Of a stretch of DNA of 64,000 nt, positions 1 to 64,000 are shown piece after piece; positions within the stretch are counted from its first letter, which is position 1; each line of letters begins with the position of its first letter. The DNA is from Actinomycetota bacterium (GTDB taxonomy: Bacteria > Actinomycetota > JBBINU01): the NCBI GenBank assembly GCA_037443725.1, contig JBBINU010000011.1, positions 4,833 to 68,832 of the forward strand, in the 5' to 3' direction. The position numbers and the translations under genes were made by a program. Under the pieces are notes generated by a model. The model saw only the letters and a list, made by a program, of their open reading frames with translations, had not been told where the DNA came from and did no database searches.

Positions 1-4
1 CCCC

Positions 5-484
5 ATGGAGGAGGCCGCCGCATACAAGCAGCTTATGGAGGACTTCGGTGAGACGCACGAGAGCATATCGCGGAAGGTCGGGAAGAGCAGGACCGCCATC
101 ACCAACAAGCTCCGACTGCTCCAGCTGCCTCCGGCGGTGCAGGCGCTGGTGAGGACGGGGAGGATTGGCGAAGGTCATGCCAGGGCTATCCTGGCGCTGC
201 CCAAGGAGAGGCAGGAGTCCGTGGCCCTGGCCGCTGCCCGAGAGGGGTGGAGCGTTCGGCAGGTTGAGGAGCTTGGCAAGCGGGAGTCCCGCGCGCCTAG
301 GCGGAGAAGAGGCGAGGCTCTGCCGTCAGAGGTGGAGGAGGAACTGGACGTGGCCGAGGAGGCCTTGGGGGTGCGAGTGCGGGTCGTGGGCTACCGGGAG
401 GGGAGCGGAAGGCTGGAGGTGGCTTTCCGCTCCTTGGACGAACTCCGTCTGCTGCTGGCGAGGCTTATTGGCCGTCAGCGGTAG
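5..484 (+). CDS. parB: ParB/Spo0J chromosome partition protein, C-terminal part (5' end outside window)
   Basis: EEAAAYKQL...ISRKVGKSRTAITNKLRLLQLP HTH, GHARAIL, WSVRQVEE; position next to cwlM/trxB and parS sites matches the actinobacterial origin region. Confidence 0.95.
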   Translation: MEEAAAYKQLMEDFGETHESISRKVGKSRTAITNKLRLLQLPPAVQALVRTGRIGEGHARAILALPKERQESVALAAAREGWSVRQVEELGKRESRAPRRRRGEALPSEVEEELDVAEEALGVRVRVVGYREGSGRLEVAFRSLDELRLLLARLIGRQR

Positions 485-838
485 CTTTGGTGGCTTTGGG
501 GCCAAGGGCCTGTGACCGGGTTCTGCCGGAGAGCCGGGCTCCCTCCGGGGGGGCGTTAGGGAGGCGGGGCTTGGAATCCTGAAGCTCCCCTTTCTTTTTC
601 GTTCAGTCCGATCTCTTCTTGGCTGGCGTTTGAGGGGGACGTTGCTTTGGGGATTGGACTCTCTTTGGCTTGGGGCGTGGGGGCAAGTTGAACCGCCGGG
701 GTCTCTAGGGTTATCGGTGTCGAGGGGCAGCCGGAGTCGCGTAATGTGGGGTTTCGGGGCTCGGGGGCTGGTTTGGCCGGGACGTTTGGCCATGGTGGGG
801 TAGGTCGAAAAGGCGGCCTCGGGAGGAGGGGGGGGTTT

Positions 839-1846
839 CTAGGAGGGCGAGAAGAGGGCTTGCAGCGCGGCGGCAAGGGCGGGGAGGAAAGTGCGTTGGG
901 CGGGGGGCCCGTGAAGACGGAGGAGGACGGCGGGGGGGCGAGTCAGTCTCAAGATCGGAATAGAGAGGGGGTAGGGTTCTTGCAGGTCGACGCCGGAACC
1001 TGAAAGGTGGGCGTGTATTAGGGTGGCGGCCCGCTTCCCAATGGCGGAGTGAAAGGACTCGATGCCGAAGTAGTGAAGGGTTGCTGGGGGAGTGGCTGCA
1101 GGGGCGAGGCAGACGAGGAGGTCTGCGTGGATCCTATTAACGTGAGCTATCCGAGTCTGCAAGGGGGGGATAGAGGGGCCCTTGGCAGTCATGCGCACCT
1201 GAAAACCGTGGAGACGGAGGGTTCTAGAGAGGCGAAGGGCCAGGGTGGAGAGACTCTTTGGGTCGGTGAACGATTCGGGGCTGAGGGGGTCCTCGGGTAA
1301 GACGTCGATGATGAGAGTTCTTCGGCGGGTGGAGGGGGCTAGATATAGACTCCTCCGCTCCCGGACGGGTGCGGCGCTCTGCTTGCCCGAGTGATCGGAG
1401 AAGGTCAGGAGGGCCCGAAGGGTGGCGGGGCCGAGGATGCCATCGGCGGGGAGTCCTGCGTGCTTCTGGAACTCCACGAGAGCGCGGGCAGTCCTCGCTC
1501 CGAATATGCCGTCCTCCTTGCCCGCATCGAACCCGAGGGTGTTCAGCCGGCGCTGGAGTTCCCGCACGTCATCTCCGGAAAAAGGCGGTGTGCGGAGGTA
1601 GAGGTTCCTGTCCCCTAGTCGGTAGGTGGCCTCAAGAAGGGCCTTCCAGGTGTCGGGGGTACAGAGGCCGGTCACCGGTAGGCAGCGACTGGACTGAAAG
1701 CGCTTGAGGGCGGCGGCAGTCCCTTCTCCGTAGTGGCCGCTCTCGCGGGGTGGGGTTGCGAATCCGGCGATGGCGAGCAGCCGCTGGAGCTCCCGGACTG
1801 CGGGGGAGCGGGCGCCGGGCGTGAGATGGGGCATAGGCTCGGTCAT
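839..1846 (-). CDS. cwlM: CwlM-like protein: two peptidoglycan-binding domains plus degenerate Amidase_3 domain
   Basis: Two PG_binding_1 repeats (VRELQRLL...ALKRFQSSRCLPVTG; VRELQRRLNTLGF...EFQKHAGLPADGILGPAT), LGDRNLYL linker typical of CwlM, conserved position between trxB and parB. Confidence 0.85.
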   Translation of the reverse strand: MTEPMPHLTPGARSPAVRELQRLLAIAGFATPPRESGHYGEGTAAALKRFQSSRCLPVTGLCTPDTWKALLEATYRLGDRNLYLRTPPFSGDDVRELQRRLNTLGFDAGKEDGIFGARTARALVEFQKHAGLPADGILGPATLRALLTFSDHSGKQSAAPVRERRSLYLAPSTRRRTLIIDVLPEDPLSPESFTDPKSLSTLALRLSRTLRLHGFQVRMTAKGPSIPPLQTRIAHVNRIHADLLVCLAPAATPPATLHYFGIESFHSAIGKRAATLIHAHLSGSGVDLQEPYPLSIPILRLTRPPAVLLRLHGPPAQRTFLPALAAALQALFSPS

Positions 1847-2035
1847 GCGCGGGGTGGGGTGTGAAGGTTCACGGCCTTGGCGTCTAGGGAGCTGGGTAGA
1901 GCGGGCAGGATGGGGTGGGCTGGGGAGTGGAGATGTCGCAGGAGGTGTAGGGTGGGGCTGGGGGTAAGGTGGGGCAGAGTGAAGTGCCTTTGTAGCTGGT
2001 GGGGCGGGAGGTGCGGGGCGGGGTCACGGGGCGGG

Positions 2036-3013
2036 CTAGCGATCATTGAGGCTCGAGAGGTACCGTTCGGCATCGAGAGCGGCCATGCAGCCGCTCCCAG
2101 CTGCGGTCACTGCCTGTCTGTATGTCCTGTCCGCCACGTCGCCTGCGGCGAAGACTCCGGGGACGCTTGTGGCTGTGGACCCGGGCTGTGTCAGGATGTA
2201 GCCGTGCTCGTCCATGTCGAGCTGGCCCCGGAGGAAATCGGTGTTCGGTTTGTGGCCTATGGCGATAAACAGGCCATCCACGGGCAGGTCCGTCCTCTCA
2301 CCCGTCTTGACGTTGCGGAGGCGGAGGCCGACGAGGCGTTCGAGGCCGACCGCGTCCTCGACTACGGTATCCCAGATGAAAGAAATACGCTCGTTCTTGA
2401 AGGCTCGCTCCTGGAGGATGCGGGTAGCGCGGAGCTGGTCCCTGCGGTGTATGATCCAAACCTTCGATGCGTATCTTGTGAGGAAGAGGGCCTCTTCCAT
2501 TGCGGTGTCTCCCCCGCCGACGACGGCCACCACCTTTTCGCGGAAGAAGAAGCCGTCACAGGTGGCGCAGGTGGACACACCCCTTCCCATGAGGCGCCTT
2601 TCGAAGTCGAGGCCGAGGAGCTTGGGAGACGCACCGGTGGCCAGGATGAGGGCTCGGCTTCTCACGGTGAGACCGTCTGCATGGATAGTGAAGGGCCGCT
2701 GGGAGAGGTCAACGGCGGTAGCCGTGCGGGGTAGCAGACGTGCGCCGAAACGCAGGGCCTGCTGGCGCATCCGGTCCATGAGTTCGGGGCCGAGGATGGG
2801 GTCAGGAAAGCCCGGGAAGTTTTCGACCTCGGTGGTGAGCATGAGCTGCCCACCCGGCTCGTTACCCTCGAGGATGAGTGGGTTGAGTTGGGCGCGGGCG
2901 GCGTAAACGGCGGCGGTGAGGCCCGCCGGACCGCTACCCAAGATGACCAGGTCCTCGACATCGCGGAGGGGCACTTCTTGGGTCTGTTCCTGGATTGACA
3001 GGCTCGGGAGCAC
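2036..3013 (-). CDS. trxB: Thioredoxin-disulfide reductase
   Basis: GSGPAGLTAA FAD motif, CATC redox centre, GGGDTAMEEA, AAGDVAD. Start moved to GTG 3013, which has AGGAGG 5 nt upstream. Confidence 0.97.
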   Translation of the reverse strand: MLPSLSIQEQTQEVPLRDVEDLVILGSGPAGLTAAVYAARAQLNPLILEGNEPGGQLMLTTEVENFPGFPDPILGPELMDRMRQQALRFGARLLPRTATAVDLSQRPFTIHADGLTVRSRALILATGASPKLLGLDFERRLMGRGVSTCATCDGFFFREKVVAVVGGGDTAMEEALFLTRYASKVWIIHRRDQLRATRILQERAFKNERISFIWDTVVEDAVGLERLVGLRLRNVKTGERTDLPVDGLFIAIGHKPNTDFLRGQLDMDEHGYILTQPGSTATSVPGVFAAGDVADRTYRQAVTAAGSGCMAALDAERYLSSLNDR

Positions 3014-3112
3014 CTTGCCTCCTTCGTGCTGCTGTGCCCTATGCCCACGCCGGGGCACCAAGTGCATGTTAGCATCGGAGAACCGCCGGGATCGGGACCG
3101 GTGGGGCGAGAT

Positions 3113-3128
3113 TGTTTCACGTGAAACG
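3113..3128. promoter_or_regulatory. parS site
   Basis: TGTTTCACGTGAAACG, 15/16 match to the TGTTTCACGTGAAACA consensus; parB 2.6 kb away. Confidence 0.92.
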
Positions 3129-3183
3129 CTAATCCGGTACATGCCCCTTCCGGGCATGGCTTGGAAAAAGCCGGGGGGCGGAG

Positions 3184-3199
3184 AGTTTCACGTGGAACA
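3184..3199. promoter_or_regulatory. parS site
   Basis: AGTTTCACGTGGAACA, matches the TGTTNCACGTGAAACA-type consensus; 71 bp from the previous site. Confidence 0.88.
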
Positions 3200-3314
3200 T
3201 TGTCGGGGGGCTTGGGAGGCGATGGTTCAGGGTTCGCTGCTGGCACGCGGTCGGGCCTTATTGGCGACCCTGTTGCCTGGTAACGGGCGATCCCAAGCCT
3301 GGAGTCCTACGCGC

Positions 3315-3674
3315 TCAGCGGATTGGTGCGGTAGCGGTAGCCCTTGCGCGCGTGAGAGGCGCGAGAAAGCTCAGTCTGTGGAGGAGACGGGTGCGCGCGC
3401 GTTTCTCCACCGTCACTTTGACGGAGGTTCCCTCGGGCGCGAGATCTACAATCGCCACCTGGGCTGCAGAGGCGAGTGGTTCCAGGGCCTGTCTGACCGT
3501 TTCCGGCTCCGGGTGCGCCGGCCAGAGGCTGGCGGCTTCCAGGGCGAGGTTGCGCGCGTCTCCGTCTGCACCGACGTGGGCAGCGATGACAGCCCCGCCC
3601 TCGAGTGCGAGAAAACCGAGGAGCCCGAGAGCGAGAATGAGCTTAAGGAGCCAGGGAAGTACCACGCCGCGCAT
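3315..3674 (-). CDS. Small single-TM protein, possibly TadE/pilin-like
   Basis: ATG 3674 preceded by GGGAGG; N-terminal hydrophobic helix (LLKLILALGLLGFLALEGGAVI) then VKVTVEKRARTRLL...ATATA, reminiscent of Tad pseudopilins. Family call is weak. Confidence 0.55.
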   Translation of the reverse strand: MRGVVLPWLLKLILALGLLGFLALEGGAVIAAHVGADGDARNLALEAASLWPAHPEPETVRQALEPLASAAQVAIVDLAPEGTSVKVTVEKRARTRLLHRLSFLAPLTRARATATAPIR

Positions 3675-3833
3675 ACCTGCTCGCCTCCCTAAGTTGGGGC
3701 TCTGCCGCCTCCACTTGGAAGAAGGGTGTTGGTTATCTTCCGGGGCCCTTCCCGGAAGCGTGCCGACACCCATAACAAGTCTTCGGCGGTCCAGCGCTGC
3801 CCTTTACGGGCATGCGAAGAGCGAGCGCTGGGG

Positions 3834-6800
3834 TCAGCGGGAGGGCGGGACCCGCGAGAGGGAGGCCCGCAGGCTGCGTGTCAATAGATCCCAGTCCCTT
3901 CGGGAGACCGCCCGGAGGGAAAAGAGGTAGATCAGAGCGCCGGCTAGCGCGAGGGCGGCGAGCAGGAGAAACTCGCTGGATGTGCGCGCAAGCCCTGTTC
4001 CTCGGGACGTGATCGGGGTCCAGAGCTCAGCGACCGCCCATGCGAGGGGAGCGGCCATGAAGAGGGAGGCAGCTGCGGAGCGCGCCAGCGTTCTGACAAG
4101 TTCGCGGTGGGCTCTGAAGCCGGTGGTCTGGTGGAGCGACCACAGGGCTAGCACGGCCCCCAAGCAGTAAGAGAGGGAATAGCCGAGGGCGAGCGCGGCC
4201 ACGCGGCCGCTAGAGGTCCTCAGTGAGGCGAAGAGGGCGATCTGCAACAGGGTTCCCGCGAGGGTGGAGATGAAGTTGATCCGTGCGGGGGTCCGGCTGT
4301 CGTGGAGAGCGTAGAAGGCCCGGACGAGGAGCTGGAAGAGGGTGAATCCCGGGAGCCCGACGGTGAAGGCGAGAAGCGCGGAGGCAACCAGGTCCACCGA
4401 GGCAGTGGTGACGGCGCCATGCTCGAGGGCGGTCTGGACGATGGGTCGGCCTAGAATTAGGTAGCCGAGAGTGGCAGGGGTGATGAGCAGGGCCGAGGCT
4501 CTGAGGCCGAGGGACACAGCCCGGTTGAAGCGGTCCCTGTCGCCAAGGACGGCGAAGCGGGAGAGGGGTGTGAGGAGGACGGTGTGGAGGGAAACGCCGA
4601 GTAACCCGTGGGGGATGATGAAGATTGTGAACGCCGCCTGGTAGGCGGTGAACCCTCCCTGCACGTGTGAGGCTAGGGCCATCACGACAAGAAGAGCAAG
4701 CTGGTTGGTTGCGACGTACAGGAGAATGTGCCGGCTGAGCCTGGCGAGCCGCTGGACGGTGGGGTCGAGCAAGGAGTTGGCGAGGGTGCGCAGGAAGGCC
4801 GGGAGTCGAGGTCCTCTTCCAGAAGGCTCCCCCGTCGCTTCCGGACGAACCAGTGGGTGCTTGCGCTGGTCTTGCTCGGTTGGGGCCTCATGGGTGGCTG
4901 GTGGGACCATGTTCCTGTGCCGTCGGGCCTGTTTGCGAAGAGAAGCCCCCCGCGGTAGGCGGAGGAGGGAGCGCAGCTGTATCCATGGGAGGAGGGCCAT
5001 GCCGGCCACGCCGGCAGTGGTCCCCAGGGCAAGAGCGAGGGTCTGGGCAGGGGAGATGGTTGAGAGGGTCGGCGGATGGCCTCCAGGGAGGACCAAGAGG
5101 AGGAGGGCTGTGGCAACCACGAGGAGGTTGTTCACGGCCGGGGCCAGGGAGGGAAGGGCGAAGCGCCCCGTCGCGTTCACGGCCGCAGTGGCTACCGCCG
5201 CGAGCCCGTAGAGGACGATCTGCGGCAGGAAGAAGGCGAGGAACACGGTGGCGGCTCGGCGGAAGAGCAGCTGCGTGTGGCTCGGCGAGACTCCTCGGGA
5301 GTAGAGCTGGGCGACTAGAGGGGAGAGGAGCACACCCAAGAGGGTGAGGAGCGTGAGGACGAGCGCCACGGCGGTGGCGATCCGGCGAACTGCCTTCGAG
5401 AAGGCCTCCCGACTCTCGTGAAGGGCGTGAACAAAAAGGGGGACCGCAGCACCCGAGAGGATGCCTCCAGCTACTAGCTCGAACACGATATTGGGGGTTG
5501 TGTTGGCAAGATTGTAGGCGTCGGCGAGCCTATCTTCTGCCACGCCTATGCTTGCCACGAGCGCCGCTGTCCTTAGAAAGCCTGTGAGGCGGGAGACGGC
5601 TGTCCCGATGGCCATGGCGGCGCCGGAGCGGAATAGCTTTCCGCGGTCTATCTCAGCTACCAGGTAGCCCTCCGGTTCCTCGAGGTTCTCCAGGTCGGCC
5701 CCGTCCGGCCCCTCGGGGTCGGAGGCCGGGTCCGGGTCCTTCCGGTCCTCCGGGCTCCTGAAATGAGCTGAGGCACCTCCGTCGGTCGCGGCACTTGGCC
5801 TACCTCGGGGGAAGGCGCCTGCCGTGTCCTGGTCGCAAGGTTGTCCTCCCCCGGGTGGTGTCAAGCCCTCGTCTCTAGGGGTACTGGCGTCCTTGGGGGG
5901 CGAAGGAGGCGCTGGTGGAGCTCCCTTCCCCCTCCTCGGCCTCCTTGCGCCCCTCACGATGAGCGCCAGCGCAGCGAGGGCGGTGATTGCCAGCCCTATC
6001 CGGTTATAAGCGGTGCTTCTCACGGGGAGCTCGGCCGTAAGCAGGGGGGGGCCTCCCGAGGGAGGGGCGAGGGAGACCTCTACCAATTCGGTTCCCGTTA
6101 CCTCGGCCCGGGCGGCGAAGAGGAGTACCTGCTGGCCGGGATTGAGGAGGACATTCAGCTCGGGTGAGGGAAAGGCAATCCTCGAGGAGCTTACGCTTAC
6201 TCTGGCTCGCAGGGGGTAAGCAGTTCCGTTGACGAGGGTCACAGGAACCCAGCCTGTTCGAGAGGTGAGGGTGACGGGCGTCACGTCTACTCTCAGCTTG
6301 TTGAGTTCTCCGCGGAGAACGGAAAGCCCAGCGGTGAGCATCTGGTGCTCGGCGCTGCCGGGTCCCGACTTCGACCAGTCTCCTCCCTCGGCGGAGAGAA
6401 GGAGAGCGATGGCGATATGCAGGGGCTGCGGCTCGCCCTCGACCATGCTCGCCAGCCTTGAGTACAGGGTGAGCGCTTGGGTGAGCTCGGGTGGGGGCGT
6501 GGGTAGGTTGGGTCTGGGCAGGAGCTTCCTTGCTGGTCCGCGCGGGAGGGAGAGGGCCTGGCTGGGAGTGAGGAAGCGAAGGAAAGGTACGCGAGGCAGG
6601 AGGGAGAAGAGCGACGTAAGGGCGCCCGGGTCGGGAACGCTGGTCGGGTAGATGGTGGCGACGCGGCGTACGGAGGGGGCCTGGAGCCAGGTCACAGCCG
6701 CCTCCGCGAGGAAGTCGAGGGCGCTTAAGGAGGTGCCTAGCTGGGAGAAGCGACTGGAGAGCGTTTCGTCGGGCAGGAGAGCCATCAGGGTCTCGCCCTG

Positions 6801-8000
6801 CCAGGAGACCGGAGCCGGTGCGGCGGGTGCGAACCTAGGGTCCGCGGGTGGTGAGAGGGAATCCCCGCTAATGAGAGCTGCGGTGAAGTGCTCTTGCAGC
6901 AGGAGGGTGGCGCTTGCCGGATCGAGGCGCCCTGCGTAGGGGGCAAATAGGGGCAGGGCCCGGAAGCCGAGAGCAGACAAGAGGGCCGCAGTCCTGGAGA
7001 TCTGTTGGCGTGCATGCTGAAGTGGGAGACCCCCTGCCAGGGCCGGGAGGTCCACGGGCGCGTAGGTGGAGGCGAGGAGTTCGACGCCAGGCCGGGAGGC
7101 GGCGTTCTTAAGCGCGTCCAGGGTTTTCCGGAGCTGAGGTCTAGTCTCGGGCGAGGAGTCCGCTGCAGGGCGAGGCGGCGCGTTCGGGAAGTCGAGGAAC
7201 CTGCCGTTCACTGCCAGGGCGAGAGGAACGGTTGCGGTAGCTATGGCCTCCAAGGTCTTGGGGACATCGCCTGCTTCCTGTGGGCCGCTGGTGCCGTTTG
7301 TGGTGTTCCAGTCGAGAGGGAGGATGAGCGTCATGTTCAGGGGTGGCGAGGGTTCCGACGGAAGCCAGATGACCCAAGTGAGCGCGGAGATCAGAGCTCG
7401 GCCTCGGGACTCTACCCTGACCTGGAGAGGAAACACGGCAGGGTCGGGCGGGAGCGGTGCTCGGTTGGGGTCAGCCTGGAGATAGATCTCGCGCTCCTCA
7501 CCGGGCCTGAGGGGGGGGACGGTCTCGGCAGCGAGCCTCAGGCCCAGGGAGGGCTGGACACGTCCCTCGACCATCAGGTCGAATTCAGACCGCGTCTCCA
7601 CTGGTGGGGCCAGATACGAGGCCACGACGAGCTCGGGTGAGGTAGAAGGCCCCGGCCAGGCAAGTCTTGCTCGCAGGTAGTACCTGTCTCCGGGGCGGAT
7701 CCAGAGGGTGGCATCGGTGATGGCGAGAAGCGGAGGCTGGTGCGTTGGCTGCGGGGCGGCGGTCGCCCGGGGTACGGCGATGCGCGGAAGGGGGATAAGG
7801 ATGAGCGAGGCCAGTAGGACCGAGGCGAGCCTCGAGGCGAGGCCCCCTCGGGTGTGAAGCACTGTGGGCCACCCTTGGCGCGAGATGGGGCGCGGGCAGC
7901 GAGCGGGCCAGTAGATGTTGCCCGGACCGAGAGGTGAGAGCTCCTGTCTCACGGTCCTTGCCGGCTTCCTTCTCTGAGCAGGGAAGGTCCCCAGCTCCAT
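3834..8000 (-). CDS. murJ: DUF6049-family exported domain fused in frame to lipid II flippase MurJ
   Basis: C-terminal part: RSGAAMAIGTAVSRLTGFLR, DAYNLANTTPNIVFELVAGGILS, FFLPQIVLYGL, LVRAFYALHDSRTP. N-terminal ~690 aa: signal-like helix, ASTYAPVDLPAL, VTLTSRTGWVPVTLVN, TM at RSTAYNRIGLAI. True start may be GTG 7862. Confidence 0.88.
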   Translation of the reverse strand: MELGTFPAQRRKPARTVRQELSPLGPGNIYWPARCPRPISRQGWPTVLHTRGGLASRLASVLLASLILIPLPRIAVPRATAAPQPTHQPPLLAITDATLWIRPGDRYYLRARLAWPGPSTSPELVVASYLAPPVETRSEFDLMVEGRVQPSLGLRLAAETVPPLRPGEEREIYLQADPNRAPLPPDPAVFPLQVRVESRGRALISALTWVIWLPSEPSPPLNMTLILPLDWNTTNGTSGPQEAGDVPKTLEAIATATVPLALAVNGRFLDFPNAPPRPAADSSPETRPQLRKTLDALKNAASRPGVELLASTYAPVDLPALAGGLPLQHARQQISRTAALLSALGFRALPLFAPYAGRLDPASATLLLQEHFTAALISGDSLSPPADPRFAPAAPAPVSWQGETLMALLPDETLSSRFSQLGTSLSALDFLAEAAVTWLQAPSVRRVATIYPTSVPDPGALTSLFSLLPRVPFLRFLTPSQALSLPRGPARKLLPRPNLPTPPPELTQALTLYSRLASMVEGEPQPLHIAIALLLSAEGGDWSKSGPGSAEHQMLTAGLSVLRGELNKLRVDVTPVTLTSRTGWVPVTLVNGTAYPLRARVSVSSSRIAFPSPELNVLLNPGQQVLLFAARAEVTGTELVEVSLAPPSGGPPLLTAELPVRSTAYNRIGLAITALAALALIVRGARRPRRGKGAPPAPPSPPKDASTPRDEGLTPPGGGQPCDQDTAGAFPRGRPSAATDGGASAHFRSPEDRKDPDPASDPEGPDGADLENLEEPEGYLVAEIDRGKLFRSGAAMAIGTAVSRLTGFLRTAALVASIGVAEDRLADAYNLANTTPNIVFELVAGGILSGAAVPLFVHALHESREAFSKAVRRIATAVALVLTLLTLLGVLLSPLVAQLYSRGVSPSHTQLLFRRAATVFLAFFLPQIVLYGLAAVATAAVNATGRFALPSLAPAVNNLLVVATALLLLVLPGGHPPTLSTISPAQTLALALGTTAGVAGMALLPWIQLRSLLRLPRGASLRKQARRHRNMVPPATHEAPTEQDQRKHPLVRPEATGEPSGRGPRLPAFLRTLANSLLDPTVQRLARLSRHILLYVATNQLALLVVMALASHVQGGFTAYQAAFTIFIIPHGLLGVSLHTVLLTPLSRFAVLGDRDRFNRAVSLGLRASALLITPATLGYLILGRPIVQTALEHGAVTTASVDLVASALLAFTVGLPGFTLFQLLVRAFYALHDSRTPARINFISTLAGTLLQIALFASLRTSSGRVAALALGYSLSYCLGAVLALWSLHQTTGFRAHRELVRTLARSAAASLFMAAPLAWAVAELWTPITSRGTGLARTSSEFLLLAALALAGALIYLFSLRAVSRRDWDLLTRSLRASLSRVPPSR

Positions 8001-8177
8001 GGTGACGAGACTACCCCACGGGAGCTCGGCCCTGCCCTCGTGTGGGCCGGGTGCGCGGGCTGCCCACGTCTGGGGCGGGTCCGCGGATGCGCGGATGGCA
8101 GGGAGACCGGGGAGACCTTGTTTTCCGACCGGCCGTAAGGCTCGGTCTCACTTCCGGACAGGGACAGGGAGGGATTG

Positions 8178-8735
8178 CTAGGGCTCGAGGATCCGCCCGG
8201 GACGGTCCGACGCCCCACCTTGGGCCATCTCCCGGGCCCTGGTGAGAATCCGTGCCTCGTTCTTGAAGCTGCATCGGGCGATGGCCTCCTCCCACGGGAG
8301 GAGGAGGACCTGCTCCACCTCCTGGTCGTGGCGCGCCGGGTCGCCTCCAACCACCGTCATGAGGAAGTACCGAACGAACTTGTGGTACCGGAGGCCCTCT
8401 TCCGGCGACACATACCAGTACTCCACGATCCCTATCTCGGGGCCGATCTCGACTTCCAGGCCTGTCTCCTCTTTCACCTCCCGGACTGCAGCGTCCTCAG
8501 GGCTCTCCCCTCTCTCCACGAGCCCCTTGGGAAGGCCGCACTGACGTTCGCCCTTGGGATTGGTTCTCACCGTGAGCGCTACCAGGCCCTCCGGTGTCAC
8601 CGCCACGCCGCCCGCGGACACGGCGCGGGCCACAGGTAGGCGCGGCTTACCGGTGGCGGAGGACTCGGGCCCTCTGCGGCGGGACCCAGTCCGGGAGGGC
8701 TTCGGGTCTCCGGGTCTGACGCCCCTTGAGGTCAT
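8178..8735 (-). CDS. NUDIX hydrolase
   Basis: Nudix box GLPKGLVERGESPEDAAVREVKEETGL; SAGGV motif; usual neighbour of DUF6049-murJ. Confidence 0.93.
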   Translation of the reverse strand: MTSRGVRPGDPKPSRTGSRRRGPESSATGKPRLPVARAVSAGGVAVTPEGLVALTVRTNPKGERQCGLPKGLVERGESPEDAAVREVKEETGLEVEIGPEIGIVEYWYVSPEEGLRYHKFVRYFLMTVVGGDPARHDQEVEQVLLLPWEEAIARCSFKNEARILTRAREMAQGGASDRPGRILEP

Positions 8736-9250
8736 AGCTGGTCTGGAGGGGATGGGCCCAGTTTAGGCAGGATCTGGGCGCCGAGGGCGGGCAGATCCCG
8801 GACTCGGAGCTTGAGGAGAGCTCCGGGGTCGCCGCTGGGAAAGTACAGAATCTCGCCGGCGGTGAGGGAGGCCTCCAAGAACACTTGGGTCCTGTCGGGT
8901 AGGGGGGCTGGCGCGACCAGACCAGGGAGAAAGCCAGTGAGGCTGGCCTCCTCCTCCTCGCTCACGGGCTCAAGACGGCCCTCCAGAGCGAGGGCAAGCC
9001 TGAGCTCTGAGTGGCGTTCCGGGCTCGCCGCTCCCCGCCGTCCTGCCGGTTCGTACAGCACAATTAGGGATGTCGAACCAGAGGCCGACACCTTGTACAC
9101 GCGGGGACAGGCCACCTCCTCAGGCGGCACGCCAAGCTGCTCGGGAGCTTCCTCCATTCTTCTAAGGGGGGTGGGGAGTGGGTAGATCTCGTGTTCGACT
9201 CCAAGCTGTGTGAGCGCTACATGCACATCGATGCTGGAACGCAAGCTCAC
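8732..9250 (-). CDS. YbaK/EbsC-family (aminoacyl-tRNA deacylase-like) protein
   Basis: GVEHEIY..., EQLGVPPEEV, LTGFLPGLVAP (GxxxP), EILYFPSG; 4-bp overlap with the NUDIX gene. Confidence 0.7.
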   Translation of the reverse strand: MSLRSSIDVHVALTQLGVEHEIYPLPTPLRRMEEAPEQLGVPPEEVACPRVYKVSASGSTSLIVLYEPAGRRGAASPERHSELRLALALEGRLEPVSEEEEASLTGFLPGLVAPAPLPDRTQVFLEASLTAGEILYFPSGDPGALLKLRVRDLPALGAQILPKLGPSPPDQL

Positions 9251-9535
9251 TCCCGCTGCCGCGCCAGGCCAGCCGGTCAGAGCCTCATTGTACCCGGTGG
9301 AGGCGGCCGAACTAGGGGTATGGAAGAGTGGAACAGCGGCGCGGACGTGAGAACCGCTGGGGTTATCTTTTCAGCCGGGGTTGTGGCTATGTCCGCGACT
9401 GCGTCGCGGGAGCTGTGGGGGCAGGGGCGGCTGCGGGCGCAGCAGCGGCTGCGAGCTCCGTGGTGGGTGCTGGCGGCGCGCGGTTGGGCGCGGGTTTGCC
9501 CGGCAAACGTGGGCTGCGGGTTCGGGTGAGAGGGG

Positions 9536-10612
9536 GTGTTTCCTTTGAGGCGAACCGGGTCGGCCACCCTCCCACTTCACGGCGGGAAGGCCCCAGCCTG
9601 GCTTATGGGCTCCATGAAGCGCCTAGCCAGGGAAGTGGTCCTTTTCATCGTGGAGAGGGAAGGTCCCGCAGGCGTGCTGAGACGCCTGGCAGACCCCCAC
9701 TGGTTCCAGTGTCTCGGGGCAGCCCTCGGTTTTGACTGGCACTCCAGCGGCGTCACGACCACTACCCTGGCAGCGGTGAAGCTGGGGTTGGCTGACGTCT
9801 GGAAGGAGGTGGGTCTGTGGGTCGCTGGAGGTAAGGGGCCTGCGGCCAGAATGGCGCCCAGGGAGATCGAGATTGCTGCCGAGGCGTGGGGGGTGAATGC
9901 AGGCCCCCTCGTCCGTGCATCCCGACTAGCCGCCAAAGTGGATAACGCCGCAGTTCAGGACGGCCACCAGCTGTACCACCACGCATTCGTTCTTACAAGT
10001 GGGGGACGGTGGGCGGTGGTGCAGCAGGGGATGGACGCCGGGAGGCGAACGGCCAGGCGGTACCACTGGCTCTCGGAAGGGCTGGCATCGTTCGTTTCTG
10101 ACCCCCATGCGGCGGTTGCCTCTCAGGGCAAGAGGGAGGTGCTGAACCTTGTGGCTGGGGAGGCGGCCGAGCACAGGGCAGCGGTCTCAGCGGTGGCGGG
10201 CCTTCCCCCCGAGCGAAACTTAAAGGCTCTTGAGAGAGCGAGAGAGCTCACCCTTCCGAGGCATCATGACGTGCGTCTTGAGGGGCTTCACCCCGATAGG
10301 CTGAGGAAAGTCCTGCTGGCTACTTACGAACACCCACCCGAGGACTTCGAGAGCCTGTTGGAGCGTCCTGGCCTGGGACCTGCCGCTCTGAGAGCCCTCT
10401 CCCTTCTGGCCGAGCTCGTCTTCGGGACGCCCGCGTCTTTCAGGGACCCGGCAGTATTTTCCTTTGCCCACGGAGGCAAGGACGGACATCCGTATCCTGT
10501 GGATCGCGGGCTCTATGCACAAAGCATTGAGATCCTGAGGGAAGCTGTGTCGAGCGCGCGGGTCGGGCACTTCCAAAAGGCTGAGGCACTCAGAAGGCTT
10601 TCGCTGCTTTGA
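9536..10612 (+). CDS. DUF763 domain protein
   Basis: RRTGSATLPLHGGKAPAWL, FQCLGAALGFDWHSSGVTTT, AAKVDNAAVQDGHQLYHH, FAHGGKDGHPYPV are characteristic of DUF763. Confidence 0.9.
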   Translation: MFPLRRTGSATLPLHGGKAPAWLMGSMKRLAREVVLFIVEREGPAGVLRRLADPHWFQCLGAALGFDWHSSGVTTTTLAAVKLGLADVWKEVGLWVAGGKGPAARMAPREIEIAAEAWGVNAGPLVRASRLAAKVDNAAVQDGHQLYHHAFVLTSGGRWAVVQQGMDAGRRTARRYHWLSEGLASFVSDPHAAVASQGKREVLNLVAGEAAEHRAAVSAVAGLPPERNLKALERARELTLPRHHDVRLEGLHPDRLRKVLLATYEHPPEDFESLLERPGLGPAALRALSLLAELVFGTPASFRDPAVFSFAHGGKDGHPYPVDRGLYAQSIEILREAVSSARVGHFQKAEALRRLSLL

Positions 10613-10681
10613 GACAAGGGTCGGGGGCAACCTGCTGAGGTGGATGCTTCTATTGGGCGGGGCTGCGAATGGCCGAGCCGG

Positions 10682-10790
10682 AGCAGAACCTGGGGTGAGG
10701 GAACGTTTCACGTGAAACTGCTCATGGGCGGCGGCGGCTGGCCGAAGTAAGGAAGCAGAACCTGGGGTGAGGGAACGTTTCACGTGAAAC
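10682..10790. repeat. Two identical 37-bp direct repeats (10682-10718, 10754-10790), each ending in a parS
   Basis: AGCAGAACCTGGGGTGAGGGAACGTTTCACGTGAAAC twice, period 72 bp. Confidence 0.95.
10704..10719. promoter_or_regulatory. parS site
   Basis: CGTTTCACGTGAAACT, perfect 14-bp palindromic core. Confidence 0.9.
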
Positions 10791-10791
10791 G
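10776..10791. promoter_or_regulatory. parS site
   Basis: CGTTTCACGTGAAACG, perfect 16-bp palindrome. Confidence 0.92.
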
Positions 10792-10970
10792 TGGCTTGAG
10801 CTTTGCTCCGGCCGAAGAGCGACTAGGGCTGCAGCAGGCTGGCCTCTCGGAGAGAGCCTCTGGCGGTGTATGTCAGGGGGCCCTGCTAGACTCTGCTGGC
10901 TGACACACCGTCGTCTTTCGAGGCGAGTGGGTGGAGGGGCTGGGAGCGGAAGGGCGGGGGTAACTGGTCG

Positions 10971-11014
10971 GAGCGGGGTGTTGTCCGAGTGAGAGCGGGG
11001 TGTTGTCCGAGTGA
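10971..11014. repeat. 22-bp perfect tandem duplication overlapping the radA start
   Basis: GAGCGGGGTGTTGTCCGAGTGA x2. Confidence 0.95.
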
Positions 11015-12444
11015 GAGCGCGGGCGGAGTCCGTCTGTACGAGCTGCGGGGCACGCCTGCCGAAGTGGGTGGGTCGCTGTCCTGAGTGCGGCTCCTGGGGG
11101 ACGGTAGAAGAGGGGGCCGAAGGGGAGAGGAGGCCCCGGCCCACGTTTCTGCAACTCGGGGAAGTCTCGCCCTTGACCGGGACCCGCCTTCAAACAGGCT
11201 TGGGTGAACTTGACAGGGTGCTGGGCGGAGGGCTGGTGCGCGGCAGCGTGGCCCTGCTCGCGGGCGAGCCGGGGGTGGGGAAGTCGACCCTGGCCCTCCA
11301 GATGCTGTGTGGGGTGGTCCAGGGGGCAGGCGTCGGTCTCCTGATCTCCGCGGAGGAGTCCCCAACACAGGTGGCCATGCGTGCGGCCCGCCTCGGTCCG
11401 GGCTCGGAGGGGATTCTTATCGCCCCCGAGTCGAGCCTCGGCGGAGCTCTGGCTGTGCTCGAGGAGGCGAAACCCGAACTGGCAGTGGTCGACTCCATCC
11501 AGACCATTTACGACACCGACCTGGCTGGCGGTCCCGGAAGCCCTGTCCAGGTCAGGGAATGTGTGGCCAGGTTAGTGAGGGCTGCGAAGGACATGGGGAG
11601 CACCCTCTTGCTCATAGGGCATGTGACGAAGGACGGGACCGTGGCCGGCCCGAAGAGCGTCGAACACCTTGTGGACGTGGTCCTCACTTTCGAGGGCGAG
11701 GCGGGCGGAAGTGTCCGGGTGTTGAGGTCGGCCAAGAATAGGTTCGGGCCCTGCCCGGAGGTGGCCTTCTTCGAGATGACGGAGGGGGGGCTGGTCTGCC
11801 TCTCCGACGTCTCGCGGCTTTTCCTGGCCCGAAGGCCGGACGGCGCGGGCGTGGCCGTGGCCGGAGTGCTCGAGGGGAGCCGGGCTCTCCTGGTTGAGGT
11901 TCAGGCTCTGGTGGCTCCGTCACCCCTAAGTTACCCGAGGCGAGCTGCAGCGGGTCTGGACGGGAGGCGAGTGCCCCTCGTGCTCGCGGTGGTGGAGGCC
12001 AAGCTGGGTGTCCCCGTGTCGAGGGCAGATGTCTTCGCGGCGATCCCGGGCGGGATGACCGTGCATGATCCGGGAGCAGACCTGGCTCTGGCCATGGCTG
12101 TTGTTTCCTGCTGGTCAGGAAGGCCGGTGGCCTCTGATACTGTGGTCATCGGTGAGGTGGGCCTGGGTGGAGAGGTGAGGGCACCCAGGGCTCTGCCGCA
12201 GAGGCTCACTGAGGCGGCACGCATGGGCTTCTCCAGGGTGGTGGTCCCTAAGGGCGTGGCCTTGCCTGGACTCGAAGTCGTCGGGGTCGCAGACGTGGCT
12301 GAGGCGGCCGAAGCCTGCCTGGGTCCGGGCTGGCGGAAGCGTGGGAAGGTCGCGGGTGCAAGCGGCCTTAAGAACGGCCTCCGGCCGAGGGTGGATGTGC
12401 AGCACGCGCCCGACGCCTCTGCCTGCCCTGAGGAGGTGGACTGA
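11011..12444 (+). CDS. radA: DNA repair protein RadA/Sms
   Basis: C4 zinc finger CTSC...CPEC, Walker A GEPGVGKST, DSIQT, KNRFG motif, Lon-like C-terminal domain. Confidence 0.97.
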   Translation: MRARAESVCTSCGARLPKWVGRCPECGSWGTVEEGAEGERRPRPTFLQLGEVSPLTGTRLQTGLGELDRVLGGGLVRGSVALLAGEPGVGKSTLALQMLCGVVQGAGVGLLISAEESPTQVAMRAARLGPGSEGILIAPESSLGGALAVLEEAKPELAVVDSIQTIYDTDLAGGPGSPVQVRECVARLVRAAKDMGSTLLLIGHVTKDGTVAGPKSVEHLVDVVLTFEGEAGGSVRVLRSAKNRFGPCPEVAFFEMTEGGLVCLSDVSRLFLARRPDGAGVAVAGVLEGSRALLVEVQALVAPSPLSYPRRAAAGLDGRRVPLVLAVVEAKLGVPVSRADVFAAIPGGMTVHDPGADLALAMAVVSCWSGRPVASDTVVIGEVGLGGEVRAPRALPQRLTEAARMGFSRVVVPKGVALPGLEVVGVADVAEAAEACLGPGWRKRGKVAGASGLKNGLRPRVDVQHAPDASACPEEVD

Positions 12445-12494
12445 AGGGTGTGGGGGCCCGCTGGGGGTCAGTGGAAGAGGGCGGAGGCTAGAGA

Positions 12495-13556
12495 GTGGTC
12501 AAGCAGATAGAGGAGGTTTTGGCTCTCGTTGCTCCGGGGACGCCGTTGCGGGAGGCTCTGGAGAGGATCATCAGGGCCGAGACGGGGGCCCTGATTGTCC
12601 TCGGGGACGAAGAGGCGGTTCAGGACGTAGTCTCCGGGGGCATTCGGCTGGACGCAGAGTTCACCCCCGAGCGGCTCTCCGAGCTCTCGAAGATGGACGG
12701 GGCGGTAGTGCTTTCCTCGGATCTGAGCCGGATCGCCTATGCCAACGTGCATCTCATACCCGACCCCTCCATCCCAACCTCGGAGTCCGGGATGCGGCAC
12801 CGGACGGCGGAGAGGGTGGCGAAACAGACCGGTGTGCCCGTGGTGGCCGTCTCCCAGCAGATGCGCCGGGTGACCGTGTACACTGCGGAGCAGAGGCACG
12901 TCCTTGAGGATCTGGGCGCCCTGCTGGCTCGAGCAAACCAGGTCCTCCAGGCCCTGGAACGCTACAGGGCGAGGCTGGACTCGGGATATGCATCCCTTTC
13001 TGCCCTCGAGGTCGAGGATGCTGTCCTCCTTCGGGATGTGGTCACCGTGCTGCAGAGGTCGGAGATGGTCCTCCGGATGGGGGCGGAGGGACGCAGGTAC
13101 GTTCTGGAGCTAGGCAGCGAGGGGCGGCTCCTCCGTCTCCAGCTCGAGGAGCTCCTCGCCGGGGTTGAGGGCGAGCGAATCCTCCTCATCAAGGATTACG
13201 CGGTGGAGGGGAAGAGGGCGGACCCGGCTGCCGTGGCGGACGAGCTCAAGGCGCTCTCCTCACAGGAGCTCGTTGATCTCTGCGCCGTCGCGAGCGTACT
13301 GGGGTTCCCAGCCTCTCCCGAGTCCCTTGAGACCCCGGTTACGCCCAGGGGGTATCGGCTTCTCTCCCGCATCCCCAAGCTGCCCCAGGCCGTGGTGGAG
13401 AACCTGGTGGAGCACTTTGGGAGCCTGCCCGCCATGATGTCGGCGAGCATTGAGAGTCTCGATGCTGTGGAGGGGGTTGGGGAGGCACGGGCGCGGGCGA
13501 TAAGGGAGGGACTGCTGAGGGTGGCGGAGGCTAGCCTTCTGGACAGGATCCGGTAG
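12495..13556 (+). CDS. disA: DNA integrity scanning diadenylate cyclase DisA
   Basis: APGTPLREALERI, catalytic DGA (KMDGAV) and RHRTA motifs, C-terminal HhH (VEGVGEARAR); follows radA. Confidence 0.97.
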   Translation: MVKQIEEVLALVAPGTPLREALERIIRAETGALIVLGDEEAVQDVVSGGIRLDAEFTPERLSELSKMDGAVVLSSDLSRIAYANVHLIPDPSIPTSESGMRHRTAERVAKQTGVPVVAVSQQMRRVTVYTAEQRHVLEDLGALLARANQVLQALERYRARLDSGYASLSALEVEDAVLLRDVVTVLQRSEMVLRMGAEGRRYVLELGSEGRLLRLQLEELLAGVEGERILLIKDYAVEGKRADPAAVADELKALSSQELVDLCAVASVLGFPASPESLETPVTPRGYRLLSRIPKLPQAVVENLVEHFGSLPAMMSASIESLDAVEGVGEARARAIREGLLRVAEASLLDRIR

Positions 13557-13787
13557 GTGGGTGTTGTGGGGTCTCTGCTCCGGTCTGAAGGGGGTGTTCC
13601 GCTGCGGGTTTGGCCGCTCGGGGCCGCCGGCGGGGCATGCGCGGGGGGCCTCGCGATGGCAGCGGGGCCGGGGTTGGGGGCGTCCAGTTGGAGGAGCGGG
13701 TAGGAGTGGCCGGCTCTAACGGGGCGGAGGGGGCGAGGGCGTTGCCCACTTTTGGGGCGAGGTGGTAGCATAGATTTGTTCTCGAGG

Positions 13788-14276
13788 ATGTTCGAGATCG
13801 GTCAGCGTATTCTCTATCCTCATCACGGGGTCGTGACCCTGCAGTCCATTGAAGAGCGGGAGTTCAGCGGTTGCAGGAGCACGTACTACGTGCTGAGGAT
13901 GGAGTCGGAGTCCCTGACCCTCCTGGTGCCTACCGACGCTGCTGAGCAGGTGGGATTGAGGCCCCTCATCTCCCGGAAGGAGGTGAAGAAGGTCCTTCAG
14001 TCCCTCTCCCAGAAGGACGGGGTCCAGCAGGAGAACACATCTAACTGGAGCAGGCGTTTTAAGGAGCACGTAGACAAGATCCGTTCGGGAGACGTTTACC
14101 AGCTGGCCGAGGTTGTAAAGGGTCTCACGCTGCGTGAGCGCGAGCGGGGTCTCTCTCTGGGGGAGAAGAGGACCCTGCAGAAGGCCAGGCAGATCTTGGT
14201 GGAGGAGCTGGCCTTCGCTTCCGATACCCCCAGAGAGGAGATGGAGAAGGTAGTCGACCGCGTCCTCGGCCTCTAG
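13788..14276 (+). CDS. carD: CarD family RNA polymerase-binding regulator
   Basis: MFEIGQRILYPHHGVV, LLVPT...VGLRPLI, conserved Trp in NWSRRFK, LSLGEKRTLQKARQILVEE. Confidence 0.95.
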   Translation: MFEIGQRILYPHHGVVTLQSIEEREFSGCRSTYYVLRMESESLTLLVPTDAAEQVGLRPLISRKEVKKVLQSLSQKDGVQQENTSNWSRRFKEHVDKIRSGDVYQLAEVVKGLTLRERERGLSLGEKRTLQKARQILVEELAFASDTPREEMEKVVDRVLGL

Positions 14277-14291
14277 CGCCCGGGTGGAAGC

Positions 14292-14319
14292 GGTCGGGTT
14301 CCAGGGGTCGGGTTCCAGG
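14292..14319. repeat. 14-bp tandem duplication
   Basis: GGTCGGGTTCCAGG x2 just after the carD stop. Confidence 0.9.
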
Positions 14320-14355
14320 GCTCCCCTCACCACTCGCGCTGGGTGCTTTTTCTGC

Positions 14356-14396
14356 TTTCCCGAGGGAGGCTCGAGTTTCCCCGAGGGAGGCTCGAG
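14356..14396. repeat. 20/21-bp tandem duplication
   Basis: TTTCCCGAGGGAGGCTCGAG followed by TTTCCCCGAGGGAGGCTCGAG. Confidence 0.9.
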
Positions 14397-14529
14397 CTAG
14401 TGGTGGAAGAGTCTCGAGGCTAGAGGAACTGCCCATGGGCGGCCTGAGCCCTGGCGTCCGTTATGCTTGGCGCGGTCGTTGGCGGGCTGAGCTGGCATTG
14501 GCTACCAGGGTGCTCCTGGCCGAAGCCGG

Positions 14530-15759
14530 GTGGATGGAGTTGGCGCCCTCGGTACCCTGGCTGGCCGGCGGCAGCCCTTCTTCAAGGGTGCAGGGGTCCT
14601 GTTGGCGAGGGGGCGGCGGGGAGTAGAGGGGCAGGGCAAGCGCGCTTCCGGCCTTCTGGTCGAGGCGGTTCGCCTCGTCTTCGTGGCGGCCTTTACCGGT
14701 CTTGGTTACGAGGTGGGGCTGGAGGCGGGGAGCGAGCGCGTTCTCTTGTACGGTGTCGTTCTGGGCAGTCTGGTGGGCTTTGTGGTTGGGGGTGTTGGGG
14801 GCAGGGCGCTGGCCCGGGCTGCCGCCGAGGCGGAGGCGAGGGCGGCGAGGATCCCCGCGGCCGACATGGTGGCGGGTGTCCTCGGCGGGCTGGTGGGACT
14901 GGCGGGCGGGGTCTTGCTCGGTCTGCCCCTCATCTTTCTCCCCTTCCGCGTAGTGGGGGTCTCCTTCGCAGTGCTGATTTCCTTGGGCGCGGCCTGGTTG
15001 GGAGCGGGGATCGGGGTCGCAAAGAGGGAGGAGATCCTCGCCGCGCTCGGGGTGCGGTTGCTTCCTGCGGAGCCCAGGGAGGTGGTTCTGGACACCAGTG
15101 CCTTGGTGGACGGACGGGTCGTTGAGGTCTTTAGGAGCGGCTTTCTCCCTGGAAGGTTCGTTATTCCCGCTGCTGTGCTGGAGGAGCTTAAGGCGATGGC
15201 CGACTCTGAGGAGGAGATGAGGAAGGCGAGGGGCAGGCGCGGGTTCGAGGTGCTGGAGGCCCTTAAGGGGGCGGGGGGGTCCGTTCGTACCGACTGGCGT
15301 GAGTTCCCCGGGATCATCTCGGTTGACGGCAAGGCCCTGGAGCTTGCGAGGAACCTCGGTGCGGCCCTGGTCACCACCGACTCGGCTCTGGCGCGGACGG
15401 CGGAGGCGGGCGGTGTGAGGGTGCTCGACATCTCCGGTCTGGCGGCCTCCTTGCGGATACCCGCGTCCCCCGGGACGAGACTCGAGCTGCTCCTCGTGAG
15501 GGAAGGCAGGAGTCCCGGGCAGGCTGTGGGGTACCTGGACGATGGAACCATGGTGGTAGTGGAGGGGGCGTCGGGGCTCATCGGCGAGAGGCGAGAGGTT
15601 CTGGTGACGGGGGTTTCCCAGTCGAGGGGGGGCCGGATCCTCTTCGGGCGGCTCGCCGGTGTCGAGGGTGGGTCCCGCGGCGGCGCTCCACGAGGCCAGG
15701 GACCCCCCGGCTCCGGTGCCGCGGCGGCTGAAGAAGGTGCTCAGGGAGGGGAGGGATGA
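14530..15759 (+). CDS. Membrane-anchored PIN/TRAM domain protein (YacL-like)
   Basis: Four N-terminal TM helices; PIN core VLDTSALVDGR, VLEEL, RGRRG, LVTTD; TRAM GQAVGYLDDGTMVVVE. True start probably downstream of 14530. Confidence 0.9.
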   Translation: MDGVGALGTLAGRRQPFFKGAGVLLARGRRGVEGQGKRASGLLVEAVRLVFVAAFTGLGYEVGLEAGSERVLLYGVVLGSLVGFVVGGVGGRALARAAAEAEARAARIPAADMVAGVLGGLVGLAGGVLLGLPLIFLPFRVVGVSFAVLISLGAAWLGAGIGVAKREEILAALGVRLLPAEPREVVLDTSALVDGRVVEVFRSGFLPGRFVIPAAVLEELKAMADSEEEMRKARGRRGFEVLEALKGAGGSVRTDWREFPGIISVDGKALELARNLGAALVTTDSALARTAEAGGVRVLDISGLAASLRIPASPGTRLELLLVREGRSPGQAVGYLDDGTMVVVEGASGLIGERREVLVTGVSQSRGGRILFGRLAGVEGGSRGGAPRGQGPPGSGAAAAEEGAQGGEG

Positions 15760-17069
15760 GGGGCGGGGTAAGGGTGGGCGCCGTGGTGGTGGGCGCCGGG
15801 AGGGGAGAGAGGATGGGCGCGGGGGTTCCAAAGGCCTTTCGGGAGCTCCGCGGGCGGCCTCTTCTCTGGTACTCCCTCTCAACCCTCGAGCGGGTGGAGG
15901 TGGTAGGGGAGGTTGCGGTCGTGGTACCGCCCGGGTGGGAGGAGAGGGCTCGGCAGCTCGTCTCAAGCAAGGTGAAGGCCGTTGTACCAGGCGGGAAGAC
16001 GAGGCAGGAGTCGGTGAGGTTGGGTCTGGAGGCTCTTCTGGGGCTAAGGGGTGAAAGAGGGGAGGGTGACTCCGGGGGAGCTCGGGGGGCGGAGGGTGGA
16101 GACTTCCGGCTCGGAGGTCAGGGGTTCCCCGGGACCGGGCTGGTAATCGTCCACGACGCGGCCAGACCCCTTGCCACGCCCGGTCTTTTCCGCAAGGTTG
16201 TGGCCTCCCTCCTGGCGGAGGATGAGGGAGCTGGTGGCGCGGTCCCCGTCCTTCCCGTCCGGGAGAGTCTCAAGGCTGGAGCGGACGGGGGTCTTAGGAG
16301 CGTACCGCGGGAGGGGGTCCTTCTTGCCCAGACTCCGCAGGTGTTCTGGGCAGAGGCCCTGATCAAAGGGCACCTTCTCGGGCGGAACAGACTTCTGCCC
16401 GCGGCTGATGACGCGGAGCTCGTGGAGGAGGCAGGCTATCGCATCCTGGGGGTACCGGGGGAGGAGACGAATATAAAGGTGACCACGGAAGCAGATCTCG
16501 TCGTGGCCAGCTCTCTTCTCGAGACCGAACTCAGGGAAGAGTTGCTTCTCGAGCCTGAGGCCCTCGCCCTCGGGGGACCGGGTGGGGAGATCCGGGTGGG
16601 TGTCGGCTATGATCTTCATCCGCTGCGTGCGGGGAGGCCTCTCGTCCTGGGTGGCGTGAGCATTCCCCACGAAGTGGGTCTCGAGGGTCACTCCGACGCC
16701 GATGTGATCTGCCATGCGGTGGCGGATGCCCTCCTCGGAGCAGCAGCCCTTGGGGACCTAGGCGCCCTCTTCCCCTCCGGTGACCCTCGCCTGGCGGGGG
16801 TCTCCAGCCTCAAGCTCCTGGGAGAGGTGGTCGCGAGACTGGCCGGGGCGGGATGGAGGCCAGTCAACGCCGACGTGAGCTTGGTTCTCGAGAGGCCGAG
16901 GGTGGCCCCGTACTTGGAGGAGATGAGATCTCTCCTGGCCGGGGTTCTTGGGGTGGAAAGGGAAAGGGTGAGTGTCAAGGCTGTCTCCCCTGAGGGGCTC
17001 GGAGCGCTCGGCAGGGAAGAAGGGGCCTCTGCCATCGCCGTCTGCCTGGTTTCTCGGAGGCGATCCTGA
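15756..17069 (+). CDS. ispDF: Bifunctional IspD/IspF
   Basis: IspD: GAGRGERMG..PKAF, GGKTRQES, HDAARP, AQTPQ, NIKVT. IspF: VGVGYDLH, GHSDADVICHA, GDLG..FP; one frame. Confidence 0.95.
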   Translation: MRGGVRVGAVVVGAGRGERMGAGVPKAFRELRGRPLLWYSLSTLERVEVVGEVAVVVPPGWEERARQLVSSKVKAVVPGGKTRQESVRLGLEALLGLRGERGEGDSGGARGAEGGDFRLGGQGFPGTGLVIVHDAARPLATPGLFRKVVASLLAEDEGAGGAVPVLPVRESLKAGADGGLRSVPREGVLLAQTPQVFWAEALIKGHLLGRNRLLPAADDAELVEEAGYRILGVPGEETNIKVTTEADLVVASSLLETELREELLLEPEALALGGPGGEIRVGVGYDLHPLRAGRPLVLGGVSIPHEVGLEGHSDADVICHAVADALLGAAALGDLGALFPSGDPRLAGVSSLKLLGEVVARLAGAGWRPVNADVSLVLERPRVAPYLEEMRSLLAGVLGVERERVSVKAVSPEGLGALGREEGASAIAVCLVSRRRS

Positions 17070-17144
17070 GCTGCGGGCCTGGCGCTCAGGAGGCCGCTAG
17101 GTGGGCAGGTTCTCGGCGGGGGGGTGCACCGCGGGCGGTCCCCC

Positions 17145-17963
17145 TTACTGCCCTCGGCGGTTGCGCGGGGTCGGTTGGCCCTTTCCACCCTTCGGAGGCT
17201 TGCCCGCAGCGCGTGGGGGTCCGGAGGCCCCATTTCCGCAGTGCTCGAGGGCGGTTAGGAGTACCGAGGCAAAAAGGCCGGGCTTCTTCAGGTTCCAGTC
17301 ATGATCGCCTGGGACCAGAAGGAGCCTTCCGCCCGCAAGCCGGGCCATCTCCCTGGCCATGTCAACGGGGAGGAGGGTCTCCCCTTTGCCCCAGATGACG
17401 TAGGTGGGGATCCCCAGGTTTCTCAAGCGCGGCAGAAGGGGGCGGAGGTCCGCCCTGGTTGCCCAGAGGGCTGCGCTAGCGAGGGATAGAGCTCCTCCCC
17501 CCAGGCCGACTCTTAAGAAGTGGGCGGCAGCACGCCCCCCCTGTACGCTCACGTACCTGGTGAAAGGCAGGGTCCACCGAAGGAATGAGCTGCGTGCTGG
17601 GGGTATCCCTATTGCATCGACCAGGACGAGACAGCGACACATCCGGGGGTAGGTGGTGGCTGTTAGCACAGCCAGGGCGCCGCCCAGGGAGTGACCAACT
17701 ACGGCTGCAGGTCCGGCGCCATCCCCCTCGAGGAGGGCGACGGACCGGGCCACGGCGGCGGCAGGGCTCCAGGGCACGGGGGTGCGGGTGAGATCGGGAA
17801 TTACCACTCGGTAACCGTGCCTGGCAAGAATGGCGGCTGCCTCGCGGTACAGGTGGGGTACAAGGCCCCAGCCGGGATAAATCAGGATCGAGCTACCCGC
17901 CCCGAGGGACAGATGGTCGATGGTGGGTGCTCCCTGCTGGCGGCGTCCTGTCCCGCGACTCAC
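17145..17963 (-). CDS. Alpha/beta-fold hydrolase
   Basis: Nucleophile elbow GHSLGG, VIWGKGE, terminal GDHD; start uncertain. Confidence 0.8.
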   Translation of the reverse strand: MSRGTGRRQQGAPTIDHLSLGAGSSILIYPGWGLVPHLYREAAAILARHGYRVVIPDLTRTPVPWSPAAAVARSVALLEGDGAGPAAVVGHSLGGALAVLTATTYPRMCRCLVLVDAIGIPPARSSFLRWTLPFTRYVSVQGGRAAAHFLRVGLGGGALSLASAALWATRADLRPLLPRLRNLGIPTYVIWGKGETLLPVDMAREMARLAGGRLLLVPGDHDWNLKKPGLFASVLLTALEHCGNGASGPPRAAGKPPKGGKGQPTPRNRRGQ

Positions 17964-18075
17964 CTCGACCCATAAAGGTAGCCTCTGACGGCGGGCGGGG
18001 CGAGTCGCCCGAGGCTTTCGTGGCGCGCTACACGGCCCAGGGTGAGGGTGGCCGGCTGCTAGAATCCGAGCGACC

Positions 18076-19548
18076 GTGGGACTGTTCCTCTACAGCACGC
18101 TCTCAAGGAGGGTCGAACCCTTCGTGCCGAGGGATGAGGGGAAGGCCCTCATCTACGTGTGCGGCCCCACTGTGTACGATGAGCCGCACTTGGGGCATGC
18201 GCGGGCCGCTGTCGTTTTCGACCTCCTCCGGCAGCTTCTCGCCTACAGTGGATACCGGGTCCTTTATGTGCAGAACTACACCGATGTGGATGACAAGATC
18301 ATCGCCCGCGCCGCCGAAGAGGACCGCTCCCCGTGGGAAGTGGCCGAGGCTTACGCCCGCCTCTACGACGACGCTATGAAAGCTCTGGGGGTGAGGCCCC
18401 CAGACATCGGCCCCCGGGCCACAGCCCACATAGCCGAGATGGTGGCGCTCATAAAAACCCTTATCGAGAAGGGCCATGCGTACCCCGCGGAGGGGAACGT
18501 GTACTTCTCGGTGGCTTCCTTCCCCGCTTACGGGAGGCTCTCGGGGAGGAACGTGGATGAGCTCCTGGTGGGCGGCAGGGTGGAGCCGGGTCCCGGAAAG
18601 CGCCACCCCCTGGACTTCGCCCTCTGGAAGGCGGCTAGAGCGGGGGAGCCCTCCTGGGAAAGCCCCTGGGGGCCGGGAAGACCGGGGTGGCATATAGAGT
18701 GCTCGGCCATGAGTCTTAAGTACCTCGGGCCCGGTTTCGACATCCACGGTGGTGGGGAGGACCTTATCTTCCCTCACCACGAAAACGAGATAGCCCAGTC
18801 CGAGGCGGCCACAGGGCGTGCTCCATTCGCGAGATACTGGGTGCACAATGGCCTCGTTAACCTGGGGCCGGGTAAGATGGCGAAAACCGGGCGGAATTAC
18901 GTGCTGGTCCGAGAAGCCCTGGACCGCTATCCTCCTCAGGCGCTCCGCCTCTTCCTTCTCTCCGCCCACTACCGGGCTCCCCTCGATTTCCACCCCGAGG
19001 CCCTGGAGGAGACGGTGGCCGCGTACCGGCGGGTAGCGAGCTTCTGGAGGAGGGCCGAGGAGGAGCTGGGGGTTACGGAACGCGCAGGGGGGGCCGCGGA
19101 GGGGAGGGGGCTCGGTACAGGGCGGCCCAGGGGGGCGCTGGACTCCTTCTACCAGGCCCTCGAGGATGATCTGGACACCCCCGCGGCTCGCGCCTTCATT
19201 TTCGAAGCCGTTCTCGAGGGGAACCGGGCGCTCGATGCCGGGAGGCTCGGGGTGGCGGAGGAGGCCTTCACCGCGGTGAGGGAGGCGGCCAGCTTCCTCG
19301 GTCTCGCTCCTGCCAGGAGCAGGGCGGAGCCACTTCTTAGGTCCTTGGTCGAGCTCGTGCTGGAACTCAGAGAAGAGGCTCGGCGGAACAGGGAGTTTGA
19401 TCGGGCCGATGCCCTCAGGGCAAGGCTAAAGGCAGTGGGCGTCATGGTGGAGGACACCCCCTCTGGGCCGCGGTGGAGGCTGGAGGAAGCGGTGGGTGGA
19501 GGTGACCCGCGGGGTGGAGGTGATCTACGGCAGGAGGCTGGTCCTTGA
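18076..19548 (+). CDS. cysS: Cysteine--tRNA ligase
   Basis: YVCGPTVYD, HLGH, NYTDVDDKII, GWHIECSAMS, DIHGGGEDLIFPHHENE, KMAKT (KMSKS variant). Confidence 0.98.
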   Translation: MGLFLYSTLSRRVEPFVPRDEGKALIYVCGPTVYDEPHLGHARAAVVFDLLRQLLAYSGYRVLYVQNYTDVDDKIIARAAEEDRSPWEVAEAYARLYDDAMKALGVRPPDIGPRATAHIAEMVALIKTLIEKGHAYPAEGNVYFSVASFPAYGRLSGRNVDELLVGGRVEPGPGKRHPLDFALWKAARAGEPSWESPWGPGRPGWHIECSAMSLKYLGPGFDIHGGGEDLIFPHHENEIAQSEAATGRAPFARYWVHNGLVNLGPGKMAKTGRNYVLVREALDRYPPQALRLFLLSAHYRAPLDFHPEALEETVAAYRRVASFWRRAEEELGVTERAGGAAEGRGLGTGRPRGALDSFYQALEDDLDTPAARAFIFEAVLEGNRALDAGRLGVAEEAFTAVREAASFLGLAPARSRAEPLLRSLVELVLELREEARRNREFDRADALRARLKAVGVMVEDTPSGPRWRLEEAVGGGDPRGGGDLRQEAGP

Positions 19549-20260
19549 GGCTCTGAGGAGCCCGCGTCCGCCGAGGCAGGTATGGGTGGCGAGGGGTGCC
19601 TCCGGTCCCGGAATCCGCGAGATCCTGTCCCTCGCGGCCGAACTGGGGATCGCCGCCCACCAGGTATCCAGGGCCAGGGTGGAATCCCTCGCCCGCGACG
19701 GAGTCCACCAGGGTGTGGTCGCGGAGGTCGAACCCTTTTCTTACGTGCCGCTGGAGCAGCTCATCGGTGTTCCCGGGCCGAGGGTCCTGGTGGCCCTGGA
19801 CCGGGTGTATGACCCCCAGAACCTTGGCGCCGTTGCGAGGAACGCGGAGACCTTTGGGGCCTCGGGGCTCGTGATACCGGCTCGGCACGCCGGATCGGTG
19901 ACTGCCGTTGCGAGGAAGGCGGCTGCTGGTGCCCTAGAGTTCCTGCCCGTGGCGCGGGTGACGAACCTGGCGCGGGCCCTGGATCGGGCGAGGGAGGAAG
20001 GGTTCTGGGTGGTCGCCCTCGACCCCGGTGGCGAGGTCGAGCTCTCCGATGCTGAGGCTCCCGGGGAGCGGCTTCTGTTGGTTCTTGGGTCTGAGGGGAA
20101 GGGGATACGCCCGGGGGTCCTCTCCAGGGCCGATCTCGTGGTCTGTATCGGGATGCGCGGGCGGCTGGGGAGCCTGAACGTGGCATCGGCCGCGGCCATC
20201 GCCCTTTACCGCTTTTGCCGGGGGCTGCCTCACCCCGGGCCAGGAGCAGGGAGCTGCTAG
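19496..20260 (+). CDS. rlmB: 23S rRNA (Gm2251) methyltransferase RlmB, TrmH family
   Basis: HQGVVA, DPQNLGAVAR, VLGSEGKG, SLNVASAAA; follows cysS. Confidence 0.93.
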   Translation: MEVTRGVEVIYGRRLVLEALRSPRPPRQVWVARGASGPGIREILSLAAELGIAAHQVSRARVESLARDGVHQGVVAEVEPFSYVPLEQLIGVPGPRVLVALDRVYDPQNLGAVARNAETFGASGLVIPARHAGSVTAVARKAAAGALEFLPVARVTNLARALDRAREEGFWVVALDPGGEVELSDAEAPGERLLLVLGSEGKGIRPGVLSRADLVVCIGMRGRLGSLNVASAAAIALYRFCRGLPHPGPGAGSC

Positions 20261-20263
20261 GCC

Positions 20264-20290
20264 GGGGCTCCGGGGGGAGCCCCCCTTTTT
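20264..20290 (+). terminator. Probable intrinsic terminator
   Basis: GGGGCTCC-GGGG-GGAGCCCC stem then CCTTTTT, directly after the rlmB stop. Confidence 0.65.
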
Positions 20291-20324
20291 CGTGGCGTTG
20301 CGCAGTGGTGCGGGGTTTGTTTCG

Positions 20325-20356
20325 GCAAACCCGACCGGAGGGCCGGTCGGGTTTGC
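20325..20356. promoter_or_regulatory. Perfect 14-bp inverted repeat upstream of sigH
   Basis: GCAAACCCGACCGG-AGGG-CCGGTCGGGTTTGC; function unknown. Confidence 0.5.
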
Positions 20357-20442
20357 ATTGTAAATAGCTCAACCCTCCCATTCCTGCCTTCGGGGTGTAG
20401 CCCATCTGGGCTACCATTCGTTATGCTTCTGGGCTACCCGGG

Positions 20443-21147
20443 GTGAAGGTGAGGGCAGGACCGGAGCTTCTCAGAGGCGATCAGCGGGGCGAGGGGATCG
20501 GAGGGCGCGGCCAGGGGGTGACCTCCCGAGGCCTGGGCGCGGTTTCCGACGAGGAACTCGCTTCTCTCGCTGCGGCTGGCTCCGAGGAGGCGGCCGAAGA
20601 GCTTCTCCGGCGGTACGAGCCTCTGGCGCGGGGACGGGCTCGCTCCTTCTTCCTCCCCGGCGCCGATTGGGAGGATCTCTACCAGGAGGGACTCATCGGG
20701 ATCTTTAAGGCTTTCCGGGATTTCCGGCCTGAAAAGGGGGTTTCCTTCAGGGCCTTCGCGGACCTGTGCGTGACGAGGCAGGTGCTCACGGCGGTCAGGG
20801 CTGCGGCGCGAAGGAAGCATGCACCCCTGAACTTCTCCGTCTCTCTGGACGGCGGGTATCCCCTGGAGGCCGAGGGGCGTCGACTTTCGGAGTCGACACC
20901 TTCCCTCTCCCCTGACCCCGCCGATGTGGTGATAGGGGTGGAGGAGGTGAGGGCCGTGAAGGCCCTGGTACAGAAGGCCCTCTCCGAGCTCGAGGCCGCG
21001 GTTCTGAGCATGTATGTGGAAGGGAGGAGCTACCAGCAGATCGCGGCCGAGCTCCGGATCCGGACCAAGTCCATCGATAACGCCCTGCAGCGGGCAAAGC
21101 GGAAGATAGAGTCCTTCCTTCAGGCGAGGCAGGCTGTCGGGGTCTAG
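20443..21147 (+). CDS. sigH: Sigma factor of the Bacillota SigH/Spo0H family
   Basis: EDLYQEGLIGIFKAFRDF, SFRAFADLCVTRQVLTAVRAAARRKHAPLN, GRSYQQIA, KSIDNALQRAKRK; follows rlmB as in Bacillus. Start may be GTG 20518. Confidence 0.92.
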   Translation: MKVRAGPELLRGDQRGEGIGGRGQGVTSRGLGAVSDEELASLAAAGSEEAAEELLRRYEPLARGRARSFFLPGADWEDLYQEGLIGIFKAFRDFRPEKGVSFRAFADLCVTRQVLTAVRAAARRKHAPLNFSVSLDGGYPLEAEGRRLSESTPSLSPDPADVVIGVEEVRAVKALVQKALSELEAAVLSMYVEGRSYQQIAAELRIRTKSIDNALQRAKRKIESFLQARQAVGV

Positions 21148-21211
21148 GCTCTCGGGGCCGGGTCGGGCCGGGCTGGTGTGGCGGCCCGGGGCGGGCGATA
21201 CAATGGGCCGG

Positions 21212-21283
21212 GCTGGTGTGGCGCAACGGTAGCGCACGCGACTTGTAATCGCGGGGGTGCGGGTTCGAATCCCGCCACCAGCT
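21212..21283 (+). tRNA. tRNA-Thr(TGT), CCA not encoded
   Basis: Full cloverleaf: acceptor GCTGGTG/CACCAGC, D stem GCGC/GCGC, anticodon arm CGCGA-CTTGTAA-TCGCG, T arm GCGGG-TTCGAAT-CCCGC; TACAAT at 21199-21204. Confidence 0.97.
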
Positions 21284-21473
21284 CGGCAGGCAGGATAGGC
21301 CTGGCTCGCGGCGGCAGGCCCCGGTCTTCGGCCCGTTAGCGCAGCTCAGGCTCGAAGCGCGTGTTCTAATCATCCGCCCTTCCGTGTGCCAGAATGCCCT
21401 CCGGTCACGGCTCGTCCACGCGCGACATGAAGCGGAGGGGCGAGCCCGGGGCCGAGAGAGAGGAGGTGCAGCC

Positions 21474-22793
21474 GTGAGGAACGGCGAGATGGGACTGGGG
21501 AGTGGCGCTGGTGGGGCTGGGAGCGGGTCCGGGAGCGGACAGCAGGGCGGAGCCCGCGGCCCCTGGGAGCAGGCTCTGGCCCAGCTTGACGAGGCGGCTC
21601 TGGCCATCGGCCTGGAGGACGACCTGAGGGAGATCCTGAGGCAGCCCAAGCGCTGCCTGGTGGTCTCGGTGCCGGTGAGGATGGACGATGGTAGCATCCG
21701 GGTCTTTGAGGGGTACCGGGTTCACCACAACCTCGCCAGGGGTCCGGCCAAGGGGGGAATCAGGTACCACCCCGCTGTCACCCTCGAGGAGGTGGCGGCC
21801 CTCGCCATGTGGATGACCTGGAAGTGCGCGGTGGTGGGTATCCCCTATGGCGGAGCCAAGGGAGGCGTGGTGGTGGACCCGAGGGAGCTGTCCCGGGGGG
21901 AGCTGGAGAGGCTCACCAGGCGATACGCCTCGGAGATACTCCCCTTTATCGGCCCTGAACAGGACATCCCCGCTCCCGATGTGGGCACGGACGAACAGGT
22001 GATGGCTTGGATCATGGACACCTACAGCATGAATGTGGGCCACTCGGTTCCCGCCGTGGTCACGGGGAAGCCCGTCTCCATTGGTGGGTCTCTGGGGAGG
22101 GCTGCCGCCACGGCGAGGGGGGCCGTCTACACCCTTCTGGCCCACTTAAGAGCCGAGGGGGAGAGCCCGGTGGGGAAGACCGCAGTCATCCAGGGATTCG
22201 GGAACGTGGGTGGATGGGGGGCGAGGCTGCTGGCTAGAGAAGGGTTCAGGGTGGTGGCGGTGAGCGACTCCAAGGGGGGGGTGTACAACCCCTCGGGCCT
22301 CGACCCCGAGGCGGTCCTCGCCCACAAGAGGGAGGCGGGAACGGTAGCGTCCTTCCCCGGAGGGGATGCGGTGAGCGGGGAGGAGCTCCTCGAGCTCGAA
22401 GCCGATGTCCTCATGCCAGCTGCCCTTGAGGGCCAGATCCACGAGGGCAACGCGTCAAAGGTGAGGGCCAGGGTGGTGCTGGAAGGTGCGAACGGGCCCA
22501 CCACCCCCGAGGCCGACGCGATCCTGGAGGAGCGAGGTGTGACGGTCCTCCCTGACATCCTGGCCAATGCGGGCGGCGTGGTGGTCTCTTACTTCGAGTG
22601 GGTCCAGGACCTGCAGGCCTATTTCTGGACGGAGGAGGAGGTTAACCAGAAGCTGCGGAGGGTCATGGAGGGGGCCTACCTCGACGTCAGGGGTCGAGCG
22701 GAGGAGAAGGGGTGGAGGTTCCGGTTGGCCGCCATGGCCCTGGCGGTCGGCCGGGTAGCGGAGGCGATGAGGATAAGAGGGCTTTACCCGTGA
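21474..22793 (+). CDS. gdhA: Glu/Leu/Phe/Val dehydrogenase, probably glutamate dehydrogenase
   Basis: GPAKGGIRY, PYGGAKGG, DIPAPDVGT, QGFGNVG, EGANGP, PDILANAGGV; AGGAGG before GTG 21474. Confidence 0.93.
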   Translation: MRNGEMGLGSGAGGAGSGSGSGQQGGARGPWEQALAQLDEAALAIGLEDDLREILRQPKRCLVVSVPVRMDDGSIRVFEGYRVHHNLARGPAKGGIRYHPAVTLEEVAALAMWMTWKCAVVGIPYGGAKGGVVVDPRELSRGELERLTRRYASEILPFIGPEQDIPAPDVGTDEQVMAWIMDTYSMNVGHSVPAVVTGKPVSIGGSLGRAAATARGAVYTLLAHLRAEGESPVGKTAVIQGFGNVGGWGARLLAREGFRVVAVSDSKGGVYNPSGLDPEAVLAHKREAGTVASFPGGDAVSGEELLELEADVLMPAALEGQIHEGNASKVRARVVLEGANGPTTPEADAILEERGVTVLPDILANAGGVVVSYFEWVQDLQAYFWTEEEVNQKLRRVMEGAYLDVRGRAEEKGWRFRLAAMALAVGRVAEAMRIRGLYP

Positions 22794-22839
22794 AGGCGGC
22801 GGGGTTCCGGCGGCGGGTCTGAGGTCTGATTGGGGTTCC

Positions 22840-22868
22840 TTGACTCGCCGGGGATGTCCGGCTAGCCT
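22840..22868 (+). promoter_or_regulatory. Sigma-A-type promoter
   Basis: TTGACT-17 bp-TAGCCT upstream of DUF3263. Confidence 0.6.
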
Positions 22869-22892
22869 ACGGCGGGCTGTGAGGAGGCTGTT

Positions 22893-23144
22893 GTGGGTGC
22901 CCTGAGCGAGTTGGAACGCCGCGTTCTCGGCCTTGAGGCGGGTTTGGCGGGAACCAGGGGGAAGCTCAAGGTAATCCGGGAGGAGCTCGGGATCTCCGTT
23001 TCCACTTACTACCGGGTCCTGGCGCGAGCTCTCGAGAAAAGGGAGGCGCTGGAGCTCTTCCCGCTGGTCGTGAGGCGGCTCAGGAGGCAGAAGGAGAGGC
23101 GGAAGAAGGAGAGAACGGCCCGCCTTCTTGGCCTCCGAACGTAG
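22893..23144 (+). CDS. DUF3263 domain protein
   Basis: LSELERRVL, IREELGISVSTYYRVL, PLVVRRLRR; paired with a LytR_C gene as in mycobacteria. Confidence 0.8.
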   Translation: MGALSELERRVLGLEAGLAGTRGKLKVIREELGISVSTYYRVLARALEKREALELFPLVVRRLRRQKERRKKERTARLLGLRT

Positions 23145-23161
23145 GGTTTTCCGTCACCGGG

Positions 23162-23725
23162 GTGGGCAGACACTCAGCGGGGCCGCTCAGTTTCTACCTC
23201 TCCCTTCTTGGCGCGCTTGGACGGGGGCTTGCGGTTGTGGCTGTTCTGGCCGGGGCTGTCTACCTGGCGGGAACATGGAGACGGCCGACGGGGACACCGA
23301 GTCTTCTTCCCAGTCCGGCTGGGACGGGGGCGCCCTCGGGGCTGAGGCCGAGCCCCTCGGAGGGCCCTCGGCTGGGAGGGAGGGGAAGCCCTCAGCTCGG
23401 CCCCTCGCCGGGGCGGCCCTCTCTTCCGCCCGGGCCGACGTCCGGGGTCTCCCCCGCCGTCACCGTGCGGGTCCTCGATGCCTCTGGAAGGCCTGCTCTA
23501 GCCAGACAGGTGTTGGTGCGGCTCGTCGGCATGGGTTACGGGGACGGGGGGACGGGTCAGGCGGTGAGCGCCTCCAGCGCCGTCTTCTACACGCCGGGGC
23601 ACGAGGGGGAGGCCAGGAGAGTGGCGGAGATCCTGGGGATCTCGAGGGTGAGACCCGCCTCGGAGGCGAGCCTCGACGCCAGGGCCGAGGTAACGGTGGT
23701 GATCGGGCCCGATTACAAGGGCTAG
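23162..23725 (+). CDS. LytR C-terminal domain membrane protein
   Basis: N-terminal TM, Pro/Ser linker, VRVLDASGRPALA...SAVFYTPG..EARRVA..LG...VTVVIGPDY. Confidence 0.85.
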   Translation: MGRHSAGPLSFYLSLLGALGRGLAVVAVLAGAVYLAGTWRRPTGTPSLLPSPAGTGAPSGLRPSPSEGPRLGGRGSPQLGPSPGRPSLPPGPTSGVSPAVTVRVLDASGRPALARQVLVRLVGMGYGDGGTGQAVSASSAVFYTPGHEGEARRVAEILGISRVRPASEASLDARAEVTVVIGPDYKG

Positions 23726-23793
23726 CGGGTTGGTCTGGCACGGCTGCGCAAAAACGGCAGCCGGTGGGGGTGATCCCGGAGGTCGGCTGGAAC

Positions 23794-23898
23794 CTAGAAG
23801 TTGGTGGGAAGTAGCCTCTCCAGGGCCGGGAAGACCACGGCCAGAAGAAGGGCGAGGCCGACGAGAATGCCGGCCACGATTATGGCCTTCCGAACCAC
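23794..23898 (-). CDS. Unannotated 34-aa small membrane protein
   Basis: AGGAGGTGA Shine-Dalgarno then GTG; MVRKAIIVAGILVGLALLLAVVFPALERLLPTNF-TAG; below the ORF-track length cut-off. Confidence 0.75.
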   Translation of the reverse strand: MVRKAIIVAGILVGLALLLAVVFPALERLLPTNF

Positions 23899-23950
23899 AC
23901 CTCACCTCCTGGAGGCCCTTGCACGATGCCTCTCCGGCGGCAGCCCGGCC

Positions 23951-24688
23951 TCAGGGTGTCTCCGATCGGGCCAGAACGGCCCGGACCACGAGTCTCTGGG
24001 CCGCGGAGAACCTGGGATTGCAGGTGGTGAGGGTGAGAGAGGGGACCGGAGTGGGCTCGATCACCCATAGCTCATCCGGTGCTACCACCCGAACCCACTC
24101 CACCCGGTAAACGAACTTCCCCTCCCTTGTGTAGGCGTAGACCTCATCGCCTGCGGCCAGTCGGTCCAGGCTCCAGAAGGGGGCGCCGTAAGTGGTCCTG
24201 TGCCCGCTCACCACGGCGTTGCCCTTGGAGCCGATGGGAGGCGTTCCGGGCATGTGGCCGGGGCCCCGCTTAAGGTCGGCCGGGGAGACCCCCTCAACCA
24301 CGACCAGGTCCAGGCCGATCTTGGGAATCACCAGGCGGGCAACGGCCGTTCCCGGGACGGGACGGATGGCTGCCGGGGCGGGTTTGAGGCCGGGGTCTGC
24401 CCGCTGCCACCCCTCGACCTGCTTCTTGAGGTCGCTCTGGGCCCTTCTGGTGTAAAGGCCGGTCCCGAAGAGCTCGTAGGTGAGGAAGAGGAGGATGAGG
24501 CAGCCCGCGGCTATGAGGAACCAGCCGCCCAGGCGGAGGAGCCTGGCCGTAGCGGAGCTGCCCGGGCGGAGGCTGGGGATGATGGTTGGGCTCCCGGAGG
24601 CGGGTGCGGCACCTCCCCCCCCGGCCTGCGGGAGGGTGGAGGGCAACGGGCCTTCGGGCCGGAGCGGGTTAGCCAAGGGGCCTCGCAA
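23951..24688 (-). CDS. Class E-type sortase
   Basis: N-terminal TM, LVIPKIGL..VVEG, GPGH, catalytic His (SGHRTTYGAPF), TLTTCNP (Cys), QRL (Arg). Confidence 0.93.
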   Translation of the reverse strand: MRGPLANPLRPEGPLPSTLPQAGGGGAAPASGSPTIIPSLRPGSSATARLLRLGGWFLIAAGCLILLFLTYELFGTGLYTRRAQSDLKKQVEGWQRADPGLKPAPAAIRPVPGTAVARLVIPKIGLDLVVVEGVSPADLKRGPGHMPGTPPIGSKGNAVVSGHRTTYGAPFWSLDRLAAGDEVYAYTREGKFVYRVEWVRVVAPDELWVIEPTPVPSLTLTTCNPRFSAAQRLVVRAVLARSETP

Positions 24689-25469
24689 ACCTCAGGGTCT
24701 TCGGAGCCGGGGCTGGGGGGACGCGGGCGGTCTCCACAGCCCTCACCGAGTAAACGATGCGGAAGAGGAGGGCCCGGCGGGCGACGGCGCGGGCGCCGGC
24801 GTCGGTCTCGAGGGCCTTCCGGAGCTCGGTGGGGTCCCCGAGGGCAGTCACCCGGAATGGCGGAACGAACAGGGAACCGTTGAGCAAAAGAGTGCTTCCC
24901 GCGCAGGTGAGCGAGGAGGAGGGACCGACGCGCTCCCCGTTTACGGCCACCGCCTCGGCGCCGCCCTGGAGGAGGGCGTTCACCACCGCCTGAAGATCTT
25001 CCTGGTGGATGAGGAGATCGTTCGGGTCCCCCGTCGGTGAGGTGTCGAGGGGCGAGTCGTCCAGGGTGACCTCGAGCCCGGGCCCCTCCATTTCCGCCAT
25101 ACCCAGCAGCCTCCTGGTGCCTTCGAGATCCGCTGTGAGGCGGGCGAGCTCCGTTCCCGTGCTGCTCAGACTGGTTCTCAGCTTTTCCACGCGGTCCTCG
25201 GCCTCCTTCAGCTCGGCCTTGAGGCTCTGTCCCCGGATGGCCTCGTCCTTCACGAGCTCAGCCAGGCTGAGGCGCCTCTCCTCCCGAGGCGGCGCCGGCG
25301 AGGTGGTGGCGAGGGCCGTGGCCACAAACCCGCCGAGAGCTGCGAGAAGGGCGGCGGCGACAAACCCTGCGGCCCTTCGAGGGTCCCGGGGCAACCCGGC
25401 CTGTGGGCCCGTGTCCGGGCTCAGGACCCCGGGGGTCTCTCCGCTCGCGCCCCCAGCCGGTCCAACCAT
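24669..25469 (-). CDS. DUF881 domain protein
   Basis: TM, coiled coil, GPGLEVTLDD, LLIHQEDLQAVVNALLQGGAEAVAVNGERV, PPFRVTALGDP. Confidence 0.92.
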   Translation of the reverse strand: MVGPAGGASGETPGVLSPDTGPQAGLPRDPRRAAGFVAAALLAALGGFVATALATTSPAPPREERRLSLAELVKDEAIRGQSLKAELKEAEDRVEKLRTSLSSTGTELARLTADLEGTRRLLGMAEMEGPGLEVTLDDSPLDTSPTGDPNDLLIHQEDLQAVVNALLQGGAEAVAVNGERVGPSSSLTCAGSTLLLNGSLFVPPFRVTALGDPTELRKALETDAGARAVARRALLFRIVYSVRAVETARVPPAPAPKTLRFARPLG

Positions 25470-26017
25470 CCCCTGAGTTCGTTCTCCCTGATCCGTCCGT
25501 TCACCCTGCCCGCCAGCTCGCCCTCGCGGGAGAAGAAGAGGGTTGTGGGGACACCCAGGATCGAGAAGGCTCTGGCCACGGAGCCGTCATCGAGGGCCAG
25601 GTCATAGGTGACGCCGGACTCGGTGGCAGCGCGGGCGGCCTCGGCGGGGGTGTCATCTACCGCGATACCGAGGAAGGCCACGCCCCGGGGCAGATACTCG
25701 CGGTAGGTCCTGGCCAGAGTTGGGGTCTCCTCCCTGCAGGGAGTGCACCAGGAGGCCCAGAAGTTGAGGACTATGACGTGCCCCCCGTGGGCACGGAGGT
25801 AGGCATCAACTAGGGTCTTTCCCACCGTGGGGATGGGCTTCCCTGAGGGTCTGGGGAAGGCAAGGTCGGGGAGGCTCTCCTGTTTCCCTGCTGCTCCCGA
25901 TCTGGCACACCCACCGGTGAGAAGAGCGGAAAGGAGGATAGCTGCTGGCAGGGCTAGCCCGGCCCGGAGAGATGGCCGGGACACTCGAGGACGACGCTCC
26001 GAGGCGGACACGCCCAA
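25421..26017 (-). CDS. TlpA/ResA-like thiol-disulfide oxidoreductase lipoprotein
   Basis: Lipobox LLTGGC, VLNFWASWCTPCREE, GVPTT cis-Pro; start uncertain. Confidence 0.9.
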   Translation of the reverse strand: MGVSASERRPRVSRPSLRAGLALPAAILLSALLTGGCARSGAAGKQESLPDLAFPRPSGKPIPTVGKTLVDAYLRAHGGHVIVLNFWASWCTPCREETPTLARTYREYLPRGVAFLGIAVDDTPAEAARAATESGVTYDLALDDGSVARAFSILGVPTTLFFSREGELAGRVNGRIRENELRGWLDRLGARAERPPGS

Positions 26018-26078
26018 AGTCTACCCCCGTCACGGGAAGGTCCCGCCGAGGACCTCCCCCAACTGCTCGAACCCGTCC

Positions 26079-27497
26079 TCACATCACGCAGCAGGGCATG
26101 ACACTCACGTCGCGCTTGAAGGCGAGGGCTGCGAGTTTCAGGGCCTCGCTGAAAGTGGGGAACACATGGACAGTGTCGAGCAGGTCCTGCACGGTGAGGC
26201 CGAGCTTCACGGCGAGGACCGCCTCGTGGATGGTCTCGGCCGCGGCCGATGCCACGATGTGAACGCCAAGAATACGGGCGTCCTCGGGGTGGACCACCAT
26301 CTTTACTAGGCCCCTCGTGTCTCCGACCACCACAGCTCTTGGTACCTGGTCCATCCTCACCACCCTGCAGGAGCACCCCCCGAGACGGCGGAGCTCCTCG
26401 GCCTCGGTGATGCCCACAGAGGCCACCTGGGGATCTGTGAAAACGGCCCAGGGGACGTGGTCGTAGTCCATGGTCTCGCTCGCGTCCTCCAGGGCATTCC
26501 GGGCAGCCACATACCCCTCCCGTGCAGCCACCGTCTCCAGAGGCATCCTGCCCACCACGTCGCCGGCGGCGAAGATGTGAGGAGCGGAGGTTCTCATGTC
26601 CCTGCCGACGGTGATAAATCCCCTCGGATCCGTGGTGACGCCCGCCCTCTCGAGCCCGAGGCCGGCGGTGTTCGGCGAGATCCCAACCGCCACCAGGAGG
26701 TGATCGGCGCGGAAGACCATGGTCTCGCCCATCACGTCCGCCTCCACTGCGCGGGCGGCACCTTCCCTCCAGACGCGCCTGATCTCGCAGGCGCAGTGGA
26801 ACTTCATTCCCTCTGCCTCCAGGTGCCGCTGGAGCTCCTGGGAGACCTCCGGCTCCGACCTGGGAAGGATCTGGGGGAGCTTCTCCAGGACGGTGACCTC
26901 GGTACCGAGGCGGGAAAAGAACTGCCCGAGCTCGAGCCCGGTGGGGCCGGCCCCCACCACCAGGAGGGACCGCGGAAGCTCCCGGAGCTCCATGGCCTCT
27001 CGGCTCGTGATGTAGCCAGCCTCCCGGATCCCTGGGATGGGTGGGACTGCCGGGCGGGAGCCAGTGGCCACGAGGAAACGCTCGGCTGTGAGCACCTCTC
27101 CGTCGACCATAACCTCCTGGGGGGAGAGGAACCGGGCCTTTCCGGTGTAAAGGGTGATGAGGTCCCCGAAGGAGAGGAGGACCTCCTCGTAGTTCCGCCT
27201 TCGGAGGGCTGCCACCAGGTCGTCCTTGCTCCGGACGGCGGCGGCCAGATCAAAGGGGATCTCGCCCGCGGAGGCGATGGGGGTGGGAGGATGCTTGAGA
27301 TGGTGGTAGCGCTCGGCGAGGGAGAGGAGGTGCTTGCTCGGGATGCACCCGACGTTCACGCAGGTCCCGCCGAGGGGAAGCCCGGAGTTGACCATGGCCG
27401 TCCTGGCGCCGAGCTCTCGGGCGACGGTGGCGGCGGCGAACCCCGCCGCTCCCCCTCCTAAGATGATGAAGTCGTACCGGAGATCTCCTATGCTCAC
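26079..27497 (-). CDS. merA: Mercuric reductase without N-terminal metal-binding domain
   Basis: GGGAAG FAD motif, GGTCVNVGCIPSK redox pair, C-terminal vicinal Cys pair (RDVSVMPCCVM). Start GTG 27497. Confidence 0.85.
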   Translation of the reverse strand: MSIGDLRYDFIILGGGAAGFAAATVARELGARTAMVNSGLPLGGTCVNVGCIPSKHLLSLAERYHHLKHPPTPIASAGEIPFDLAAAVRSKDDLVAALRRRNYEEVLLSFGDLITLYTGKARFLSPQEVMVDGEVLTAERFLVATGSRPAVPPIPGIREAGYITSREAMELRELPRSLLVVGAGPTGLELGQFFSRLGTEVTVLEKLPQILPRSEPEVSQELQRHLEAEGMKFHCACEIRRVWREGAARAVEADVMGETMVFRADHLLVAVGISPNTAGLGLERAGVTTDPRGFITVGRDMRTSAPHIFAAGDVVGRMPLETVAAREGYVAARNALEDASETMDYDHVPWAVFTDPQVASVGITEAEELRRLGGCSCRVVRMDQVPRAVVVGDTRGLVKMVVHPEDARILGVHIVASAAAETIHEAVLAVKLGLTVQDLLDTVHVFPTFSEALKLAALAFKRDVSVMPCCVM

Positions 27498-27559
27498 GGT
27501 GTCCCCCTTTCCCCCAGCACCCTCCTCACCCTTCGGTCGGGCCTGGATCCTGCCCTTGA

Positions 27560-27591
27560 AGGATAGACCTTCGAGCTCGATCAAAGGTCAA
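27560..27591 (-). promoter_or_regulatory. MerR-family-type promoter/operator of merA
   Basis: TTGACC-20 bp-TATCCT with dyad GACCTTTGA-N6-TCGAAGGTC overlapping the -35 and spacer. Confidence 0.8.
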
Positions 27592-27719
27592 CCTCCTGGG
27601 CGAAGGGGTCGGGCTTGACATGGAGGAGTTCTCCGAGTTTTTCTCGCATCGGGGTGGGCCCTTGCCGGGGTCTGGCTAGGCTGGCCGGCTGTGGGCACCG
27701 CGGCTGCAAGGGAGGTGAG

Positions 27720-27950
27720 ATGCCCAAGTCGAAGGCGAAGAGGCGACGTTACCAGCCGCCCCCAAAGCCGAAACCCAAGCCGAGCCCGGGGTGGTTCCCT
27801 CCCCTCGTGCTTGGCGTGATTGGAGTGGCTGTTCTAACGCTTGTCCTGAACTACTTGGGGGTCCTGCCTAAGGCCCCGAACAACTGGTACCTCGCCGGAG
27901 GGTTCGTGCTGCTAGCCGGGGGGCTGGGGCTCGCTACACAGTGGAGGTGA
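27720..27950 (+). CDS. crgA: Cell division protein CrgA
   Basis: MPKSK start after GGAGGTGA, SPGWF, two TM helices, NWYLAGGF..LLAGG...TQWR; divergent from DUF881. Confidence 0.9.
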   Translation: MPKSKAKRRRYQPPPKPKPKPSPGWFPPLVLGVIGVAVLTLVLNYLGVLPKAPNNWYLAGGFVLLAGGLGLATQWR

Positions 27951-27953
27951 CGG

Positions 27954-27972
27954 TACCTCGAGGGGGTATACT
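27954..27972 (+). promoter_or_regulatory. CsoR-type operator overlapping a TATACT -10 (probably leaderless csoR)
   Basis: TACCTCGAGGGGGTA (TACC-N4-GGGGGTA, like Bacillus CsoR operators); TATACT 27967-27972; GTG start at 27979 with no SD. Confidence 0.75.
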
Positions 27973-27978
27973 CTCGCC

Positions 27979-28263
27979 GTGGCCTACCCGTACTCTGCCA
28001 AGAAGGAAGAGATCCTGACCCGGCTCCGGAAGATAGAGGGTCAGGTCAGGGGATTGCAGCGCATGGTGGAGGAGGACAGCTACTGCGTGGACCTCCTCAC
28101 TCAGATCGCTGCGGTGAAGCGGGCTATGGACCAGGTCGCGGTGAGGCTCCTGGACAGCCACATAAAAGGGTGCGTGAGGGACGCCGTGGCTGCTGGGGAC
28201 GCCGACCAGAAGGTCGAGGAGCTCGTCACGGTAGTGGAGCGGTTCCTCCGGGCCAGAAGGTGA
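27979..28263 (+). CDS. csoR: CsoR/RcnR family metal-sensing repressor
   Basis: RLRKIEGQVRGLQRMVEED.YCVD...HIKGCV: C-H-C copper fingerprint with upstream Tyr. Confidence 0.92.
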   Translation: MAYPYSAKKEEILTRLRKIEGQVRGLQRMVEEDSYCVDLLTQIAAVKRAMDQVAVRLLDSHIKGCVRDAVAAGDADQKVEELVTVVERFLRARR

Positions 28264-28310
28264 GAGGAGGGGGGACCCTGGGGGAGGTGACGGGTCCGGC
28301 GGAAGCCTAG

Positions 28311-28342
28311 TTACACACAGGTTTTTCCACAGCTGTGGAAGA
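28311..28342. promoter_or_regulatory. Cluster of three DnaA-box-like sites
   Basis: TTACACACA (28311, 1 mismatch), TTTTCCACA (28323, consensus), inverted TGTGGAAGA (28334, 1 mismatch). Confidence 0.6.
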
Positions 28343-28361
28343 AGAGTCCGCTGGAGGGCGG

Positions 28362-28610
28362 ATGCCGGTTTTCGAGTACAGGTGCCTTGAGTGCGGGGAG
28401 CGTTTTGACCGGGTGGTTCTCCCCGGGGAGGAGGAGCCCGAGGCCTGCCCATCCTGCGGTGGGGCTATAAGAAGGGCTTTCGGGCGGGTGGCCGCGGTCT
28501 TCCAGGGTTGGGGGTTCGCGCGGACCGACAGTCTCCTTCCGGAGGACCGCCCGCGCAAGCCCTTCAAGCTCCTGAAGGAGAAGGCGGAACAGATCGCCGA
28601 CGAGACGTAG
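28362..28610 (+). CDS. FmdB-family zinc-ribbon protein
   Basis: MPVFEYRCLECG...CPSCGG...VFQGWGFARTD. Confidence 0.9.
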   Translation: MPVFEYRCLECGERFDRVVLPGEEEPEACPSCGGAIRRAFGRVAAVFQGWGFARTDSLLPEDRPRKPFKLLKEKAEQIADET

Positions 28611-28676
28611 CTCCCGGCTCGGTCCACGGAGGAGGCCCGGAGGGGTCTTCCGGGGGCTTGGAGCCCGGGGTGGCCT

Positions 28677-28913
28677 TCAGGTTCCTATCTCTTCCCGCTC
28701 CGCCATGGGTTGTCCGCAGTGGGAGGGGGCGTCAGCCCTACCCTTCCTCACCTCCAGGAACTCGGCGCCGCAGGAGGGGCAGTAGTAAAGGCGCCGGGCA
28801 GGGGGCTCGCCGGGCGGGGTGAGACCCGGGCGGCCGAGGGCCTGGAGAATGGCCAGTCCCGCCGCGAGGATTAATCCCCCCATGAGGAGCGCGGCTAGGA
28901 TCCGAAAACCCAC
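28677..28913 (-). CDS. Small membrane-anchored protein with CxxC...HC metal-binding motif
   Basis: N-terminal TM then YYCPSCG...PSHCGQPM. Confidence 0.7.
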   Translation of the reverse strand: MGFRILAALLMGGLILAAGLAILQALGRPGLTPPGEPPARRLYYCPSCGAEFLEVRKGRADAPSHCGQPMAEREEIGT

Positions 28914-28984
28914 ATCCTATCCTGGCTCCTTCCACGAAAGCCCTCGGGCGGGCCTGAAACAGGCCCCGACGGTAAGGATCCCCT

Positions 28985-30157
28985 TTACGGGATCCTTTCG
29001 ATTATGGTGGCGTTGGCCATACCGCCACCCTCGCACATAGTCTGAAGGCCGTACCTGCCGCCCCTCCTCTCGAGCTCGTAGAGGAGCTTGGTCATGAGGA
29101 TGGCCCCCGTTGCTCCAAGAGGGTGGCCGAGGGCGATGGCCCCGCCGTTGGGGTTCACGTGCTCCTCGAACCAGTCATCGGGAATGGCGAGCTCTTTCTT
29201 CCAGGCCAGAACCACTGAAGCGAAGGCCTCGTTTATCTCGACCACGTCCATGTCGTAAAGGCTAAGGCCGGTCCTCTCCAGGATCTTCCTGGTGGCCGGG
29301 ATGGGTCCAGAGAGCATGGTGACGGGGTCGACGCCGGCCAGGGCGAAGGCGTGGAACCTAGCCCTCGGCCGGAGGCCGAGCCTCTCGGCAGTCTCCCTCG
29401 AGGCCACCAGGAGGGCGGCGGCGCCGTCAGAGATCTGAGAGGAGTTCCCGGCCGTCACCACCCCGTCTTCCTTGAAGGCCGGCTTGAGAGCGGCCATCTT
29501 CTCGAGGGAGGTGTCGAAGCGGACCCCCTCGTCGATCTCGAAGAGCTCCGTGGAGCCGTTTTCCACCGTGACCTTGACGGGCGCGATCTGGCTCTGGAAG
29601 CGGCCCTCGCGGATGGCGCGGGCGGCTGTCTGGTGGCTGCGGTAGCCGAACCGGTCGAGCTCCTCCCGGGACAGCCCCCACCTGGCCGCCATGATCTCAG
29701 CGGAGATCCCCTGGGGAACGAGACCACCCTGGTACCTTTCCCACATGGACGGGGGGAAGGGGTTTGCTCCCTGGGAGCTCGATCCCATGGGCACTCTGGT
29801 CATGGACTCGACTCCTCCCACGACAACGAGGTCATAGACCCCCGCCATGATGCCCTGGGCCGCGAAATGGGCAGCCTGCTGGGACGAGCCACACTGCCTG
29901 TCCACGGTGGTGGCAGGGACCTCTTCGGGAAAGCCCGCGGCGAGCCAGGCGTTCCTGGCTATGTTGAAGGCCTGCTCCGAGGTCTGGCTCACGCAACCGA
30001 CGATGACGTCGTCGACGCGGGCCGGGTCTATACGGGTACGGGCCACGAGCTCCTTGAAGACGTGGGCCAGGAGCTCAGCGGGGTGCCAGTCCTTGAGCTT
30101 TCCGTTTCTCTTCCCCACCGGGGTTCGCACCGCTTCCACTATCACAGCTTCCCTCAT
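28985..30157 (-). CDS. Acetyl-CoA C-acyltransferase (thiolase)
   Basis: RQCGSSQQA, NEAFA, GHPLGATG, CEGGG catalytic motifs. Confidence 0.96.
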   Translation of the reverse strand: MREAVIVEAVRTPVGKRNGKLKDWHPAELLAHVFKELVARTRIDPARVDDVIVGCVSQTSEQAFNIARNAWLAAGFPEEVPATTVDRQCGSSQQAAHFAAQGIMAGVYDLVVVGGVESMTRVPMGSSSQGANPFPPSMWERYQGGLVPQGISAEIMAARWGLSREELDRFGYRSHQTAARAIREGRFQSQIAPVKVTVENGSTELFEIDEGVRFDTSLEKMAALKPAFKEDGVVTAGNSSQISDGAAALLVASRETAERLGLRPRARFHAFALAGVDPVTMLSGPIPATRKILERTGLSLYDMDVVEINEAFASVVLAWKKELAIPDDWFEEHVNPNGGAIALGHPLGATGAILMTKLLYELERRGGRYGLQTMCEGGGMANATIIERIP

Positions 30158-30279
30158 GCTGCACCCCCTGGGCATTTCCCTCTGAGGACGACCGGGCTCA
30201 GCCGGTCACGGTTGCACTTTAGGGCTGCTCGACCCCGGGGTCAAGTGGCTTGCCCTTTCCGATGTGGCTGCCGTGCGGG

Positions 30280-30696
30280 TCAGGCGTTAGGTGGAACGAG
30301 GAGGACGGGCTTGCGGGAGGAGCGGAGAACCCTCTCGGCAACGCTCCCGGTGAAAAGGCGGGGGAGCCCGGCACGTGCGTGGGTGGCCATGACCACAAGG
30401 TCCGCTCCCGCCTCCTCCATGACCCTGAGGATGGTCTCGGCTGGCTCCCCGTACTCGACGAGCTCTCTCACTCTGAAGCTCCTGAGCCTGAGGGGCTCCA
30501 CGAGTCTCGAGAGGTAGCGGTGGGCTGCCTCCCTCACCTCCTCGGGGTAACGGGCCTCCCCGACCCCTGGGATGGGCTCCTCCACCCGAAGGAGAAGTAT
30601 CTCCGAAGAGAACCTCCTAGCCAGGGCCTCCGCGTGGGGGAGAGCGCGCTCGGCGAAGTCCGATCCGTCGAGGGGAACCAGGATCCTCCTGTACAC
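30280..30696 (-). CDS. Universal stress protein
   Basis: ILVPLDGS, ADLVVMATHAR..L..LFTGSVAERVLRSSRKPVLLV. Confidence 0.95.
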   Translation of the reverse strand: MYRRILVPLDGSDFAERALPHAEALARRFSSEILLLRVEEPIPGVGEARYPEEVREAAHRYLSRLVEPLRLRSFRVRELVEYGEPAETILRVMEEAGADLVVMATHARAGLPRLFTGSVAERVLRSSRKPVLLVPPNA

Positions 30697-30775
30697 GCTA
30701 TCCTCCTCCCGAGCGGCCGCCGCTCTTCTCGCCTGCCCTTCGTAGCAGCTCGCTGCCGCGGTTCATGGGGGAAGC

Positions 30776-32080
30776 CTACCCTCCTCCGTGGGTGAGCAGG
30801 AGCACCAGGTTAAGGGTGAGGAGGACCGCGGCGGTGGCCGGGAGTGCGAGCCTCAGGTACTCGCGCCAGGCCAGCGGCCTTCCCAGGTATCTCTCGAACA
30901 CGGCGAGGGCCACCACGTTGGCGGAGGCCCCGATAGGGGTGCCATTCCCGCCTATGTCGATCCCTAAGGCCGCGGCCCAGACCAGGGGCCGGAGGGGTAG
31001 CCCGGCCCGGGCCAGGTGTCCGAGGACGGGAGCGACGCTCGCGGCGAAGGGGACGTTGTCCACGAGGGCGCTGGTTGCGGCCCCGGCCCAGAAGAGGGAG
31101 GCGAGGGCGAGGGGGAGTCTGCCTCCAGTCGTGTTCCCCAGGGCGGCGGCCACGGCTTTCAGGGCCCCCACCTCCTCGAGGCCTCCGACCAGGACAAACA
31201 GGGAGGCGAAGAAGACCAGGGTAGGCCAGTCCAGGGAGTGGAGCACGGCCGGGGTCTTCTTTCTGGGTCCCCCCAGAAGGAGGGCGAGGACCGCTCCGGA
31301 GATACCGATGACACCGACGCCCAGGCCCGTCCAGGTGTGGGCAAGGAGCATGGTCACCACGTAGGCGAGGGAGACGAGCCCCGCCAGGAGCAGCTGGCGG
31401 TCCTTGAGGGCACGGCCCGGGTCGAGCCGCGAGAGGGCTCTCTCCAGCTCCAACGGCCTGGTGCGGAACCGGGCTCTGGCAGCCCGGATCTCCTTCCGGG
31501 CGACAAGAGCGAAGAACGCCGTGTTGAGGAGGAGGCCGAGAAGGGCGAGGGGACCGGTGTTAGCCGCGAAGTCGGCGAAGGAGAGGCCGAAGTGGGTCCC
31601 GAGGATGACGTTGGGGGGATCGCCCACCATGGTTCCGGAGCCCCCTATGTTGGCCGCTGTCACCTCGGCCACGATGAGGGGGAGCGGAGAGACCCCGAGG
31701 GCCGAGGCAATCTCCAGGGTGAGTCCGGACATGAAGAGCATGACCGTGATGGAGTCGACGAAGGCCGAGAGGAGGCCCGCGAGAAGGGGGAGGGCCAGGT
31801 AAACCTTGAGAGGGTCGAGGCGAACGGCGCGGGCGGTGGAGAGGCCGAGCCAGGTGAAGAAACCGGCTCTCTCGAGGACGCCCACCACCACCAACATGCC
31901 CGCGAGGAAGAGGAGGGTCTCAAAGCCCTGGTACCTGAGGACCCCATCTCCCCCAAGAACCAGGGCCCCCATGGCCACGGCGCCGGCCATCCCCGCCACG
32001 GCCCTGTCTGCCCTCCCCGAGGCGATGGCCGTGTAGGTGAGGACGAAGATGGCGATGGCGATTGCCGGTCTCGCTGCCAC
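30776..32080 (-). CDS. ArsB/NhaD/CitMHS-family ion transporter
   Basis: ~12 TM; SAFVDSIT, ANIGGSGTMVGDPPN, LVDNVP, GGNGTPIGASANVV. Confidence 0.88.
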   Translation of the reverse strand: MAARPAIAIAIFVLTYTAIASGRADRAVAGMAGAVAMGALVLGGDGVLRYQGFETLLFLAGMLVVVGVLERAGFFTWLGLSTARAVRLDPLKVYLALPLLAGLLSAFVDSITVMLFMSGLTLEIASALGVSPLPLIVAEVTAANIGGSGTMVGDPPNVILGTHFGLSFADFAANTGPLALLGLLLNTAFFALVARKEIRAARARFRTRPLELERALSRLDPGRALKDRQLLLAGLVSLAYVVTMLLAHTWTGLGVGVIGISGAVLALLLGGPRKKTPAVLHSLDWPTLVFFASLFVLVGGLEEVGALKAVAAALGNTTGGRLPLALASLFWAGAATSALVDNVPFAASVAPVLGHLARAGLPLRPLVWAAALGIDIGGNGTPIGASANVVALAVFERYLGRPLAWREYLRLALPATAAVLLTLNLVLLLTHGGG

Positions 32081-32513
32081 GCCTCTCCTCCTGTCCTCCC
32101 CCCGTGGGCCCTCTCTGCCGCCCGCCCACCCAAAAAAGGCTCAAATGGGTGCCGGCATGGGGCAGAGGCCAGGTTGGGCCGCCTCGCGCCCGAGCTACCG
32201 GCGGGAGGATGGGGCAAGCGTGTTTCGAAGCGGTTACGACGGGATGACGGGTGGGTGTCTGGCTGGGGGGCGGTCCGCTCGGGTGGGTACCTGCTGAGGG
32301 CCGGCGGGCCCTGGATGCTGGGCGCGCCCTGGGTGCCGGGGGCTCGTTTATAGTCTCGCGAGATGGGTCCGGAGGGCTCCTTTCTAGAAGGGACCGAGCC
32401 GGCGGAACCCCTAAGTCTGGCTCGAGGGATCGCCGGAGAAGAGGGGTAGGCCCCGACTCTCCAGTCGGGTCCTGGCGGCCCTGAGTTTCCTCGCGGACGC
32501 GGGTAGGGCGAGG

Positions 32514-33131
32514 ATGCCTGGCTGGGCCGATAAAGCCCTCGCTGTCCTCGCCATCCTCCTCGCCCTGGGGGGTGTGGGTCTCTTCTCCTACCCGTTCTTC
32601 ACGGACATCTATAGCGAGAAGGTCATCCAGCAGGGCCTGGCGGAGAGGTTCCTCGGCGAGGAGGCAAAAAAGGCCTACACCCAGGGGGATCTCCGGCAGG
32701 GTCAGCCGCTCACCAGGATCATCATTCCCAGGATCGGTGTGGACACCATCGTGGTGGAGGGAACCAGCCCGTCGGCCCTGAGAGCGGGGGCGGGGCATTA
32801 CGAGGGAACCCCCCTTCCCTGCCAGCCCGGGAATGTGGCCATTGCGGGACACAGGACCACGTACGGGCGGCCCTTCAACCGCCTGGATGAGCTCGGGCCG
32901 GGCGATCTTGTCATCCTCGAGACGCCCTTCGAGCGCTGCGAGTATGAGGTGGCTCCGGCCTTCGATGGGCATCCCAATCCCTGGGTCACCACCCCTTATG
33001 ACTGGTCCGTGGTGGCGCCCACGGACTACCCGGCTCTCACCCTCACCACCTGCCACCCGAAGGGAAGCGCGAGGCAGAGGCTGATCCTCCGGGCGAGGCT
33101 GGTGAGAACGGCGCCGAGGTCCGGTGCGTAG
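32514..33131 (+). CDS. Second class E-type sortase
   Basis: IIIPRIGV..VVEG, GAGHY, AGHRTTYGRPF, TLTTCHP, RQRL. Confidence 0.93.
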   Translation: MPGWADKALAVLAILLALGGVGLFSYPFFTDIYSEKVIQQGLAERFLGEEAKKAYTQGDLRQGQPLTRIIIPRIGVDTIVVEGTSPSALRAGAGHYEGTPLPCQPGNVAIAGHRTTYGRPFNRLDELGPGDLVILETPFERCEYEVAPAFDGHPNPWVTTPYDWSVVAPTDYPALTLTTCHPKGSARQRLILRARLVRTAPRSGA

Positions 33132-33244
33132 GGGGTCGAGGCTTCCCCTGCCGGCAAGGTGGGTGAAGGCTGCCTCTCTTTACCGGCTGGGGCGCGCTCC
33201 GAGGGGGGCGGGCGTCGTTATAGTTAGGGCGAGGGGGTTCGAGC

Positions 33245-34429
33245 GTGCTAGTGAGGCCGGCCATGAGGGGAACTCTCGTCGTGAGATTTGCGGGGGCCGG
33301 TGCTCTCGCGGCTCTCGCCTCCCTGCTTTTCGCGCCGGCTTCCTCGGCGAGGGCCACGGTGGAGTGGCAGAGCCCCAACGAGGGGGCGGTGCTCAAGGGG
33401 ACGGTGGGGATCAAGGTGGTGGGGAGCGCGGACGGGTTCCTTGAGAGGGTGGAGGAGATAAAGCTCGCAGCGGCGGGGGAGGGTGCCCAGGGGGGGTCGT
33501 GGGCGGGGCAGTGCCCAAAGGACAAGGACTGCAGCACGTTCTCCCTCGAGGCGACCTGGGACACCAGGCGGGGGAGCTCGGGCTTGCTGCCCAACGGGAC
33601 CTACGTTCTCACCGCGGTGGTGAGGACCTCCTCGCCTTTTGGGGGCGACGAAGGGAAAAGCGAGGAGACGGTCTTCGTCTCCAACCCGCCCGCGCGGCCC
33701 GTCTGGAAGGGCGAGGGCGTGGTGAGCTCCCCGGAAGGGGCGGGACCGCGGGTAACCCTCACCTGGGAGGCCGGGAAGGAGCCGGACCTCAGGGAATACT
33801 GGATCTACCGGCAGGCCCCGTGGGAGGAGGCGCCCCAGCCCCTCGCCGTGGTCCCGGGGAGCAGGACCACGTACGAAGACAGAGACTTCGTCGCCCCCTC
33901 CCCGAGGCCCGAGGGGTATGCGGGGAGCTACCGGTACTTCATCGTGGCCTTGAGGCCGAGACCCAGCTCGGATCGGAGCACCAGCGCTAAGTGCCGGCTG
34001 GACGTTAAAGGGAACCCCGATCCCGTAGGGGATCCGTGTATAGCTTCGGAGGCCTCGGAGGTGAGGGGTGTGACGCTCTCCCCGCCGCAGCCGCCGAGCC
34101 CCGGTTCCTCGCCGGCTGGAGCCGCACCGGTTACTGAGGGCGCACCTCCTCCTCCTCAGGCAGCGGCCCCTTCGCTGCCCCGGGCTACCCTTCCCAAGCC
34201 GCCCCCGGTGCAGGACGCCCCCTTTTCCCTGACTCTCCCCTACCCGACTCCCGCGAACCTCGAGGTGGCGGAGCCTGGTGAGGAGTCCCCCGGGCCTCTG
34301 GGCTGGGCGGCACGGGTGGTGAGGAGGCGGGAGCTGGATAAACGTGCCGTCCTGGTTCCTGTGGCCGGGGGGATGATGCTCATGGTCTCCGCCGGTCTGG
34401 CCCTCAAGGCCAGGCAGGGGCTGAGGTGA
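33245..34429 (+). CDS. Exported Ig/fibronectin-III-like protein with C-terminal membrane anchor
   Basis: Signal peptide (AxA site near ASSARA), LPNGTYVLTA, VTLTWE...EPDLREYWIYR...TYED, Pro-rich linker, C-terminal hydrophobic helix plus KARQGLR. Confidence 0.8.
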   Translation: MLVRPAMRGTLVVRFAGAGALAALASLLFAPASSARATVEWQSPNEGAVLKGTVGIKVVGSADGFLERVEEIKLAAAGEGAQGGSWAGQCPKDKDCSTFSLEATWDTRRGSSGLLPNGTYVLTAVVRTSSPFGGDEGKSEETVFVSNPPARPVWKGEGVVSSPEGAGPRVTLTWEAGKEPDLREYWIYRQAPWEEAPQPLAVVPGSRTTYEDRDFVAPSPRPEGYAGSYRYFIVALRPRPSSDRSTSAKCRLDVKGNPDPVGDPCIASEASEVRGVTLSPPQPPSPGSSPAGAAPVTEGAPPPPQAAAPSLPRATLPKPPPVQDAPFSLTLPYPTPANLEVAEPGEESPGPLGWAARVVRRRELDKRAVLVPVAGGMMLMVSAGLALKARQGLR

Positions 34430-34460
34430 CCCCGGGAGGCGAGGGGGGGACCTAACTCAG

Positions 34461-35018
34461 TCAAAGGCGTGAGCCCCGGACGGTGGCCGCCCGGGCCAGG
34501 TCGAGGGCGAGCCGGACCGCTTCCTCAGGGGAGGAGGCCTCCCGGATCCTCGTGTCCGGCCTTCCCGCCCTCGCCAGCTGCCAGGTGGCCAGGCCCACCA
34601 CGGGCTTCCCGAGCTTGAGGGCGTGGGCTATCTCCGAGAGGGTTCCGTACTCCCCTCCCACCGCCACCACCGCGTCAGCGGCCATGACCACCACTACGTT
34701 CCTGGCCTCGCCGAGGCCTGTGGGGATGGCTACATCGACCCAGGGGTTCGCCTCGATCCGCGAGGTCCCGGGGAGTATCCCCACCACCAGGCCGCCTTCC
34801 AGCCTCGCCCCCCTGGAGGCGGCCTCCATCACGCCCCCGAGGCCCCCCGTGACGAGGACCGCCCCGGCGCGCGCCACCTCCCTCCCCACTCTCTCGGCCA
34901 CGGCAGCTTCCTCAGGGCTGGCGAGGGAGGAACCCACAACGGAGAGGTGGATGCGGCTTCGAACGGAGTTCGTTACCGGGGACACCAGGGTCACCCCCTC
35001 ACTGGAGAAGGCTGGCAA
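34461..35018 (-). CDS. TIGR00725 / LOG-family Rossmann-fold protein
   Basis: VLVTGGLGGVMEAASRGA, GILPG, TGLGEARN, GGEYGTLSEIAHALKLGKPVV. Confidence 0.88.
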   Translation of the reverse strand: MPAFSSEGVTLVSPVTNSVRSRIHLSVVGSSLASPEEAAVAERVGREVARAGAVLVTGGLGGVMEAASRGARLEGGLVVGILPGTSRIEANPWVDVAIPTGLGEARNVVVVMAADAVVAVGGEYGTLSEIAHALKLGKPVVGLATWQLARAGRPDTRIREASSPEEAVRLALDLARAATVRGSRL

Positions 35019-37320
35019 GGAGGGCAGCGGCGCCCTCCTTGTCTAGGGGCTCGTTCCCATTGCCACACTTGGGGGAGTAGACGCAGGAGGGGCAACCCTG
35101 CTTGCAGGGGCAGGACCTCACCCTCTCGTGGGTAGCCTGGAGGAGGGTCTCGGCGGAGGCGAAGGCTCGGGCCGAGATGCCGGCCCCTCCGGGGTAGCCA
35201 TCGTAGATGAAGACCGTGGGAAGGCCCGTGTTCTTGTGCAGAGGGGTTGAGAGCCCGCCCACGTCCCACCTATCGGCCATGACCACCACGGGGAAAAGCC
35301 CAATGGCCGTGTGCTCGGCGGCGTGGACGGTCCCCGGGACCCTCCAGGGGGTGAGACCGGCCGCCTCGATCAAGCGGGGTTCCAGGGTGAACCAGAGGGC
35401 CTCGGTCTCTAGGTGCTGCTCGGGGAGGCCGTAGAGGGGCTCCACCCCTAAGGGCTCCCCCGTGGTCGCCCTCTTCTCGTAGCCCACCACCCGGTTAGTT
35501 ACCTTGACGCGGCCGAGGTACAGTCTGGCCTTCCCCACCTTCCCCTCGCGCTCGACGGTGAGGACCTCGACGTCGGAGACGTCCCTGGCCACGGTGTAGT
35601 AGCCGAGGCCGGACTCCCGGACGCGGGCGATGCCGCGTTCAAGGTCGAGCTCCTCCACCACGAACTCCTCCCCTTGATGCAGGTAGACGGCCCCAGGGTG
35701 GACGGTCCAGAGGGCGCGGGCGGCGTCCACGGTTCCGAGGAGGGAACCGCTCTCCGCCTCCACGATTAGGACGGGCTGCCCGGCCACGCTCCTCAGGTTC
35801 ACGCGCCTGGCTGCGCCTCGGGGACCCGAGTAGAAGAGCCTACCCCTGAACTCGCGGAGGAGGCCCTCCTCTTTTAGAGCGCTGGCAAGGGCCGGCGCCT
35901 CGCGGCCGAGGAGGGGAAGCTCGCGCGGGTCGAGGGGGAGCTCCTCGGCCGCGCAGACAAGATGGTCACGGAGGAGGTGGGGGTTCTCGGGGTCCACCAC
36001 AGCCGCCTCCTGGGGGCGGGTGAGAAGGGTGGGGGCGTTCTCCACCACGTACTGGTCGAGGGGGTCGTCCTGGGCAACCATGACCACCAGGGCCTTGCCG
36101 CCCTTCCTTCCCGCCCGGCCCGCCTGCTGCCAGAGACTGGCCAGGGTGCCGGGGTAGCCGGCGAGGACCACGGCGTCCAGGTCACCGATGTCGATGCCGA
36201 GCTCGAGAGCGGTGGTTGCGGCGAGGCCGAGAAGGTGGCCGGAGGCGAAGGCTGCTTCGAGCTCGCGCCTCTCCTCGGGTAGATACCCGGCTCGGTAGGC
36301 CGCGACGGGAGGCTCTAGGTGGGCGAAGGTCTCGGCCAGTCTCTTCCTAGCGGCCATGGCGAGGAGCTCGGCCGAGCGCCGGGTGCGCGCGAAGGAGAGA
36401 GTCTTCACGCCCCTCTCCACGAGTTCGGCCATGAGCCCGGCCGCCTCCGTCGCGGCGTTCTTGCGCAGCCCCCGGGCCTCGTCTATAAGGGGCGGGTTCA
36501 AGAAGAGGAAAATCCTCTCGCCCTGGGGTGAGCCATCCTCGGTCACCTCCACCACCTCCTCGCGCAGCAGCCGGGAGGCGAGCTCGCCGGGGTTGCCGAT
36601 GGTGGCCGAGGCGAAGGCGAAGGTGGGCCGGGAGCCATAGTGAGAGCAGATGCGTTGCAATCGTCTGAGAACCAGGCCTACGTGGGAGCCGAAGACGCCG
36701 CGGGCGGCGTGGACCTCGTCGAGGACAACGTAGGCAAGACGGGCGAAGAAGCGGGCCCAGCGATCGTGGCCGGGCAGGATGCTCGTGTGGAGCATGTCCG
36801 GGTTGGAAAGGACGATGTTGGCGTTCCGGCGAATCCAGGGTCTCTCGGCAGAGGGGGTGTCCCCGTCGTAGGTGCCGGCTCGAGCGAAGGGGAGGGCTAG
36901 GGAGAAGAGAAACCTGGCTTGGTCGCGGGCGAGGGCCTTGGTGGGATAGAGGAAGAGGGCGGTTGAGCCTGGGTCGCGGGCGAGATGCGAGAGGACAGGG
37001 AGGTAGTAGGCGAGACTCTTTCCCGAGGCGGTGCCTGTGGCCACAACGGTGTGCTTCCCCTCCCAGAGGAGCCCGGCGGCCTCGGCCTGGTGCGACCAGA
37101 GGTCCTTTATGCCCTGCCGCGCCAGGGCGTTCCTGACGGGCTGCGGGACCCAGGGCGGGAAGGGCACCCGTCTGCCCGGCCGGGGCGGGAGACCGACCCG
37201 GTGGACAACTCTGGAGGAGAGCTCGGGGTCGGCCTGGAAGGCCTTTAGGACCGCGTCCAGGCCCTGGCCTCTGATGAGCGCCTGGGTCCTCCTGGCCCTG
37301 GCCCTTCCTGCTCGATCCAC
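34999..37320 (-). CDS. DEAD/DEAH helicase with DUF1998 (MrfA/SftH/Hrq1 type)
   Basis: TGTASGKS, DEVH, SATIGN, LELGIDIG, QQAGRAGR, C-terminal CPCKQGCPSCVYSPKC. Confidence 0.95.
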   Translation of the reverse strand: MDRAGRARARRTQALIRGQGLDAVLKAFQADPELSSRVVHRVGLPPRPGRRVPFPPWVPQPVRNALARQGIKDLWSHQAEAAGLLWEGKHTVVATGTASGKSLAYYLPVLSHLARDPGSTALFLYPTKALARDQARFLFSLALPFARAGTYDGDTPSAERPWIRRNANIVLSNPDMLHTSILPGHDRWARFFARLAYVVLDEVHAARGVFGSHVGLVLRRLQRICSHYGSRPTFAFASATIGNPGELASRLLREEVVEVTEDGSPQGERIFLFLNPPLIDEARGLRKNAATEAAGLMAELVERGVKTLSFARTRRSAELLAMAARKRLAETFAHLEPPVAAYRAGYLPEERRELEAAFASGHLLGLAATTALELGIDIGDLDAVVLAGYPGTLASLWQQAGRAGRKGGKALVVMVAQDDPLDQYVVENAPTLLTRPQEAAVVDPENPHLLRDHLVCAAEELPLDPRELPLLGREAPALASALKEEGLLREFRGRLFYSGPRGAARRVNLRSVAGQPVLIVEAESGSLLGTVDAARALWTVHPGAVYLHQGEEFVVEELDLERGIARVRESGLGYYTVARDVSDVEVLTVEREGKVGKARLYLGRVKVTNRVVGYEKRATTGEPLGVEPLYGLPEQHLETEALWFTLEPRLIEAAGLTPWRVPGTVHAAEHTAIGLFPVVVMADRWDVGGLSTPLHKNTGLPTVFIYDGYPGGAGISARAFASAETLLQATHERVRSCPCKQGCPSCVYSPKCGNGNEPLDKEGAAALLASLLQ

Positions 37321-37419
37321 CCCGGATAAGGTACACCCGGAGCTTCCCGGCGAGCCTGGAAGGCTACCCCGGCCCTGGGGCTGCCTGGGATCTGGCCCGC
37401 CCAGGGGCGGGCCACCGGC

Positions 37420-38568
37420 CTACCCCTCTGCCCGGTTCAGGGCGCGGGCGAAGAGGGGAGGCGCCAGGATGGTGGTGAGGGCCACCATGGAGATGACTGC
37501 GGAGTAAAGGGTTCCCTGGAAAACCCCGGCGCTCATGCCAGCTGAGGCCACCACCAGCCCCACCTCCCCTCGAGGGACCATCCCCCAGCCCACGGCCAGG
37601 GCTGCCTTCAGGCCCCCCGTGCTTGCCGCCGGGAGGGACCCGATCACCTTCCCTGCCACGGCCAGTGCGGTGAGGAGGAGGGCGAGCCCGAGGCCGGCCC
37701 AGGACGTTAGGGCCCCAGGGTCAGCCTCGGCGCCGACGGAAAAGAAGAAGAAGGGAGCGAGAAAACTCACCAGGGGTTCCACCTTCTCTTTGAGACCGAA
37801 GCCCTCCCCTGCCTCGGCGAGGATGAGCCCGGCAAAGAAGGCCCCAACTACGGGGGCGAGGCCGAGACTCTGGGTGAGGAGGGAGAGAGCGAGGCCGATG
37901 GCGGCCGCGACGACGAAGGGTCCTGCACCGTGCGGGGCCCCCTCCATGACCCGGGCGGGAAGGCGCCTCCCGGGCCGAAGCAGGAAGATCAGGGTGGCCC
38001 CGAGGAGGGCGAGGACGTCGAGGATAAGAAGACCAAGCTTGACGACGGACGTAGCTCCCGACACAGCTCCCGTGACGAGGGCGAGGAGGAGAAGGCCGAG
38101 GATGTCGTCGAGGATCGCGGCCCCCAGGACCACGCGGCCCACCCGCGAGGCCTCCGCCCTCCTTTGCTGCAGCACCCTGGCGGTCACCCCTACGCTTGTA
38201 GCCACGAGAGCCGCTCCTAGGAAGAGCCCCTCTCCAATCCCACCGAGAGCGGCCCCGAGGGCCAGACCGCCGAGGAAAGAGGCGATGACCCCTCCGAGAG
38301 CCACCAGAGCGGCCTCCTTCCCCGCGGCAACCAGAACCCGGGCGTCCTGGGCCAGGCCCGCTTCGAAAAGAAGGAAGACCACCCCCACCTCGGCGAGGGC
38401 CCGGGTCGGTTCGGAGGTCCTAACGAGGCCGAGGGCGTGGGGGCCGGCGATGACACCAGCGAGGAGCTCTCCCACCACGGCGGGGAGGCCAGCGCGGGTG
38501 GCGAGGAGGCCTCCCAGTCCGGCGAGAGCGAAGATTAGGGTGAGCTCGAGCAGGAGATTTCCCTCCAC
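37420..38568 (-). CDS. Cation:proton antiporter (CPA2 family)
   Basis: VVGELLAGVIAGP, FLLFEAGL, ATSVGVT, AAILDD, GMVPRGEV; start moved to GTG 38568. Confidence 0.92.
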   Translation of the reverse strand: MEGNLLLELTLIFALAGLGGLLATRAGLPAVVGELLAGVIAGPHALGLVRTSEPTRALAEVGVVFLLFEAGLAQDARVLVAAGKEAALVALGGVIASFLGGLALGAALGGIGEGLFLGAALVATSVGVTARVLQQRRAEASRVGRVVLGAAILDDILGLLLLALVTGAVSGATSVVKLGLLILDVLALLGATLIFLLRPGRRLPARVMEGAPHGAGPFVVAAAIGLALSLLTQSLGLAPVVGAFFAGLILAEAGEGFGLKEKVEPLVSFLAPFFFFSVGAEADPGALTSWAGLGLALLLTALAVAGKVIGSLPAASTGGLKAALAVGWGMVPRGEVGLVVASAGMSAGVFQGTLYSAVISMVALTTILAPPLFARALNRAEG

Positions 38569-38704
38569 CGGCGCGAGTAAAACCCACTCAGCCGGGAGCG
38601 GGCAAACGCCCCGCCGCGCCGATATAATCCGGCCGCCTGCGGGAGGGGGCTTTTTCAGGTGCGGGGAACCGCGGAGTAGGTTGCTGGAGTTCACGGGGGT
38701 GCAG

Positions 38705-40957
38705 ATGGAAGGCGGTGTGCTGCTGGCCGCAGAGCGTCTCCTGGCTCAGGAGGCTCAGGTCCTGAATATCTCGCTAGGGGGTTGGGAGAAGGCCATTCTC
38801 GTGATCATCCTTGGAGTATCCGTCCTGGCCTTGGCCTTTGCGGGGGTGCTGGTTAAGGAGGTCCTCTCCCAGCCTGAGGGGACGGAGAAGATGAAGGAGA
38901 TAGCCCGGGCCATTCAGGAAGGGAGCCGGGCCTACCTGAACAGGCAGTTCCGCACCCTGGTCTACTTTGTGATCATCCTCACGGCGCTGCTCGCCCTCAT
39001 ACTGCCGGTGCCTAGGCAGGCGACAGGGGCTCAGCAGTGGGCCATAAGGCTCGGTCGGTCTGGGGCCTTCCTTCTGGGGGCCGCCTTCTCAGCGCTCACG
39101 GGTTTCGTGGGCATGAGCCTCGCCGTTAGAGGCAACGTCCGGGTGGCCAACGCAGCCAGGGAAAGCCTGAGGAGGGCCCTGCGCATAGCCTTCCGGACGG
39201 GTGGCATTGCAGGCATGTTCACGGTCGGCCTCGGTCTCTTCGGTGCCACCCTCATCCTCCTGGCGTATGGGAGGTTTGCCACCAGCGTTCTTGTGGGCTT
39301 CGGGTTCGGAGGAGCGCTGCTGGCCATGTTCATGCGGGTGGGAGGGGGGATCTACACGAAGGCCGCGGACGTGGGGGCGGACCTGGTGGGGAAGGTGGAG
39401 AAGGGGATCCCCGAGGACGACCCGAGGAACGCCGCGGTCATCGCGGACAATGTCGGTGACAACGTAGGTGACTGCGCCGGGATGGCGGCTGACCTCTTCG
39501 AGAGCTATGAGGTCACCTTGGTGGCCGCCATGATCCTTGGTGCCGCTGCCTTCCCGGACCGACCCGTGGTGGGCGTCCTCTTTCCCCTCTTCGTGAGGGC
39601 CATTGGGGTGGTCACGTCCATGATCGGGATCTACTCGGTCACTCCTCGCTCCGAGACGGAGCACGGCATGAAGGCAATAAATAGGGGTTTCTTCATTTCC
39701 GCGTTCCTCTCAGCGGTCCTGGTCTGGTTCGTCTCCCGCTTCTACGCGAGGGACCTCAGGACCTTCTGGGCCGTGGTGTTCGGCCTGGTTCTCGCCGCCG
39801 CCATCCAGCTCCTCACTGAGCACTTCACGTCCACCAGGCGAGCCCCGGTCAGGGAGATCGCTCACGCCAGCCTGACAGGTCCAGCCACCACCATCCTCTC
39901 CGGGTTCTCCGTCGGCCTTGAGTCCACCGTCTGGGCCATTCTCGCCATCGCGGCTGCCATCTTCTTCTCCTTCGTCCTCGGTGCGGGTGATGTGAACTTC
40001 TCCCTCTACTCCATATCCCTCGCCGGTATGGGGATGCTCACCACCGTTGGGGTGGTGGTCTCCATGGACACCTACGGGCCCGTGGCTGACAACGCTCACG
40101 GCATAGCCGAGATGTCGGGGGGTCTCGGAGGTAGGGCCGACGAGATCATGGCCAGCCTCGATGCCATCGGGAACACCACAAAGGCCATCACTAAGGGGAT
40201 GGCCATCGCCACTGCGGTCCTTGCGGCCACGTCCCTGTTCGGGTCCTACCGGGAGGCGGTGGGAGGTGCCCTCCAGGCGATCAGGGTTGACCAGCCCGTG
40301 GTGCTGGTCGGCCTTCTCATCGGGGGATCCGTTGCCTTCCTCTTCTCCTCCCTGGCCATACGGGCGGTGGGCAGGGCCGCGGCCCAGGTGGTTGTGGAGG
40401 TGAGGAAGCAGTTCCGGGAGCATCCCGGGATCATGGAGTGGAAGGAGAAGCCTGACTACGCCCGCGTGGTGGACATCTGCACCCGGACCTCCCTTAGAGA
40501 GCTTCTCACTCCGGGGCTCCTCGCGGTGCTCACACCCATCGCCGTGGGCTTTGCTTTCGGGGCGGAGGCTCTCGGTGCATATCTGGCCGGCGCCATCCTC
40601 ACGGGCCAGCTTCTCGCCGTGATGCTCGCCACCTCCGGAGGTGCGTGGGACAACGCGAAGAAGCTCATCGAAGAGGGCCTTTACGGCGGGAAAGGTTCCG
40701 AGCCCCACAAGGCCTCCGTCATCGGGGACACCGTGGGGGACCCCTTTAAGGACACCGCCGGCCCAGCCCTGAACCCGCTCATCAAGGTGATGAACCTCAT
40801 TTCCCTGCTCTTCGCTCCTCTCTTTGTGAGGTACGCGGGAAGCCCCGGGGTCAGGGCCTTTGCCGTGGTGTTGGCGGTGGCTCTCCTGGCTGGCGCCATC
40901 TACTCTTCGAAGAAGAGGAGGGCGGAGGAGCTGGTGGAGGCGCCTGTTTCCGGGTAG
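38705..40957 (+). CDS. hppA: Membrane-bound H+-translocating pyrophosphatase, K+-independent type
   Basis: [35 protein letters not shown] (Lys determinant), [11 protein letters not shown]; start ATG 38705. Confidence 0.95.
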
Positions 40958-40998
40958 GCCGGGTGTCCCGCTCGGCTGGGCAGGCGGAGGAGGGGAAA

Positions 40999-41415
40999 GT
41001 GGAAGTGGTGGTGGTGGGGGCGGGCAAGGTGGGTACCCATTTGGCCGTCGAGCTCGAGAGGCTCGGCCACCAGGTGACTGTGGTGGGGCGGACCGCGGAG
41101 GCCTTCCGGCGTCTGCCCGAGGGATTTCGGGGCCGCCGGGTGGTGGGGTTCCCGGCGGACAGGGCGGTCCTTGAGGAGGCGGGTGTGGAGAAGGCCGATG
41201 CCGTGGCCGCCGTGACCGAGGACGACAATCTCAACGTCATGGTGGCGAGGCTGGCTCTTGCCATGGGGGTTCCCCGGGCCCTGGCCAGGGTTTACGATCC
41301 TGAGGTTGCGGCCTTCTACGGTGAGGAGGGCCTTCTCCCCCTCTGCCCGACCCTGCTCGTGGTGGGCGAGGCGCTCAGGGTGCTCCAGGCCGGCGACGGA
41401 AAAACTGGGGGTTAA
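40999..41415 (+). CDS. TrkA-N (RCK_N)-only protein
   Basis: VVVGAGKVG, ADAVAAVTEDDNLN, RALARVYDP; ends without an RCK_C domain. Confidence 0.85.
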   Translation: MEVVVVGAGKVGTHLAVELERLGHQVTVVGRTAEAFRRLPEGFRGRRVVGFPADRAVLEEAGVEKADAVAAVTEDDNLNVMVARLALAMGVPRALARVYDPEVAAFYGEEGLLPLCPTLLVVGEALRVLQAGDGKTGG

Positions 41416-41416
41416 G

Positions 41417-42073
41417 GTGTTCGCTGTCGTGGTGGGAGGGGGAAAGGTCGGGAGGGCCCTCACGAGGACCCTGCTTAGCCAGGGGCACGAGGTGGTGGTC
41501 ATCGACAAGGACCCTGTGGTCTACTCGCACCTCCTGGAGGAGTTCCCTGAGTCCGCCTTTTTTGGCGATGCCACGGAGGCAAGGACTCTGAGGCAGGCGG
41601 GGGTGGAGAGAGCGGATGCGCTGGCTGCAGTGACCGGCCAGGACCAGGCAAACCTGGTCGCGGCGGAGCTGGCTCTCAAGAAGTTCAAGGTATCTCATGT
41701 GGTGGCCAGGGTGAACGACCCGAGGAACGCCGGTATCTTTCGGGCTGCTGGAATAGCCCACGCTGTTGACGTAACGGCGATGATCATGGCCACCGTCACC
41801 CAGGAGCTCGAGATGGATGAGATCCTCCGGCTGGTGGATCTGAGACGTGGGAATCTCGAGCTCGTAGAGGTGAACCTCCCGGAAGGGGCGACGGCGGCTG
41901 GGAGGGCGATAAGGGAGGTGGAGCTCCCGCCGGGCTCGGCCGTGGTAGCGGTCTGCACCCCGGAGGCTGTCATCCCGGCCCCTCCCGACCATGTCCTCGC
42001 TCCGGGCGAGGGGGTTCTCGCGGTGGTACCCCCGGGGAGGGAGGAGGATCTCCGAAAGGCACTGCTCGGATAA
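41417..42073 (+). CDS. trkA: TrkA/KtrA family protein (RCK_N + RCK_C)
   Basis: VVGGGKVG, FGDAT, VTGQDQANL, VARVNDPRN, C-terminal AGRAIREVELP domain. Confidence 0.88.
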   Translation: MFAVVVGGGKVGRALTRTLLSQGHEVVVIDKDPVVYSHLLEEFPESAFFGDATEARTLRQAGVERADALAAVTGQDQANLVAAELALKKFKVSHVVARVNDPRNAGIFRAAGIAHAVDVTAMIMATVTQELEMDEILRLVDLRRGNLELVEVNLPEGATAAGRAIREVELPPGSAVVAVCTPEAVIPAPPDHVLAPGEGVLAVVPPGREEDLRKALLG

Positions 42074-42139
42074 GGGTTTCTCGCAGGGACTTCTTCTCCC
42101 TCACCCTCGAGGGCGATGACGCCTTTCCCCTCGGCCTGG

Positions 42140-42169
42140 TTGACCGGGGCCAGCCGCCCGTGCTAGCCT
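42140..42169 (+). promoter_or_regulatory. Sigma-A-type promoter with extended -10
   Basis: TTGACC-18 bp-TAGCCT with TG at the extended position. Confidence 0.55.
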
Positions 42170-42214
42170 GCCGCGGAATTTGCGGCCGTTCCCAGTGGGC
42201 CGCGAGTTGTTTGA

Positions 42215-43246
42215 GTGCGGCAAGTGCATGGCGTAAGGCGGGGAACGGGGGAGAGGCGGGCCCGAAAGGGCCAGGGCAGGAAGGTAGCCCTCGGGGTCCT
42301 GGTAGCTCTTGCTCTGCTTCTCCCCGCAAGCGCTGGGGCCAGGACGAGCCGGGACGACGTTTCCAGGCTCCAGGCTGAGCTGAACAGGGCGGCGGCCGAG
42401 TACAACGCTGCTCTCTCCCGCTACGAGGGGCTGCAGAGGAGGACGGAGCTCGCCCGCGCCCGCGCTGCCGAGTCCCGCGCCCGCTACGAAGCGGTGGCCA
42501 GGAACATCCGGCTAAGGGCGCGCCGGGCCTACGAGGCGGGGGCCTCCGACTTCCTCGAGGCCCTACTCCTCGCTCCGGACCTCACCGCTGTCCTGAACAG
42601 ACTTGCCTGGTTGAACCGGATCGCCCAAGGGGATGCCGCCAGCCTCGCGGAGCTGAGGAAGGCGGCCTCGGAGTGGGGCGCCGCCCAGAAGGATCTGGAG
42701 GCCTCCCTGGGGCGCGAGAGGGCGGCCCTTGAGAGGGCTGAGGCCCTGAGGAAGAAGCTCGAGGAGAAGCTGGAAAAGGCGAGGATCGCTCTGGCTGCCG
42801 AGGCCTCCAGGCCGAGGACGGTGAGGCCGGCCAGGGTGAGGATCACCGGTAACATGGCATGCCCCGTGGCTGGCCCCCACGCCTTCTCCAACGACTGGGG
42901 CGCTCCGAGGAGCGGCCATCGCCACCAGGGGACGGACATCTTCGCTCCTTACGGCACGCCTGCTGTGGCCATCACCTCCGGCTACATCAAGTACCTGAAG
43001 AGCGGAGGCTCGGGGGGCATTATGCTCTGGCTCTGGGGCGACGACGGAAACGAGTACTTCTACGCTCACCTCTCGGGGTACGCACCGGGGACGTCGGTGG
43101 GCCGAAGGGTTGGCACGGGCGAGGTGGTCGCCTACGTTGGGAATTCGGGGAATGCCCGGGGCTCCAGCCCCCACCTGCACTTCGAGATACACCCCGGCGG
43201 GGGGGCTCCGGTGAACCCCTACCCCGTTCTGGTCCAGATCTGCTGA
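42215..43246 (+). CDS. Coiled-coil M23 family peptidoglycan endopeptidase
   Basis: Signal peptide, long coiled coil, HQGTD (HxxxD), YAHL, HLHFE (HxH). Confidence 0.92.
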   Translation: MRQVHGVRRGTGERRARKGQGRKVALGVLVALALLLPASAGARTSRDDVSRLQAELNRAAAEYNAALSRYEGLQRRTELARARAAESRARYEAVARNIRLRARRAYEAGASDFLEALLLAPDLTAVLNRLAWLNRIAQGDAASLAELRKAASEWGAAQKDLEASLGRERAALERAEALRKKLEEKLEKARIALAAEASRPRTVRPARVRITGNMACPVAGPHAFSNDWGAPRSGHRHQGTDIFAPYGTPAVAITSGYIKYLKSGGSGGIMLWLWGDDGNEYFYAHLSGYAPGTSVGRRVGTGEVVAYVGNSGNARGSSPHLHFEIHPGGGAPVNPYPVLVQIC

Positions 43247-43338
43247 GTCGCCAGCCCCGCCCGTCCGCGAGATCCCGCCGCCGCGACCTTAGGGTGTTGC
43301 CCGGCTGCCCGCAGCGGGAGGGGTGGAATAATAGCCTC

Positions 43339-43923
43339 ATGAATCGCGGGTCTAGTGACGAAACAGAAAGCGTGACCCTGGCTCGCCGCGCGGTGGACCG
43401 CATTCTCTCCCCCTCCTACCTGGAGGGGGTTTCCCAGCTCGGTAGGGAGGAGATTTCCACGAAAAGGAGGGAGTGCCTCAGGGAGGAGGAGCGCCTCTCG
43501 TACGTCCGCAGGATCCTTCAGGCCCGTCTGGACCTCGTGAGGTTCGTCCTGTCCAGGAGGGAGCGCGGGGACCCCCTGAGCCTCTCCGAGCTTGTCCGAG
43601 CGCTGCCCGGAGTTCTGAGTCCTTCCGTTGGTGAGCCGAGGGGAGGGGCTGTTGCGGTCAGGGTGCCTTCGGGTCCCGCGCGGCGGCGCGAGGAGAGGGA
43701 CGCCTGGGGCGAGGTGCTGCTCCGGCTCCCGGAGATGGGCCGGGACGAGCTGGAGCTGCTCGCCAGGGAACTCGAGGAGGAGGAGAGAAGGGTCTCGGAG
43801 ATGAGGAGAGGGGTCCAGAGAGTCCTGGACGCCCTCACGGCTCTGCTCGCGGAGAGGTGGCGGGAGGAGCTTCGGGTTGGGGGGGAGCGGGTTGGGGATG
43901 AGGAAGATTCTGGTGGTGGATGA
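43339..43923 (+). CDS. rsiG: RsiG (AmfC)-family anti-sigma factor with two c-di-GMP-binding motifs
   Basis: AVDRILSPSYLEG N-terminus; E-X3-S-X2-R-X3-Q-X3-D twice: EERLSYVRRILQARLD (43486-43533) and ERRVSEMRRGVQRVLD (43783-43830). Confidence 0.88.
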   Translation: MNRGSSDETESVTLARRAVDRILSPSYLEGVSQLGREEISTKRRECLREEERLSYVRRILQARLDLVRFVLSRRERGDPLSLSELVRALPGVLSPSVGEPRGGAVAVRVPSGPARRREERDAWGEVLLRLPEMGRDELELLARELEEEERRVSEMRRGVQRVLDALTALLAERWREELRVGGERVGDEEDSGGG

Positions 43924-44293
43924 CGACCCCGTCTTCCGCGAGCTCCTCGCCGTGGTCCTTGGCGAGGAGTCGGTCAGGGTGGAGCAGGCAAGAGATGGGC
44001 TCGAGGCGCTGGACGCGGCGGAGCGACTCCGGCCGGAGGCGGTGGTTCTAGATTTGATGATGCCGGGGCTTGATGGTTGGGGTTTCCTTGCCGGTCTCCG
44101 CTCCCGGCCTGATCTTGCAGGTACGGAAGTGGTGGTGGTTACGGGGAGCGACGATCCGGCTGATAGGGAGAAGGCCGCGGCCTTGGGCTGCTCTGCGTAC
44201 CTGGTGAAGCCCTTCAGCCCCACTCGGCTCATCGAGGCGGTCACCTCGGCTCTAAAGGCAGGGGGTTTGGAGGGGACGCAGGATGAGGGCTGA
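43898..44293 (+). CDS. Single-domain response regulator
   Basis: ILVVDDD, phosphoacceptor in VVLDLMMPGLDG, VVVTG, YLVKPF; overlaps the rsiG end. Confidence 0.93.
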   Translation: MRKILVVDDDPVFRELLAVVLGEESVRVEQARDGLEALDAAERLRPEAVVLDLMMPGLDGWGFLAGLRSRPDLAGTEVVVVTGSDDPADREKAAALGCSAYLVKPFSPTRLIEAVTSALKAGGLEGTQDEG

Positions 44294-45056
44294 CTGGCTA
44301 AAGGCGGCGAGGGGTGAGGCTCCGAGCAGCGAGAACTCGGGTGTTGGTCCCGAGGGGCGGGCTCGCTCGCAGGCCGTCGAGCCTCAGGTGCTGGGTCAGC
44401 TCCTTGTCTTTGCGGCCGAGCTCAAGGAGCTCTACCGCAACCTCAAAAGGAGGACGAAAGAGCTGGAGGATGCCCTCTTCAGGCTGGAGCAGGCCTACCG
44501 GAGCACCGTGGAGACCATGGCCTTTGTCGTGGAGTTCAGGGACTGGGGAACGCGGCAGCATGTGGAGAGGGCTGCCCGGTATGCCATGGCCGTGGCCCGG
44601 AAGCTCGCCCCCGAGCTCGCTCAGGACCCGGCCCTCTATTACGGTTTTCTCCTACATGACGTGGGGAAGGTGGGCGTTCCCGACTCCCTCCTCGGCAAGA
44701 CGGGACCGCTCGACGAGATGGAGAGGGCGGTCATGAGGACCCACACCATCATCGGGGCGATGATCATCTCGGGAATCCCTGGGCTTGAGAGGATCGCCCC
44801 CATCATCCGCCATCACCACGAGCGTTGGGATGGGCACGGGTACCCGGACGGGCTCAAGGGTGAGGAGATCCCTCTCGGGGCGAGGATCTTCGCCGTGGCA
44901 GATGCCTTCGATGCCATGACGACCGACAGACCGTATCGGAAGGCCCTCGACGTGCAGGAAGCCCTGGACGAGCTGAGGCGGGGGGCGGGCACCCACTTCG
45001 ATCCGACCGTGGTGGAAACCTTTATCTCCCTGGTGGAAGAGGTTGGGGAGGAGTGA
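44283..45056 (+). CDS. HD-GYP c-di-GMP phosphodiesterase
   Basis: RD..T..H, LHDVGK, H..IG, HHERWDGHGYP, ADAFDAMTTDRPYRK; short N-terminal coiled coil only. Confidence 0.93.
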   Translation: MRADWLKAARGEAPSSENSGVGPEGRARSQAVEPQVLGQLLVFAAELKELYRNLKRRTKELEDALFRLEQAYRSTVETMAFVVEFRDWGTRQHVERAARYAMAVARKLAPELAQDPALYYGFLLHDVGKVGVPDSLLGKTGPLDEMERAVMRTHTIIGAMIISGIPGLERIAPIIRHHHERWDGHGYPDGLKGEEIPLGARIFAVADAFDAMTTDRPYRKALDVQEALDELRRGAGTHFDPTVVETFISLVEEVGEE

Positions 45057-45071
45057 GGCCGGGCTGGAAGG

Positions 45072-45812
45072 GTGATAGCCCTCCTCTCGGACGTCCACGG
45101 AAACCTGCCAGCCCTCGAGGCTGTCCTGGCCGAGCTCGGGCGGCACTCCCCTGACTCCTGGGTCTTCCTGGGTGATGCGGTGGGCTACGGCGCCTGGCCC
45201 TCCGAAGTCTGCCTCGCCCTTCGGGCCACTCGCCCTCTCGCGGTGGCCGGCAACCACGACCTGGCTGTGCTGGGTCGGGTGGACCCAGAGCTTTTCAACC
45301 CCGAGGCTGAGGAGGCCGTGCTCTGGACGAGGCGGGTGCTCACGGACGCGGCCAAGGCGTTTCTTGAGGCCATGCCGCTCGAGGCGGAGGTCGGGGGAGC
45401 CCTTCCCTTCCACGCCGTTCACGGCAGCCCCCTGGACCCGGCCATGCGGTACATCCTGGACCTCAGGGAGGCCTGGAGGGCTTTGGGGGCCTCGCGGCAC
45501 CCGCGGCTGCTGGTGGGACATACTCACGTGGCGGGTCTCTTCGTGTTCGAGCCCGGAGGGAGGGGAAGCTACCTGCCCCTTAGGCCCGGGGAGCCCCAGG
45601 AGCTCGATACCGGGAGGCTGTATGTGGTGAACCCCGGTAGTGTGGGGCAGCCCAGGGATGGGGACCCGAGGGCTGCCGCGGCCCTCCTTGACCCCGAAAA
45701 GGCGAGGATCCTGCCCCTTAGGGTCAACTACGATGTGGAGGCAGCGGGCCGGGAGATCCTCAGAGCGGGTCTTCCGCCTTTTTTCGCCTTCAGGCTCAGG
45801 CTCGGGATCTAG
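45072..45812 (+). CDS. Calcineurin-like metallophosphoesterase
   Basis: SDVHGN, GDAVGYG, GNHD, HGSP, GHTH, NPGSVGQPRDGDPRA. Confidence 0.92.
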   Translation: MIALLSDVHGNLPALEAVLAELGRHSPDSWVFLGDAVGYGAWPSEVCLALRATRPLAVAGNHDLAVLGRVDPELFNPEAEEAVLWTRRVLTDAAKAFLEAMPLEAEVGGALPFHAVHGSPLDPAMRYILDLREAWRALGASRHPRLLVGHTHVAGLFVFEPGGRGSYLPLRPGEPQELDTGRLYVVNPGSVGQPRDGDPRAAAALLDPEKARILPLRVNYDVEAAGREILRAGLPPFFAFRLRLGI

Positions 45813-45872
45813 GGTGACTCTGGGCTAGTGCTTGCAACAGTTAAACGTCGCCGAGTAACATGGCTCACGGCC

Positions 45873-46385
45873 ATGGAGAGGGTGAGCAGCATGCGGGGAG
45901 AGGTGGGGAGGTTCATAAGGGAGCAGAGGCGGAATGCGCAGATCTCTCTGAGGAGGCTGGCGAAGATCGCCGGGATCTCGAACCCCTACCTCTCCCAGAT
46001 AGAGAGGGGTCTTCGAAAACCCTCCGCCGAGATACTGCAGGCGATAGCCAGGGCCCTCAGGATCTCGGCGGAGACCCTGTACGTCAAGGCGGGCATCCTG
46101 GAGGAGAGGGACGGGGGGAAGGACCTCGTCCGGGAGATCCTGGAGGACCCCTTCCTCAAGGAGAAGCAGAAGGAGGTCCTGATAGAGATATACCGGGCCT
46201 TCCGCAGGCAGAACCGGGCCGAGATGCCCCTGGGGGCGGTACCGGCCTCAGGGGTGCGGCGGCGACGGCGGGAAACCGGCGGGGCTCCCGCCGTCGAGCC
46301 GGAGGAGGGCGGTCCGGCGGTCGGGTCGCCGGAAGGAGGGATGGGGGGTTCGGCGGCCGAATCCGACCGGGCAGCCGGGGGGTAG
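45873..46385 (+). CDS. XRE-family HTH regulator (Rv0474-like)
   Basis: FIREQRRNAQISLRRLAKIAGISNPYLSQIERGLRKPSAEILQAIARALRISAETLY; start may be 45891. Confidence 0.9.
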   Translation: MERVSSMRGEVGRFIREQRRNAQISLRRLAKIAGISNPYLSQIERGLRKPSAEILQAIARALRISAETLYVKAGILEERDGGKDLVREILEDPFLKEKQKEVLIEIYRAFRRQNRAEMPLGAVPASGVRRRRRETGGAPAVEPEEGGPAVGSPEGGMGGSAAESDRAAGG

Positions 46386-46483
46386 GAAGGGGATCCGAGC
46401 CCATCGGCCTTGCCCGCTCCCGTAGGCTGCCCTTGACCGCGACGGCGGCTTCTTTGGGGGGCCAGGGCCGGCGCCGCTTCGGA

Positions 46484-47299
46484 TCAGCCCAGACTGACAC
46501 CGGCCCTGGCCAGCAGGTGGGCTAGAGGCCAGAGGAGGGCCGCGAAGAGCACGACGGCCCCTCCCGGCGGAAGGTTAAGGAAAGCCGAGGCGATGAGGCC
46601 GAGGATTCCTGCCGCTTCCCCCCCCACGAGGGCGAGGAGGCCGGTGGCCCTAAACCCCGAGGCGAGCTGGGTGGCGGCGGCTACGGGGAGAGCCATGAGG
46701 GCGCCGACCAGGAGGAGCCCCACGATACGCATGCCGAGGACGACCACGGCAGCCGCGGCGAGAAGGACTACGAGCTGAAGGGAACCGGTTGGCAGGCCCT
46801 GGGCGCGGGCGGCCTCTTCGTCCAGGGATGCCAGCGCCAGGGGGCGGAAGAAGAGGGCGAGAAGGGTGACGCCGACCGAGGCGGCGGCCACGGCGAGGAG
46901 GGTCTCACCCGTGCTCAGGGTTAGGACGCTGCCGAAGAGATAGCCGTAAATGGCGCCGCCGAAGCGTCCCGCCAGGGCTGCCAGGGTCAGGCCGGCTGCG
47001 ATGCCGGTGTAGAAGATGATAGCGAGGGCGGTGTCGGCAACCCCTCTTCGGAGGAGGTACTGAAGGACGAGGACGGAGACGAGGGCCAGGGCCGCCGCGC
47101 CGGCCCCGGCAGGGAGCCCCAGGAGAAAGGCGAGGCCCACGCCGGCGAAGGCGAGGTGGCCCAGGCCGTCACCGAGGAGGGCAAGACGCCTGGCCACAAG
47201 GAAGGTCCCCACCAGAGGGGCGAGGGCGGCGACGGCTGCAGTGGCAACGAACGCCCGGAGCATGAAGGGGGAGATTATGAGATCGGCCAGGCCCACCAC
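46484..47299 (-). CDS. znuB: Zn/Mn ABC transporter permease
   Basis: LLGDGLGHLAFAG, YLFGSVL, IVGLLLVGALMALP. Confidence 0.9.
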   Translation of the reverse strand: MVGLADLIISPFMLRAFVATAAVAALAPLVGTFLVARRLALLGDGLGHLAFAGVGLAFLLGLPAGAGAAALALVSVLVLQYLLRRGVADTALAIIFYTGIAAGLTLAALAGRFGGAIYGYLFGSVLTLSTGETLLAVAAASVGVTLLALFFRPLALASLDEEAARAQGLPTGSLQLVVLLAAAAVVVLGMRIVGLLLVGALMALPVAAATQLASGFRATGLLALVGGEAAGILGLIASAFLNLPPGGAVVLFAALLWPLAHLLARAGVSLG

Positions 47300-47301
47300 T
47301 T

Positions 47302-48054
47302 CTAGGCCCTCCTTTCGGCCCTGAGCTCTTGGCCATGGTGGCAGACCCCCTCCTCAGGGGAGGGTAGGTGGTCGGGAACTTCCAGAGGTAACCCGCACCA
47401 GACCAGGGTGCGGTCGAGGGCCGCCACCCTCTGGAGGCCGCGCTCGACCAGGCCCTCCAGGCCGTGGCAGACAACCACCAGGGTTCTTCCCTCCCCGTGG
47501 ATCTCCTCAAAGACCCGGAACATCGCTTCCCTGGTCTCCCGGTCGACGCCTGCCGCAGGCTCGTCCAGGAGGAGGAGATCGGCCCCGGAGACGAGGGCCC
47601 TGGCCACAAGCACCCTCTGGAGCTCACCGCCGGAGAGCTGGTGGACAGGTCTGCGGGCGAGGTGGGGTATGCCCAAGAGCTCCAGGGCTTCGGACACCCG
47701 CGCCCTGACTCTCGAGGTGAAGGGCGCTGGGAGCCACGATCTTATCAGGCCCATTCCTACCAGCTCCTCGACGCTCAGGGGAAAACCGCCGCCGGGAGCG
47801 GCGAAGCGCTGGGGTGCGTACCCCAGCCTCTCCCACGCCCGGAACCGGCTGAGGTCCTCCCCGAAGAGCCGGATGCGCCCCGCTGCGAGCGGTACGAGTC
47901 CCAGGGCGGCCCTCAGGAGGGTGCTCTTTCCGGCGCCATTCGGCCCGATGAGGGCGAGGTACTCACCCTCCTCCACGGTGAGGCTGACCGCCTCGAGGAT
48001 CATTCTCCCGGCCTTCCCGACGCTCACCTCTTCCCACTCAAGGACAGGAGGCAT
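47302..48054 (-). CDS. znuC: Zn/Mn ABC transporter ATPase
   Basis: GPNGAGKST, LSGGELQRV, LLDEP, VVCH. Confidence 0.92.
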   Translation of the reverse strand: MPPVLEWEEVSVGKAGRMILEAVSLTVEEGEYLALIGPNGAGKSTLLRAALGLVPLAAGRIRLFGEDLSRFRAWERLGYAPQRFAAPGGGFPLSVEELVGMGLIRSWLPAPFTSRVRARVSEALELLGIPHLARRPVHQLSGGELQRVLVARALVSGADLLLLDEPAAGVDRETREAMFRVFEEIHGEGRTLVVVCHGLEGLVERGLQRVAALDRTLVWCGLPLEVPDHLPSPEEGVCHHGQELRAERRA

Positions 48055-48055
48055 C

Positions 48056-48973
48056 CTACCCCCCGGGAGTCTGCCGGGCGCAGCCAAGTCCTTCCGCCAG
48101 GGAGCGGAGGTTCTCACGCATGACGGAGAAGTAGTCCTCCCCCTGCGGGGGCCGGACCTCGAGGGGGTCGAGGAGTAGCAGGGGCAGGGAGTGCTCCCGG
48201 GCGAAGGATTCGAGAGCAGGCGTGGACACGCCTCTCTCGGCGAAGGCCGCTCGGATCTTTCCCTCCTTCACCAGGGACGCCAGCTCGGCGAGGCGCTCGG
48301 GGCTCGGCTCACCCTCAGGGGCGAGACCGACCATGGAGTGGGCCTGGAGCCCGTAGCGGGAGGCGGGGTAGGTGAAGAAGTCGTGGAAGGTGAGGAAGCC
48401 TCTTCCCTGGCAGGGTGCGAGGGCATCGCGATACTCCCTGTCCAGCTCGCTCAGGCGGGAGCCAAGGGCGTCGGCGCGGGCGGCGAACCAGGAGGCGTTC
48501 TCGGGATCGGCTTCAGCCAGGGCCTTCCTTAAGGTCTCCGTTGCCGCTGAGAGGAGGGAGGGGTCGAGCCAGGTATGCATGTCTGCGCCCTGGCCCACGC
48601 GGCGCAGCTCCACCCCGGACGAGGCCGCCACGACCAGGGGCTTGCCCGGCGTCAGATCCCTGATCACCCTGTCCAGAGCAGGTTGGAACCCCGGGCCCTG
48701 GTAGAAAAGGACCTGGGCACGACGGATGGAGGAAACGTCCTGGGGCGAGGGTTCCCAGTCGTGGGGCTCGACTCCTGCTGGTGTTAGCTCTATCACCCTG
48801 ATCCTCTCCCCGCCCACTTGCTCGGCGACGAAGGCCAGGGGGTAGAAGGCGGCGGCCACCTGCGTTCCCCCGCCGCCCGTCCTCGCGCAACCCGAGGCGA
48901 GAAGGGCGAGAACCGCAGCTATCCCTCGCAGGTACGCCCAGCCTCGAAGAAGTGGCGGACGCCGACTGTTCAT
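48056..48973 (-). CDS. znuA: Zn/Mn ABC transporter substrate-binding lipoprotein
   Basis: Lipobox LASGC; EPHDWEP, HTWLDP, FHDFF metal ligands. Confidence 0.9.
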   Translation of the reverse strand: MNSRRPPLLRGWAYLRGIAAVLALLASGCARTGGGGTQVAAAFYPLAFVAEQVGGERIRVIELTPAGVEPHDWEPSPQDVSSIRRAQVLFYQGPGFQPALDRVIRDLTPGKPLVVAASSGVELRRVGQGADMHTWLDPSLLSAATETLRKALAEADPENASWFAARADALGSRLSELDREYRDALAPCQGRGFLTFHDFFTYPASRYGLQAHSMVGLAPEGEPSPERLAELASLVKEGKIRAAFAERGVSTPALESFAREHSLPLLLLDPLEVRPPQGEDYFSVMRENLRSLAEGLGCARQTPGG

Positions 48974-49407
48974 CCGCTTCCTTCCTCGCAGGTTGCGCAG
49001 AGGCCCGTGAACTCCAGGGTGTGCCCCTCCACCCGGAAGCCCAAGGCCCTTCCCGTCTTTTCCCCGGTCCTCCCGAGGGCGGCCTCCAGGCGATGCATCT
49101 CATCGCTGGGGATCTCGACGGCCCTGAGGCAGGAGCGGCAGATGATGTGGTGGGAGTGGGGGCGTGGGCAGAGGTGGAAAAGGGACCCCCTCTCCCCCTT
49201 CACCACGGCCACTTCGCCCGAGCGCCACAGGGATGCGAGGGCCCGGTAGAGGGTAGCCCTCCCGAGTCCTGGCCTCGCCCTCCTGGCCAGGGCAAGGATG
49301 TCCCTAGCAGGAAGGAGATGCCCACCCTCGAGAGCTCTTCTCACCACGGCAGCCGCTTCGGTGCTTACTCCCCGCGGTCGGCCCGGCCTCCTGCGCTTCT
49401 GGCCCAT
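48970..49407 (-). CDS. zur: Fur-family regulator, probably Zur
   Basis: GRATLYRAL, HSHHIICRSC, GLCATC; heads the znu operon. Start ATG 49407. Confidence 0.85.
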   Translation of the reverse strand: MGQKRRRPGRPRGVSTEAAAVVRRALEGGHLLPARDILALARRARPGLGRATLYRALASLWRSGEVAVVKGERGSLFHLCPRPHSHHIICRSCLRAVEIPSDEMHRLEAALGRTGEKTGRALGFRVEGHTLEFTGLCATCEEGSG

Positions 49408-49415
49408 TTTGCGGT

Positions 49416-49436
49416 TATTGAGACGCTGTCTCAAAA
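49416..49436. promoter_or_regulatory. Zur/Fur-box-like operator
   Basis: TATTGAGACGCTGTCTCAAAA, perfect core TTGAGAC-N3-GTCTCAA, 9 bp upstream of zur. Confidence 0.78.
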
Positions 49437-49512
49437 ATAGCATACCAGTCGGGTGCGTTCCTGTCGGCGGTCACAAACTGGCCCCCGGCGGTCTTCTGGT
49501 AACCTGCCGTGC

Positions 49513-50562
49513 GTGTCTTACCGGGTGCTGGTGGAGGGGGCCGAGGCGCTGGAGGTGCGCGGGCGGGCCCTGGAGGAGCTGGTTCGCTCCGATCCACGGG
49601 CGACCGTGTTCCACCTCCCTGCGTACCAGCGCTCGTGGTGGAGGTGGCTCGGAGAAGGGCGGGCCCGAGTGGTCTTGGTGGAAAGAGGCGGCGAGCTCCT
49701 GGGAGCCGCTTATTCCCACGTGGCCAGGGGTTTCCTTAGGTTCATGGGAGGGACCGACGTTACCGATTACCAGTGGCCCTTGGCCCTGGCCGGGGAGGAA
49801 GAGGCGGTGGCGCGGGCGCTGGCCGGCTTTTTCAGGGAGGAGCCTTGCCGGGCGCTGTCCTTGAGGCATCTGGACGAGGTCTGGGCGCGGCTGCTGGCTT
49901 GCTGCCTCGAGGAGGTGGGCCTCAAGGCCCGAGTGGCCCCCGACGCCCCGAGCCCTCAGATCTCGCTGGAGGGTGGCTACGCGGCCTACATGGACAGGCT
50001 CAGCTCCAAGCAGAGGCACGAGGTGAGGAGGAAACTGCGGAGGGCGGCCGAGGGCCTCCGCGGTCTCCGGGTGAGGCTCTATATGGGAGAGGCCGCCATC
50101 CCCCTCCTCCCCACCTTTTTCCGGCTGCACGCTTCTAGTTACGGCGGCAAGGGGGGGTTTCTCCTTCCATCGCGCCGGCTTTTCCTAGGTGCCCTGGCGC
50201 GGAGTCTCGGCCCCACCTTCGGGCTTGCCCTTCTGGAGGAGAGCGGCGAGGGGTCTCCCGTCCCACCTGCCGTTCAGCCCGTCAGCTCGGCCAGGCTGGG
50301 GGATCGCCCCTCGGCCCTCGCTGCCTGCCTGCTCTTCCTTTGGCGCGAGAGTGTCCTCCTGTACAACAGTGCCTTCGACAGGGGCATGGCCCATGTTTCT
50401 CCCGGAGTCGTACTGGTCCAGTCGCTCCTGGCCTGGGCCGCTCGCGAAGGGTACCGGACCTTTGACTTTCTCCGGGGAGGCGAGGAGTACAAGCAGAGGC
50501 TCGGGGCCGTTCCTCGGGAGCTCTACAGGGTGGACTATCTCGCAGCGCGGGAGGGCCCGTGA
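49513..50562 (+). CDS. GNAT family (CelD/BcsL, Acetyltransf_6) acyltransferase
   Basis: LSSKQRHEVRRKLRR, LLYNSAFD, SPGVVL, FDFLRGGEEYKQRLG; start approximate. Confidence 0.85.
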   Translation: MSYRVLVEGAEALEVRGRALEELVRSDPRATVFHLPAYQRSWWRWLGEGRARVVLVERGGELLGAAYSHVARGFLRFMGGTDVTDYQWPLALAGEEEAVARALAGFFREEPCRALSLRHLDEVWARLLACCLEEVGLKARVAPDAPSPQISLEGGYAAYMDRLSSKQRHEVRRKLRRAAEGLRGLRVRLYMGEAAIPLLPTFFRLHASSYGGKGGFLLPSRRLFLGALARSLGPTFGLALLEESGEGSPVPPAVQPVSSARLGDRPSALAACLLFLWRESVLLYNSAFDRGMAHVSPGVVLVQSLLAWAAREGYRTFDFLRGGEEYKQRLGAVPRELYRVDYLAAREGP

Positions 50563-51776
50563 GGAGGGAGGGTGTGGCCTTCCTCAGCCTTCACACCTCT
50601 CCCCTGGACCTGCCAGGAGAGGGAGCTGGCGGGGGGATGAACGTGTACGTGCGGGAGATGGCCGTCTCCCTGGCCCGTCTCGGTCTTGCTGTGGACATAT
50701 ACACTCGGGCTTCCTCTCCCGGCCTCCCCCCCGTGGTGGAGCTTGCTCCCGGGGTACGCCTGTTTCACCTCGAGGCCGGCCCGGCGCGGCCCCTCCCCAA
50801 GGGGGCCCTCGCCCGGCACCTCGCGGCGTTCCTCTGCTCGTTCATGGGAACCTCCCAGGGGCTGGCAGGGGCGAGTTACTCCCTCGTTCACGCCCACTAC
50901 TGGCTGGCCGGATGGGCGGCGAGTCTGGCTGCGGAGAGGTGGGGGATACCGCTGGTCCAGTCCTTTCACACGCTGGCCAGGAGGAAGGAGCGAGCTGGTT
51001 TTCCCGAGCCGCCGATAAGGAGCTCGACGGAGGCAAGGCTTGCCCGTCAGGCATCGCTCGTGGTGGCCATGAGCCGGTCCGAGGCGGAGGACCTGGAGAG
51101 GCTGTACGGGGTGCCGCCCGACCGGGTGGTGGTGGCCGCTCCCGGAGTGCGCACGGAGGTGTTTCGACCGCGGCCGCGGGAGGGCCAGGCCTTCAGGCAT
51201 TCTCTAGGGATGGAGAGGGGTCCCCTGCTGCTTTTCGCGGGAAGGCTTGAACCCCTCAAGGGGCCCGAGCTCTTTGTGAGGGCCCTCTGTTTTCTTCCCG
51301 AGGCCCAAGGGCTTGTGGTGGGAGGGGGGAGCGCCCCGGGGGAGGGGCGGAGGCTGGAGAGGCTCGTTTACGAGCTGGGGTTGGAGCGGAGGGTGCGTTT
51401 CCTCCGCCCCCTGCCGCAGGAGAGGCTGGCTGTGGCTTACTCCGCAGCGGACCTGGTGGTTGTCCCCTCGGCGGCGGAGAGCTTCGGCCTGGTGGCTCTG
51501 GAGGCGCAGGCCTGCGGTACTCCGGTGGTGGCGGTGAGGACGGGAGGGTTGCAGGAGGTGGTGGCGGACGGCAGGACGGGGGTCCTGCTCGGCGAGAGGA
51601 ACCCGGAGGCCTTCGCCCGCGCCATCGCCGCCCTTCTCGCCTCCCCCGCGCTTCTTGCCTCCATGCGGGAGAGGGCCAGGCGGAGGGCTTCCAGGCAGAC
51701 CTGGGAGGCGGCAGCCTCGGTACTGGTCGGAGCCTACCGGCGGATCCTCGAGGCCGAGAGGCTCGCCTCGGCGTGA
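50559..51776 (+). CDS. mshA: D-inositol-3-phosphate glycosyltransferase (mycothiol pathway)
   Basis: LHTSPL..PG...GGMNVYVRE, HAHYWLAG, SFHTLA, GRLEPLKG, ESFGLVALEAQACGTPVVA; followed by a YbjN gene. Confidence 0.85.
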   Translation: MRREGVAFLSLHTSPLDLPGEGAGGGMNVYVREMAVSLARLGLAVDIYTRASSPGLPPVVELAPGVRLFHLEAGPARPLPKGALARHLAAFLCSFMGTSQGLAGASYSLVHAHYWLAGWAASLAAERWGIPLVQSFHTLARRKERAGFPEPPIRSSTEARLARQASLVVAMSRSEAEDLERLYGVPPDRVVVAAPGVRTEVFRPRPREGQAFRHSLGMERGPLLLFAGRLEPLKGPELFVRALCFLPEAQGLVVGGGSAPGEGRRLERLVYELGLERRVRFLRPLPQERLAVAYSAADLVVVPSAAESFGLVALEAQACGTPVVAVRTGGLQEVVADGRTGVLLGERNPEAFARAIAALLASPALLASMRERARRRASRQTWEAAASVLVGAYRRILEAERLASA

Positions 51777-52237
51777 AGGAGGTGGTAGGTACGGAGCGGG
51801 ATCCGAGGGAGCGGGCGGCTGCCATCATCCAGCAGTACTTGGACAGGGAGGGGATCCGCCACCAGCGCTCGGGGGAGTGGGAGTGGCTGGTGGAGATGGA
51901 AGGCGAGGTTCGCAGATCGGTCACGGCCCTCATCGTGCTGGGGGAGAGGACGGTCCTGGTGGAGTCCTTTTTCATGCGCCGCCCTCCCCAGAACGAGGCC
52001 GAGTTCTACCGTTACCTTCTCGCCAAGAACCTCGGCTTCTATCTCTACCGGTTCGCTGTGGACGAGCTCGGTGACGTTTACCTCCTGGCCCAAGTTCCCA
52101 TCGCCTGCCTGGACGAGGACGAGCTGGACAGGCTCCTCGGAACCCTCCTCACCTACTCCGACGGGAGCTTCAATCCCGCCCTGCGGATCGCATACGCCTC
52201 GGAGCTTATGGGAGACGGGGAAGGGCGGGGGGACTAG
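51773..52237 (+). CDS. YbjN domain protein
   Basis: FMRRPPQNEAEFYRYLLAKN...FAVDELGDVYL...LDRLLG; usual partner of mshA. Confidence 0.85.
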   Translation: MKEVVGTERDPRERAAAIIQQYLDREGIRHQRSGEWEWLVEMEGEVRRSVTALIVLGERTVLVESFFMRRPPQNEAEFYRYLLAKNLGFYLYRFAVDELGDVYLLAQVPIACLDEDELDRLLGTLLTYSDGSFNPALRIAYASELMGDGEGRGD

Positions 52238-52450
52238 GCCCTCGTTTCCGCTTGCCGCCTCTCCTGCTTCTCGCTGCGGTGGCCCGTGGCGGCTCCCTCG
52301 ACCAGCGTTCGATGTTAACCTCTTGCAAGCAGTTTCGAGCGGGTGTTAGCTAGGTGGTGCCGGCGGGGGTGGGCGGGAGCCGGGGGCGGCCGGCGGGTTG
52401 GTACGGGCGAGCAGTGGAAGGTACGCCCGTGGGAAGGAGGAGATGAGGTC

Positions 52451-53644
52451 ATGGCCGTCGACCTGTCGCTCGCGCCCGAGCAGGAGGAGATGAGGAAGGT
52501 CGCGCACGAGTTCGCGGAGAAGGAGATCCGCCCTGTGGCTCCCGAGTACGACGAGAAGGAGGAGTATCCCTGGCCCGTGGTGGAGAAAGCCCACCGAATC
52601 GGGCTTACCAATTACTACTTCCCTGAAGAGTACGGCGGGGGAGGGATTACCGATGCCATCACGGAGTTCGTGGTGGGAGAGGAGCTGCACTGGGGTTGTG
52701 CTGGTATCGCTACGGCCATTCACGCCACTGCCCTGGCCGCAGCGGGCATCTTTGCCCTCGGGACTGAAGAGCAGAAGAAGAAGTGGATCCCTCTCTTTTG
52801 CGACCCCGAGAACCTTAGGATAGGGGCGATGGGCCTGACGGAGCCCCATGCGGGATCCGACGCGGGCGCCATAAGGACCACGGCCAGGCGGGAGGGGGAC
52901 TATTACGTCCTGAACGGCCAGAAGATGTTCTGCACCAATGGAGGCATTGCTGACCTCCACCTCTTCTTCGCTACGGAGGATCCAAGCCTGGGGTGGGCCG
53001 GGATTGCCGGCTTCATCGTCCCCAAGGACACCCCGGGGCTTGTCATGCTCCGGAAGGAGAGAAAGATGGGAGTGAGGGCGTCCCACACGGCCACTATGGC
53101 CCTGGACGAGGTGAGGGTTCCGGCGGAGAACAGGCTCGGACCCGAGCCAACCCCGGAGAACCGATACGCTGGGGCGGTAGGGGCCCTCAAGATGCTGGAG
53201 AGGACGAGGCCGGGGGTGGGCGCCGGTGCGGTGGGCATCGCCCGAGCGGCGTTCGAGTATGCTCTGGACTACGCCAGGGAGCGGTACGCCTTCGGGAAGC
53301 CCATCGCCCTGCACCAGGCCATCGCCTTCAAGTTTGCCGACATGGCCACCCAGATAGACGCGGCCAGGCTGCTCGTGTGGAGAGCGGGATGGATGATGGA
53401 CCGGGGCCTTCCCCTCGCGCGGGGGGAGGGTTCCATGGCCAAGCTTTACGCGGGGGACGTGGCCGTAAGGGTGTGTGTGGATGCCATCCAGATTCTCGGG
53501 GGGCACGGATACATCCGGGACCACCCCGTGGAGAAGTGGCTCAGGGACGCCAAGGTTTACCAGATCTGGGAAGGAACCGCCGAGATCCAGAGGCTCGTCA
53601 TCTCCAGGGCGATCACGGGCAAGATAGAGAGAAAGGAGGGCTGA
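52451..53644 (+). CDS. Acyl-CoA dehydrogenase
   Basis: YGGGG, GLTEPHAGSD, LNGQKMFCTNG, QILGGHGY, QIWEGTAEIQR. Confidence 0.95.
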   Translation: MAVDLSLAPEQEEMRKVAHEFAEKEIRPVAPEYDEKEEYPWPVVEKAHRIGLTNYYFPEEYGGGGITDAITEFVVGEELHWGCAGIATAIHATALAAAGIFALGTEEQKKKWIPLFCDPENLRIGAMGLTEPHAGSDAGAIRTTARREGDYYVLNGQKMFCTNGGIADLHLFFATEDPSLGWAGIAGFIVPKDTPGLVMLRKERKMGVRASHTATMALDEVRVPAENRLGPEPTPENRYAGAVGALKMLERTRPGVGAGAVGIARAAFEYALDYARERYAFGKPIALHQAIAFKFADMATQIDAARLLVWRAGWMMDRGLPLARGEGSMAKLYAGDVAVRVCVDAIQILGGHGYIRDHPVEKWLRDAKVYQIWEGTAEIQRLVISRAITGKIERKEG

Positions 53645-53665
53645 GCCGGCCGGCGTCGGACGCGC

Positions 53666-55480
53666 TCAATCGCGGGCGAAGAGCCGTGCCGCAAAGGCCT
53701 GCCTCACTTCGGGGGGAACCGAGGGGCCATATCTCACCAGGAGAGCGTTGGCCGGGTCTGTCGCCACTTCGGGGTCGTCGGTCGGAACCTCCTCGAACCC
53801 CGCCCGCGCCAGCGCCCTCCTCAGGGCCTTCCCCGTCTCTGGCGAGGCAAGACCCCTCCGGGCGGTCTCAAGGTGCCAGCGGACCGCATAGGTGATGAGG
53901 ACCACCTGGTCGAGAAAGGGGTCCTCCAGGGCGAAGGAGAGGAGTCCCGTGCCCACGCCCTGCCCCTGCCAGCTTCCCGCCACCTCCACGGCGAGCATCT
54001 CGTAGACCCCCGGGACCCCGGCGAACCTCCCTTCGGGATTGGCGAAGAGCAGGAGGGCTACGGTCTCGCCCGTAGGGGCCTCCGCGGCGACCACGCCGAG
54101 GTCGCGCCTGGTGGCGAGCCGCCGTAAGAGGGCCCGGCGGTCCCCCTCCCGGCGAGGGAGGATGGCGAGGTCAGGGCAGGGCTGGAGGGACGGAAGGTCC
54201 TCGGGCAAGACCCAGGCCCGGAGGAGGAGCCTGCCCTTCCGGGTCTCGAGCCTCCCTTGGCGGGGGAGGAGGCCGAGATGCGGGAGGAGGGCTGGAGGCT
54301 GGGCCGCCTGCGGGGAGAGGGAGTAGGCACGCTGGACCAGAACGGGGAGGGAGAGGAGCTTGACCCTACGGAGCCTCCTGGCTGTCTCCCTTTCGATCTC
54401 TGCCCTTCTCGGGATCGGCTCGAAGGCACCGGGGGGGTCGCCAAAGCCCTTGGGCAGCATGGCCTCCCCCCACTTTCGCCTCCAGGACTCGGGCAGGGCT
54501 GGGGGGAGAGGGCGTCCAGACATCTCCGCCCAGAGAAGGGCCAGGCAACGGGCCACCACGGATACCTCGTAGCCCCCGCCTCCGAGAGCTAGCCACCTTC
54601 CGCCGGCGTGCTCGTGGGCCACCCGGTGGATGAGCCTAGCCGCGCCCTCGTAGGCAGCCGTCGTGAGGGAGAGGTCGGAGAGGGGATCGAGAGCGTGGCC
54701 GTCGCAGCCGTGCTGAGAGACGACGATGTCGGGGCCGAAGAAAGCTGCCACGGCGGGTACCAGCTCCTCCAGGGCGGCGAGAAAGGCGCCGTCCTCGGTG
54801 AAGGGTTCCAGGGGAAGGTTAAGGCTGAACCCCCTCCCTCTCCCCACCCCCCTCTCTCCTATCTCTCCGGTGCCGGGGAAGAGGAATCTCCCGGTCTCGT
54901 GGAGGGAGAGGGTACAGACGCTGGGGTCATCGTAGAAGGCAAACTGAACTCCGTCCCCGTGGTGGGCATCTATGTCAACGTAAAGCACGCGGAACCCCGC
55001 CTGCCTGGTGAGCCAGGTGAGGGCGAGGGCTATGTCGTTGTAAACGCAAAAGCCGCTCGCCCTCTCCCGGTGGGCATGGTGTAGACCGCCCGCGATGTTC
55101 ATGGCGTGGAGCACCTCGCCCGATGCGACGGCACGAGCTGCCGCCAGGGTGAGGCCAGCGGCGGCGGCGTAGGCTTCGTGCATGCCCGGGAAGATGGGAT
55201 TGTCCTGGGTGCCGAGGCCGTGCTCGCGGGCCTCTTCGAGGAAGTGAGGTTCGGGGCTGGTACTGGAGAGGGCCTTCACCAGCTCGACATACCCCTTCCT
55301 GTGGAAGAGGGTGAGCTCGTCGTCGGTGGCGGGGCTGGCGGCAGCGCTCTCCTCCTTGCGGAGGAGGCCCGCTTCCTCAAGAAGATCGAGGGTGGCGAGG
55401 AGCCTTCTCGGGTCCAGGGGATGGCCCGGAACGTGGAACTTCGCAACCGTAGGGTTCCAGAAGAACCGGGAATCGCACAT
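53666..55480 (-). CDS. AcuC-type Zn-dependent lysine deacetylase fused to an AcuA-type GNAT acetyltransferase
   Basis: N-terminal HDAC: GHP, GGLHHA...SGFCVYND, DIDAHHGDG, GCDGHALDPL, GGGGY. C-terminal GNAT: YEMLAVEV, WQGQGVG, RWH, TDDPEVATDPANALLVRYG. Confidence 0.92.
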   Translation of the reverse strand: MCDSRFFWNPTVAKFHVPGHPLDPRRLLATLDLLEEAGLLRKEESAAASPATDDELTLFHRKGYVELVKALSSTSPEPHFLEEAREHGLGTQDNPIFPGMHEAYAAAAGLTLAAARAVASGEVLHAMNIAGGLHHAHRERASGFCVYNDIALALTWLTRQAGFRVLYVDIDAHHGDGVQFAFYDDPSVCTLSLHETGRFLFPGTGEIGERGVGRGRGFSLNLPLEPFTEDGAFLAALEELVPAVAAFFGPDIVVSQHGCDGHALDPLSDLSLTTAAYEGAARLIHRVAHEHAGGRWLALGGGGYEVSVVARCLALLWAEMSGRPLPPALPESWRRKWGEAMLPKGFGDPPGAFEPIPRRAEIERETARRLRRVKLLSLPVLVQRAYSLSPQAAQPPALLPHLGLLPRQGRLETRKGRLLLRAWVLPEDLPSLQPCPDLAILPRREGDRRALLRRLATRRDLGVVAAEAPTGETVALLLFANPEGRFAGVPGVYEMLAVEVAGSWQGQGVGTGLLSFALEDPFLDQVVLITYAVRWHLETARRGLASPETGKALRRALARAGFEEVPTDDPEVATDPANALLVRYGPSVPPEVRQAFAARLFARD

Positions 55481-55645
55481 TCTGGCTTCTCTAGCTTACC
55501 TGTGGGCGGCCTCGCGCTGGAGGGGTGTAGCCCCCGGCACCGGTGGCCGGTGTGCCCTCTGGGGTAGACTCCCGCCTGCCCACGGCGGCCGGAGGGAGAG
55601 GTGACCGGGAGAGAGGTTGATGGCGACCGCAGGGGTGGGCGAGGT

Positions 55646-56413
55646 GTGAAGGAGGAGAGGGTGGCGGTTCCCTCGGAGGGCCTTCTCCTCCCGGGCTTTC
55701 TAGCGAGCCCCGAAGGGCGAGCCCGAGGGAGCATCCTCCTCCTTCACGGTTTCCCCTCGGGCTCGCCGCCAGAGCCCGACGATCCCGGATACCCGGGTCT
55801 TGCCAGGGAGCTGGCCGCCAGGGGATGGACAGCCCTCGCCCTCACGTTCCGGGGAGCCCACGGCGCTCCGGGAAGGTTCTCCCCGGCGGGCTGGCTCGAG
55901 GATGCCAGCTCGGGCCTGCGCTGGCTCGCCTCGAGGGCCGGGAGGGCGGTGGTTGTCGGCTCCAGCATGGGGGGCGCCGTGGGGGCTGCGGCGGCTCTCC
56001 GGAACCCTCGGGAAGTGATGGGCCTCGCCCTCCTCGCCTCACCGGCTACGCTGGCCCGGTTCGCTACAGCGGAGCGGGCCGAGCCCTTCTACGCCAGGGC
56101 CCTTGAGCTGGGCCTGGTGGAGCCCATGGAGGGAGAGGAGTTGGCAGACTGGGCTAGGGGGTTTGCCCTCCTCGACGCGGTCTCGGCCTTGCGGGAGCTG
56201 GCGGGAAAACCGGTTCTTGTGCTGCACGGCACCGACGACGATCTGGTCCCTCTCGCGGCTGCTGAGGAGCTTTATAGGGCAGCCTCTGGGCCCAAGGATC
56301 TGGTGGTGCTCGAGGGAGCGGGTCACCGTCTCCGACGGGAGCCCCGGGCTCTGGAGGCGCTCTTTCGTTGGCTCCAAGGGCTGCAGGGAGGGCAGGCGCC
56401 TGCGCCCAGCTGA
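55646..56413 (+). CDS. Alpha/beta-fold hydrolase
   Basis: LLHGFP, GSSMGG, LHGTDDDLVP, EGAGH triad. Confidence 0.9.
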   Translation: MKEERVAVPSEGLLLPGFLASPEGRARGSILLLHGFPSGSPPEPDDPGYPGLARELAARGWTALALTFRGAHGAPGRFSPAGWLEDASSGLRWLASRAGRAVVVGSSMGGAVGAAAALRNPREVMGLALLASPATLARFATAERAEPFYARALELGLVEPMEGEELADWARGFALLDAVSALRELAGKPVLVLHGTDDDLVPLAAAEELYRAASGPKDLVVLEGAGHRLRREPRALEALFRWLQGLQGGQAPAPS

Positions 56414-56541
56414 GCCCCCCTACCCGGCCCCCTTATCATGCGCTCGCCTGCCGGTGGAGTTCCCCGGGGGCCTCTCGCGGTTCGGGAAGGCGCGGGCGGC
56501 CTAGGGGGATGGCGGCGCTTTCGGAGAGGAGGCGAGGAAGG

Positions 56542-57324
56542 GTGGAGTACTCGAGGGAGCTTGCCATGGCGAGGGTCTGGGCCGAGGGGGCCGGGCGTCT
56601 CCTGCTCCGGCAGTTCCGTTCTCCCCATCTCCGGTTCGAGATCAAGCCGGACGGAACCCCTGTGACGCCAGCCGACCGCGAGGCCGAGGAGCTTCTAAGG
56701 GAGGCCATCGGGAAAGCCTTCCCAGGCGACGGGATCCTGGGTGAGGAGGGCGGTGAGGAGGGCGTTGGGGAGAGGCGCTGGATCCTCGACCCTCTCGACG
56801 GAACGAAGAACTTCGTGCGCGGGATACCCATCTTCGGTGTGCTGGTGGCCCTCGAGGTGAAGGGGGAACCGGTGGTGGGGGTGGTTCACGCTCCCGCCCT
56901 GGGAAGCACATGGTGGGCGGCGAGGGGGATGGGGGCTTGGCGGGACGGTGAGAGGATCAGGGTCTCCTCGGTGGCCAGACTTGAGGATGCCTTTATGCTC
57001 CATGGATCGGTCCGGGAGTTCCTCGACAGGGGGGCGGAAGCTGCCTTCCTCGCCCTCGCCCGGGCCACTTCCCGTCAGAGGGGCTTCGGCGACTTCTGGT
57101 CACACCTCCTGGTTGCGGAGGGGGCTGCCGAGATCATGCTTGAGCCTCTCCTTGCCCCGTGGGACTTCGCACCGCTCAAGGTGATTGTCGAGGAGGCAGG
57201 AGGGAGACTCACCGACTTCGAGGGTGGCTTCGCTCTTAGGCCCTCCAGTTGCCTAACCACGAACGGCATCCTCCACGAGGCCGCTCTCGCTGTGCTCGCG
57301 GCCAACAGCCCGGGCCGGCCCTAG
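56542..57324 (+). CDS. hisN: Histidinol-phosphatase, inositol monophosphatase family
   Basis: KPDGTPVTPAD, LGEE, WILDPLDGTKNFVRG, GFGDFW, PWDFAP..IVEEAGG. Confidence 0.82.
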   Translation: MEYSRELAMARVWAEGAGRLLLRQFRSPHLRFEIKPDGTPVTPADREAEELLREAIGKAFPGDGILGEEGGEEGVGERRWILDPLDGTKNFVRGIPIFGVLVALEVKGEPVVGVVHAPALGSTWWAARGMGAWRDGERIRVSSVARLEDAFMLHGSVREFLDRGAEAAFLALARATSRQRGFGDFWSHLLVAEGAAEIMLEPLLAPWDFAPLKVIVEEAGGRLTDFEGGFALRPSSCLTTNGILHEAALAVLAANSPGRP

Positions 57325-58481
57325 CGAAGGGCGTCGTGGCCGGTGAGGTCCCTCCCTATGGTGAGGGTGTGGATGTCCCAGGTCCCCTCATAGGTGTCGA
57401 CGGATTCGAAGTTCAGCATGTGGCGGATGGTGGCGTGCTCGACGGTTATCCCCGCCGCCCCCAAGATCTCCCTGGCGGTCCTCGCCACCTCCAGGGCGGT
57501 CCTCACATTCTCCCTCTTGGCCAGGGAGACCTGGGCGTGGCGGAGTCTTCCCTCCTCCTTCAGCCTTCCTAGGTGGTAGGCGAGAAGCTGGGACCGGGTG
57601 ATGCCTGCCAGCATCCGGACCAGCTTCTCCTGGACGAGCTGGCGGGAGGCGATGGGGGCCCCGAAGGTGACTCTGGTAGAGGCAAATGAGAGAGCCTCCA
57701 GGTAGCAGTCCTCAGCCGCTCCCAGGACGCCCCAGGCGATTCCGTACCTGGCCTGGGTCAGGCAGGAGAGGGCCGCCTTCAGGCCCACCGCCCCGGGGAG
57801 GGCAGCCGTCTCGGGGAGGGCGACCTCGTCGAGGTAGAGCTCGGAAGTGACTGAGGCCCTCATGGAGAACTTCCCCTTTACCTCTCTTGCCTCGAAACCC
57901 GGGGTGTCCGTGGGGACCAGGAAGCCCCTGAACTCTCCCTCCTCGTCCCTCGCCCAGACCAGGGCGATGTGTGCCAGGGTTCCATTGGTGATCCAGGCCT
58001 TCCTGCCGTTCAGGATCCAGGTGTTCCCTCTCTTTCTAGCCCTGGTGCGCGTGGAGCCCGGGTCGGATCCTCCTTCGGGCTCGGTCAGGCCGAAACAGCC
58101 CACCACTCGCCCGGAGGCCAACTCGGGGAGGAGCTTCTTCTGCTCCTCCGAGCCGTAGCTCGCTATGGGGAACATGACGAGGGCTCCCTGGACGCTCGCG
58201 AAGGAGCGGAGGGCCGAGTCCCCTCTCTCCAGCTCCCTCATGGCCAGGCCGTAGGCGACCTCCCCGAGTCCTGCGCACCCGTACTCGGGCGGCAGGTTCG
58301 CTCCCAGGAGGCCCAGCTCCCCCATGGTGGTGACGAGGTGGGAGGGGAAGGCCCCCTCCGTCCACCACCTCGAGATGTGCGGACGGACCTCGCTGTCGAC
58401 GAACTCCCTTACAGCGTCCCTGACGAGCCTCTCCTCGTGGCTGAGGAGCCTTGAGAACTCGAGGTAATCCACCTCCCTCAT
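57321..58481 (-). CDS. Acyl-CoA dehydrogenase, glutaryl-CoA dehydrogenase-like
   Basis: YGLAMRELERGDSALRSFASVQGALVM, FGLTEPEGGSDP, SCLTQARYGIAWG, TYEGT.DIH.L. Confidence 0.9.
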   Translation of the reverse strand: MREVDYLEFSRLLSHEERLVRDAVREFVDSEVRPHISRWWTEGAFPSHLVTTMGELGLLGANLPPEYGCAGLGEVAYGLAMRELERGDSALRSFASVQGALVMFPIASYGSEEQKKLLPELASGRVVGCFGLTEPEGGSDPGSTRTRARKRGNTWILNGRKAWITNGTLAHIALVWARDEEGEFRGFLVPTDTPGFEAREVKGKFSMRASVTSELYLDEVALPETAALPGAVGLKAALSCLTQARYGIAWGVLGAAEDCYLEALSFASTRVTFGAPIASRQLVQEKLVRMLAGITRSQLLAYHLGRLKEEGRLRHAQVSLAKRENVRTALEVARTAREILGAAGITVEHATIRHMLNFESVDTYEGTWDIHTLTIGRDLTGHDALR

Positions 58482-58522
58482 CGGCCCTCCTTAATCTTTT
58501 CTTTCCGGTCCCGCCCGCGCTC

Positions 58523-59638
58523 TCACCGTACCCGAGAGACCAACGCTACCGCCGTCGCCTTGATTGCCGCTAGCACCCTCTCCCCAGGGCGAACCCCGAG
58601 GTCGGTCAGGGCTTCCCTCGTTACAAGAGCCCGGAGGGGGGCTCCCGCGTCCAGGTCTACCGCGAGGCAGCCGCGATCTGCCTCCCTCACTCCCACCACC
58701 CTTGCCGCGATCAGGTTCCTCTCGCTTCCCCTGGGGGGTTCCCTGTGCAAAGACACGGTCTCGGGCCGGACCCTTAGGTAGCAGGGTCCTGGGGCAGCTG
58801 GTCCGGCCACCCGCACCTCGCCGCCACCGGCCAGGGCCACCAGGGAGAGCTCGCCCGCCCGCACCACCCGGCCAGGAAGGAAAACCTCTCCTCCGAGGAA
58901 GCGCTCGACCTCCTGCGAGGCGGGGGAGGCCGACACCTCCTCCGGGGTCCCCACTTGGACCAGGCGTCCCCCGATGACGAGGGCAAGGCGATCCGCCACG
59001 GCCAGGGCTTCCTCCAGGCTCTGAGTCACCATTACTAGGGTCTTACCGTCTAACACGCGGGGCAGGAGGGAGAGGAGATCGCGCCTGGAAGGAGGGTCCA
59101 CACCCGCGAGCGGTTCATCGAGGAGGAGCAGCTCGGGGGAGGAAGCCACGGTTCTCGCCAGCGCCACACGCCTCCTCTCGCCCACCGAAAGGCGGTGGGC
59201 AGGGCGGTTGGCCAAGTGGTCGGCGCGGGCGAGCTGGAGGGCGGCGCTGGCCGCCTCTCTCCTCCGGGCCCGGGAGAGGCCGAGCCTGGCAAGGCCGAGG
59301 GCCACGTTGGTGAGGGCGGTACCCCGGAAAAGGTGGGGTTCCTGCAGCAGTATGCCGACCCTCCGCCGGAAGGCTGGCAGGGTGGATCTCGTGAGGGGGG
59401 CGCCCCGGTAGAAGAGCCGGCCGCGGAAGGGCGGGAGGAGAGCCCCGAGCACCATTAGGAGGGTGGTCTTCCCGGCTCCGTTGGGGCCAAGGAGGACAAG
59501 TCTCTCCCCCTCGACCACCTCCATCCGGTCAGCCTCGATAGCGGGGTGGTAGTCGTAGCCCGCGCTCACCTCTTCCAGCCGGAGGAGGGGCTCGGTCGCG
59601 AGAGCCGTAAGCATGCCGCCAGGGATGCTCCCTCCCAT
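58523..59638 (-). CDS. tupC: Tungstate ABC transporter ATPase with C-terminal TOBE
   Basis: GPNGAGKT, LSVGERRR, LLDEP, SERN...AAIKATAV; ATG overlaps the tupB stop (TGATG). Confidence 0.85.
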   Translation of the reverse strand: MGGSIPGGMLTALATEPLLRLEEVSAGYDYHPAIEADRMEVVEGERLVLLGPNGAGKTTLLMVLGALLPPFRGRLFYRGAPLTRSTLPAFRRRVGILLQEPHLFRGTALTNVALGLARLGLSRARRREAASAALQLARADHLANRPAHRLSVGERRRVALARTVASSPELLLLDEPLAGVDPPSRRDLLSLLPRVLDGKTLVMVTQSLEEALAVADRLALVIGGRLVQVGTPEEVSASPASQEVERFLGGEVFLPGRVVRAGELSLVALAGGGEVRVAGPAAPGPCYLRVRPETVSLHREPPRGSERNLIAARVVGVREADRGCLAVDLDAGAPLRALVTREALTDLGVRPGERVLAAIKATAVALVSRVR

Positions 59639-60285
59639 CAGCGCCTGTTCCTCTGCTGCAGCAGGGTAAGGAGGGCGGCGACAACAAAGATGAGGCCGAG
59701 GAGGACTGCGGAGAACCCCAGGGCGACGCCGAACTCCCCCTTCCTCACTGCCTCCACAGTGGCGGTGGTGAGGACCTGGGTCTGGCCGTGGATGTTCCCG
59801 CCGACCATGAGGGATGCCCCCACCTCCGAGATGACAGCACCAAAGCCAGCAATGGTTGCTGCCAGGAGGCCGGCGAGGGCCTCTCTTGCGAGCAGCAGGG
59901 CCCGGAGGTGCCAGGGCGGGGCCAGGGCGGCCAGCTCCATCCAGACCGTCCGCGGCAGTTGCTGAAAGGCGGCCATGGAGACCCCCGCCACCACGGGTGT
60001 GGCGATCACCACCTGAGCGATAACCATGGCGGGGTTGGTGTAGAGCAGGCCGAGGAAGCCGAGGGGGCCGCCCCTGAAGAGCAGGAACGCCACGGTGAGC
60101 CCAACCACAGTGGGCGGGAGCCCCATCCCGGCGTTCACCAGTGCTGCAACCACTCGCCTCCCGGGCCACCTCCCGGCCGCCAGGGCCAGGGCGAGGGGAA
60201 GACCGAGGGCGAGAGAGATGAGGGTGGCGAGCCCTGAGACTGCCAGGGACCTCCTCGAGACCTCGAGAAGGAGGCGGTAGTCCAT
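59638..60285 (-). CDS. tupB: Tungstate ABC transporter permease
   Basis: GMGLPPTVVGL, LLYTNPAMVIAQ, GFGAVISEVGASLMVGGNI...TQVLTTA. Confidence 0.9.
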   Translation of the reverse strand: MDYRLLLEVSRRSLAVSGLATLISLALGLPLALALAAGRWPGRRVVAALVNAGMGLPPTVVGLTVAFLLFRGGPLGFLGLLYTNPAMVIAQVVIATPVVAGVSMAAFQQLPRTVWMELAALAPPWHLRALLLAREALAGLLAATIAGFGAVISEVGASLMVGGNIHGQTQVLTTATVEAVRKGEFGVALGFSAVLLGLIFVVAALLTLLQQRNRR

Positions 60286-60315
60286 GCCCCGGGCTTTTTC
60301 GATCTCCTTCGCCTC

Positions 60316-61251
60316 CTAGGGGGCGGGGCGGGAGTTCTCTTCCGAGGAAGGTTCCGGAGACATCCCGCCTCTGCCCTCTGACGGCCTCTCACCCGCGGGT
60401 GCCGAGGCGGCGTCCGGGTGAAACAGGGGTTCTCCGTACCTGTCTCTCCCGAACTCCCCAATGAGGCGCTGAACGTGGGGTGAGACGAGCCAGCGGGCGA
60501 AGGCCATGGCCCCCTCCCGGTTCACCGTGGGGAACCGGGAGGCGTTCACCACGATGACGTGGTAGACGTTGTAGAGCTCGGGGAAGCCCTCGACCAAAGG
60601 GACGAGGGTGAGGCTCGACTTGGTGGCCAGGTACGTTCCTCGGTCGGTCAGGGTGTAGCCCTGCTTTTCCTCGGCGATTCGGAGGGTCTCTCCCATTCCC
60701 TGCCCCGTCCTCAGGTACCAGGGTCCCCCGGGGCTCACCCCCGCTCTTGCCCAGAGCTCCTCCTCTTTCTTGTGGGTTCCGGAATTGTCGGCGCGGGAGA
60801 CGAACGTGGCCCTGACCTTCGAGATAGCGGCGAGTGCATGGGAGGGCGGGAGGCCCCTGACCCTCGCGGGATCGGATGCCGGCCCCACGAGTAAGAAGTC
60901 GTTGTGCATCACGAGCCACCCGACCTCGCCCAGCCCTTTCTTCAGAAACTCCTGCTCGGCCTGGGGGGCGTGGACAAGGAGGACGTCGGCCTCACCCCGG
61001 GAACCGTACGCCAGAGCCTCTCCTGTACCCACCGCGACGGTCTTCACCCTGTACCCCGTTTCCTTCTCGAACATGGGGAGGAGGTAGTCGAGGAGGCCAG
61101 TATCCTGGGTGCTGGTCGTGGTGGCCAGGATCACGTCGGGCCTGGGTGGCCTGGCAGCCGGAGGACTACCCGGCCGGCAGCCGTCCAGACCCAAGAAGGC
61201 CAGGAGCGCCGCGAAGCCAAGAAGTACGACCCGGTTTCCTCGGAACCTCAT
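60316..61251 (-). CDS. tupA: Tungstate-binding lipoprotein
   Basis: LATTTSTQDTGLL (TTTS tungstate signature), VGTGEAL, ADVLLVHAP, SRADNSGTH, GQGMG, YTLTDRGT. Confidence 0.92.
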   Translation of the reverse strand: MRFRGNRVVLLGFAALLAFLGLDGCRPGSPPAARPPRPDVILATTTSTQDTGLLDYLLPMFEKETGYRVKTVAVGTGEALAYGSRGEADVLLVHAPQAEQEFLKKGLGEVGWLVMHNDFLLVGPASDPARVRGLPPSHALAAISKVRATFVSRADNSGTHKKEEELWARAGVSPGGPWYLRTGQGMGETLRIAEEKQGYTLTDRGTYLATKSSLTLVPLVEGFPELYNVYHVIVVNASRFPTVNREGAMAFARWLVSPHVQRLIGEFGRDRYGEPLFHPDAASAPAGERPSEGRGGMSPEPSSEENSRPAP

Positions 61252-61724
61252 TTCATCACCATGACGTTGGTTGCCTTCACCACCGCCCTCACCCGATCCC
61301 CCGGGCTCAGGGAGAGCTCCCGGGCGGCGTCGGAAGTGACGAGGGCCACCATCTCGCCTGGCTCGGTGGCGAGCACTACCTTGGCCACCAGGTCCCCGGG
61401 GACGACCTCGAGAACGGTGGCCCAGATCTGGTTCCGTGCGGAGAGGTGCGCCGGAGGCCTCGGGAGAAAGGAGGAGAGAGCTCTCGTGGCGGCGGCAATT
61501 CCCGAGGGAGAGGAGGAGTAGAGGGAGTGGCGCCCCCGCTTCTCCCTCTCGACCAGGCCTGCCGCGAGGAGAAGACGGAGGTGCTGCGAGACGGCGGGAA
61601 GGGGCAGGCCTAGAGCCTTGGCCAGGGCGGTGGGGGTCTGGGGGCCGCTGGCGCTCAAGAGGGAGAGGATCCGAGCCTTTCTTGGCTCCGCGAGTAGAGA
61701 GAAGGGCGACCCCCTCATGGCCAT
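61248..61724 (-). CDS. ArsR-type winged-HTH regulator fused to a TOBE/Mop domain
   Basis: LAEPRKARIL, LPAVSQHLRLLLAAGLV..EKRGR; then LSARNQI...VTSDAARELSL.PGD.V.AVVKATNVMV; 4-bp overlap with tupA. Confidence 0.88.
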   Translation of the reverse strand: MAMRGSPFSLLAEPRKARILSLLSASGPQTPTALAKALGLPLPAVSQHLRLLLAAGLVEREKRGRHSLYSSSPSGIAAATRALSSFLPRPPAHLSARNQIWATVLEVVPGDLVAKVVLATEPGEMVALVTSDAARELSLSPGDRVRAVVKATNVMVMK

Positions 61725-61775
61725 ATTTTTAGGCTTGCGCAACTGAAAAAGCAAGCTTCGGGCGGAGCTTTCCTT

Positions 61776-61813
61776 TTCTTGGCGTTTCCCTTGGTTCTTG
61801 GCGTTCCCCCTGG
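61776..61813. repeat. 19-bp tandem repeat (17/19 identical)
   Basis: TTCTTGGCGTTTCCCTTGG then TTCTTGGCGTTCCCCCTGG, between divergent genes. Confidence 0.85.
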
Positions 61814-61852
61814 GCGCTTGCGTGGCTTAAGCTAGCGCGGGCGGGGCAGGAG

Positions 61853-63175
61853 GTGGTGGAGATGGTAGGCGAAGGTATTGACGTGGCCGAGTCCGCGGCG
61901 AGGCTCATCGCCCGCGCCGAGAAGCTCTTCCCGCCAGCCGCATACCATGCCTTTCCGCTGGTGGCGGCCCGCGCCGAAGGGAGCAGGATCTTCGACCCCG
62001 ATGGCCGGAGCTTTCTCGACTTCACGAGCGGCATAGCTGTTCTCTCCACGGGCCACCGCCATCCCAGGGTCCTTGAGGCCGTCCGGGATCAGCTCGAGAA
62101 AGTGGTGCACACCTGCTCCGTCGTGGCGTATCACGAGGTTCTCGTGGATCTGGCCGAGGAGCTCCTGGCCACAGCCCCCGGAATGGGAATGGTCTTCTTC
62201 GGCAACAGTGGGGCTGAGGGGGTGGAGGCCGCTCTCAAGCTTGCCATGTACGTCACGGGCAGACCCGCCTTTCTCGCCTTCCGCGGGGGCTTCCACGGCA
62301 GGACTGCGGGCGCTCTCGGGGTTACGAGCTCGAAGGCCTCGTTCCGCAAGGGATACGGGGCCTACCTGCCCCACGTGCAGTTCGTGTCCTACCCATATCC
62401 CTTCAGGTCGCCCCATCCCAGGGAACGCGTGGTGGAGGCGGTCCTCGCCGAGATGGAGGAGGTATTTGCCACCTCGCTACCGCCCGAGGAAGTGGCCGCC
62501 GTTGTGGTGGAGCCTGTCCTCGGGGAGGGCGGGTACGTCCCCGCGCCTCCCGGGTTCCTCAGGGAACTTAGGGAGCTCACCAGGCGCCACGGGATCCTCC
62601 TCATAGCTGATGAGGTTCAGACGGGCGTTGGGAGGACGGGGCGGTGGTGGGCGGTGGAGCACGAGGGCGTCGAGCCCGACATCATGGTGGCGGCGAAGGG
62701 GCTCGCCTCGGGCTTCCCCCTGGGGGCATGTATGGGCCGGGCCGATCTCATGGAGGCCTGGCCGCCCGGGGCCCACGGCACCACCTTCGGCGGGAACCCA
62801 ATCTCCGCGGCTGCTGCCCTGGCCACGCTCAGGGTGGTGAAGGAGGAGGGCCTTCTGGAAAACGCGGCCCGTTTGGGCGGACTTCTTCTGCAGGAGCTTG
62901 GACGGGCCACGGGCCGAGACCCCGGCGTGGGGGAGGTGCGCGGGCTCGGGCTTATGGTGGGAGTGGAGCTGGTTAAGCCGGGGGGGAAGGAGCCCGACCC
63001 CGAGAGGACCGAGAGGGTACAGAAGGAGGCGTTCAGGCGGGGGCTTCTCCTCCTCACCTGCGGGCCCTACCGCAATGTGTTGCGTTTCGTCCCGCCCCTC
63101 ACGGTGAGGGAAGCGGAGATAGCAGAGGCGGTCGGGATTTTTGCGGAGGCCCTCGAGGCCTCCCGGGAACTTTAA
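61853..63175 (+). CDS. Class III aminotransferase, 4-aminobutyrate aminotransferase-like
   Basis: DFTSGIAV, NSGAEGVEAA, FHGRT, DEVQTGVGRTG, AAKGLASG (PLP Lys), HGTTFGGNP. Confidence 0.92.
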   Translation: MVEMVGEGIDVAESAARLIARAEKLFPPAAYHAFPLVAARAEGSRIFDPDGRSFLDFTSGIAVLSTGHRHPRVLEAVRDQLEKVVHTCSVVAYHEVLVDLAEELLATAPGMGMVFFGNSGAEGVEAALKLAMYVTGRPAFLAFRGGFHGRTAGALGVTSSKASFRKGYGAYLPHVQFVSYPYPFRSPHPRERVVEAVLAEMEEVFATSLPPEEVAAVVVEPVLGEGGYVPAPPGFLRELRELTRRHGILLIADEVQTGVGRTGRWWAVEHEGVEPDIMVAAKGLASGFPLGACMGRADLMEAWPPGAHGTTFGGNPISAAAALATLRVVKEEGLLENAARLGGLLLQELGRATGRDPGVGEVRGLGLMVGVELVKPGGKEPDPERTERVQKEAFRRGLLLLTCGPYRNVLRFVPPLTVREAEIAEAVGIFAEALEASREL

Positions 63176-63184
63176 GGAGGGGGC

Positions 63185-63628
63185 TTGGCAGAACTCGAGT
63201 TTCACCTGGACCACGTGGCCTTGGCGGTGAGGGATGCGGAGCGTGCCGCCCGGTTCTTCCTCGAGGTCATGGGAGCGAAGCCGGCAGCGGGAGGGGAGAA
63301 TTCTCTCGAGGGTTACCGCTGGCGGCAGTACCGCTTCGCCTCAGGCAAGATTGAGCTGCTGGGGGCGACGGGCGTGGGCTTCCTCTCCAGGTTCCTGGAG
63401 CGGCGCGGGGAGGGTGTACATCATGTGACCTTCCTCACTCCCGACCTGGCTTTGGCCCTGGAGGCCATAAGGGCTAGGGGGATAGAGCCCATCCGGGTGA
63501 ACCTGGATCACCCCTACTGGAAGGAGGCTTTCATCCACCCCCGGGACGCCTTCGGCGTTCTGATACAGGTCGCCCAGGCCTCCTTCCCTGAGCCCGAGGA
63601 CCGGGATCGGGGCTTGGTCGGGGGCTAG
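63185..63628 (+). CDS. VOC family protein, methylmalonyl-CoA epimerase-like
   Basis: LDHVALAV, IELL, RGEGVHHVTF, FIHPRDAFGVLIQ. Confidence 0.85.
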   Translation: MAELEFHLDHVALAVRDAERAARFFLEVMGAKPAAGGENSLEGYRWRQYRFASGKIELLGATGVGFLSRFLERRGEGVHHVTFLTPDLALALEAIRARGIEPIRVNLDHPYWKEAFIHPRDAFGVLIQVAQASFPEPEDRDRGLVGG

Positions 63629-63999
63629 GTCTCCCCTTCCAGCCTGCCGAGGATCCGGCGGGAGATGACGACGCGCTGGATCTGGCCTGTCCCTTCGAAG
63701 ATGTCAAAGCACTTCACGTCGCGGTACCCCTTTTCCACGAGGTGCTCCTTGGAGTATCCCTCCGGCCCCATGATCGTGAGGGCGGTCACGCAGGCCCGCC
63801 ACGCGGCTTGGGCGGCGTAGGCCTTGGCCATGGAGGCCTCCTTAGAGTTGGGGATCCTCTGATCCAGCATCCAGGCAGCCTGCCACGAGAGAAGCCGTGC
63901 CACTTGGAGCTCGCGTCTCGTCTCCGCTAGCCTCTCCAGCACCCCTGCCCAGCGAGGAGAGTGCCTCGGGAACTCCGCATACGCCCAGTCCCTGGCGTA
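63625..63999 (-). CDS. Acyl-CoA dehydrogenase, C-terminal part (5' end outside window)
   Basis: EASMAKAYA, GPEGYSKEHLVEKGYRDVK.FDIFEGTGQIQR; frame open to the window edge. Confidence 0.9.
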   Translation of the reverse strand, partial: YARDWAYAEFPRHSPRWAGVLERLAETRRELQVARLLSWQAAWMLDQRIPNSKEASMAKAYAAQAAWRACVTALTIMGPEGYSKEHLVEKGYRDVKCFDIFEGTGQIQRVVISRRILGRLEGET

Positions 64000-64000
64000 T

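Follow-up and report, generated by a model that had tools for sequence, protein, structure and literature searches.

A twin-motif RsiG-family anti-sigma factor encoded in series with a stand-alone receiver and an HD-GYP phosphodiesterase in a divergent actinobacterium

Results

RsiG in complex with c-di-GMP and the sigma factor WhiG is very stable, and how c-di-GMP gets removed from the complex is the question to which the gene cassette described here speaks. In a 64-kb stretch of actinobacterial DNA (the window), a gene for a protein that by sequence and predicted structure belongs to the RsiG family is followed directly by genes for a stand-alone receiver (REC) and a short HD-GYP phosphodiesterase, and this rsiG-REC-HD-GYP order recurs in at least two further, distant actinobacterial lineages. 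Sequence comparison supports the view that the pairing of RsiG with a receiver and a sensor-less HD-GYP is more than a chance feature of this locus. We found no published description of the cassette in the literature searched, and regard it as a new variant of the known RsiG switch.

Gene layout of the locus

A first-pass annotation of this DNA reported four co-oriented genes that overlap or nearly touch at 43339-45812, and all four are present there on the forward strand. The first, rsiG (43339-43923), encodes 194 amino acids and matches Pfam PF22802 (E = 2e-17, 63 bits against a cut-off of 27). The CheY-like receiver gene runs from an ATG at 43898 to 44293 (131 amino acids from that ATG; Pfam Response_reg, 2.3e-26, 92.6 bits), with alternative TTG starts at 43877 and 43892; it starts inside the 3' end of rsiG, giving an overlap of 26 nt. 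The HD-GYP gene (44283-45056, 257 amino acids; Pfam HD_5, 3.5e-41, and HD) overlaps the receiver gene by 11 nt in a different frame, and a gap of 15 nt separates it from a metallophosphoesterase gene (45072-45812, 246 amino acids; Pfam Metallophos_2). The receiver and HD-GYP genes each have their own Shine-Dalgarno sequence. From this layout, we propose that rsiG and the receiver and HD-GYP genes form one translationally coupled operon. Gene order is the same in the NCBI MAG contig and in L003, a Logan assembly built independently from another run, and the locus sequence is present only in DNA runs of the subsurface metagenome.

Directly 5' of rsiG lies a gene for an M23 peptidase with a coiled-coil N-terminus (42215-43246, forward strand; Pfam Peptidase_M23), an adjacency also seen in Acidimicrobiia MAG loci (L033 and L071, 48-51% identity) and in L166 (54%). 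Downstream on the same strand are a gene for an XRE-type HTH regulator (45891-46385; Pfam HTH_3), which is a conserved neighbour of rsiG loci, and genes for Acetyltransf_6, MshA-like GT4 and YbjN proteins (49531-52237; Pfam assignments), which form the distal end of a conserved rsiG chromosomal block.

Reading the sequence upstream of rsiG revealed a possible extended -10 element, TGGAATAAT (43324-43332, forward strand), which stops 7 nt short of the ATG of rsiG; a genuine promoter here would make the operon mRNA leaderless. A consensus sigma-70 scanner returned no promoter or -35/-10 pair in 42000-46600, and relatives carry, instead of an element of this type, a conserved TACAAT approximately 40 nt upstream of rsiG. 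The WhiG2 promoter motif T(A/C)AA-N16-GCCGA has two matches in the window, both intragenic and not above chance, and none upstream of rsiG. A terminator-like hairpin with a T-run (45750-45786, forward strand), a possible operon end, lies within the final codons of the metallophosphoesterase gene; it is a weak candidate, as such sites are no more numerous than expected from shuffling.

The metallophosphoesterase had been counted as part of a four-gene switch. The rsiG-receiver-HD-GYP core of that proposal recurs, but no metallophosphoesterase homologue was found in any of 164 related RsiG- or HD-GYP-bearing loci, on which ground we rejected the fourth gene as part of the conserved module. In relatives, its position is taken by asparaginase II. 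The protein matches PDB 3rqz over its full length (E = 6.5e-45), a functionally unannotated structural-genomics metallophosphoesterase with no link to c-di-GMP, and weakly the Ap4A hydrolase SapH (3qfm). The comparison of loci is best explained if the gene is a lineage-specific passenger.

RsiG carries both c-di-GMP motifs

The two E-X3-S-X2-R-X3-Q-X3-D motifs claimed earlier for RsiG are both exact. Motif 1, EERLSYVRRILQARLD (43486-43533, forward strand), comprises E50-X3-S54-X2-R57-X3-Q61-X3-D65, and motif 2, ERRVSEMRRGVQRVLD (43783-43830, forward strand), E149-X3-S153-X2-R156-X3-Q160-X3-D164. They are the only matches to the pattern in the six frames of the window, and shuffling the protein 200,000 times never produced two motifs. 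The motif-to-motif spacing of 99 residues is the same in 54 of 56 homologues, and both motifs, like the whole fold, are clearly constrained. An exhaustive HMMER search yielded 654 homologues at E <= 1e-3, the best of them, other than the protein itself, at 40% identity. A word-indexed protein search retrieved only the protein itself when started from RsiG alone, and 20 matches, mostly on short contigs, when started from the A1 profile; the genome-locus scan was seeded with a narrower RsiG alignment (A3), as A1 and A2 were too variable as seeds.

PF22802 matches RsiG in two stretches, and the RsiG of PDB 6pfj is matched with E = 2e-10 over both helices. The AlphaFold2 model (pLDDT 83) has helices at 36-75 and 135-191, and a Foldseek search with it placed RsiG chains of 6pfv and 6pfj in the top four positions (probability 1.0, target-normalised TM-score 0.62-0.66); every match other than RsiG chains had E > 0.7. 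The fold is thus predicted to be the antiparallel coiled coil of 6pfj and 6pfv. Judged by sequence and model, the protein is a true twin-motif RsiG-family anti-sigma factor. With 194 amino acids and two motifs, it is not of the single-motif, homodimeric type found in Rubrobacteria and Thermoleophilia. Its N- and C-terminal halves are orthologous to the matching halves of other twin-motif RsiGs, each matching the corresponding half approximately twice as well as the opposite one. Independent duplication of the motif was rejected for this reason, and the half-to-half orthology indicates a single duplication, shared with the other twin-motif RsiGs.

The cassette is conserved in relatives

The gene linkage put forward from the window alone is kept in relatives. 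Either rsiG-REC-HD-GYP or rsiG-HD-GYP is found in 11 species of one soil MAG clade, eight of which have the receiver, with 4-nt overlaps or 1-nt gaps between the genes in these 11 genomes; a separate metagenome lineage (L164) has rsiG, receiver and HD-GYP in an order identical to that of the window. HD-GYP orthologues with 50-57% identity adjoin rsiG in the 11 genome loci and L164, and receiver orthologues with 44-48% identity lie between rsiG and HD-GYP in eight genome loci and L164; receiver and HD-GYP are split there too. Three loci (L005, L006 and L014) keep rsiG-HD-GYP without a receiver, so the receiver appears to be dispensable for the link between the other two. Pairwise identities are alike across the three lineages (approx. 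40% for RsiG, 45% for REC and 50-57% for HD-GYP). The presence of the cassette in three lineages about as far apart as actinobacterial classes suggests that it is old.

The cassette always lies inside an rsiG...XRE...mshA-ybjN block. L164 has flanks in common with the window, with an H+-PPase gene upstream and the XRE, Acetyltransf_6, GT4 and YbjN genes downstream in identical order. XRE homologues (53-69% identity) are found 3' of rsiG in L164 and 71 of the 80 genome loci examined, GT4 in 34 loci and YbjN in six. In the other 69 genome loci, rsiG is followed at once by asparaginase II or XRE, with no REC-HD-GYP, and no HD-GYP, GGDEF or EAL motif occurs within 8 kb of it.

In a tree of HD-GYP proteins, the RsiG-linked ones, including that of the window, group apart from the 80 best unlinked homologues (SH-aLRT 91). 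None of the loci of these 80 contains rsiG. REC is fused N-terminally to the HD-GYP in 19 of them and encoded by an adjacent gene in 15, together 34 of 80, which fits a split RpfG-type module with the receiver acting in trans.

The receiver and the HD-GYP phosphodiesterase

The receiver keeps D8, D9, D10, D52, T82 and K104, in agreement with the DD/D/T/K residues noted by the first-pass annotation, and these are invariant among orthologues. With the acidic pocket, the phospho-acceptor Asp and the Thr and Lys switch residues present, its sequence is that of a phosphorylatable-type receiver. Pfam detects no output domain, only Response_reg.

The earlier description of the HD-GYP as sensor-less with all catalytic motifs holds in part. 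There is no sensor domain in the AlphaFold2 model (pLDDT 81), which consists of a disordered segment (1-22), one long helix (23-86) that is conserved among orthologues, and a catalytic domain (90-254). The HD motif (HDVGK, H125-D126), the HHExxDGxGYP motif (HHERWDGHGYP, H178-H179 to P188) and the other metal ligands are intact. However, the position of E185 of PmGH, a third-metal ligand (10.1101/2021.11.05.467447), is occupied by Gly89, and by S, G, L or T in linked orthologues; the RxxK lysine is replaced by Arg. The trinuclear subclass, in which PmGH-type enzymes hydrolyse c-di-GMP to GMP, was rejected on the absence of an acidic residue at this position. The sequence points instead to the binuclear class, known members of which are c-di-GMP phosphodiesterases (10.1101/2021.11.05.467447), and with the third-metal Glu absent the product is probably pGpG. 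PDB matches were V-cGAP3 (5z7c), PmGH (4mcw) and PA4781 (4r8z); the best was the cGAMP-specific V-cGAP3, tied in E-value with the c-di-GMP enzyme PmGH. The protein also matches the HD-GYP part of the NCBIfam NosR-family phosphodiesterase model.

The host and the sigma partner

The host, a very divergent subsurface actinobacterium, is probably heat-loving. Its RadA has at most 53% identity to anything in the database and its F(IVYWREL) is 0.445, an amino acid composition that looks thermophilic; these two values make the description 'deep-branching thermophile' plausible. There is no sigma-28 gene within the 64-kb window, and a regular expression for region 2 of group 1-3 sigma factors found no match in the window or in loci L001-L163. 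Nor is a histidine kinase or diguanylate cyclase encoded near the rsiG locus. In published surveys, RsiG always co-occurs with a WhiG homologue, specifically WhiG2 (10.64898/2026.01.14.699351).

Discussion

Proposed mechanism and alternatives

Our best explanation, which we hold with moderate confidence, is that an operon-encoded, receiver-gated HD-GYP strips c-di-GMP, disarms RsiG and frees a sigma factor. RsiG would act as an anti-sigma factor in its monomeric, twin-motif form, clasping a c-di-GMP dimer between the two antiparallel helices, and when so loaded would hold a WhiG2-type sigma-28 whose gene lies elsewhere. Receiver and short HD-GYP would together amount to an RpfG-type response regulator (REC-HD-GYP) divided between two proteins. 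On phosphorylation by an unlinked histidine kinase, the receiver would dock on the long, conserved helix at the N-terminus of the HD-GYP and switch the phosphodiesterase activity of the enzyme. As the enzyme would be made stoichiometrically with RsiG, it could serve as a dedicated, possibly local, c-di-GMP sink, with pGpG as the likely product of a binuclear enzyme; removal of c-di-GMP would then disarm RsiG and free the sigma factor. The sequence analysis shows family membership, motifs, predicted folds, gene packing and conserved synteny; we infer c-di-GMP binding by RsiG, the sigma partner, and control of the enzyme by the receiver together with its direction.

The number of rsiG loci that lack REC-HD-GYP, 69 of 80, with asparaginase II or XRE directly 3' of rsiG, could be read to mean that an ordinary global phosphodiesterase pair was inserted once into an rsiG-asparaginase/XRE block, has been carried along by linkage and acts via the bulk c-di-GMP pool only. 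HD-GYPs of the same subfamily are indeed found in many other contexts. We nevertheless think this unlikely: order, strand and near-zero spacing have persisted across three lineages whose proteins are 50-60% different in sequence, start codons fall within the coding sequence of the gene before, and the linked HD-GYPs form their own branch. It is less probable again that the phosphorylated receiver antagonises RsiG or the sigma factor itself, in a partner-switching-like manner, beside a constitutive HD-GYP. The overlap of the rsiG and receiver genes in every receiver-bearing locus would suit such contact, as would the precedent of Streptomyces RmdB, which antagonises RsiG by protein contact and not by catalysis alone (PMC13232838). 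Yet the three receiver-less loci retain rsiG-HD-GYP, and fusion or adjacency of REC and HD-GYP is common among the closest HD-GYP homologues in the absence of RsiG.

Two further readings question the components themselves. The HD-GYP might not degrade c-di-GMP in vivo but hydrolyse 3'3'-cGAMP or pGpG, or act as a scaffold, in which case the cassette would tie RsiG to another nucleotide signal. Its top match to V-cGAP3, the loss of the third-metal Glu in all linked orthologues and the Arg in place of the RxxK lysine are in keeping with this, but the c-di-GMP enzymes PmGH and PA4781 score equally well, neither the HD nor the HHExxDGxGYP motif is damaged and the other metal ligands are present, binuclear HD-GYPs are known as c-di-GMP phosphodiesterases and the neighbouring RsiG is a predicted c-di-GMP receptor; we judge it improbable, below either of the alternatives above. 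Least probable in our estimate is that this RsiG, which is extremely divergent (at most 40% identity to any homologue) and has a putative WhiG partner, has lost WhiG or acts on some other sigma factor or protein, given the invariable company of WhiG in published surveys (10.64898/2026.01.14.699351) and the constraint on both motifs and the whole fold.

The receiver-gated switch can also be cast in a more far-reaching form, which we regard as doubtful. Here rsiG-REC-HD-GYP would be the ancestral twin-motif locus, the anti-sigma factor travelling with its own phosphorelay-gated phosphodiesterase, with repeated loss including in Streptomyces; the enzyme would act by protein contact, pulling c-di-GMP straight out of the RsiG-(c-di-GMP)2-sigma complex as a form of local signalling, and the metallophosphoesterase would clear pGpG left by the binuclear HD-GYP in this thermophile.

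Relation to known systems

The closest characterized relative is the RsiG (AmfC)-(c-di-GMP)2-sigma WhiG complex of Streptomyces venezuelae (PDB 6pfj and 6pfv; PMC7005675). Its RsiG is likewise a twin-motif monomer with two long antiparallel helices, aligns collinearly over its full length with that of the window at 34% identity, is the sole structural match and is encoded in a broadly shared chromosomal neighbourhood. In contrast to S. venezuelae, the window rsiG is the first gene of a putative operon that continues with a receiver and an HD-GYP; we found no such neighbour reported for rsiG in Streptomyces, and the term 'HD-GYP' does not occur in PMC8325347 or in the 2026 WhiG survey (10.64898/2026.01.14.699351). 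The host also differs, being unicellular-type, uncultured and probably thermophilic, with a sigma partner that is putative. Rubrobacter radiotolerans (RsiG)2-(c-di-GMP)2-WhiG (PDB 7lq2-7lq4; PMC8325347) shares the motif, the family, a deep actinobacterial host and a presumed non-sporulation output, but Rubrobacter-type RsiGs are single-motif homodimers of 84-118 amino acids, whereas that of the window is a twin-motif protein of 194.

The RpfG family (Xanthomonas RpfG, TM0186 and PA4108) combines receiver and HD-GYP in a signalling unit, as the window does, and the NCBIfam model matched by the window HD-GYP describes a REC-HD-GYP family. There, however, the two domains form one polypeptide, whereas the window pair is two; a 64-residue N-terminal helix replaces the REC domain, and the HD-GYP is of predicted binuclear type and genetically tied to a predicted c-di-GMP receptor. 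In Streptomyces, RmdB was reported in 2026 to act locally as a phosphodiesterase at the RsiG-WhiG node (PMC13232838), the role proposed here for the HD-GYP. RmdB of S. venezuelae is a GGDEF-EAL protein, encoded elsewhere, that binds WhiG via its GGDEF domain, while the window enzyme is of HD-GYP type, and its gene belongs to the proposed rsiG operon.

If it works as proposed, the cassette connects two-component phosphorylation directly to sigma release, and an RsiG hard-wired to a minimal receiver-gated HD-GYP would offer a much simpler natural system in which to study local versus global c-di-GMP signalling. With a divergent and probably thermophilic host, the proteins may suit structural work. 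The first-pass annotation had suggested that a twin-motif RsiG in such a host bears on when the motif duplicated. As the duplication appears to be the one common to other twin-motif RsiGs, the date moves only if the lineage proves basal: were the host to fall at or below the Rubrobacteria/Thermoleophilia node, RsiG would have duplicated earlier than currently proposed. In the RsiG tree, the window protein has a very long branch and is not grouped beside the other HD-GYP-linked RsiGs; the rsiG-REC-HD-GYP cassette may have undergone horizontal transfer.

Gene arrangement and transcription signals

The first-pass annotation described four co-oriented genes, overlapping or nearly touching, at 43339-45812, and both the coordinates and the Pfam matches bear this out. 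On the forward strand, rsiG (43339-43923; 194 aa, Pfam RsiG 63 bits against a cut-off of 27) overlaps a receiver gene (43898-44293; Pfam Response_reg only) by 26 nt, which in turn overlaps an HD-GYP gene (44283-45056; Pfam HD_5/HD) by 11 nt; a metallophosphoesterase gene (45072-45812; Pfam Metallophos_2) follows after a gap of 15 nt. The most likely receiver start is the ATG at 43898, which stands 10 nt past a GGAG; the MAG's gene call at NCBI starts at TTG 43892. Identical gene order was found on an NCBI MAG contig (GCA_964494185.1) and on a Logan contig independently assembled from another run, so the arrangement is not an assembly artefact.

Searching the window for T(A/C)AA-N16-GCCGA revealed no WhiG-type promoter upstream of rsiG; the two matches were both intragenic and at chance level. 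TACAAT is conserved in relatives approximately 40 nt upstream of rsiG. In the window, TGGAATAAT ends 7 nt ahead of the rsiG ATG and, judged by sequence, would fit an extended -10 promoter giving a leaderless transcript; a promoter scanner reported nothing at this site. A hairpin with a T-run is present at the end of the metallophosphoesterase gene, and sites of this kind are not enriched.

RsiG and its motif duplication

Both E-X3-S-X2-R-X3-Q-X3-D motifs of RsiG are exact, as previously noted. A six-frame search of the window located the motif at these two sites alone (43486-43533 and 43783-43830), and shuffling the protein 200 000 times never produced a version with two motifs. The top PDB sequence match was Streptomyces venezuelae RsiG (6pfj; E = 2e-10), collinear over both helices, and the single-motif Rubrobacter RsiG proteins matched the first helix only. 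An AlphaFold2 model built from 30 sequences gathered in the analysis (pLDDT 83) has long helices at 36-75 and 135-191, and a Foldseek comparison with the PDB yielded four RsiG chains of 6pfv/6pfj with probability 1.0 and otherwise nothing of note. An exhaustive HMMER search yielded 654 homologues, the nearest just 40% identical. From the sequence matches and the predicted structure, we conclude that this is a genuine RsiG.

The N-terminal half of the protein had a mean score of 94 against other N-halves and 44 against C-halves, while the C-terminal half scored 96 against C-halves and 48 against N-halves. Each half scores best against its counterparts, and the protein thus carries the duplication common to all other twin-motif RsiGs, a form already reported in Acidimicrobiales (PMC8325347). 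The suggestion that this RsiG bears on when the motif duplicated is therefore narrowed: the date would shift only should the lineage turn out to be basal. Half-to-half similarity within one RsiG is highest in the window and the HD-GYP-linked clade (L004-L008, L014, L018, L021, L022, L037 and L056), with BLOSUM scores of 66-80; the median over the full set of 55 scored twin-motif RsiGs, these included, is 43.

The receiver and HD-GYP proteins

The receiver retains D8, D9, D10, D52, T82 and K104, in agreement with the earlier reading of its DD/D/T/K residues, and has no output domain according to Pfam. The third protein matches the HD-GYP portion of a REC-HD-GYP phosphodiesterase family in NCBIfam, and aligns with comparable E-values to PmGH (4mcw), PA4781 (4r8z) and V-cGAP3 (5z7c) in the PDB. 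Its model (pLDDT 81) comprises a disordered stretch (residues 1-22), a single 64-residue helix (23-86) and the catalytic domain, bearing out the claim that it lacks a sensor domain. The further claim that all catalytic motifs are present holds for HDVGK and HHERWDGHGYP but not for the third-metal ligand: Gly89 occupies the position of PmGH E185, which is non-acidic in all RsiG-linked orthologues. A non-acidic residue here marks the binuclear HD-GYP class, which usually stops at pGpG (Galperin and Chou, 10.1101/2021.11.05.467447). Among the best 80 HD-GYP homologues, a receiver domain is fused N-terminally in 19 and encoded by an adjacent gene in 15, indicating that receiver control is normal for this subfamily.

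Conservation of the cassette

A pattern scan for rsiG in one genome per species yielded 80 loci. HD-GYP lies directly downstream of rsiG in 11 of these, with 52-57% identity to the enzyme in the window; all 11 come from uncultured MAGs and form one RsiG clade. In eight, a receiver gene (45-48% identity) separates the two, and the junctions are 4-nt overlaps or 1-nt gaps. The other 69 loci had no further strict HD-GYP, GGDEF or EAL motif up to 8 kb from rsiG. A reverse check from the enzyme side, using the best 80 metagenome homologues (40-51% identity), found rsiG beside none of them, and in the HD-GYP tree the window and 11 linked enzymes split from these 80 unlinked homologues (SH-aLRT 91).

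Looking up one further RsiG homologue led to a JGI metagenome locus, L164, with the order H+-PPase, pyrophosphatase, PatA_N, RsiG, receiver, HD-GYP, asparaginase II, XRE, Acetyltransf_6, GT4 and YbjN. It represents a third cassette lineage (RsiG approx. 40% identical to both others, receiver approx. 45%, HD-GYP 50-54%) and shares the flanking H+-PPase and Acetyltransf_6-GT4-YbjN genes with the window. At 84-3679 of L164, upstream of the cassette, the H+-pyrophosphatase gene was called as two fragments, with an IS110-family transposase gene directly after. The synteny check proposed in the first-pass annotation thus supports the rsiG/receiver/HD-GYP order but not the fourth gene: the metallophosphoesterase, whose closest structural relative is a PDB entry of no assigned function (3rqz), has no homologue in any of 164 related loci and so falls outside the conserved module. 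We found no description of an rsiG-REC-HD-GYP operon in the available portions of the HD-GYP survey, the RmdB paper (PMC13232838) or PMC8325347, and HD-GYP is never mentioned in PMC8325347 or the 2026 WhiG survey (10.64898/2026.01.14.699351).

Asparaginase II comes immediately after rsiG in most lineages and after HD-GYP in the relatives that have the cassette. The receiver and HD-GYP genes are thus flanked by rsiG on one side and asparaginase II/XRE on the other, within an ancient syntenic block; the window carries the metallophosphoesterase in place of asparaginase II. Homologues (53-69% identical) of the XRE-type HTH regulator at 45891-46385 occur downstream of rsiG in 71 of the 80 loci, and an MshA-like GT4 in 34. 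The regulator, much better conserved than RsiG (approx. 40%), invariably comes right after the rsiG unit and ahead of the GT4, and may belong to the locus as a fixed partner. A znuA/ABC/permease operon with a Fur-family gene (46484-49443, reverse strand) separates it from Acetyltransf_6-GT4-YbjN in the window; L164 lacks these genes at that position, which suggests that the unit was inserted into the conserved block. The gene immediately upstream of rsiG (42215-43246) encodes an M23 peptidase whose N-terminus is a PcsB-like coiled coil. Two Acidimicrobiia MAGs (L033 and L071) and a metagenome contig (L166) share this arrangement, at 48-54% identity, whereas the soil MAG clade has a GcvT-like gene in this place.

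Proposed mechanism

We lean towards a model in which RsiG with bound c-di-GMP would sequester a putative WhiG2-type sigma factor, and the co-translated receiver and HD-GYP would form a split RpfG-like unit. Phosphorylation of the receiver would switch the HD-GYP, probably via its conserved N-terminal helix; c-di-GMP would drop, perhaps locally, and the sigma factor would be freed. Published surveys report that RsiG always co-occurs with WhiG, specifically WhiG2 (10.64898/2026.01.14.699351), and with RmdB there is already a case of a phosphodiesterase that acts on the RsiG-WhiG node (PMC13232838). The window holds no WhiG candidate, its only sigma gene, located downstream of cysS and rlmB, being of the ECF type (20443-21147), with no regions other than 2 and 4_2.

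Host lineage

The gene content of the window (ParB, TrxB, MurJ with DUF6049, RadA, DisA, CarD, CysS, CrgA and DUF881) is that of an actinobacterial region close to oriC. Against 5.8 billion proteins, RadA (11011-12444) has a best non-self match of 53% identity, and its named matches are from Nitriliruptorales and unclassified Actinomycetota. The window's branch in the GT4 tree has a length of 1.2, equal to that of the branches leading to the Acidimicrobiia and Nitriliruptoria representatives. F(IVYWREL) is 0.445 (10 557 residues), corresponding to approximately 80°C by the Zeldovich relation, a rough estimate that GC content may bias. Given these values and an origin in subsurface metagenomes, the earlier description of a deep-branching thermophile is plausible; the host appears to be an isolated actinobacterial lineage and is probably thermophilic, and its MAG merits proper phylogenomic placement. 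Elsewhere in the window, a DUF763 protein (9536-10612; E = 7.7e-120) is encoded between a tRNA-editing-domain gene and radA, and two sortase genes are present (23951-24688 and 32514-33131), the latter directly followed by a 394-aa ORF (33245-34429) that has no Pfam match and may encode a sortase substrate.

Follow-up and report, generated by a model that had tools for sequence, protein, structure and literature searches.

An AcuC-type deacetylase and an AcuA-type acetyltransferase joined in a single polypeptide

Introduction

Reversible acetylation of acetyl-CoA synthetase (Acs) is the model case for metabolic control by bacterial lysine acetylation. Structures of AcuA–AcsA and AcuB–AcuC were published only in 2024–2026, always for separate Bacillus proteins, and the system has been described as one of Firmicutes; its biochemistry, including the inhibition of AcuC by AMP-bound AcuB, is covered in PMC11910552, PMC11255334, PMC13121692 and PMC13039410. 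The locus analyzed here, in a 64-kb stretch of DNA (the window) from a deep-branching actinobacterium, raises the question of whether the writer and the eraser of this switch are encoded as one protein, and whether such a protein dispenses with AcuB. A literature search returned no description of an AcuC–AcuA fusion, in keeping with the original prediction, in which the fusion was taken to be uncharacterized; the word fusion in papers on AcuA and AcuC refers to His or GST tags.

Results

A continuous gene for a two-domain protein

The coding sequence occupies positions 53666..55480 of the minus strand, to which all feature coordinates refer unless stated otherwise, and specifies 604 aa followed by a stop codon at 53666–53668, as originally read. 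The ATG start lies five codons past an upstream in-frame stop, and the domain order is an N-terminal AcuC, a linker of about 20 aa and a complete AcuA-type GNAT domain. The identical, uninterrupted protein is present in three independent assemblies, i.e., an NCBI metagenome-assembled genome and two Logan assemblies. Continuity was judged from assembled contigs: those of two runs (depth 16.7 and 6.5) cross the whole gene with zero indels, and the sole change relative to the window gene is synonymous (R410, AGG>CGG). No stop or frameshift separates the domains in any of these sequences. The AlphaFold (AF2) model is compact, with two domains, a pLDDT of 90.3 and a pTM of 0.91.

A few metagenomic relatives (L097, L101 and L103) are split into two overlapping frames, which could mean that an error in assembly or sequencing has joined two adjacent genes, or that the fusion is a decaying read-through. 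We regard this explanation as hardly credible for the window gene, in view of the agreement of the three assemblies, the lack of indels, the confidently predicted compact fold and more than 100 collinear full-length homologs. Furthermore, AcuC precedes AcuA in the protein, opposite to the gene order acuA-acuB-acuC of the operon, and simple read-through therefore cannot yield the fusion.

The deacetylase half

The catalytic domain of the N-terminal half, of the class I HDAC/AcuC type, spans residues 20–319 (54524..55423). Its assignment rests on Pfam Hist_deacetyl (PF00850), which scores 291.3 bits over these residues, far above the gathering cut-off of 27.9, on matches to HDAC6, HDLP, HDAC1–3 and HDAC8 with E-values from 1e-72 to 1e-47, and on the arginase/HDAC fold of the AF2 model, for which Foldseek gives TM scores of 0.85–0.89 to HDAC3, HDAC2 and HDAC8 (0.88 to HDAC3/HDAC2).

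The class I motifs listed in the original prediction were confirmed by translation. The catalytic histidine pair H134–H135 (GGLHHA; 55076..55081) is invariant in 100 of 100 fusions, as are D171 and H173 of the DIDAH motif (residues 169–173; 54962..54976), the third Zn ligand D260 (54701..54703) and the transition-state tyrosine Y304 of the GGGGY loop (residues 300–304; 54569..54583); D169 is kept in 99 of the 100. By analogy with HDAC8, we take D171 and H173 to be Zn ligands and D169 to be part of a monovalent-cation site. The N-terminal half is thus predicted to be a Zn-dependent class I HDAC of the AcuC type, which would act on the acetyl-lysine of Acs.

Residues 320–388 (54317..54523) correspond to the C-terminal helical tail of AcuC, and are not a linker: in most Bacillota loci, the profile of residues 336–405 also picks up the C-terminal ~40 aa of the stand-alone AcuC, and helices are predicted (pLDDT 81–94). 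The true inter-domain linker comprises residues 389–408 (SPQAAQPPALLPHLGLLPRQ; 54257..54316). It contains the only low-confidence block of the model (residues 391–400, pLDDT 53) and is the least conserved segment among the fusions (majority fraction 0.45), and AcuA residue 10 aligns from about fusion residue 409 onwards. The domain boundary near 54260 and the junction at 54260–54370 that had been proposed from the letters fit this position.

The acetyltransferase half

The AcuA-type GNAT domain spans residues 409–604 (53669..54256), assigned from PDB matches and a similarity ranking. PDB entry 2q04 matches the C-terminal 234 aa with E=3.4e-18, covering residues 12–201 of 211, and B. subtilis AcuA (9g7f_C) matches with E=3.1e-14 over residues 10–200 of 210, so that the predicted resemblance of the last ~200 aa to Bacillus AcuA extends over nearly the full length of the enzyme. 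In the similarity ranking, which was made to weigh a single origin against repeated fusion, the window AcuA half groups with those of other fused proteins, and every stand-alone Bacillota AcuA ranks lower; fused and stand-alone members are not separated in the ranking of the HDAC half.

Alignment to the AcuA structures places E499 (53984..53986) at the position of the catalytic E102 of B. subtilis AcuA. The translation also contains the QGQGVG motif for binding the acetyl-CoA pyrophosphate (residues 505–510; 53951..53968), WH at 535–536 and TDDPEVATDPANALLVRYG. Position 505 is Gln in the window protein and Arg in the 99 other fusions; the canonical GNAT acetyl-CoA motif is Q/R-x-x-G-x-G/A, and both residues fit. 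Other invariant positions of the AcuA domain are kept as well, i.e., E494, W504, W535, R583 and G585. With the catalytic residues intact in both halves, the window gene is confirmed as a genuine AcuC–AcuA fusion.

The HMM scan suggested with the original prediction, clear for the deacetylase, gave no match above threshold for this half: the generic Pfam GNAT model Acetyltransf_1 scores 15.4 bits, against a cut-off of 20.7. A precomputed PF00583 match is present in only some of the homologs, no NCBIfam model matches either half, and a word-indexed search for homologs of the C-terminal 281 aa gave no match; AcuA relatives were recovered with exhaustive HMMER and in the PDB. The top 50 Foldseek matches of the full model are all HDACs, and the AcuA half was assigned by sequence. 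At this level, the specific AcuA match outweighs the sub-threshold Pfam score in identifying the putative acetyltransferase.

AcuA is the last domain, so its C-terminus is free in the fusion. The C-terminal tail of B. subtilis AcuA, about 8 residues long, plugs the CoA site in AcsA (PMC11910552). At the corresponding position, the window protein carries a shortened tail, RLFARD (53669..53686), with four residues following the conserved RL (family median, nine); four or fewer are found in just 3 of 100 members. The only aromatic residue in this tail is the Phe beside RL, and the terminal aromatics of other members are absent.

These features bear on the possibility that the AcuA half has scarcely any transferase activity, if any, and serves chiefly for docking or steric inhibition, which would make the protein an Acs-directed deacetylase combined with an inhibitor. 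B. subtilis AcuA, of which E102 is the key catalytic residue, needs neither acetyl-CoA nor E102 to inhibit AcsA, for which binding is enough (PMC11910552), the E102-equivalent is Gln, Ala or Gly in 11 of 100 fusions, and the window AcuA half has many non-consensus residues. However, Glu is kept in the remaining 89 members, the window protein retains E499, E494 and an intact QGQGVG, and its shortened tail speaks against stronger steric plugging, and we consider a loss of the writer function rather improbable.

A fusion family linked to acuB and acsA

The window copy is not unique, and the AcuC–AcuA fusion is a real variant of a system already known. Full-length homologs (558–718 aa, 39–50% identity) form at least 120 clusters, nearly all of which cover 88–100% of the query. 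Among the fetched loci there are 60 single-ORF fusions, in which the N-terminal, tail and C-terminal profiles all match one ORF, collinear with the window protein. The named members are mostly Chloroflexota and include the cultured Dictyobacter aurantiacus, whose homolog (strain S27) lies at about 5.2627–5.2646 Mb of NZ_BIFQ01000001.1; the original placement of the fusion in Actinomycetota is not supported for the family, of which the window copy is an outlier.

An AcuB-like CBS-pair gene lies directly upstream on the same strand in 39 of the 45 fusion loci whose upstream sequence is long enough, including the closest fused relative of the window copy (P0121). The products of these genes carry a CBS pair together with a weak ACT signal, and their alignment takes in almost all of Bacillus AcuB. 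In ten loci, acsA precedes the acuB-like gene, and the motif with the acetylatable lysine, PKTRSGKIMRR, is kept in all six acsA genes whose C-terminus falls within the fetched locus. The usual operon is thus (acsA)-acuB-acuC::acuA. It had been proposed that the fusion takes the place of AcuB and avoids futile cycling intramolecularly; the linkage does not support this, since an AcuB-like gene in 39 of 45 loci means that the usual solution is still AcuB. Presumably, the fused family is the AcsA/AcuABC switch of Bacillus in fused form, still under AcuB control.

The same linkage bears on whether both domains might act on acetylated polyamines or other amines instead of protein lysines. Many GNATs acetylate small amines. 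Some bacterial enzymes of the HDAC fold are acetylpolyamine amidohydrolases (PMC11532494). Against such a role stand the class I HDACs as best matches, the C-terminal tail common to Bacillota AcuC, the specific match of the GNAT domain to AcuA and the association of the family with acsA and acuB, which together leave it very little probability.

The window copy as an outlier

The window protein is the most divergent of the 100 family members compared. Among 150 columns with conservation of 90% or more, it departs from the consensus at 28 (family median, 2), and the departures in its AcuA half include W537L, D538E, Y549T, G532A, H467E and T468A. The 28 residues were also considered as a lost AcuB interface, an idea that was dropped; five other fusions without acuB match the consensus in nearly every one of these columns.

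Downstream, the gene converges on an acyl-CoA dehydrogenase gene (52451–53644, plus strand). Upstream, a divergent intergenic region of 120 bp (55481..55600), the presumed promoter region, separates it from an α/β-hydrolase gene (55601–56413, plus strand). With this divergent neighbor across the presumed promoter region, the fusion gene is monocistronic. Further acyl-CoA dehydrogenase genes surround it, and a thiolase gene lies ~24 kb away. No acuB, acs or any AMP-forming acyl-CoA ligase gene is present within the 64-kb window; the absence of acuB noted originally thus holds for the whole window, and any Acs and AcuB partners must therefore be encoded elsewhere.

This setting suggests an alternative in which the window copy, unlinked from acs and acuB, acts on other acyl-CoA synthetases or on a wider set of acetylated proteins and is regulated by acetyl-CoA/CoA only. 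A connection to fatty-acyl-CoA metabolism, as originally envisaged, would fall under this alternative. It is consistent with the divergence of the protein, above all of its AcuA half, with the short tail, the monocistronic gene without acs or acuB in 64 kb and the nearby dehydrogenase and more distant thiolase genes; moreover, for B. subtilis AcuC more than one substrate has been reported, e.g., TufA (PMC13039410). On the other hand, the window has no acyl-CoA ligase gene, acyl-CoA dehydrogenase neighbors were not seen around related fusions, absence from 64 kb tells little about a whole genome, and the core catalytic residues are kept together with E494, W504, W535, R583 and G585. We therefore judge retargeting to be unlikely, though worth keeping in mind. 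The more specific proposal that the fusion controls acyl-CoA ligases serving the nearby dehydrogenases finds no support, given the missing AMP-forming ligase, the unconserved dehydrogenases and the identity of the target where one is co-encoded in related loci, which is acsA.

Discussion

Our data make it reasonably probable that the two enzymes of the Bacillus-type switch of acetyl-CoA synthetase are united in the polypeptide encoded by the window gene. The absence of acs and acuB from 64 kb, the 28 off-consensus columns, a tail about five residues shorter and the sub-threshold Pfam GNAT score run counter to this reading.

In the proposed switch, the AcuA half would dock tightly onto Acs, and the AcuC half would remove the acetyl group from its acetyl-lysine by hydrolysis, turning Acs back on. 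Fusion would set a 1:1 ratio of the two enzymes and hold the eraser at the substrate bound by the writer domain, and the order AcuC-then-AcuA would leave the AcuA C-terminus free, as insertion into the AcsA CoA site would need. In most members, the direction of the switch presumably depends on acetyl-CoA at the AcuA site and on the co-transcribed AcuB, which would serve as a CBS-pair/ACT nucleotide sensor inhibiting AcuC. The fusion brings the problem of futile cycling into sharp focus, since its net effect would be the hydrolysis of acetyl-CoA.

A bolder proposal, which we put forward as speculative, is that the window protein is an autonomous writer-eraser outside the acs-acuB operon that works without AcuB, takes its direction from acetyl-CoA/CoA only and possibly has new targets, and that the fused family implies a single physical complex of AcsA, AcuA, AcuC and AcuB, which the separate Bacillus proteins merely hint at.

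The widespread natural eraser-writer fusion, as a rule co-transcribed with sensor and target, extends the switch to Chloroflexota and Actinomycetota, provides "Rosetta-stone" evidence for writer and eraser acting at the same substrate complex, and offers a single-chain object for structural study of the whole switch. Variants with a replaced catalytic Glu and orphan copies such as that in the window are natural experiments on the need for each half.

Comparison with known systems

The closest counterpart is the AcsA–AcuABC system of Bacillus subtilis and Geobacillus, to which both enzymes are homologous, with the E102 equivalent, the HDAC catalytic set and the AcuC-specific tail kept; most fused relatives co-encode an AcuB-like gene, often together with acsA carrying the RSGKIMR lysine motif. 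The systems differ in that acuA, acuB and acuC are separate genes in Bacillus, whereas the fusion is a single chain with AcuC ahead of AcuA, that acsA is divergent there but co-directional in the fused family, and that acuB and acsA are both missing from the vicinity of the window copy. Furthermore, the fusion hosts are Chloroflexota and Actinomycetota, whereas the operon has been termed a Firmicutes feature (PMC13121692).

The Paenibacillus-type acuA-acuC loci without acuB (L010, L012, L018, L021, L022, L024, L036, L045 and L054) likewise have a writer/eraser pair with no intervening acuB, but as unfused ORFs that sometimes overlap, with acuA ahead of acuC, and a divergent acsA adjoins the pair in L010 and L012.

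One polypeptide that both adds and removes a regulatory mark is familiar from the GlnE adenylyltransferase/removase, the GlnD uridylyltransferase/removase, the AceK kinase/phosphatase and HprK/P. As predicted for the fusion, the mark is a covalent one on a metabolic enzyme, and allosteric input is needed against a futile cycle; there is, however, no homology, and the chemistry differs, that of the fusion being predicted as acetyl transfer from acetyl-CoA and Zn-dependent hydrolysis. The comparison with GlnD and GlnE in the original prediction is therefore fair as a functional analogy and not as homology. In most members of the fusion family, unlike in these regulators, the allosteric input apparently comes from a separate protein, AcuB.

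Finally, Pat/PatZ, with its NDP-forming acyl-CoA-synthetase-like domain, resembles the fusion in having a GNAT domain for the Acs A10 lysine joined to a regulatory or accessory domain, and the actinobacterial ACT-GNAT and cNMP-GNAT enzymes are multi-domain acetyltransferases of the same kind (PMC6434083 for ACT-GNAT). In all of these, the partner is a sensor or scaffold domain, whereas in the fusion it is the opposing deacetylase, and the GNAT domain is of the AcuA type.

Domain organization of the fusion protein

The ORF at 53666..55480 (minus strand) starts with an ATG separated by only five codons from the preceding in-frame stop, and encodes a 604-residue protein. The original prediction that it joins an AcuC deacetylase and an AcuA acetyltransferase in one frame is correct, and the motifs quoted for it are all present in the translation. 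Residues 20–319 form a histone-deacetylase (HDAC) catalytic domain (Pfam, 291 bits versus a cut-off of 27.9), and among PDB sequences the N-terminal half matches HDAC6, Aquifex HDLP and HDAC1/2/3/8 with E-values of 1e-72 to 1e-47. The C-terminal half gives generic GNAT matches in Pfam, all sub-threshold, and no match in NCBIfam. Queried alone, it aligns over near-complete length with both solved AcuA structures, 2q04 (E=3.4e-18, residues 12–201 of 211) and 9g7f_C (B. subtilis AcuA in the AcsA-AcuA cryo-EM complex; E=3.1e-14).

In an alignment of 100 fusion proteins, the catalytic HDAC residues H134/H135, D171/H173/D260 and Y304 are invariant, and D169 is kept in 99; Foldseek matches to HDAC3 and HDAC2 (TM ~0.88) confirm that this half has a class I HDAC fold. 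Residues 320–388 are the C-terminal tail of AcuC and not a linker, since the profile of residues 336–405 also matches the final ~40 residues of stand-alone Bacillota AcuC. The true linker comprises about 20 residues (389–408; window 54257–54316); it is the least conserved segment of the fusion proteins and contains the sole low-confidence block of the AlphaFold model (residues 391–400, pLDDT 53). Residues 409–604 form a complete AcuA-type GNAT domain with the acetyl-CoA motif QGQGVG, in which E499 aligns with E102 of B. subtilis AcuA, the key catalytic residue (PMC11910552). The AlphaFold2 model, built from the 100-sequence alignment, has a mean pLDDT of 90.3 and a pTM of 0.91, which indicates that the two domains are predicted to hold a defined mutual arrangement and are not two beads on a string.

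Occurrence in independent assemblies and databases

The same 604-residue protein is present on the NCBI metagenome-assembled contig and on contigs from two SRA runs with separate assemblies. In two subsurface-metagenome runs, contigs span 53500–55700 at word depths of 16.7 and 6.5, and differ only by a synonymous T>G at 54253 (R410, AGG>CGG); these assembled contigs show no indel in that span, the domain junction included. At least 120 protein-database clusters (90% identity) of 558–718 residues show 39–50% identity to the window protein, nearly all aligning over 88–100% of its length, and several bear the JGI label 'AcuC-like enzyme/GNAT superfamily N-acetyltransferase'. Both domains are collinear in alignments of 30 and of 100 fusion proteins. 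For practical purposes, the independent contigs and collinear homologues together rule out that the fusion arose through faulty assembly or is a read-through in decay; an artefact is hardly conceivable.

Family distribution and gene context

ORFs were classified in 80 reference-genome and 80 metagenome loci with profiles of both fusion halves and of Bacillus AcsA and AcuB from locus L008. Besides the window copy, 60 fusion ORFs were found; members of Ktedonobacterales carry the fusion as a single ORF, among them cultured Dictyobacter aurantiacus S27 (L052), as do, by source names, Chloroflexi, Dehalococcoidia and Ktedonobacteraceae metagenome-assembled genomes. An AcuB-like gene lies directly upstream on the same strand in 39 of the 45 fusions with at least 700 nt of upstream sequence, often overlapping the fusion start codon; the products are CBS-pair proteins aligning with Bacillus AcuB almost over its full length, one with a weak, sub-threshold ACT match. 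Ten fusion loci also carry acsA upstream on the same strand, and all six acsA products whose C-terminus falls inside the fetched locus keep PKTRSGKIMRR, the lysine of which (K549 in B. subtilis) is the acetylation site (PMC11532494). The typical arrangement is (acsA)-acuB-acuC::acuA, which firmly ties the family to acetyl-CoA synthetase control; that both domains instead perform small-molecule chemistry is very improbable.

Other forms were also observed. In L097, L101 and L103 the fusion is divided between two overlapping ORFs in different frames (HDAC part versus tail plus AcuA part), either through sequencing error or as genuinely split or decaying copies. Several loci (L121, L124, L147, L151, L154–L157 and others) have stand-alone AcuA-like genes of ~220–245 residues with the fusion-type WHWD motif and no HDAC gene detected in the ≤6 kb fetched per flank, so the fusion-type AcuA also exists unfused. 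Putative further AcuA fusion architectures are found in P0140 (489 residues), P0181 (464), P0257 (467), P0145 (719) and P0189 (387), which begin, or nearly begin, with an AcuA-like domain and continue for another 200–500 residues.

Features that set the window copy apart

The window copy is atypical for this family. It is monocistronic; its downstream neighbor, an acyl-CoA dehydrogenase gene, is convergent with it, and an alpha/beta-hydrolase gene 120 bp upstream is transcribed divergently. No AcsA-like or other AMP-forming ligase is encoded in the 64-kb window, nor any AcuB-like protein, and the predicted lack of acuB thus holds within it. The contig of the nearest fused relative, P0121, also carries RsiG, and there a CBS gene overlaps the fusion upstream. 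The window protein departs at 28 of the 150 columns whose conservation reaches at least 90% across the remaining 99 fusions (median 2), including R187S, R307S, P310A, W313L, N366T, H467E, T468A, G532A, W537L, D538E and Y549T, and has four residues past a conserved RL versus a family median of nine. These departures were considered as a mark of AcuB loss, which was rejected: five other acuB-less fusions do not share them, so they belong to the window lineage. That the window copy is a retargeted orphan, no longer aimed at Acs, is unlikely.

Host and neighboring genes

The window carries genes for CrgA, DUF881, sortase, RsiG, CarD and DisA, the last with named relatives that are all Actinomycetota (≤61% identity); the sequence comes from a subsurface metagenome, and its host is a deep-branching actinobacterium. 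A link between the fusion and the acyl-CoA dehydrogenases around it, suggested originally, is unsupported, because the window has no ligase and the neighborhood is not conserved. Acyl-CoA dehydrogenase genes lie at 52451–53644 (+), 57321–58481 (−) and ~63625 to the window end (−); on the longer contig a fourth follows just outside the window, and thiolase is encoded at ~28988–30160 (−). Near these genes, no acyl-CoA ligase, enoyl-CoA hydratase or hydroxyacyl-CoA dehydrogenase was noted.

Elsewhere, a 1388-residue ORF at 3834–8000 (−) is an unusually long MurJ fusion, in which this lipid II flippase is accompanied by a faint DUF6049 match. Tandem genes for an RsiG-like anti-sigma factor, a response-regulator receiver and an HD/HD_5 (HD-GYP-like) protein at ~43339–45060 (+) look like a c-di-GMP-related regulatory cluster. 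Within a few kb of the fusion, a FemAB-like Acetyltransf_6 gene (49453–50562, +) overlaps a GT4 glycosyltransferase gene (50559–51776, +), and a YbjN-like gene comes next; these may form a cassette for modifying the cell envelope.

Proposed mechanism and comparison with known systems

In Bacillus, AcuA binds AcsA tightly and, given acetyl-CoA, acetylates K549; its final ~8 residues plug the CoA site of AcsA, and removal of the final 7 substantially weakens complex formation in pull-downs (PMC11910552, PMC11255334). AcuC deacetylates AcsA, and the ACT domain of AcuB binds AcuC, with inhibition responding to adenine nucleotides or Ap4A (PMC13121692, PMC13039410). This biochemistry concerns the separate Bacillus proteins. 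The explanation favored on this basis is that the fusion would be a single-chain writer–eraser for Acs, in which the AcuA half would provide substrate docking and the off-switch, and the AcuC half the on-switch. AcuB would gate the eraser in most family members, so that the pair would not merely hydrolyze acetyl-CoA.

Alternatively, the protein could be a targeted eraser, with its AcuA half serving chiefly for docking. The catalytic Glu is gone in 11 of the 100 fusions (Q in nine, A in one, G in one; P0043, P0078, P0129 and P0069 among them), and these may be natural 'dead-writer' variants with an AcuA half that only docks onto or inhibits Acs; the window protein, however, retains this residue, and the targeted-eraser reading is quite improbable.

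No description of a natural AcuC–AcuA fusion was found in ~8.3 million full texts, with subscription-only literature outside this scope, and the most recent relevant paper gives the distribution of the acu operon as Firmicutes (PMC13121692). The architecture appears uncharacterized, as originally supposed; being visible in automatic annotations, it is not unseen.

For the single-chain writer–eraser, the order AcuC-then-AcuA would be expected if AcuA requires a free C-terminus. Bacillota loci have acuA-acuB-acuC as separate genes and Paenibacillus loci acuA-acuC; both share the A-then-C order, the reverse of the domain order in the fusion, which makes a simple read-through origin impossible. 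In Paenibacillus/Paenibacillaceae loci L010, L012, L018, L021, L022, L024, L036, L045 and L054, acuA and acuC adjoin or overlap, with a divergent acsA beside them in L010 and L012; unlike the canonical Bacillus acuABC operon, these loci have no intervening acuB.

What the first reader, a model, noticed from the sequence alone, without database searches (positions are those of the whole stretch)
61248..61760. ArsR-TOBE regulator heading a tungstate tupABC operon in an actinobacterium
Seen: an ArsR-like HTH joined to one Mop/TOBE domain with the SARN oxyanion motif, translationally coupled to tupA(TTTS)-tupB-tupC. An inverted repeat GCTTGC-N12-GCAAGC (61732-61755) lies over a possible leaderless promoter. 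Known: ModE uses a different wHTH plus two TOBE domains and TunR uses a recombinase-like domain. Inference: a distinct tungstate/molybdate-sensing autorepressor. A dedicated W importer implies tungstoenzymes such as AOR, which is unusual for Actinomycetota.
Basis: partly seen in the sequence, partly recalled or inferred. Interest (0 to 1): 0.62.

Follow-up and report, generated by a model that had tools for sequence, protein, structure and literature searches.

The report
ArsR-TOBE regulator heading tungstate importer operon
A small gene that joins an ArsR-type DNA-binding head to one molybdate/tungstate-binding TOBE domain sits at the front of a tungstate uptake operon in a deep-branching actinobacterium. 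It belongs to a rare, unstudied family of probable tungsten/molybdenum-sensing gene switches, so it is a new variant of a known kind of circuit rather than a new kind.

Summary
Window 61248-61718/61724 (-) encodes a 156/158-aa protein with a complete ArsR/SmtB winged helix, a disordered linker and one TOBE/Mop barrel that keeps the SARN...T...KA oxyanion segments. Its stop overlaps the tupA start (ATGA), and tupB and tupC-TOBE follow.

The fusion is real and recurrent. An exhaustive search of 1.84 billion representatives gave two other full-length 50%-identity clusters. One (P0034) heads an orthologous tupABC operon with the same 4-nt overlap. The other has at least 120 90%-identity clusters, a few labelled Dormibacterota, and precedes modABC in every locus I could resolve. 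None of 400 sampled genomes of the window's own phylum has the fusion.

All 23 distinct non-window family loci examined have a TAnnnT box 6-7 nt before the ATG and no Shine-Dalgarno, so the genes look leaderless. In the window this points to the second ATG (61718).

It spans the putative -35 and spacer but is only weakly above chance. I found no regulon sites elsewhere.

The genome has three AOR-family genes. However, AOR and TupA-like genes each occur in about 20% of sampled Actinomycetota, so "unusual" is overstated.

Best reading: an oxyanion-dependent autorepressor of the operon, with ModE-like logic. No paper I could search describes this architecture.

The parts
61248..61718 (-). ArsR-TOBE regulator CDS, 156 aa from the second ATG (61718). 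Alternative starts are ATG 61724 (158 aa) and TTG 61754 (168 aa).
   Evidence: Pfam HTH_20/HTH_5 + TOBE. NCBIfam ArsR/SmtB 62.4 bits, above the cut-off of 55. AF2 model, pLDDT 83.5: a1-a2-a3-a4-b1-b2-a5, disordered linker 88-95, b-barrel 99-157. Foldseek: ArsR/SmtB/SrnR for the N half, Mop/ModG/Tungbindin for the C half. Full-length homologues P0034 and P0057. The second ATG gives MRGSPFSLL, which aligns with P0034 MRPEQLFSLL, and it fits the family's -10-to-ATG spacing.
61725..61730 (-). Putative -10 box AAAAAT, 6 nt upstream of the ATG at 61718 (leaderless-type promoter).
   Evidence: Read. The same geometry (TAnnnT + 6-7 nt + ATG, no SD) is present in 23 of 23 distinct non-window family loci examined. 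This hexamer departs from that consensus at position 1. The generic sigma-70 scan found no promoter.
61749..61754 (-). Putative -35 box TTGCTT, with an 18-nt spacer to the -10.
   Evidence: Sequence reading only. It matches TTGACA at 3 of 6 positions. Weak.
61733..61756 (.). Inverted repeat GCTTGC-N12-GCAAGC, a candidate operator spanning the -35 box and the spacer.
   Evidence: I4. Unique in the genome. Shuffle P about 0.14 for the intergenic region and 0.04 for the promoter zone.
61735..61742 (.). Perfect 8-bp palindrome TTGCGCAA inside the spacer, an alternative operator core.
   Evidence: I5. Only 2 copies in the 1.72-Mb genome. The orthologous tup operon L083 has TTGCGCAG at the centre of an imperfect 32-bp palindrome in the same place relative to its -10 and ATG.
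60316..61251 (-). tupA, a lipoprotein substrate-binding protein with the ATTTSTQD motif. Its ATG overlaps the regulator stop (ATGA).
   Evidence: PF12849 at 158.9 bits. TupA model NF041772 at 213 bits, below the equivalog cut-off of 400. PDB 5my5, 3lr1 and 3muq at E 1e-59 to 1e-71. Signal peptide with an LDGC lipobox, read.
59638..60285 (-). tupB permease.
   Evidence: NF038017 at 203 bits (cut-off 100). TupB model at 97 bits, below its cut-off.
58523..59638 (-). tupC ATPase with a C-terminal TOBE domain. Its start overlaps the tupB stop (TGATG).
   Evidence: ABC_tran + TOBE. Translation and sequence.
61776..61813 (.). Two tandem 19-nt direct repeats (TTCTTGGCGTTTCCCTTGG / TTCTTGGCGTTCCCCCTGG) between the regulator and the divergent aminotransferase gene. 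It is unclear whether they belong to this circuit.
   Evidence: D1. No further copies in the genome.

Best explanation
The gene encodes a one-component tungstate/molybdate sensor-regulator. An ArsR/SmtB-type winged-helix dimer lacks the usual ArsR metal sites and carries one TOBE/Mop domain per subunit on a flexible linker.

The proposed mechanism is inferred by analogy with ModE, with molbindins, and with the paired TOBE domains of ModC (the last from my own knowledge):
1. The two TOBE domains of the dimer form oxyanion sites at their interface. The sites use the SARN segment, Thr130 and Lys150-Ala151.
2. Oxyanion binding fixes the relative position of the two DNA-reading heads.
3. The loaded dimer then binds a dyad in the spacer and -35 region of its own leaderless promoter (61733-61756 and/or the TTGCGCAA core).
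4. This shuts off the regulator-tupA-tupB-tupC operon when the cell has enough tungstate.
5. When tungstate is scarce the operon is transcribed and supplies W to the three AOR-family enzymes.

What is shown: the domain architecture, the fold, conserved ligand-segment residues, operon structure, recurrent linkage to tupABC/modABC, the leaderless promoter geometry, and the presence of AOR genes.

What is inferred: ligand identity, dimer-interface binding, the operator, and the direction of regulation.
For: - Architecture and fold.
- The sequence has no Cys and no a5 DxHx10HxxE motif (read), so the ArsR core has no canonical metal site and the TOBE is the only candidate sensor.
- In the 40-member family alignment, A96, R97, N98 and T130 are invariant and S95, K150 and A151 are nearly invariant. 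These correspond to ModE S126/R128, T163 and K183/A184, as listed in PMC11672702.
- Conserved gene linkage in three mutually divergent clusters at 35-38% identity. The window and P0034 sit directly before tupABC with the same ATGA overlap, and their TupA proteins are 50% identical. The P0057 group sits directly before modA in 16 of the 16 loci where a downstream gene could be called and matched confidently.
- Leaderless geometry appears in 23 of 23 distinct non-window family loci.
- The candidate dyads lie within the only AT-rich stretch of the intergenic region (61720-61759, 55-60% A+T), which spans the putative -35 and -10 boxes.
- The regulator and TupC hold the only two TOBE domains in the genome.
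- Three AOR-family genes create a demand for W.
Against:
- The dyad is short and statistically weak.
- No candidate operator is conserved across the family. The TTGCGCAA seen about 80 nt upstream in most of the mod-linked (Dormibacterota-type) loci is read as codons 2-4 of the divergent leaderless TrmO gene in L086; the same reading is inferred for the others.
- The -35 is poor and the -10 lacks the first T.
- Canonical ArsR/SmtB sensors work the opposite way: ligand releases DNA.
- TOBE domains do not distinguish W from Mo, and the genome has a second, modABC-like importer. The effector could therefore be either oxyanion.
- In the window and P0034 the ModE S166-equivalent residue is Ala (T-S/T-D-A), whereas the mod-linked group has T-T-x-S.
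Confidence: 0.62

Rival explanations
1. The sensor is the same but the logic is canonical ArsR/SmtB. The apo-protein represses, and tungstate/molybdate binding releases it from DNA, so the importer is induced by its substrate.
For: All characterised ArsR/SmtB metal sensors are de-repressed by ligand (general knowledge). The N domain is a bona fide ArsR/SmtB fold.
Against: Substrate induction of a high-affinity trace-metal importer is physiologically backwards. ModE, the characterised TOBE-sensor regulator checked here, represses the molybdate uptake genes when loaded with molybdate (PMC11980592 and PMC11672702). From my own knowledge, unchecked here, TunR activation of modABC is likewise diminished by tungstate. 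The ArsR allosteric metal sites are absent (sequence).
Confidence: 0.2
2. It is an activator of the divergent aminotransferase gene (61853-63175) or of another target. On this reading the 19-nt direct repeats (61776-61813) are the real binding sites and the link to tupABC is only positional.
For: Two near-identical 19-nt tandem repeats lie between the two genes. The second oxyanion importer on contig C7 is also divergent from a class-III aminotransferase.
Against: The direct repeats are unique to this locus. Dimeric ArsR proteins bind dyads, not direct repeats. The two aminotransferases are only 34% identical. Family members in other organisms have different divergent neighbours (a tRNA, TrmO) but always have the transporter downstream.
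Confidence: 0.08
3. The TOBE domain is not a free oxyanion sensor. It instead docks on the TOBE domain of TupC, so the transporter's activity state, not the cytoplasmic oxyanion, controls the regulator (transport-coupled regulation, as for MalK-MalT).
For: A single TOBE needs a partner TOBE to form a site. TupC carries the only other TOBE in the genome.
Against: The regulator TOBE is 43-56% identical to the TOBE domains of HTH_17-TOBE regulators but only 37% identical to its own TupC TOBE. An ArsR dimer already supplies two TOBE domains. The oxyanion-contact residues are conserved.
Confidence: 0.05
4. The fusion is an artefact: two neighbouring genes (an arsR gene and a mop gene) joined by an assembly or frameshift error.
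For: The genome is a 24-contig draft.
Against: Single-stretch, full-length alignments exist to independent proteins from other samples (P0034 over 7-158, P0057 over 9-158). At least 120 90%-identity clusters have the same two Pfam domains. The frame is continuous and the linker carries the family's conserved LP/LSARN features.
Confidence: 0.01

Closest known systems
ModE (E. coli; PDB 1b9m, 1o7l)
   Same: A one-component oxyanion sensor with an N-terminal winged helix, a linker and a TOBE/Mop sensor carrying the SARN, T and KA contact segments. It sits next to, and represses, the Mo/W importer genes. Foldseek aligns the whole model to ModE (E 4e-5) but with rmsd about 14 A, meaning the same parts in a different arrangement.
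   Different: ModE has a ModE/LysR-type head and two tandem TOBE domains. This protein has an ArsR/SmtB head, including the a5 helix, and one TOBE. The ModE model NF007957 matches only the TOBE part, at 20.8 bits against a cut-off of 369.
HTH_17 (MerR/excisionase-type) + single-TOBE regulators upstream of modABC. These appear to correspond to the 'ModE-like' one-TOBE class of PMC11980592. Examples are L014-L020, L032, L035 and L044.
   Same: Same size class (125-140 aa) and layout: DNA-binding head, linker, one TOBE ending in VVKATNVMVE. Where I checked (L019, L020) they take the same position in front of the transporter. Their TOBE domains are the closest relatives of this one, at 43-56% identity.
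   Different: The DNA-binding head is unrelated (IGEAAELLGVSxDTxRRW type). As far as I could find, they have not been characterised experimentally either.
ArsR/SmtB metalloregulators (SmtB 1r1t, ArsR 6j05, CzrA, SrnR 7p6f)
   Same: The N-terminal 86 residues have the full a1-a5 plus wing topology and the VSQHL recognition helix. SmtB scores E 9e-17 by profile. TM-scores normalised to the target are 0.7-0.8, and rmsd to SrnR is 1.8 A.
   Different: There is no a3N, a5 or other Cys/His metal site. A C-terminal TOBE domain is appended. The likely effector is an oxyanion, and the likely logic is co-repression rather than de-repression.
TunR (Desulfovibrio; Kazakov et al. 2013, from my own knowledge) and TaoR (Rajeev et al. 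2019, cited in PMC11980592)
   Same: Both are alternative W/Mo-responsive regulators built by joining an oxyanion-binding module to a non-ModE DNA-binding head, and both control Mo/W transport or tungstoenzymes.
   Different: TunR has a XerC/D-like head plus ModE-like Mop domains. TaoR has HTH_17 plus a PBP-like (PF12727) sensor. Pfam finds neither kind of domain in this protein.

Membership tests
ArsR/SmtB family | Winged-helix fold a1-a2-a3-a4-b1-b2-a5 with the family sequence signature | tested here: met
   NF033788 at 62.4 bits, above the cut-off of 55. HTH_5 and HTH_20 above their cut-offs. AF2 topology. Foldseek target-normalised TM 0.6-0.8 to ArsR, SmtB, CadC, CzrA and SrnR.
ArsR/SmtB family | An inducer-recognition metal site (a3/a3N Cys motif, a5 Asp/His/Glu site, or a variant Cys site) | tested here: not met
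   The 158-aa sequence has no cysteine and no DxHx10HxxE in a5 (sequence).
ArsR/SmtB family | Ligand binding releases the repressor from a dyad operator | not testable with these tools
   Needs EMSA or a reporter assay.
ModE | ModE-type N-terminal DNA-binding domain | tested here: not met
   NF007957 aligns only to residues 103-167, at 20.8 bits against a cut-off of 369. The N domain is ArsR-type.
ModE | Two tandem Mop/TOBE domains | tested here: not met
   A single TOBE, at residues 105-166.
ModE | Oxyanion-contact segments (SARN, T, KA) | tested here: met
   S95-A96-R97-N98, T130 and K150-A151 are invariant or nearly invariant across 40 family members. ModE residues are from PMC11672702. The S166 equivalent is Ala in this protein.
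TOBE/Mop molbindin domain | TOBE b-barrel above the family threshold | tested here: met
   PF03459 at 55.4 bits (cut-off 22.3). TIGR00638 at 50.9 bits, just below its cut-off of 55. Profile hits to ModG, Mop and Tungbindin at E 1e-14 to 1e-26. Target-normalised TM 0.75-0.78 to Mop and Tungbindin.
TunR | XerC/D recombinase-like DNA-binding domain | tested here: not met
   No integrase or recombinase domain among the Pfam hits.
TaoR | HTH_17 head plus PBP-like (PF12727) sensor | tested here: not met
   Neither domain is found in the regulator.
TupABC tungstate importer | TupA-type binding protein (PBP_like_2/COG2998 type, TTTS motif) with a permease and an ATPase in one operon | tested here: met
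   PF12849 at 158.9 bits. ATTTSTQD motif. E 2e-66 to D. alaskensis TupA (5my5) and 3e-59 to Geobacter TupA (3lr1). Permease and ATPase-TOBE genes follow with overlaps. The NCBIfam TupA equivalog cut-off is not reached (213 of 400 bits), as for all 62 TupA-like hits in the phylum sample.
TupABC tungstate importer | Preference for tungstate over molybdate | not testable with these tools
   Needs binding measurements on TupA.

The most novel reading that the evidence does not exclude
ArsR-TOBE proteins would be the first ArsR/SmtB-family regulators that sense an oxyanion through an appended TOBE domain and bind DNA only when loaded, inverting the family's usual logic. The tup-linked branch (this gene and P0034, with T-S/T-D-A in place of T-T-x-S in the ligand segment) would be a tungstate-preferring sensor. 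That would make it a compact 156-aa, cysteine-free, probably thermostable tungsten switch.
Probability: 0.25. Interest if true: 0.6.

Novelty: new variant of a known kind. Interest (0 to 1): 0.42.

Why it matters
Tungsten and molybdenum homeostasis is known mainly through ModE, plus TunR and TaoR in sulfate reducers. This locus shows that the TOBE sensor has also been joined to an ArsR/SmtB head. The resulting family is consistently placed in front of Mo/W importers and has, as far as I could find, never been studied.

It gives a small, simple candidate for asking two questions:
- How can a single TOBE per subunit couple oxyanion binding to DNA binding?
- Can an ArsR scaffold run with co-repressor logic?

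It also marks this deep-branching, small-genome actinobacterium as a probable tungsten user, with TupABC and three AOR-family enzymes.

It is not a new principle. It is one more product of domain shuffling among Mo/W regulators.

Tried and rejected
1. Regulon search. GCTTGC-N12-GCAAGC, relaxed spacings and TTGCGCAA were sought genome-wide and in the 200 nt before modA (C7), the three AOR genes and the TtrA-like gene. No second site and no shared 8-10-mers of note were found. A wider regulon is therefore unsupported.

2. Family-wide operator. TTGCGCAA-like cores recur about 80 nt upstream in the mod-linked (Dormibacterota-type) loci. In L086 they read as codons 2-4 (M-V/I-A-Q) of the divergent leaderless TrmO gene, which has its own TACGAT box; I infer the same for the others. 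I rejected them as evidence for an operator.

3. Generic sigma-70 scan. It found no promoter. The leaderless reading rests on family comparison instead.

4. Fusion within the phylum. A profile search of 400 evenly drawn genomes gave only single-domain hits besides the own genome, and 40 'relatives' gave none.

5. Recent duplication of an 'importer + divergent aminotransferase' module. Rejected: the aminotransferases are 34% identical and the ATPases 34%.

6. An out-of-frame query (61248-61719) gave no PDB hits. This was my error. I repeated the search with the alignment.

8. Literature. No paper in the library holds both 'TOBE domain' and 'ArsR'. The only paper holding tungstate, ArsR and TOBE together is unrelated.

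9. Regulators at other actinobacterial tupA loci. Upstream ORFs were scanned at L175, L177, L179 and L180. They gave a LysR-type regulator (L175), recA/recX (L177) and ORFs with no Pfam hit (L179, L180), and no ArsR-TOBE.
Full report
OBSERVATION

The minus-strand ORF at 61248-61754 is real. Pfam places HTH_20/HTH_5 (ArsR-type) at residues 21-70 and one TOBE domain at residues 105-166 (55.4 bits, cut-off 22.3). NCBIfam gives the ArsR/SmtB subfamily model at 62.4 bits (cut-off 55) and the Mop domain at 50.9 bits.

The regulator stop codon overlaps the tupA start as ATGA (61248-61251, read).
- TupA (60316-61251) has a lipoprotein signal peptide and the ATTTSTQD motif. It matches solved TupA proteins at E 2e-66 (D. 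alaskensis, 5my5) and 3e-59 (Geobacter, 3lr1).
- tupB is 59638-60285.
- tupC (58523-59638) overlaps tupB by one base and ends in a TOBE domain.

THE PROTEIN

An AlphaFold2 model built on a 40-member family alignment (mean pLDDT 83.5) shows three parts:
- the canonical ArsR/SmtB topology, a1-a2-a3-a4-wing-a5 (residues 7-86);
- a low-confidence linker (88-95);
- a TOBE b-barrel (99-157).

Foldseek matches the N half to ArsR, SmtB, CadC, CzrA and SrnR (target-normalised TM 0.6-0.8; rmsd 1.8 A to SrnR). It matches the C half to Mop, ModG and the E. limosum tungstate-binding protein (TM 0.75-0.78). ModE is the only solved chain that aligns over both halves, and only loosely (rmsd about 14 A). By sequence, no PDB chain covers both domains.

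The protein has no cysteine and no a5 metal site, so the ArsR part has no sensor of its own. The TOBE part keeps S95-A96-R97-N98, T130 and K150-A151. These are invariant or nearly invariant across the family and correspond to the ModE molybdate contacts listed in PMC11672702.

IS THE FUSION REAL, AND HOW COMMON IS IT?

An exhaustive phmmer search of 1.84 billion representative proteins (50%-identity clusters) returned only two other full-length, single-stretch matches among the best 150: P0034 (161 aa) and P0057 (172 aa). A full-length relative scores on both domains, so it should outrank single-domain hits. I therefore read this as about three 50%-identity clusters detectable from this query.

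A profile search of the 5.8-billion-protein collection then found at least 120 90%-identity clusters carrying HTH_20 + TOBE. Nearly all are of the P0057 type. The few with an NCBI name are labelled Candidatus Dormibacteraeota. Sources call them 'molybdopterin-binding protein' or 'ArsR/SmtB family'.

Genomic context:
- P0034 sits directly before a TupA-like gene (50% identical to the window's TupA), a permease and an ATPase-TOBE, with the same 4-nt overlap.
- P0057 and its relatives sit directly before modA and modB. This held in 16 of the 16 loci where a downstream gene could be called and matched confidently, often with a 4-nt overlap.

The fusion is thus a genuine, recurrent regulator family tied to Mo/W importers. 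It is not an assembly artefact and not a one-off.

Within the window's own phylum it looks exceptional. A profile search of 400 evenly drawn genomes gave only single-domain hits. Other actinobacterial tupA loci I inspected have a LysR-type regulator or none in view.

The closest relatives of the TOBE domain (43-56% identity) belong to 125-140-aa proteins that join a MerR/excisionase-type HTH_17 head to one TOBE. L019 and L020 precede modABC. Members come from Thermoleophilia, Chloroflexota, Dormibacterota, Leifsonia, Arthrobacter and Acidimicrobiia. The simplest history is therefore a swap of the DNA-binding head on a regulator-type TOBE.

PROMOTER AND OPERATOR

In all 23 distinct non-window family loci examined, a TAnnnT hexamer lies 6-7 nt before the ATG, with no Shine-Dalgarno. 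This is the signature of leaderless transcripts.

In the window the equivalent geometry is AAAAAT (61730-61725) + ATGGCC + ATG at 61718. That start yields MRGSPFSLL, which aligns with MRPEQLFSLL of P0034. I therefore prefer the second ATG (156 aa). The hexamer departs from the family consensus at its first base, the best -35 (TTGCTT, 18-nt spacer) is weak, and the generic scan found no promoter.

It is unique in the genome. However, a dyad of that kind arises in 14% of shuffles of the intergenic region and in 4% of shuffles of the promoter zone.

Inside it lies a perfect palindrome, TTGCGCAA (61735-61742), which occurs only twice in 1.72 Mb. The orthologous tup operon L083 has TTGCGCAG at the centre of an imperfect 32-bp palindrome in the same position between its -35 and -10. 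That is suggestive, but it rests on two sequences.

TTGCGCAA-like cores in the mod-linked loci are best explained as the first codons of the divergent leaderless TrmO gene.

No similar site precedes the second (modABC-like) importer, the AOR genes or the TtrA-like gene. If the dyad is the operator, the regulon is this operon alone.

TUNGSTEN USE BY THE HOST

The genome is a 1.72-Mb, 24-contig draft, about 96% complete. It has four WhiB-family genes, so it is an actinobacterium. No held relative is nearer than the same phylum.

It encodes:
- three AOR-family proteins of 613-616 aa;
- one TAT-exported TtrA-like bis-PGD enzyme and a NuoG-like protein, but no recognisable formate dehydrogenase;
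- a second, modABC-like importer on contig C7.

The inference 'W importer implies tungstoenzymes' therefore holds. The claim that this is unusual for the phylum does not hold well. AOR_N genes occur in 59 of 301 evenly drawn genomes (42 of 198 genera), and TupA-like genes in 62 of 301 (49 of 198 genera).

MECHANISM

The best-supported reading is an oxyanion-dependent autorepressor with ModE-like logic.
1. The ArsR dimer brings two TOBE domains together.
2. Tungstate or molybdate binds at their interface.
3. The loaded dimer binds the dyad over its own leaderless promoter and shuts off regulator-tupABC.

The parts, their conservation and their linkage are shown. Ligand identity, the operator and the sign of regulation are inferred.

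The main rival is canonical ArsR logic, in which ligand releases the repressor. Minor rivals are control of the divergent aminotransferase through the 19-nt direct repeats, or TOBE-TOBE docking onto TupC.

COMPARISON WITH WHAT IS KNOWN

This protein works like ModE but fails ModE membership on both the head and the number of TOBE domains. It is an ArsR/SmtB member by fold and sequence but lacks any family metal site. It is neither TunR (recombinase-like head) nor TaoR (HTH_17 + PBP-like sensor).

A 2025 survey of TOBE architectures in gut microbes lists ModE/TudE, a one-TOBE ModE-like class and a TaoR-like class, but no ArsR-TOBE (PMC11980592). No paper in the searchable library holds both 'TOBE domain' and 'ArsR'.

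VERDICT

This is a new variant of a known kind: an uncharacterised, rare regulator family, with this copy one of only two known lineages in which it heads tupABC. Interest is moderate.

Noticed in passing
window 61776-61813: Two tandem 19-nt direct repeats (TTCTTGGCGTTTCCCTTGG / TTCTTGGCGTTCCCCCTGG) lie between the regulator and the divergent class-III aminotransferase gene (61853-63175). They have no other copies in the genome. They could be a binding site for another regulator.
   Followed up: partly
G000 contig C7:70450-73302 (L174:10450-13302, minus strand): A second oxyanion ABC importer: modA (TIGR01256 at 92.6 bits, cut-off 62.5), a modB-like permease and a WtpC/ModC-like ATPase with no PF03459 TOBE hit. 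No adjacent regulator is visible. It too is divergent from a class-III aminotransferase, and it lies about 6.5 kb from one AOR gene.
   Followed up: partly
L086:5880-6003 and L087-L120 upstream regions: In the mod-linked (Dormibacterota-type) loci both the ArsR-TOBE gene and the divergent TrmO-like gene appear leaderless. Each has a GCTACGAT-type -10 box 6-7 nt before its ATG, giving back-to-back leaderless promoters about 80 nt apart. I read this directly for L086 and infer it for the others.
   Followed up: partly
L014-L020, L032, L035, L044, L055 (genome contigs): There is a widespread class of 125-140-aa HTH_17 (MerR/excisionase-type) + single-TOBE proteins in Actinomycetota, Chloroflexota and Dormibacterota. 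L019 and L020 lie directly upstream of modABC. As far as I could find, this class also has not been tested experimentally.
   Followed up: partly
alignment A1 (window regulator residues 130-133 and 148-152): The two tup-linked proteins (window, P0034) have T-S/T-D-A and VVKAT. The mod-linked group has T-T-x-S and VFKAH in the oxyanion-contact segments. This might relate to W versus Mo preference, but the tup side has only two sequences.
   Followed up: no
G000 contig C4:181767-184949 (L183): A 1060-aa TAT-signal bis-PGD enzyme most similar to tetrathionate reductase TtrA (516 bits, below the equivalog cut-off). It is the only clear Mo/W-bisPGD enzyme in this small genome besides a NuoG-like protein.
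   Followed up: partly
window 57321-58481 (minus strand): An acyl-CoA dehydrogenase-like gene starts 41 nt after the tupC stop on the same strand and may be co-transcribed with the tup operon. I did not look for a terminator there.
   Followed up: no
G002:C1:779181-780289: In another genome of the phylum a small TOBE-only ORF (118 aa open frame) lies immediately downstream of a TupA-like gene. This is a different way of pairing TOBE with tupA.
   Followed up: no
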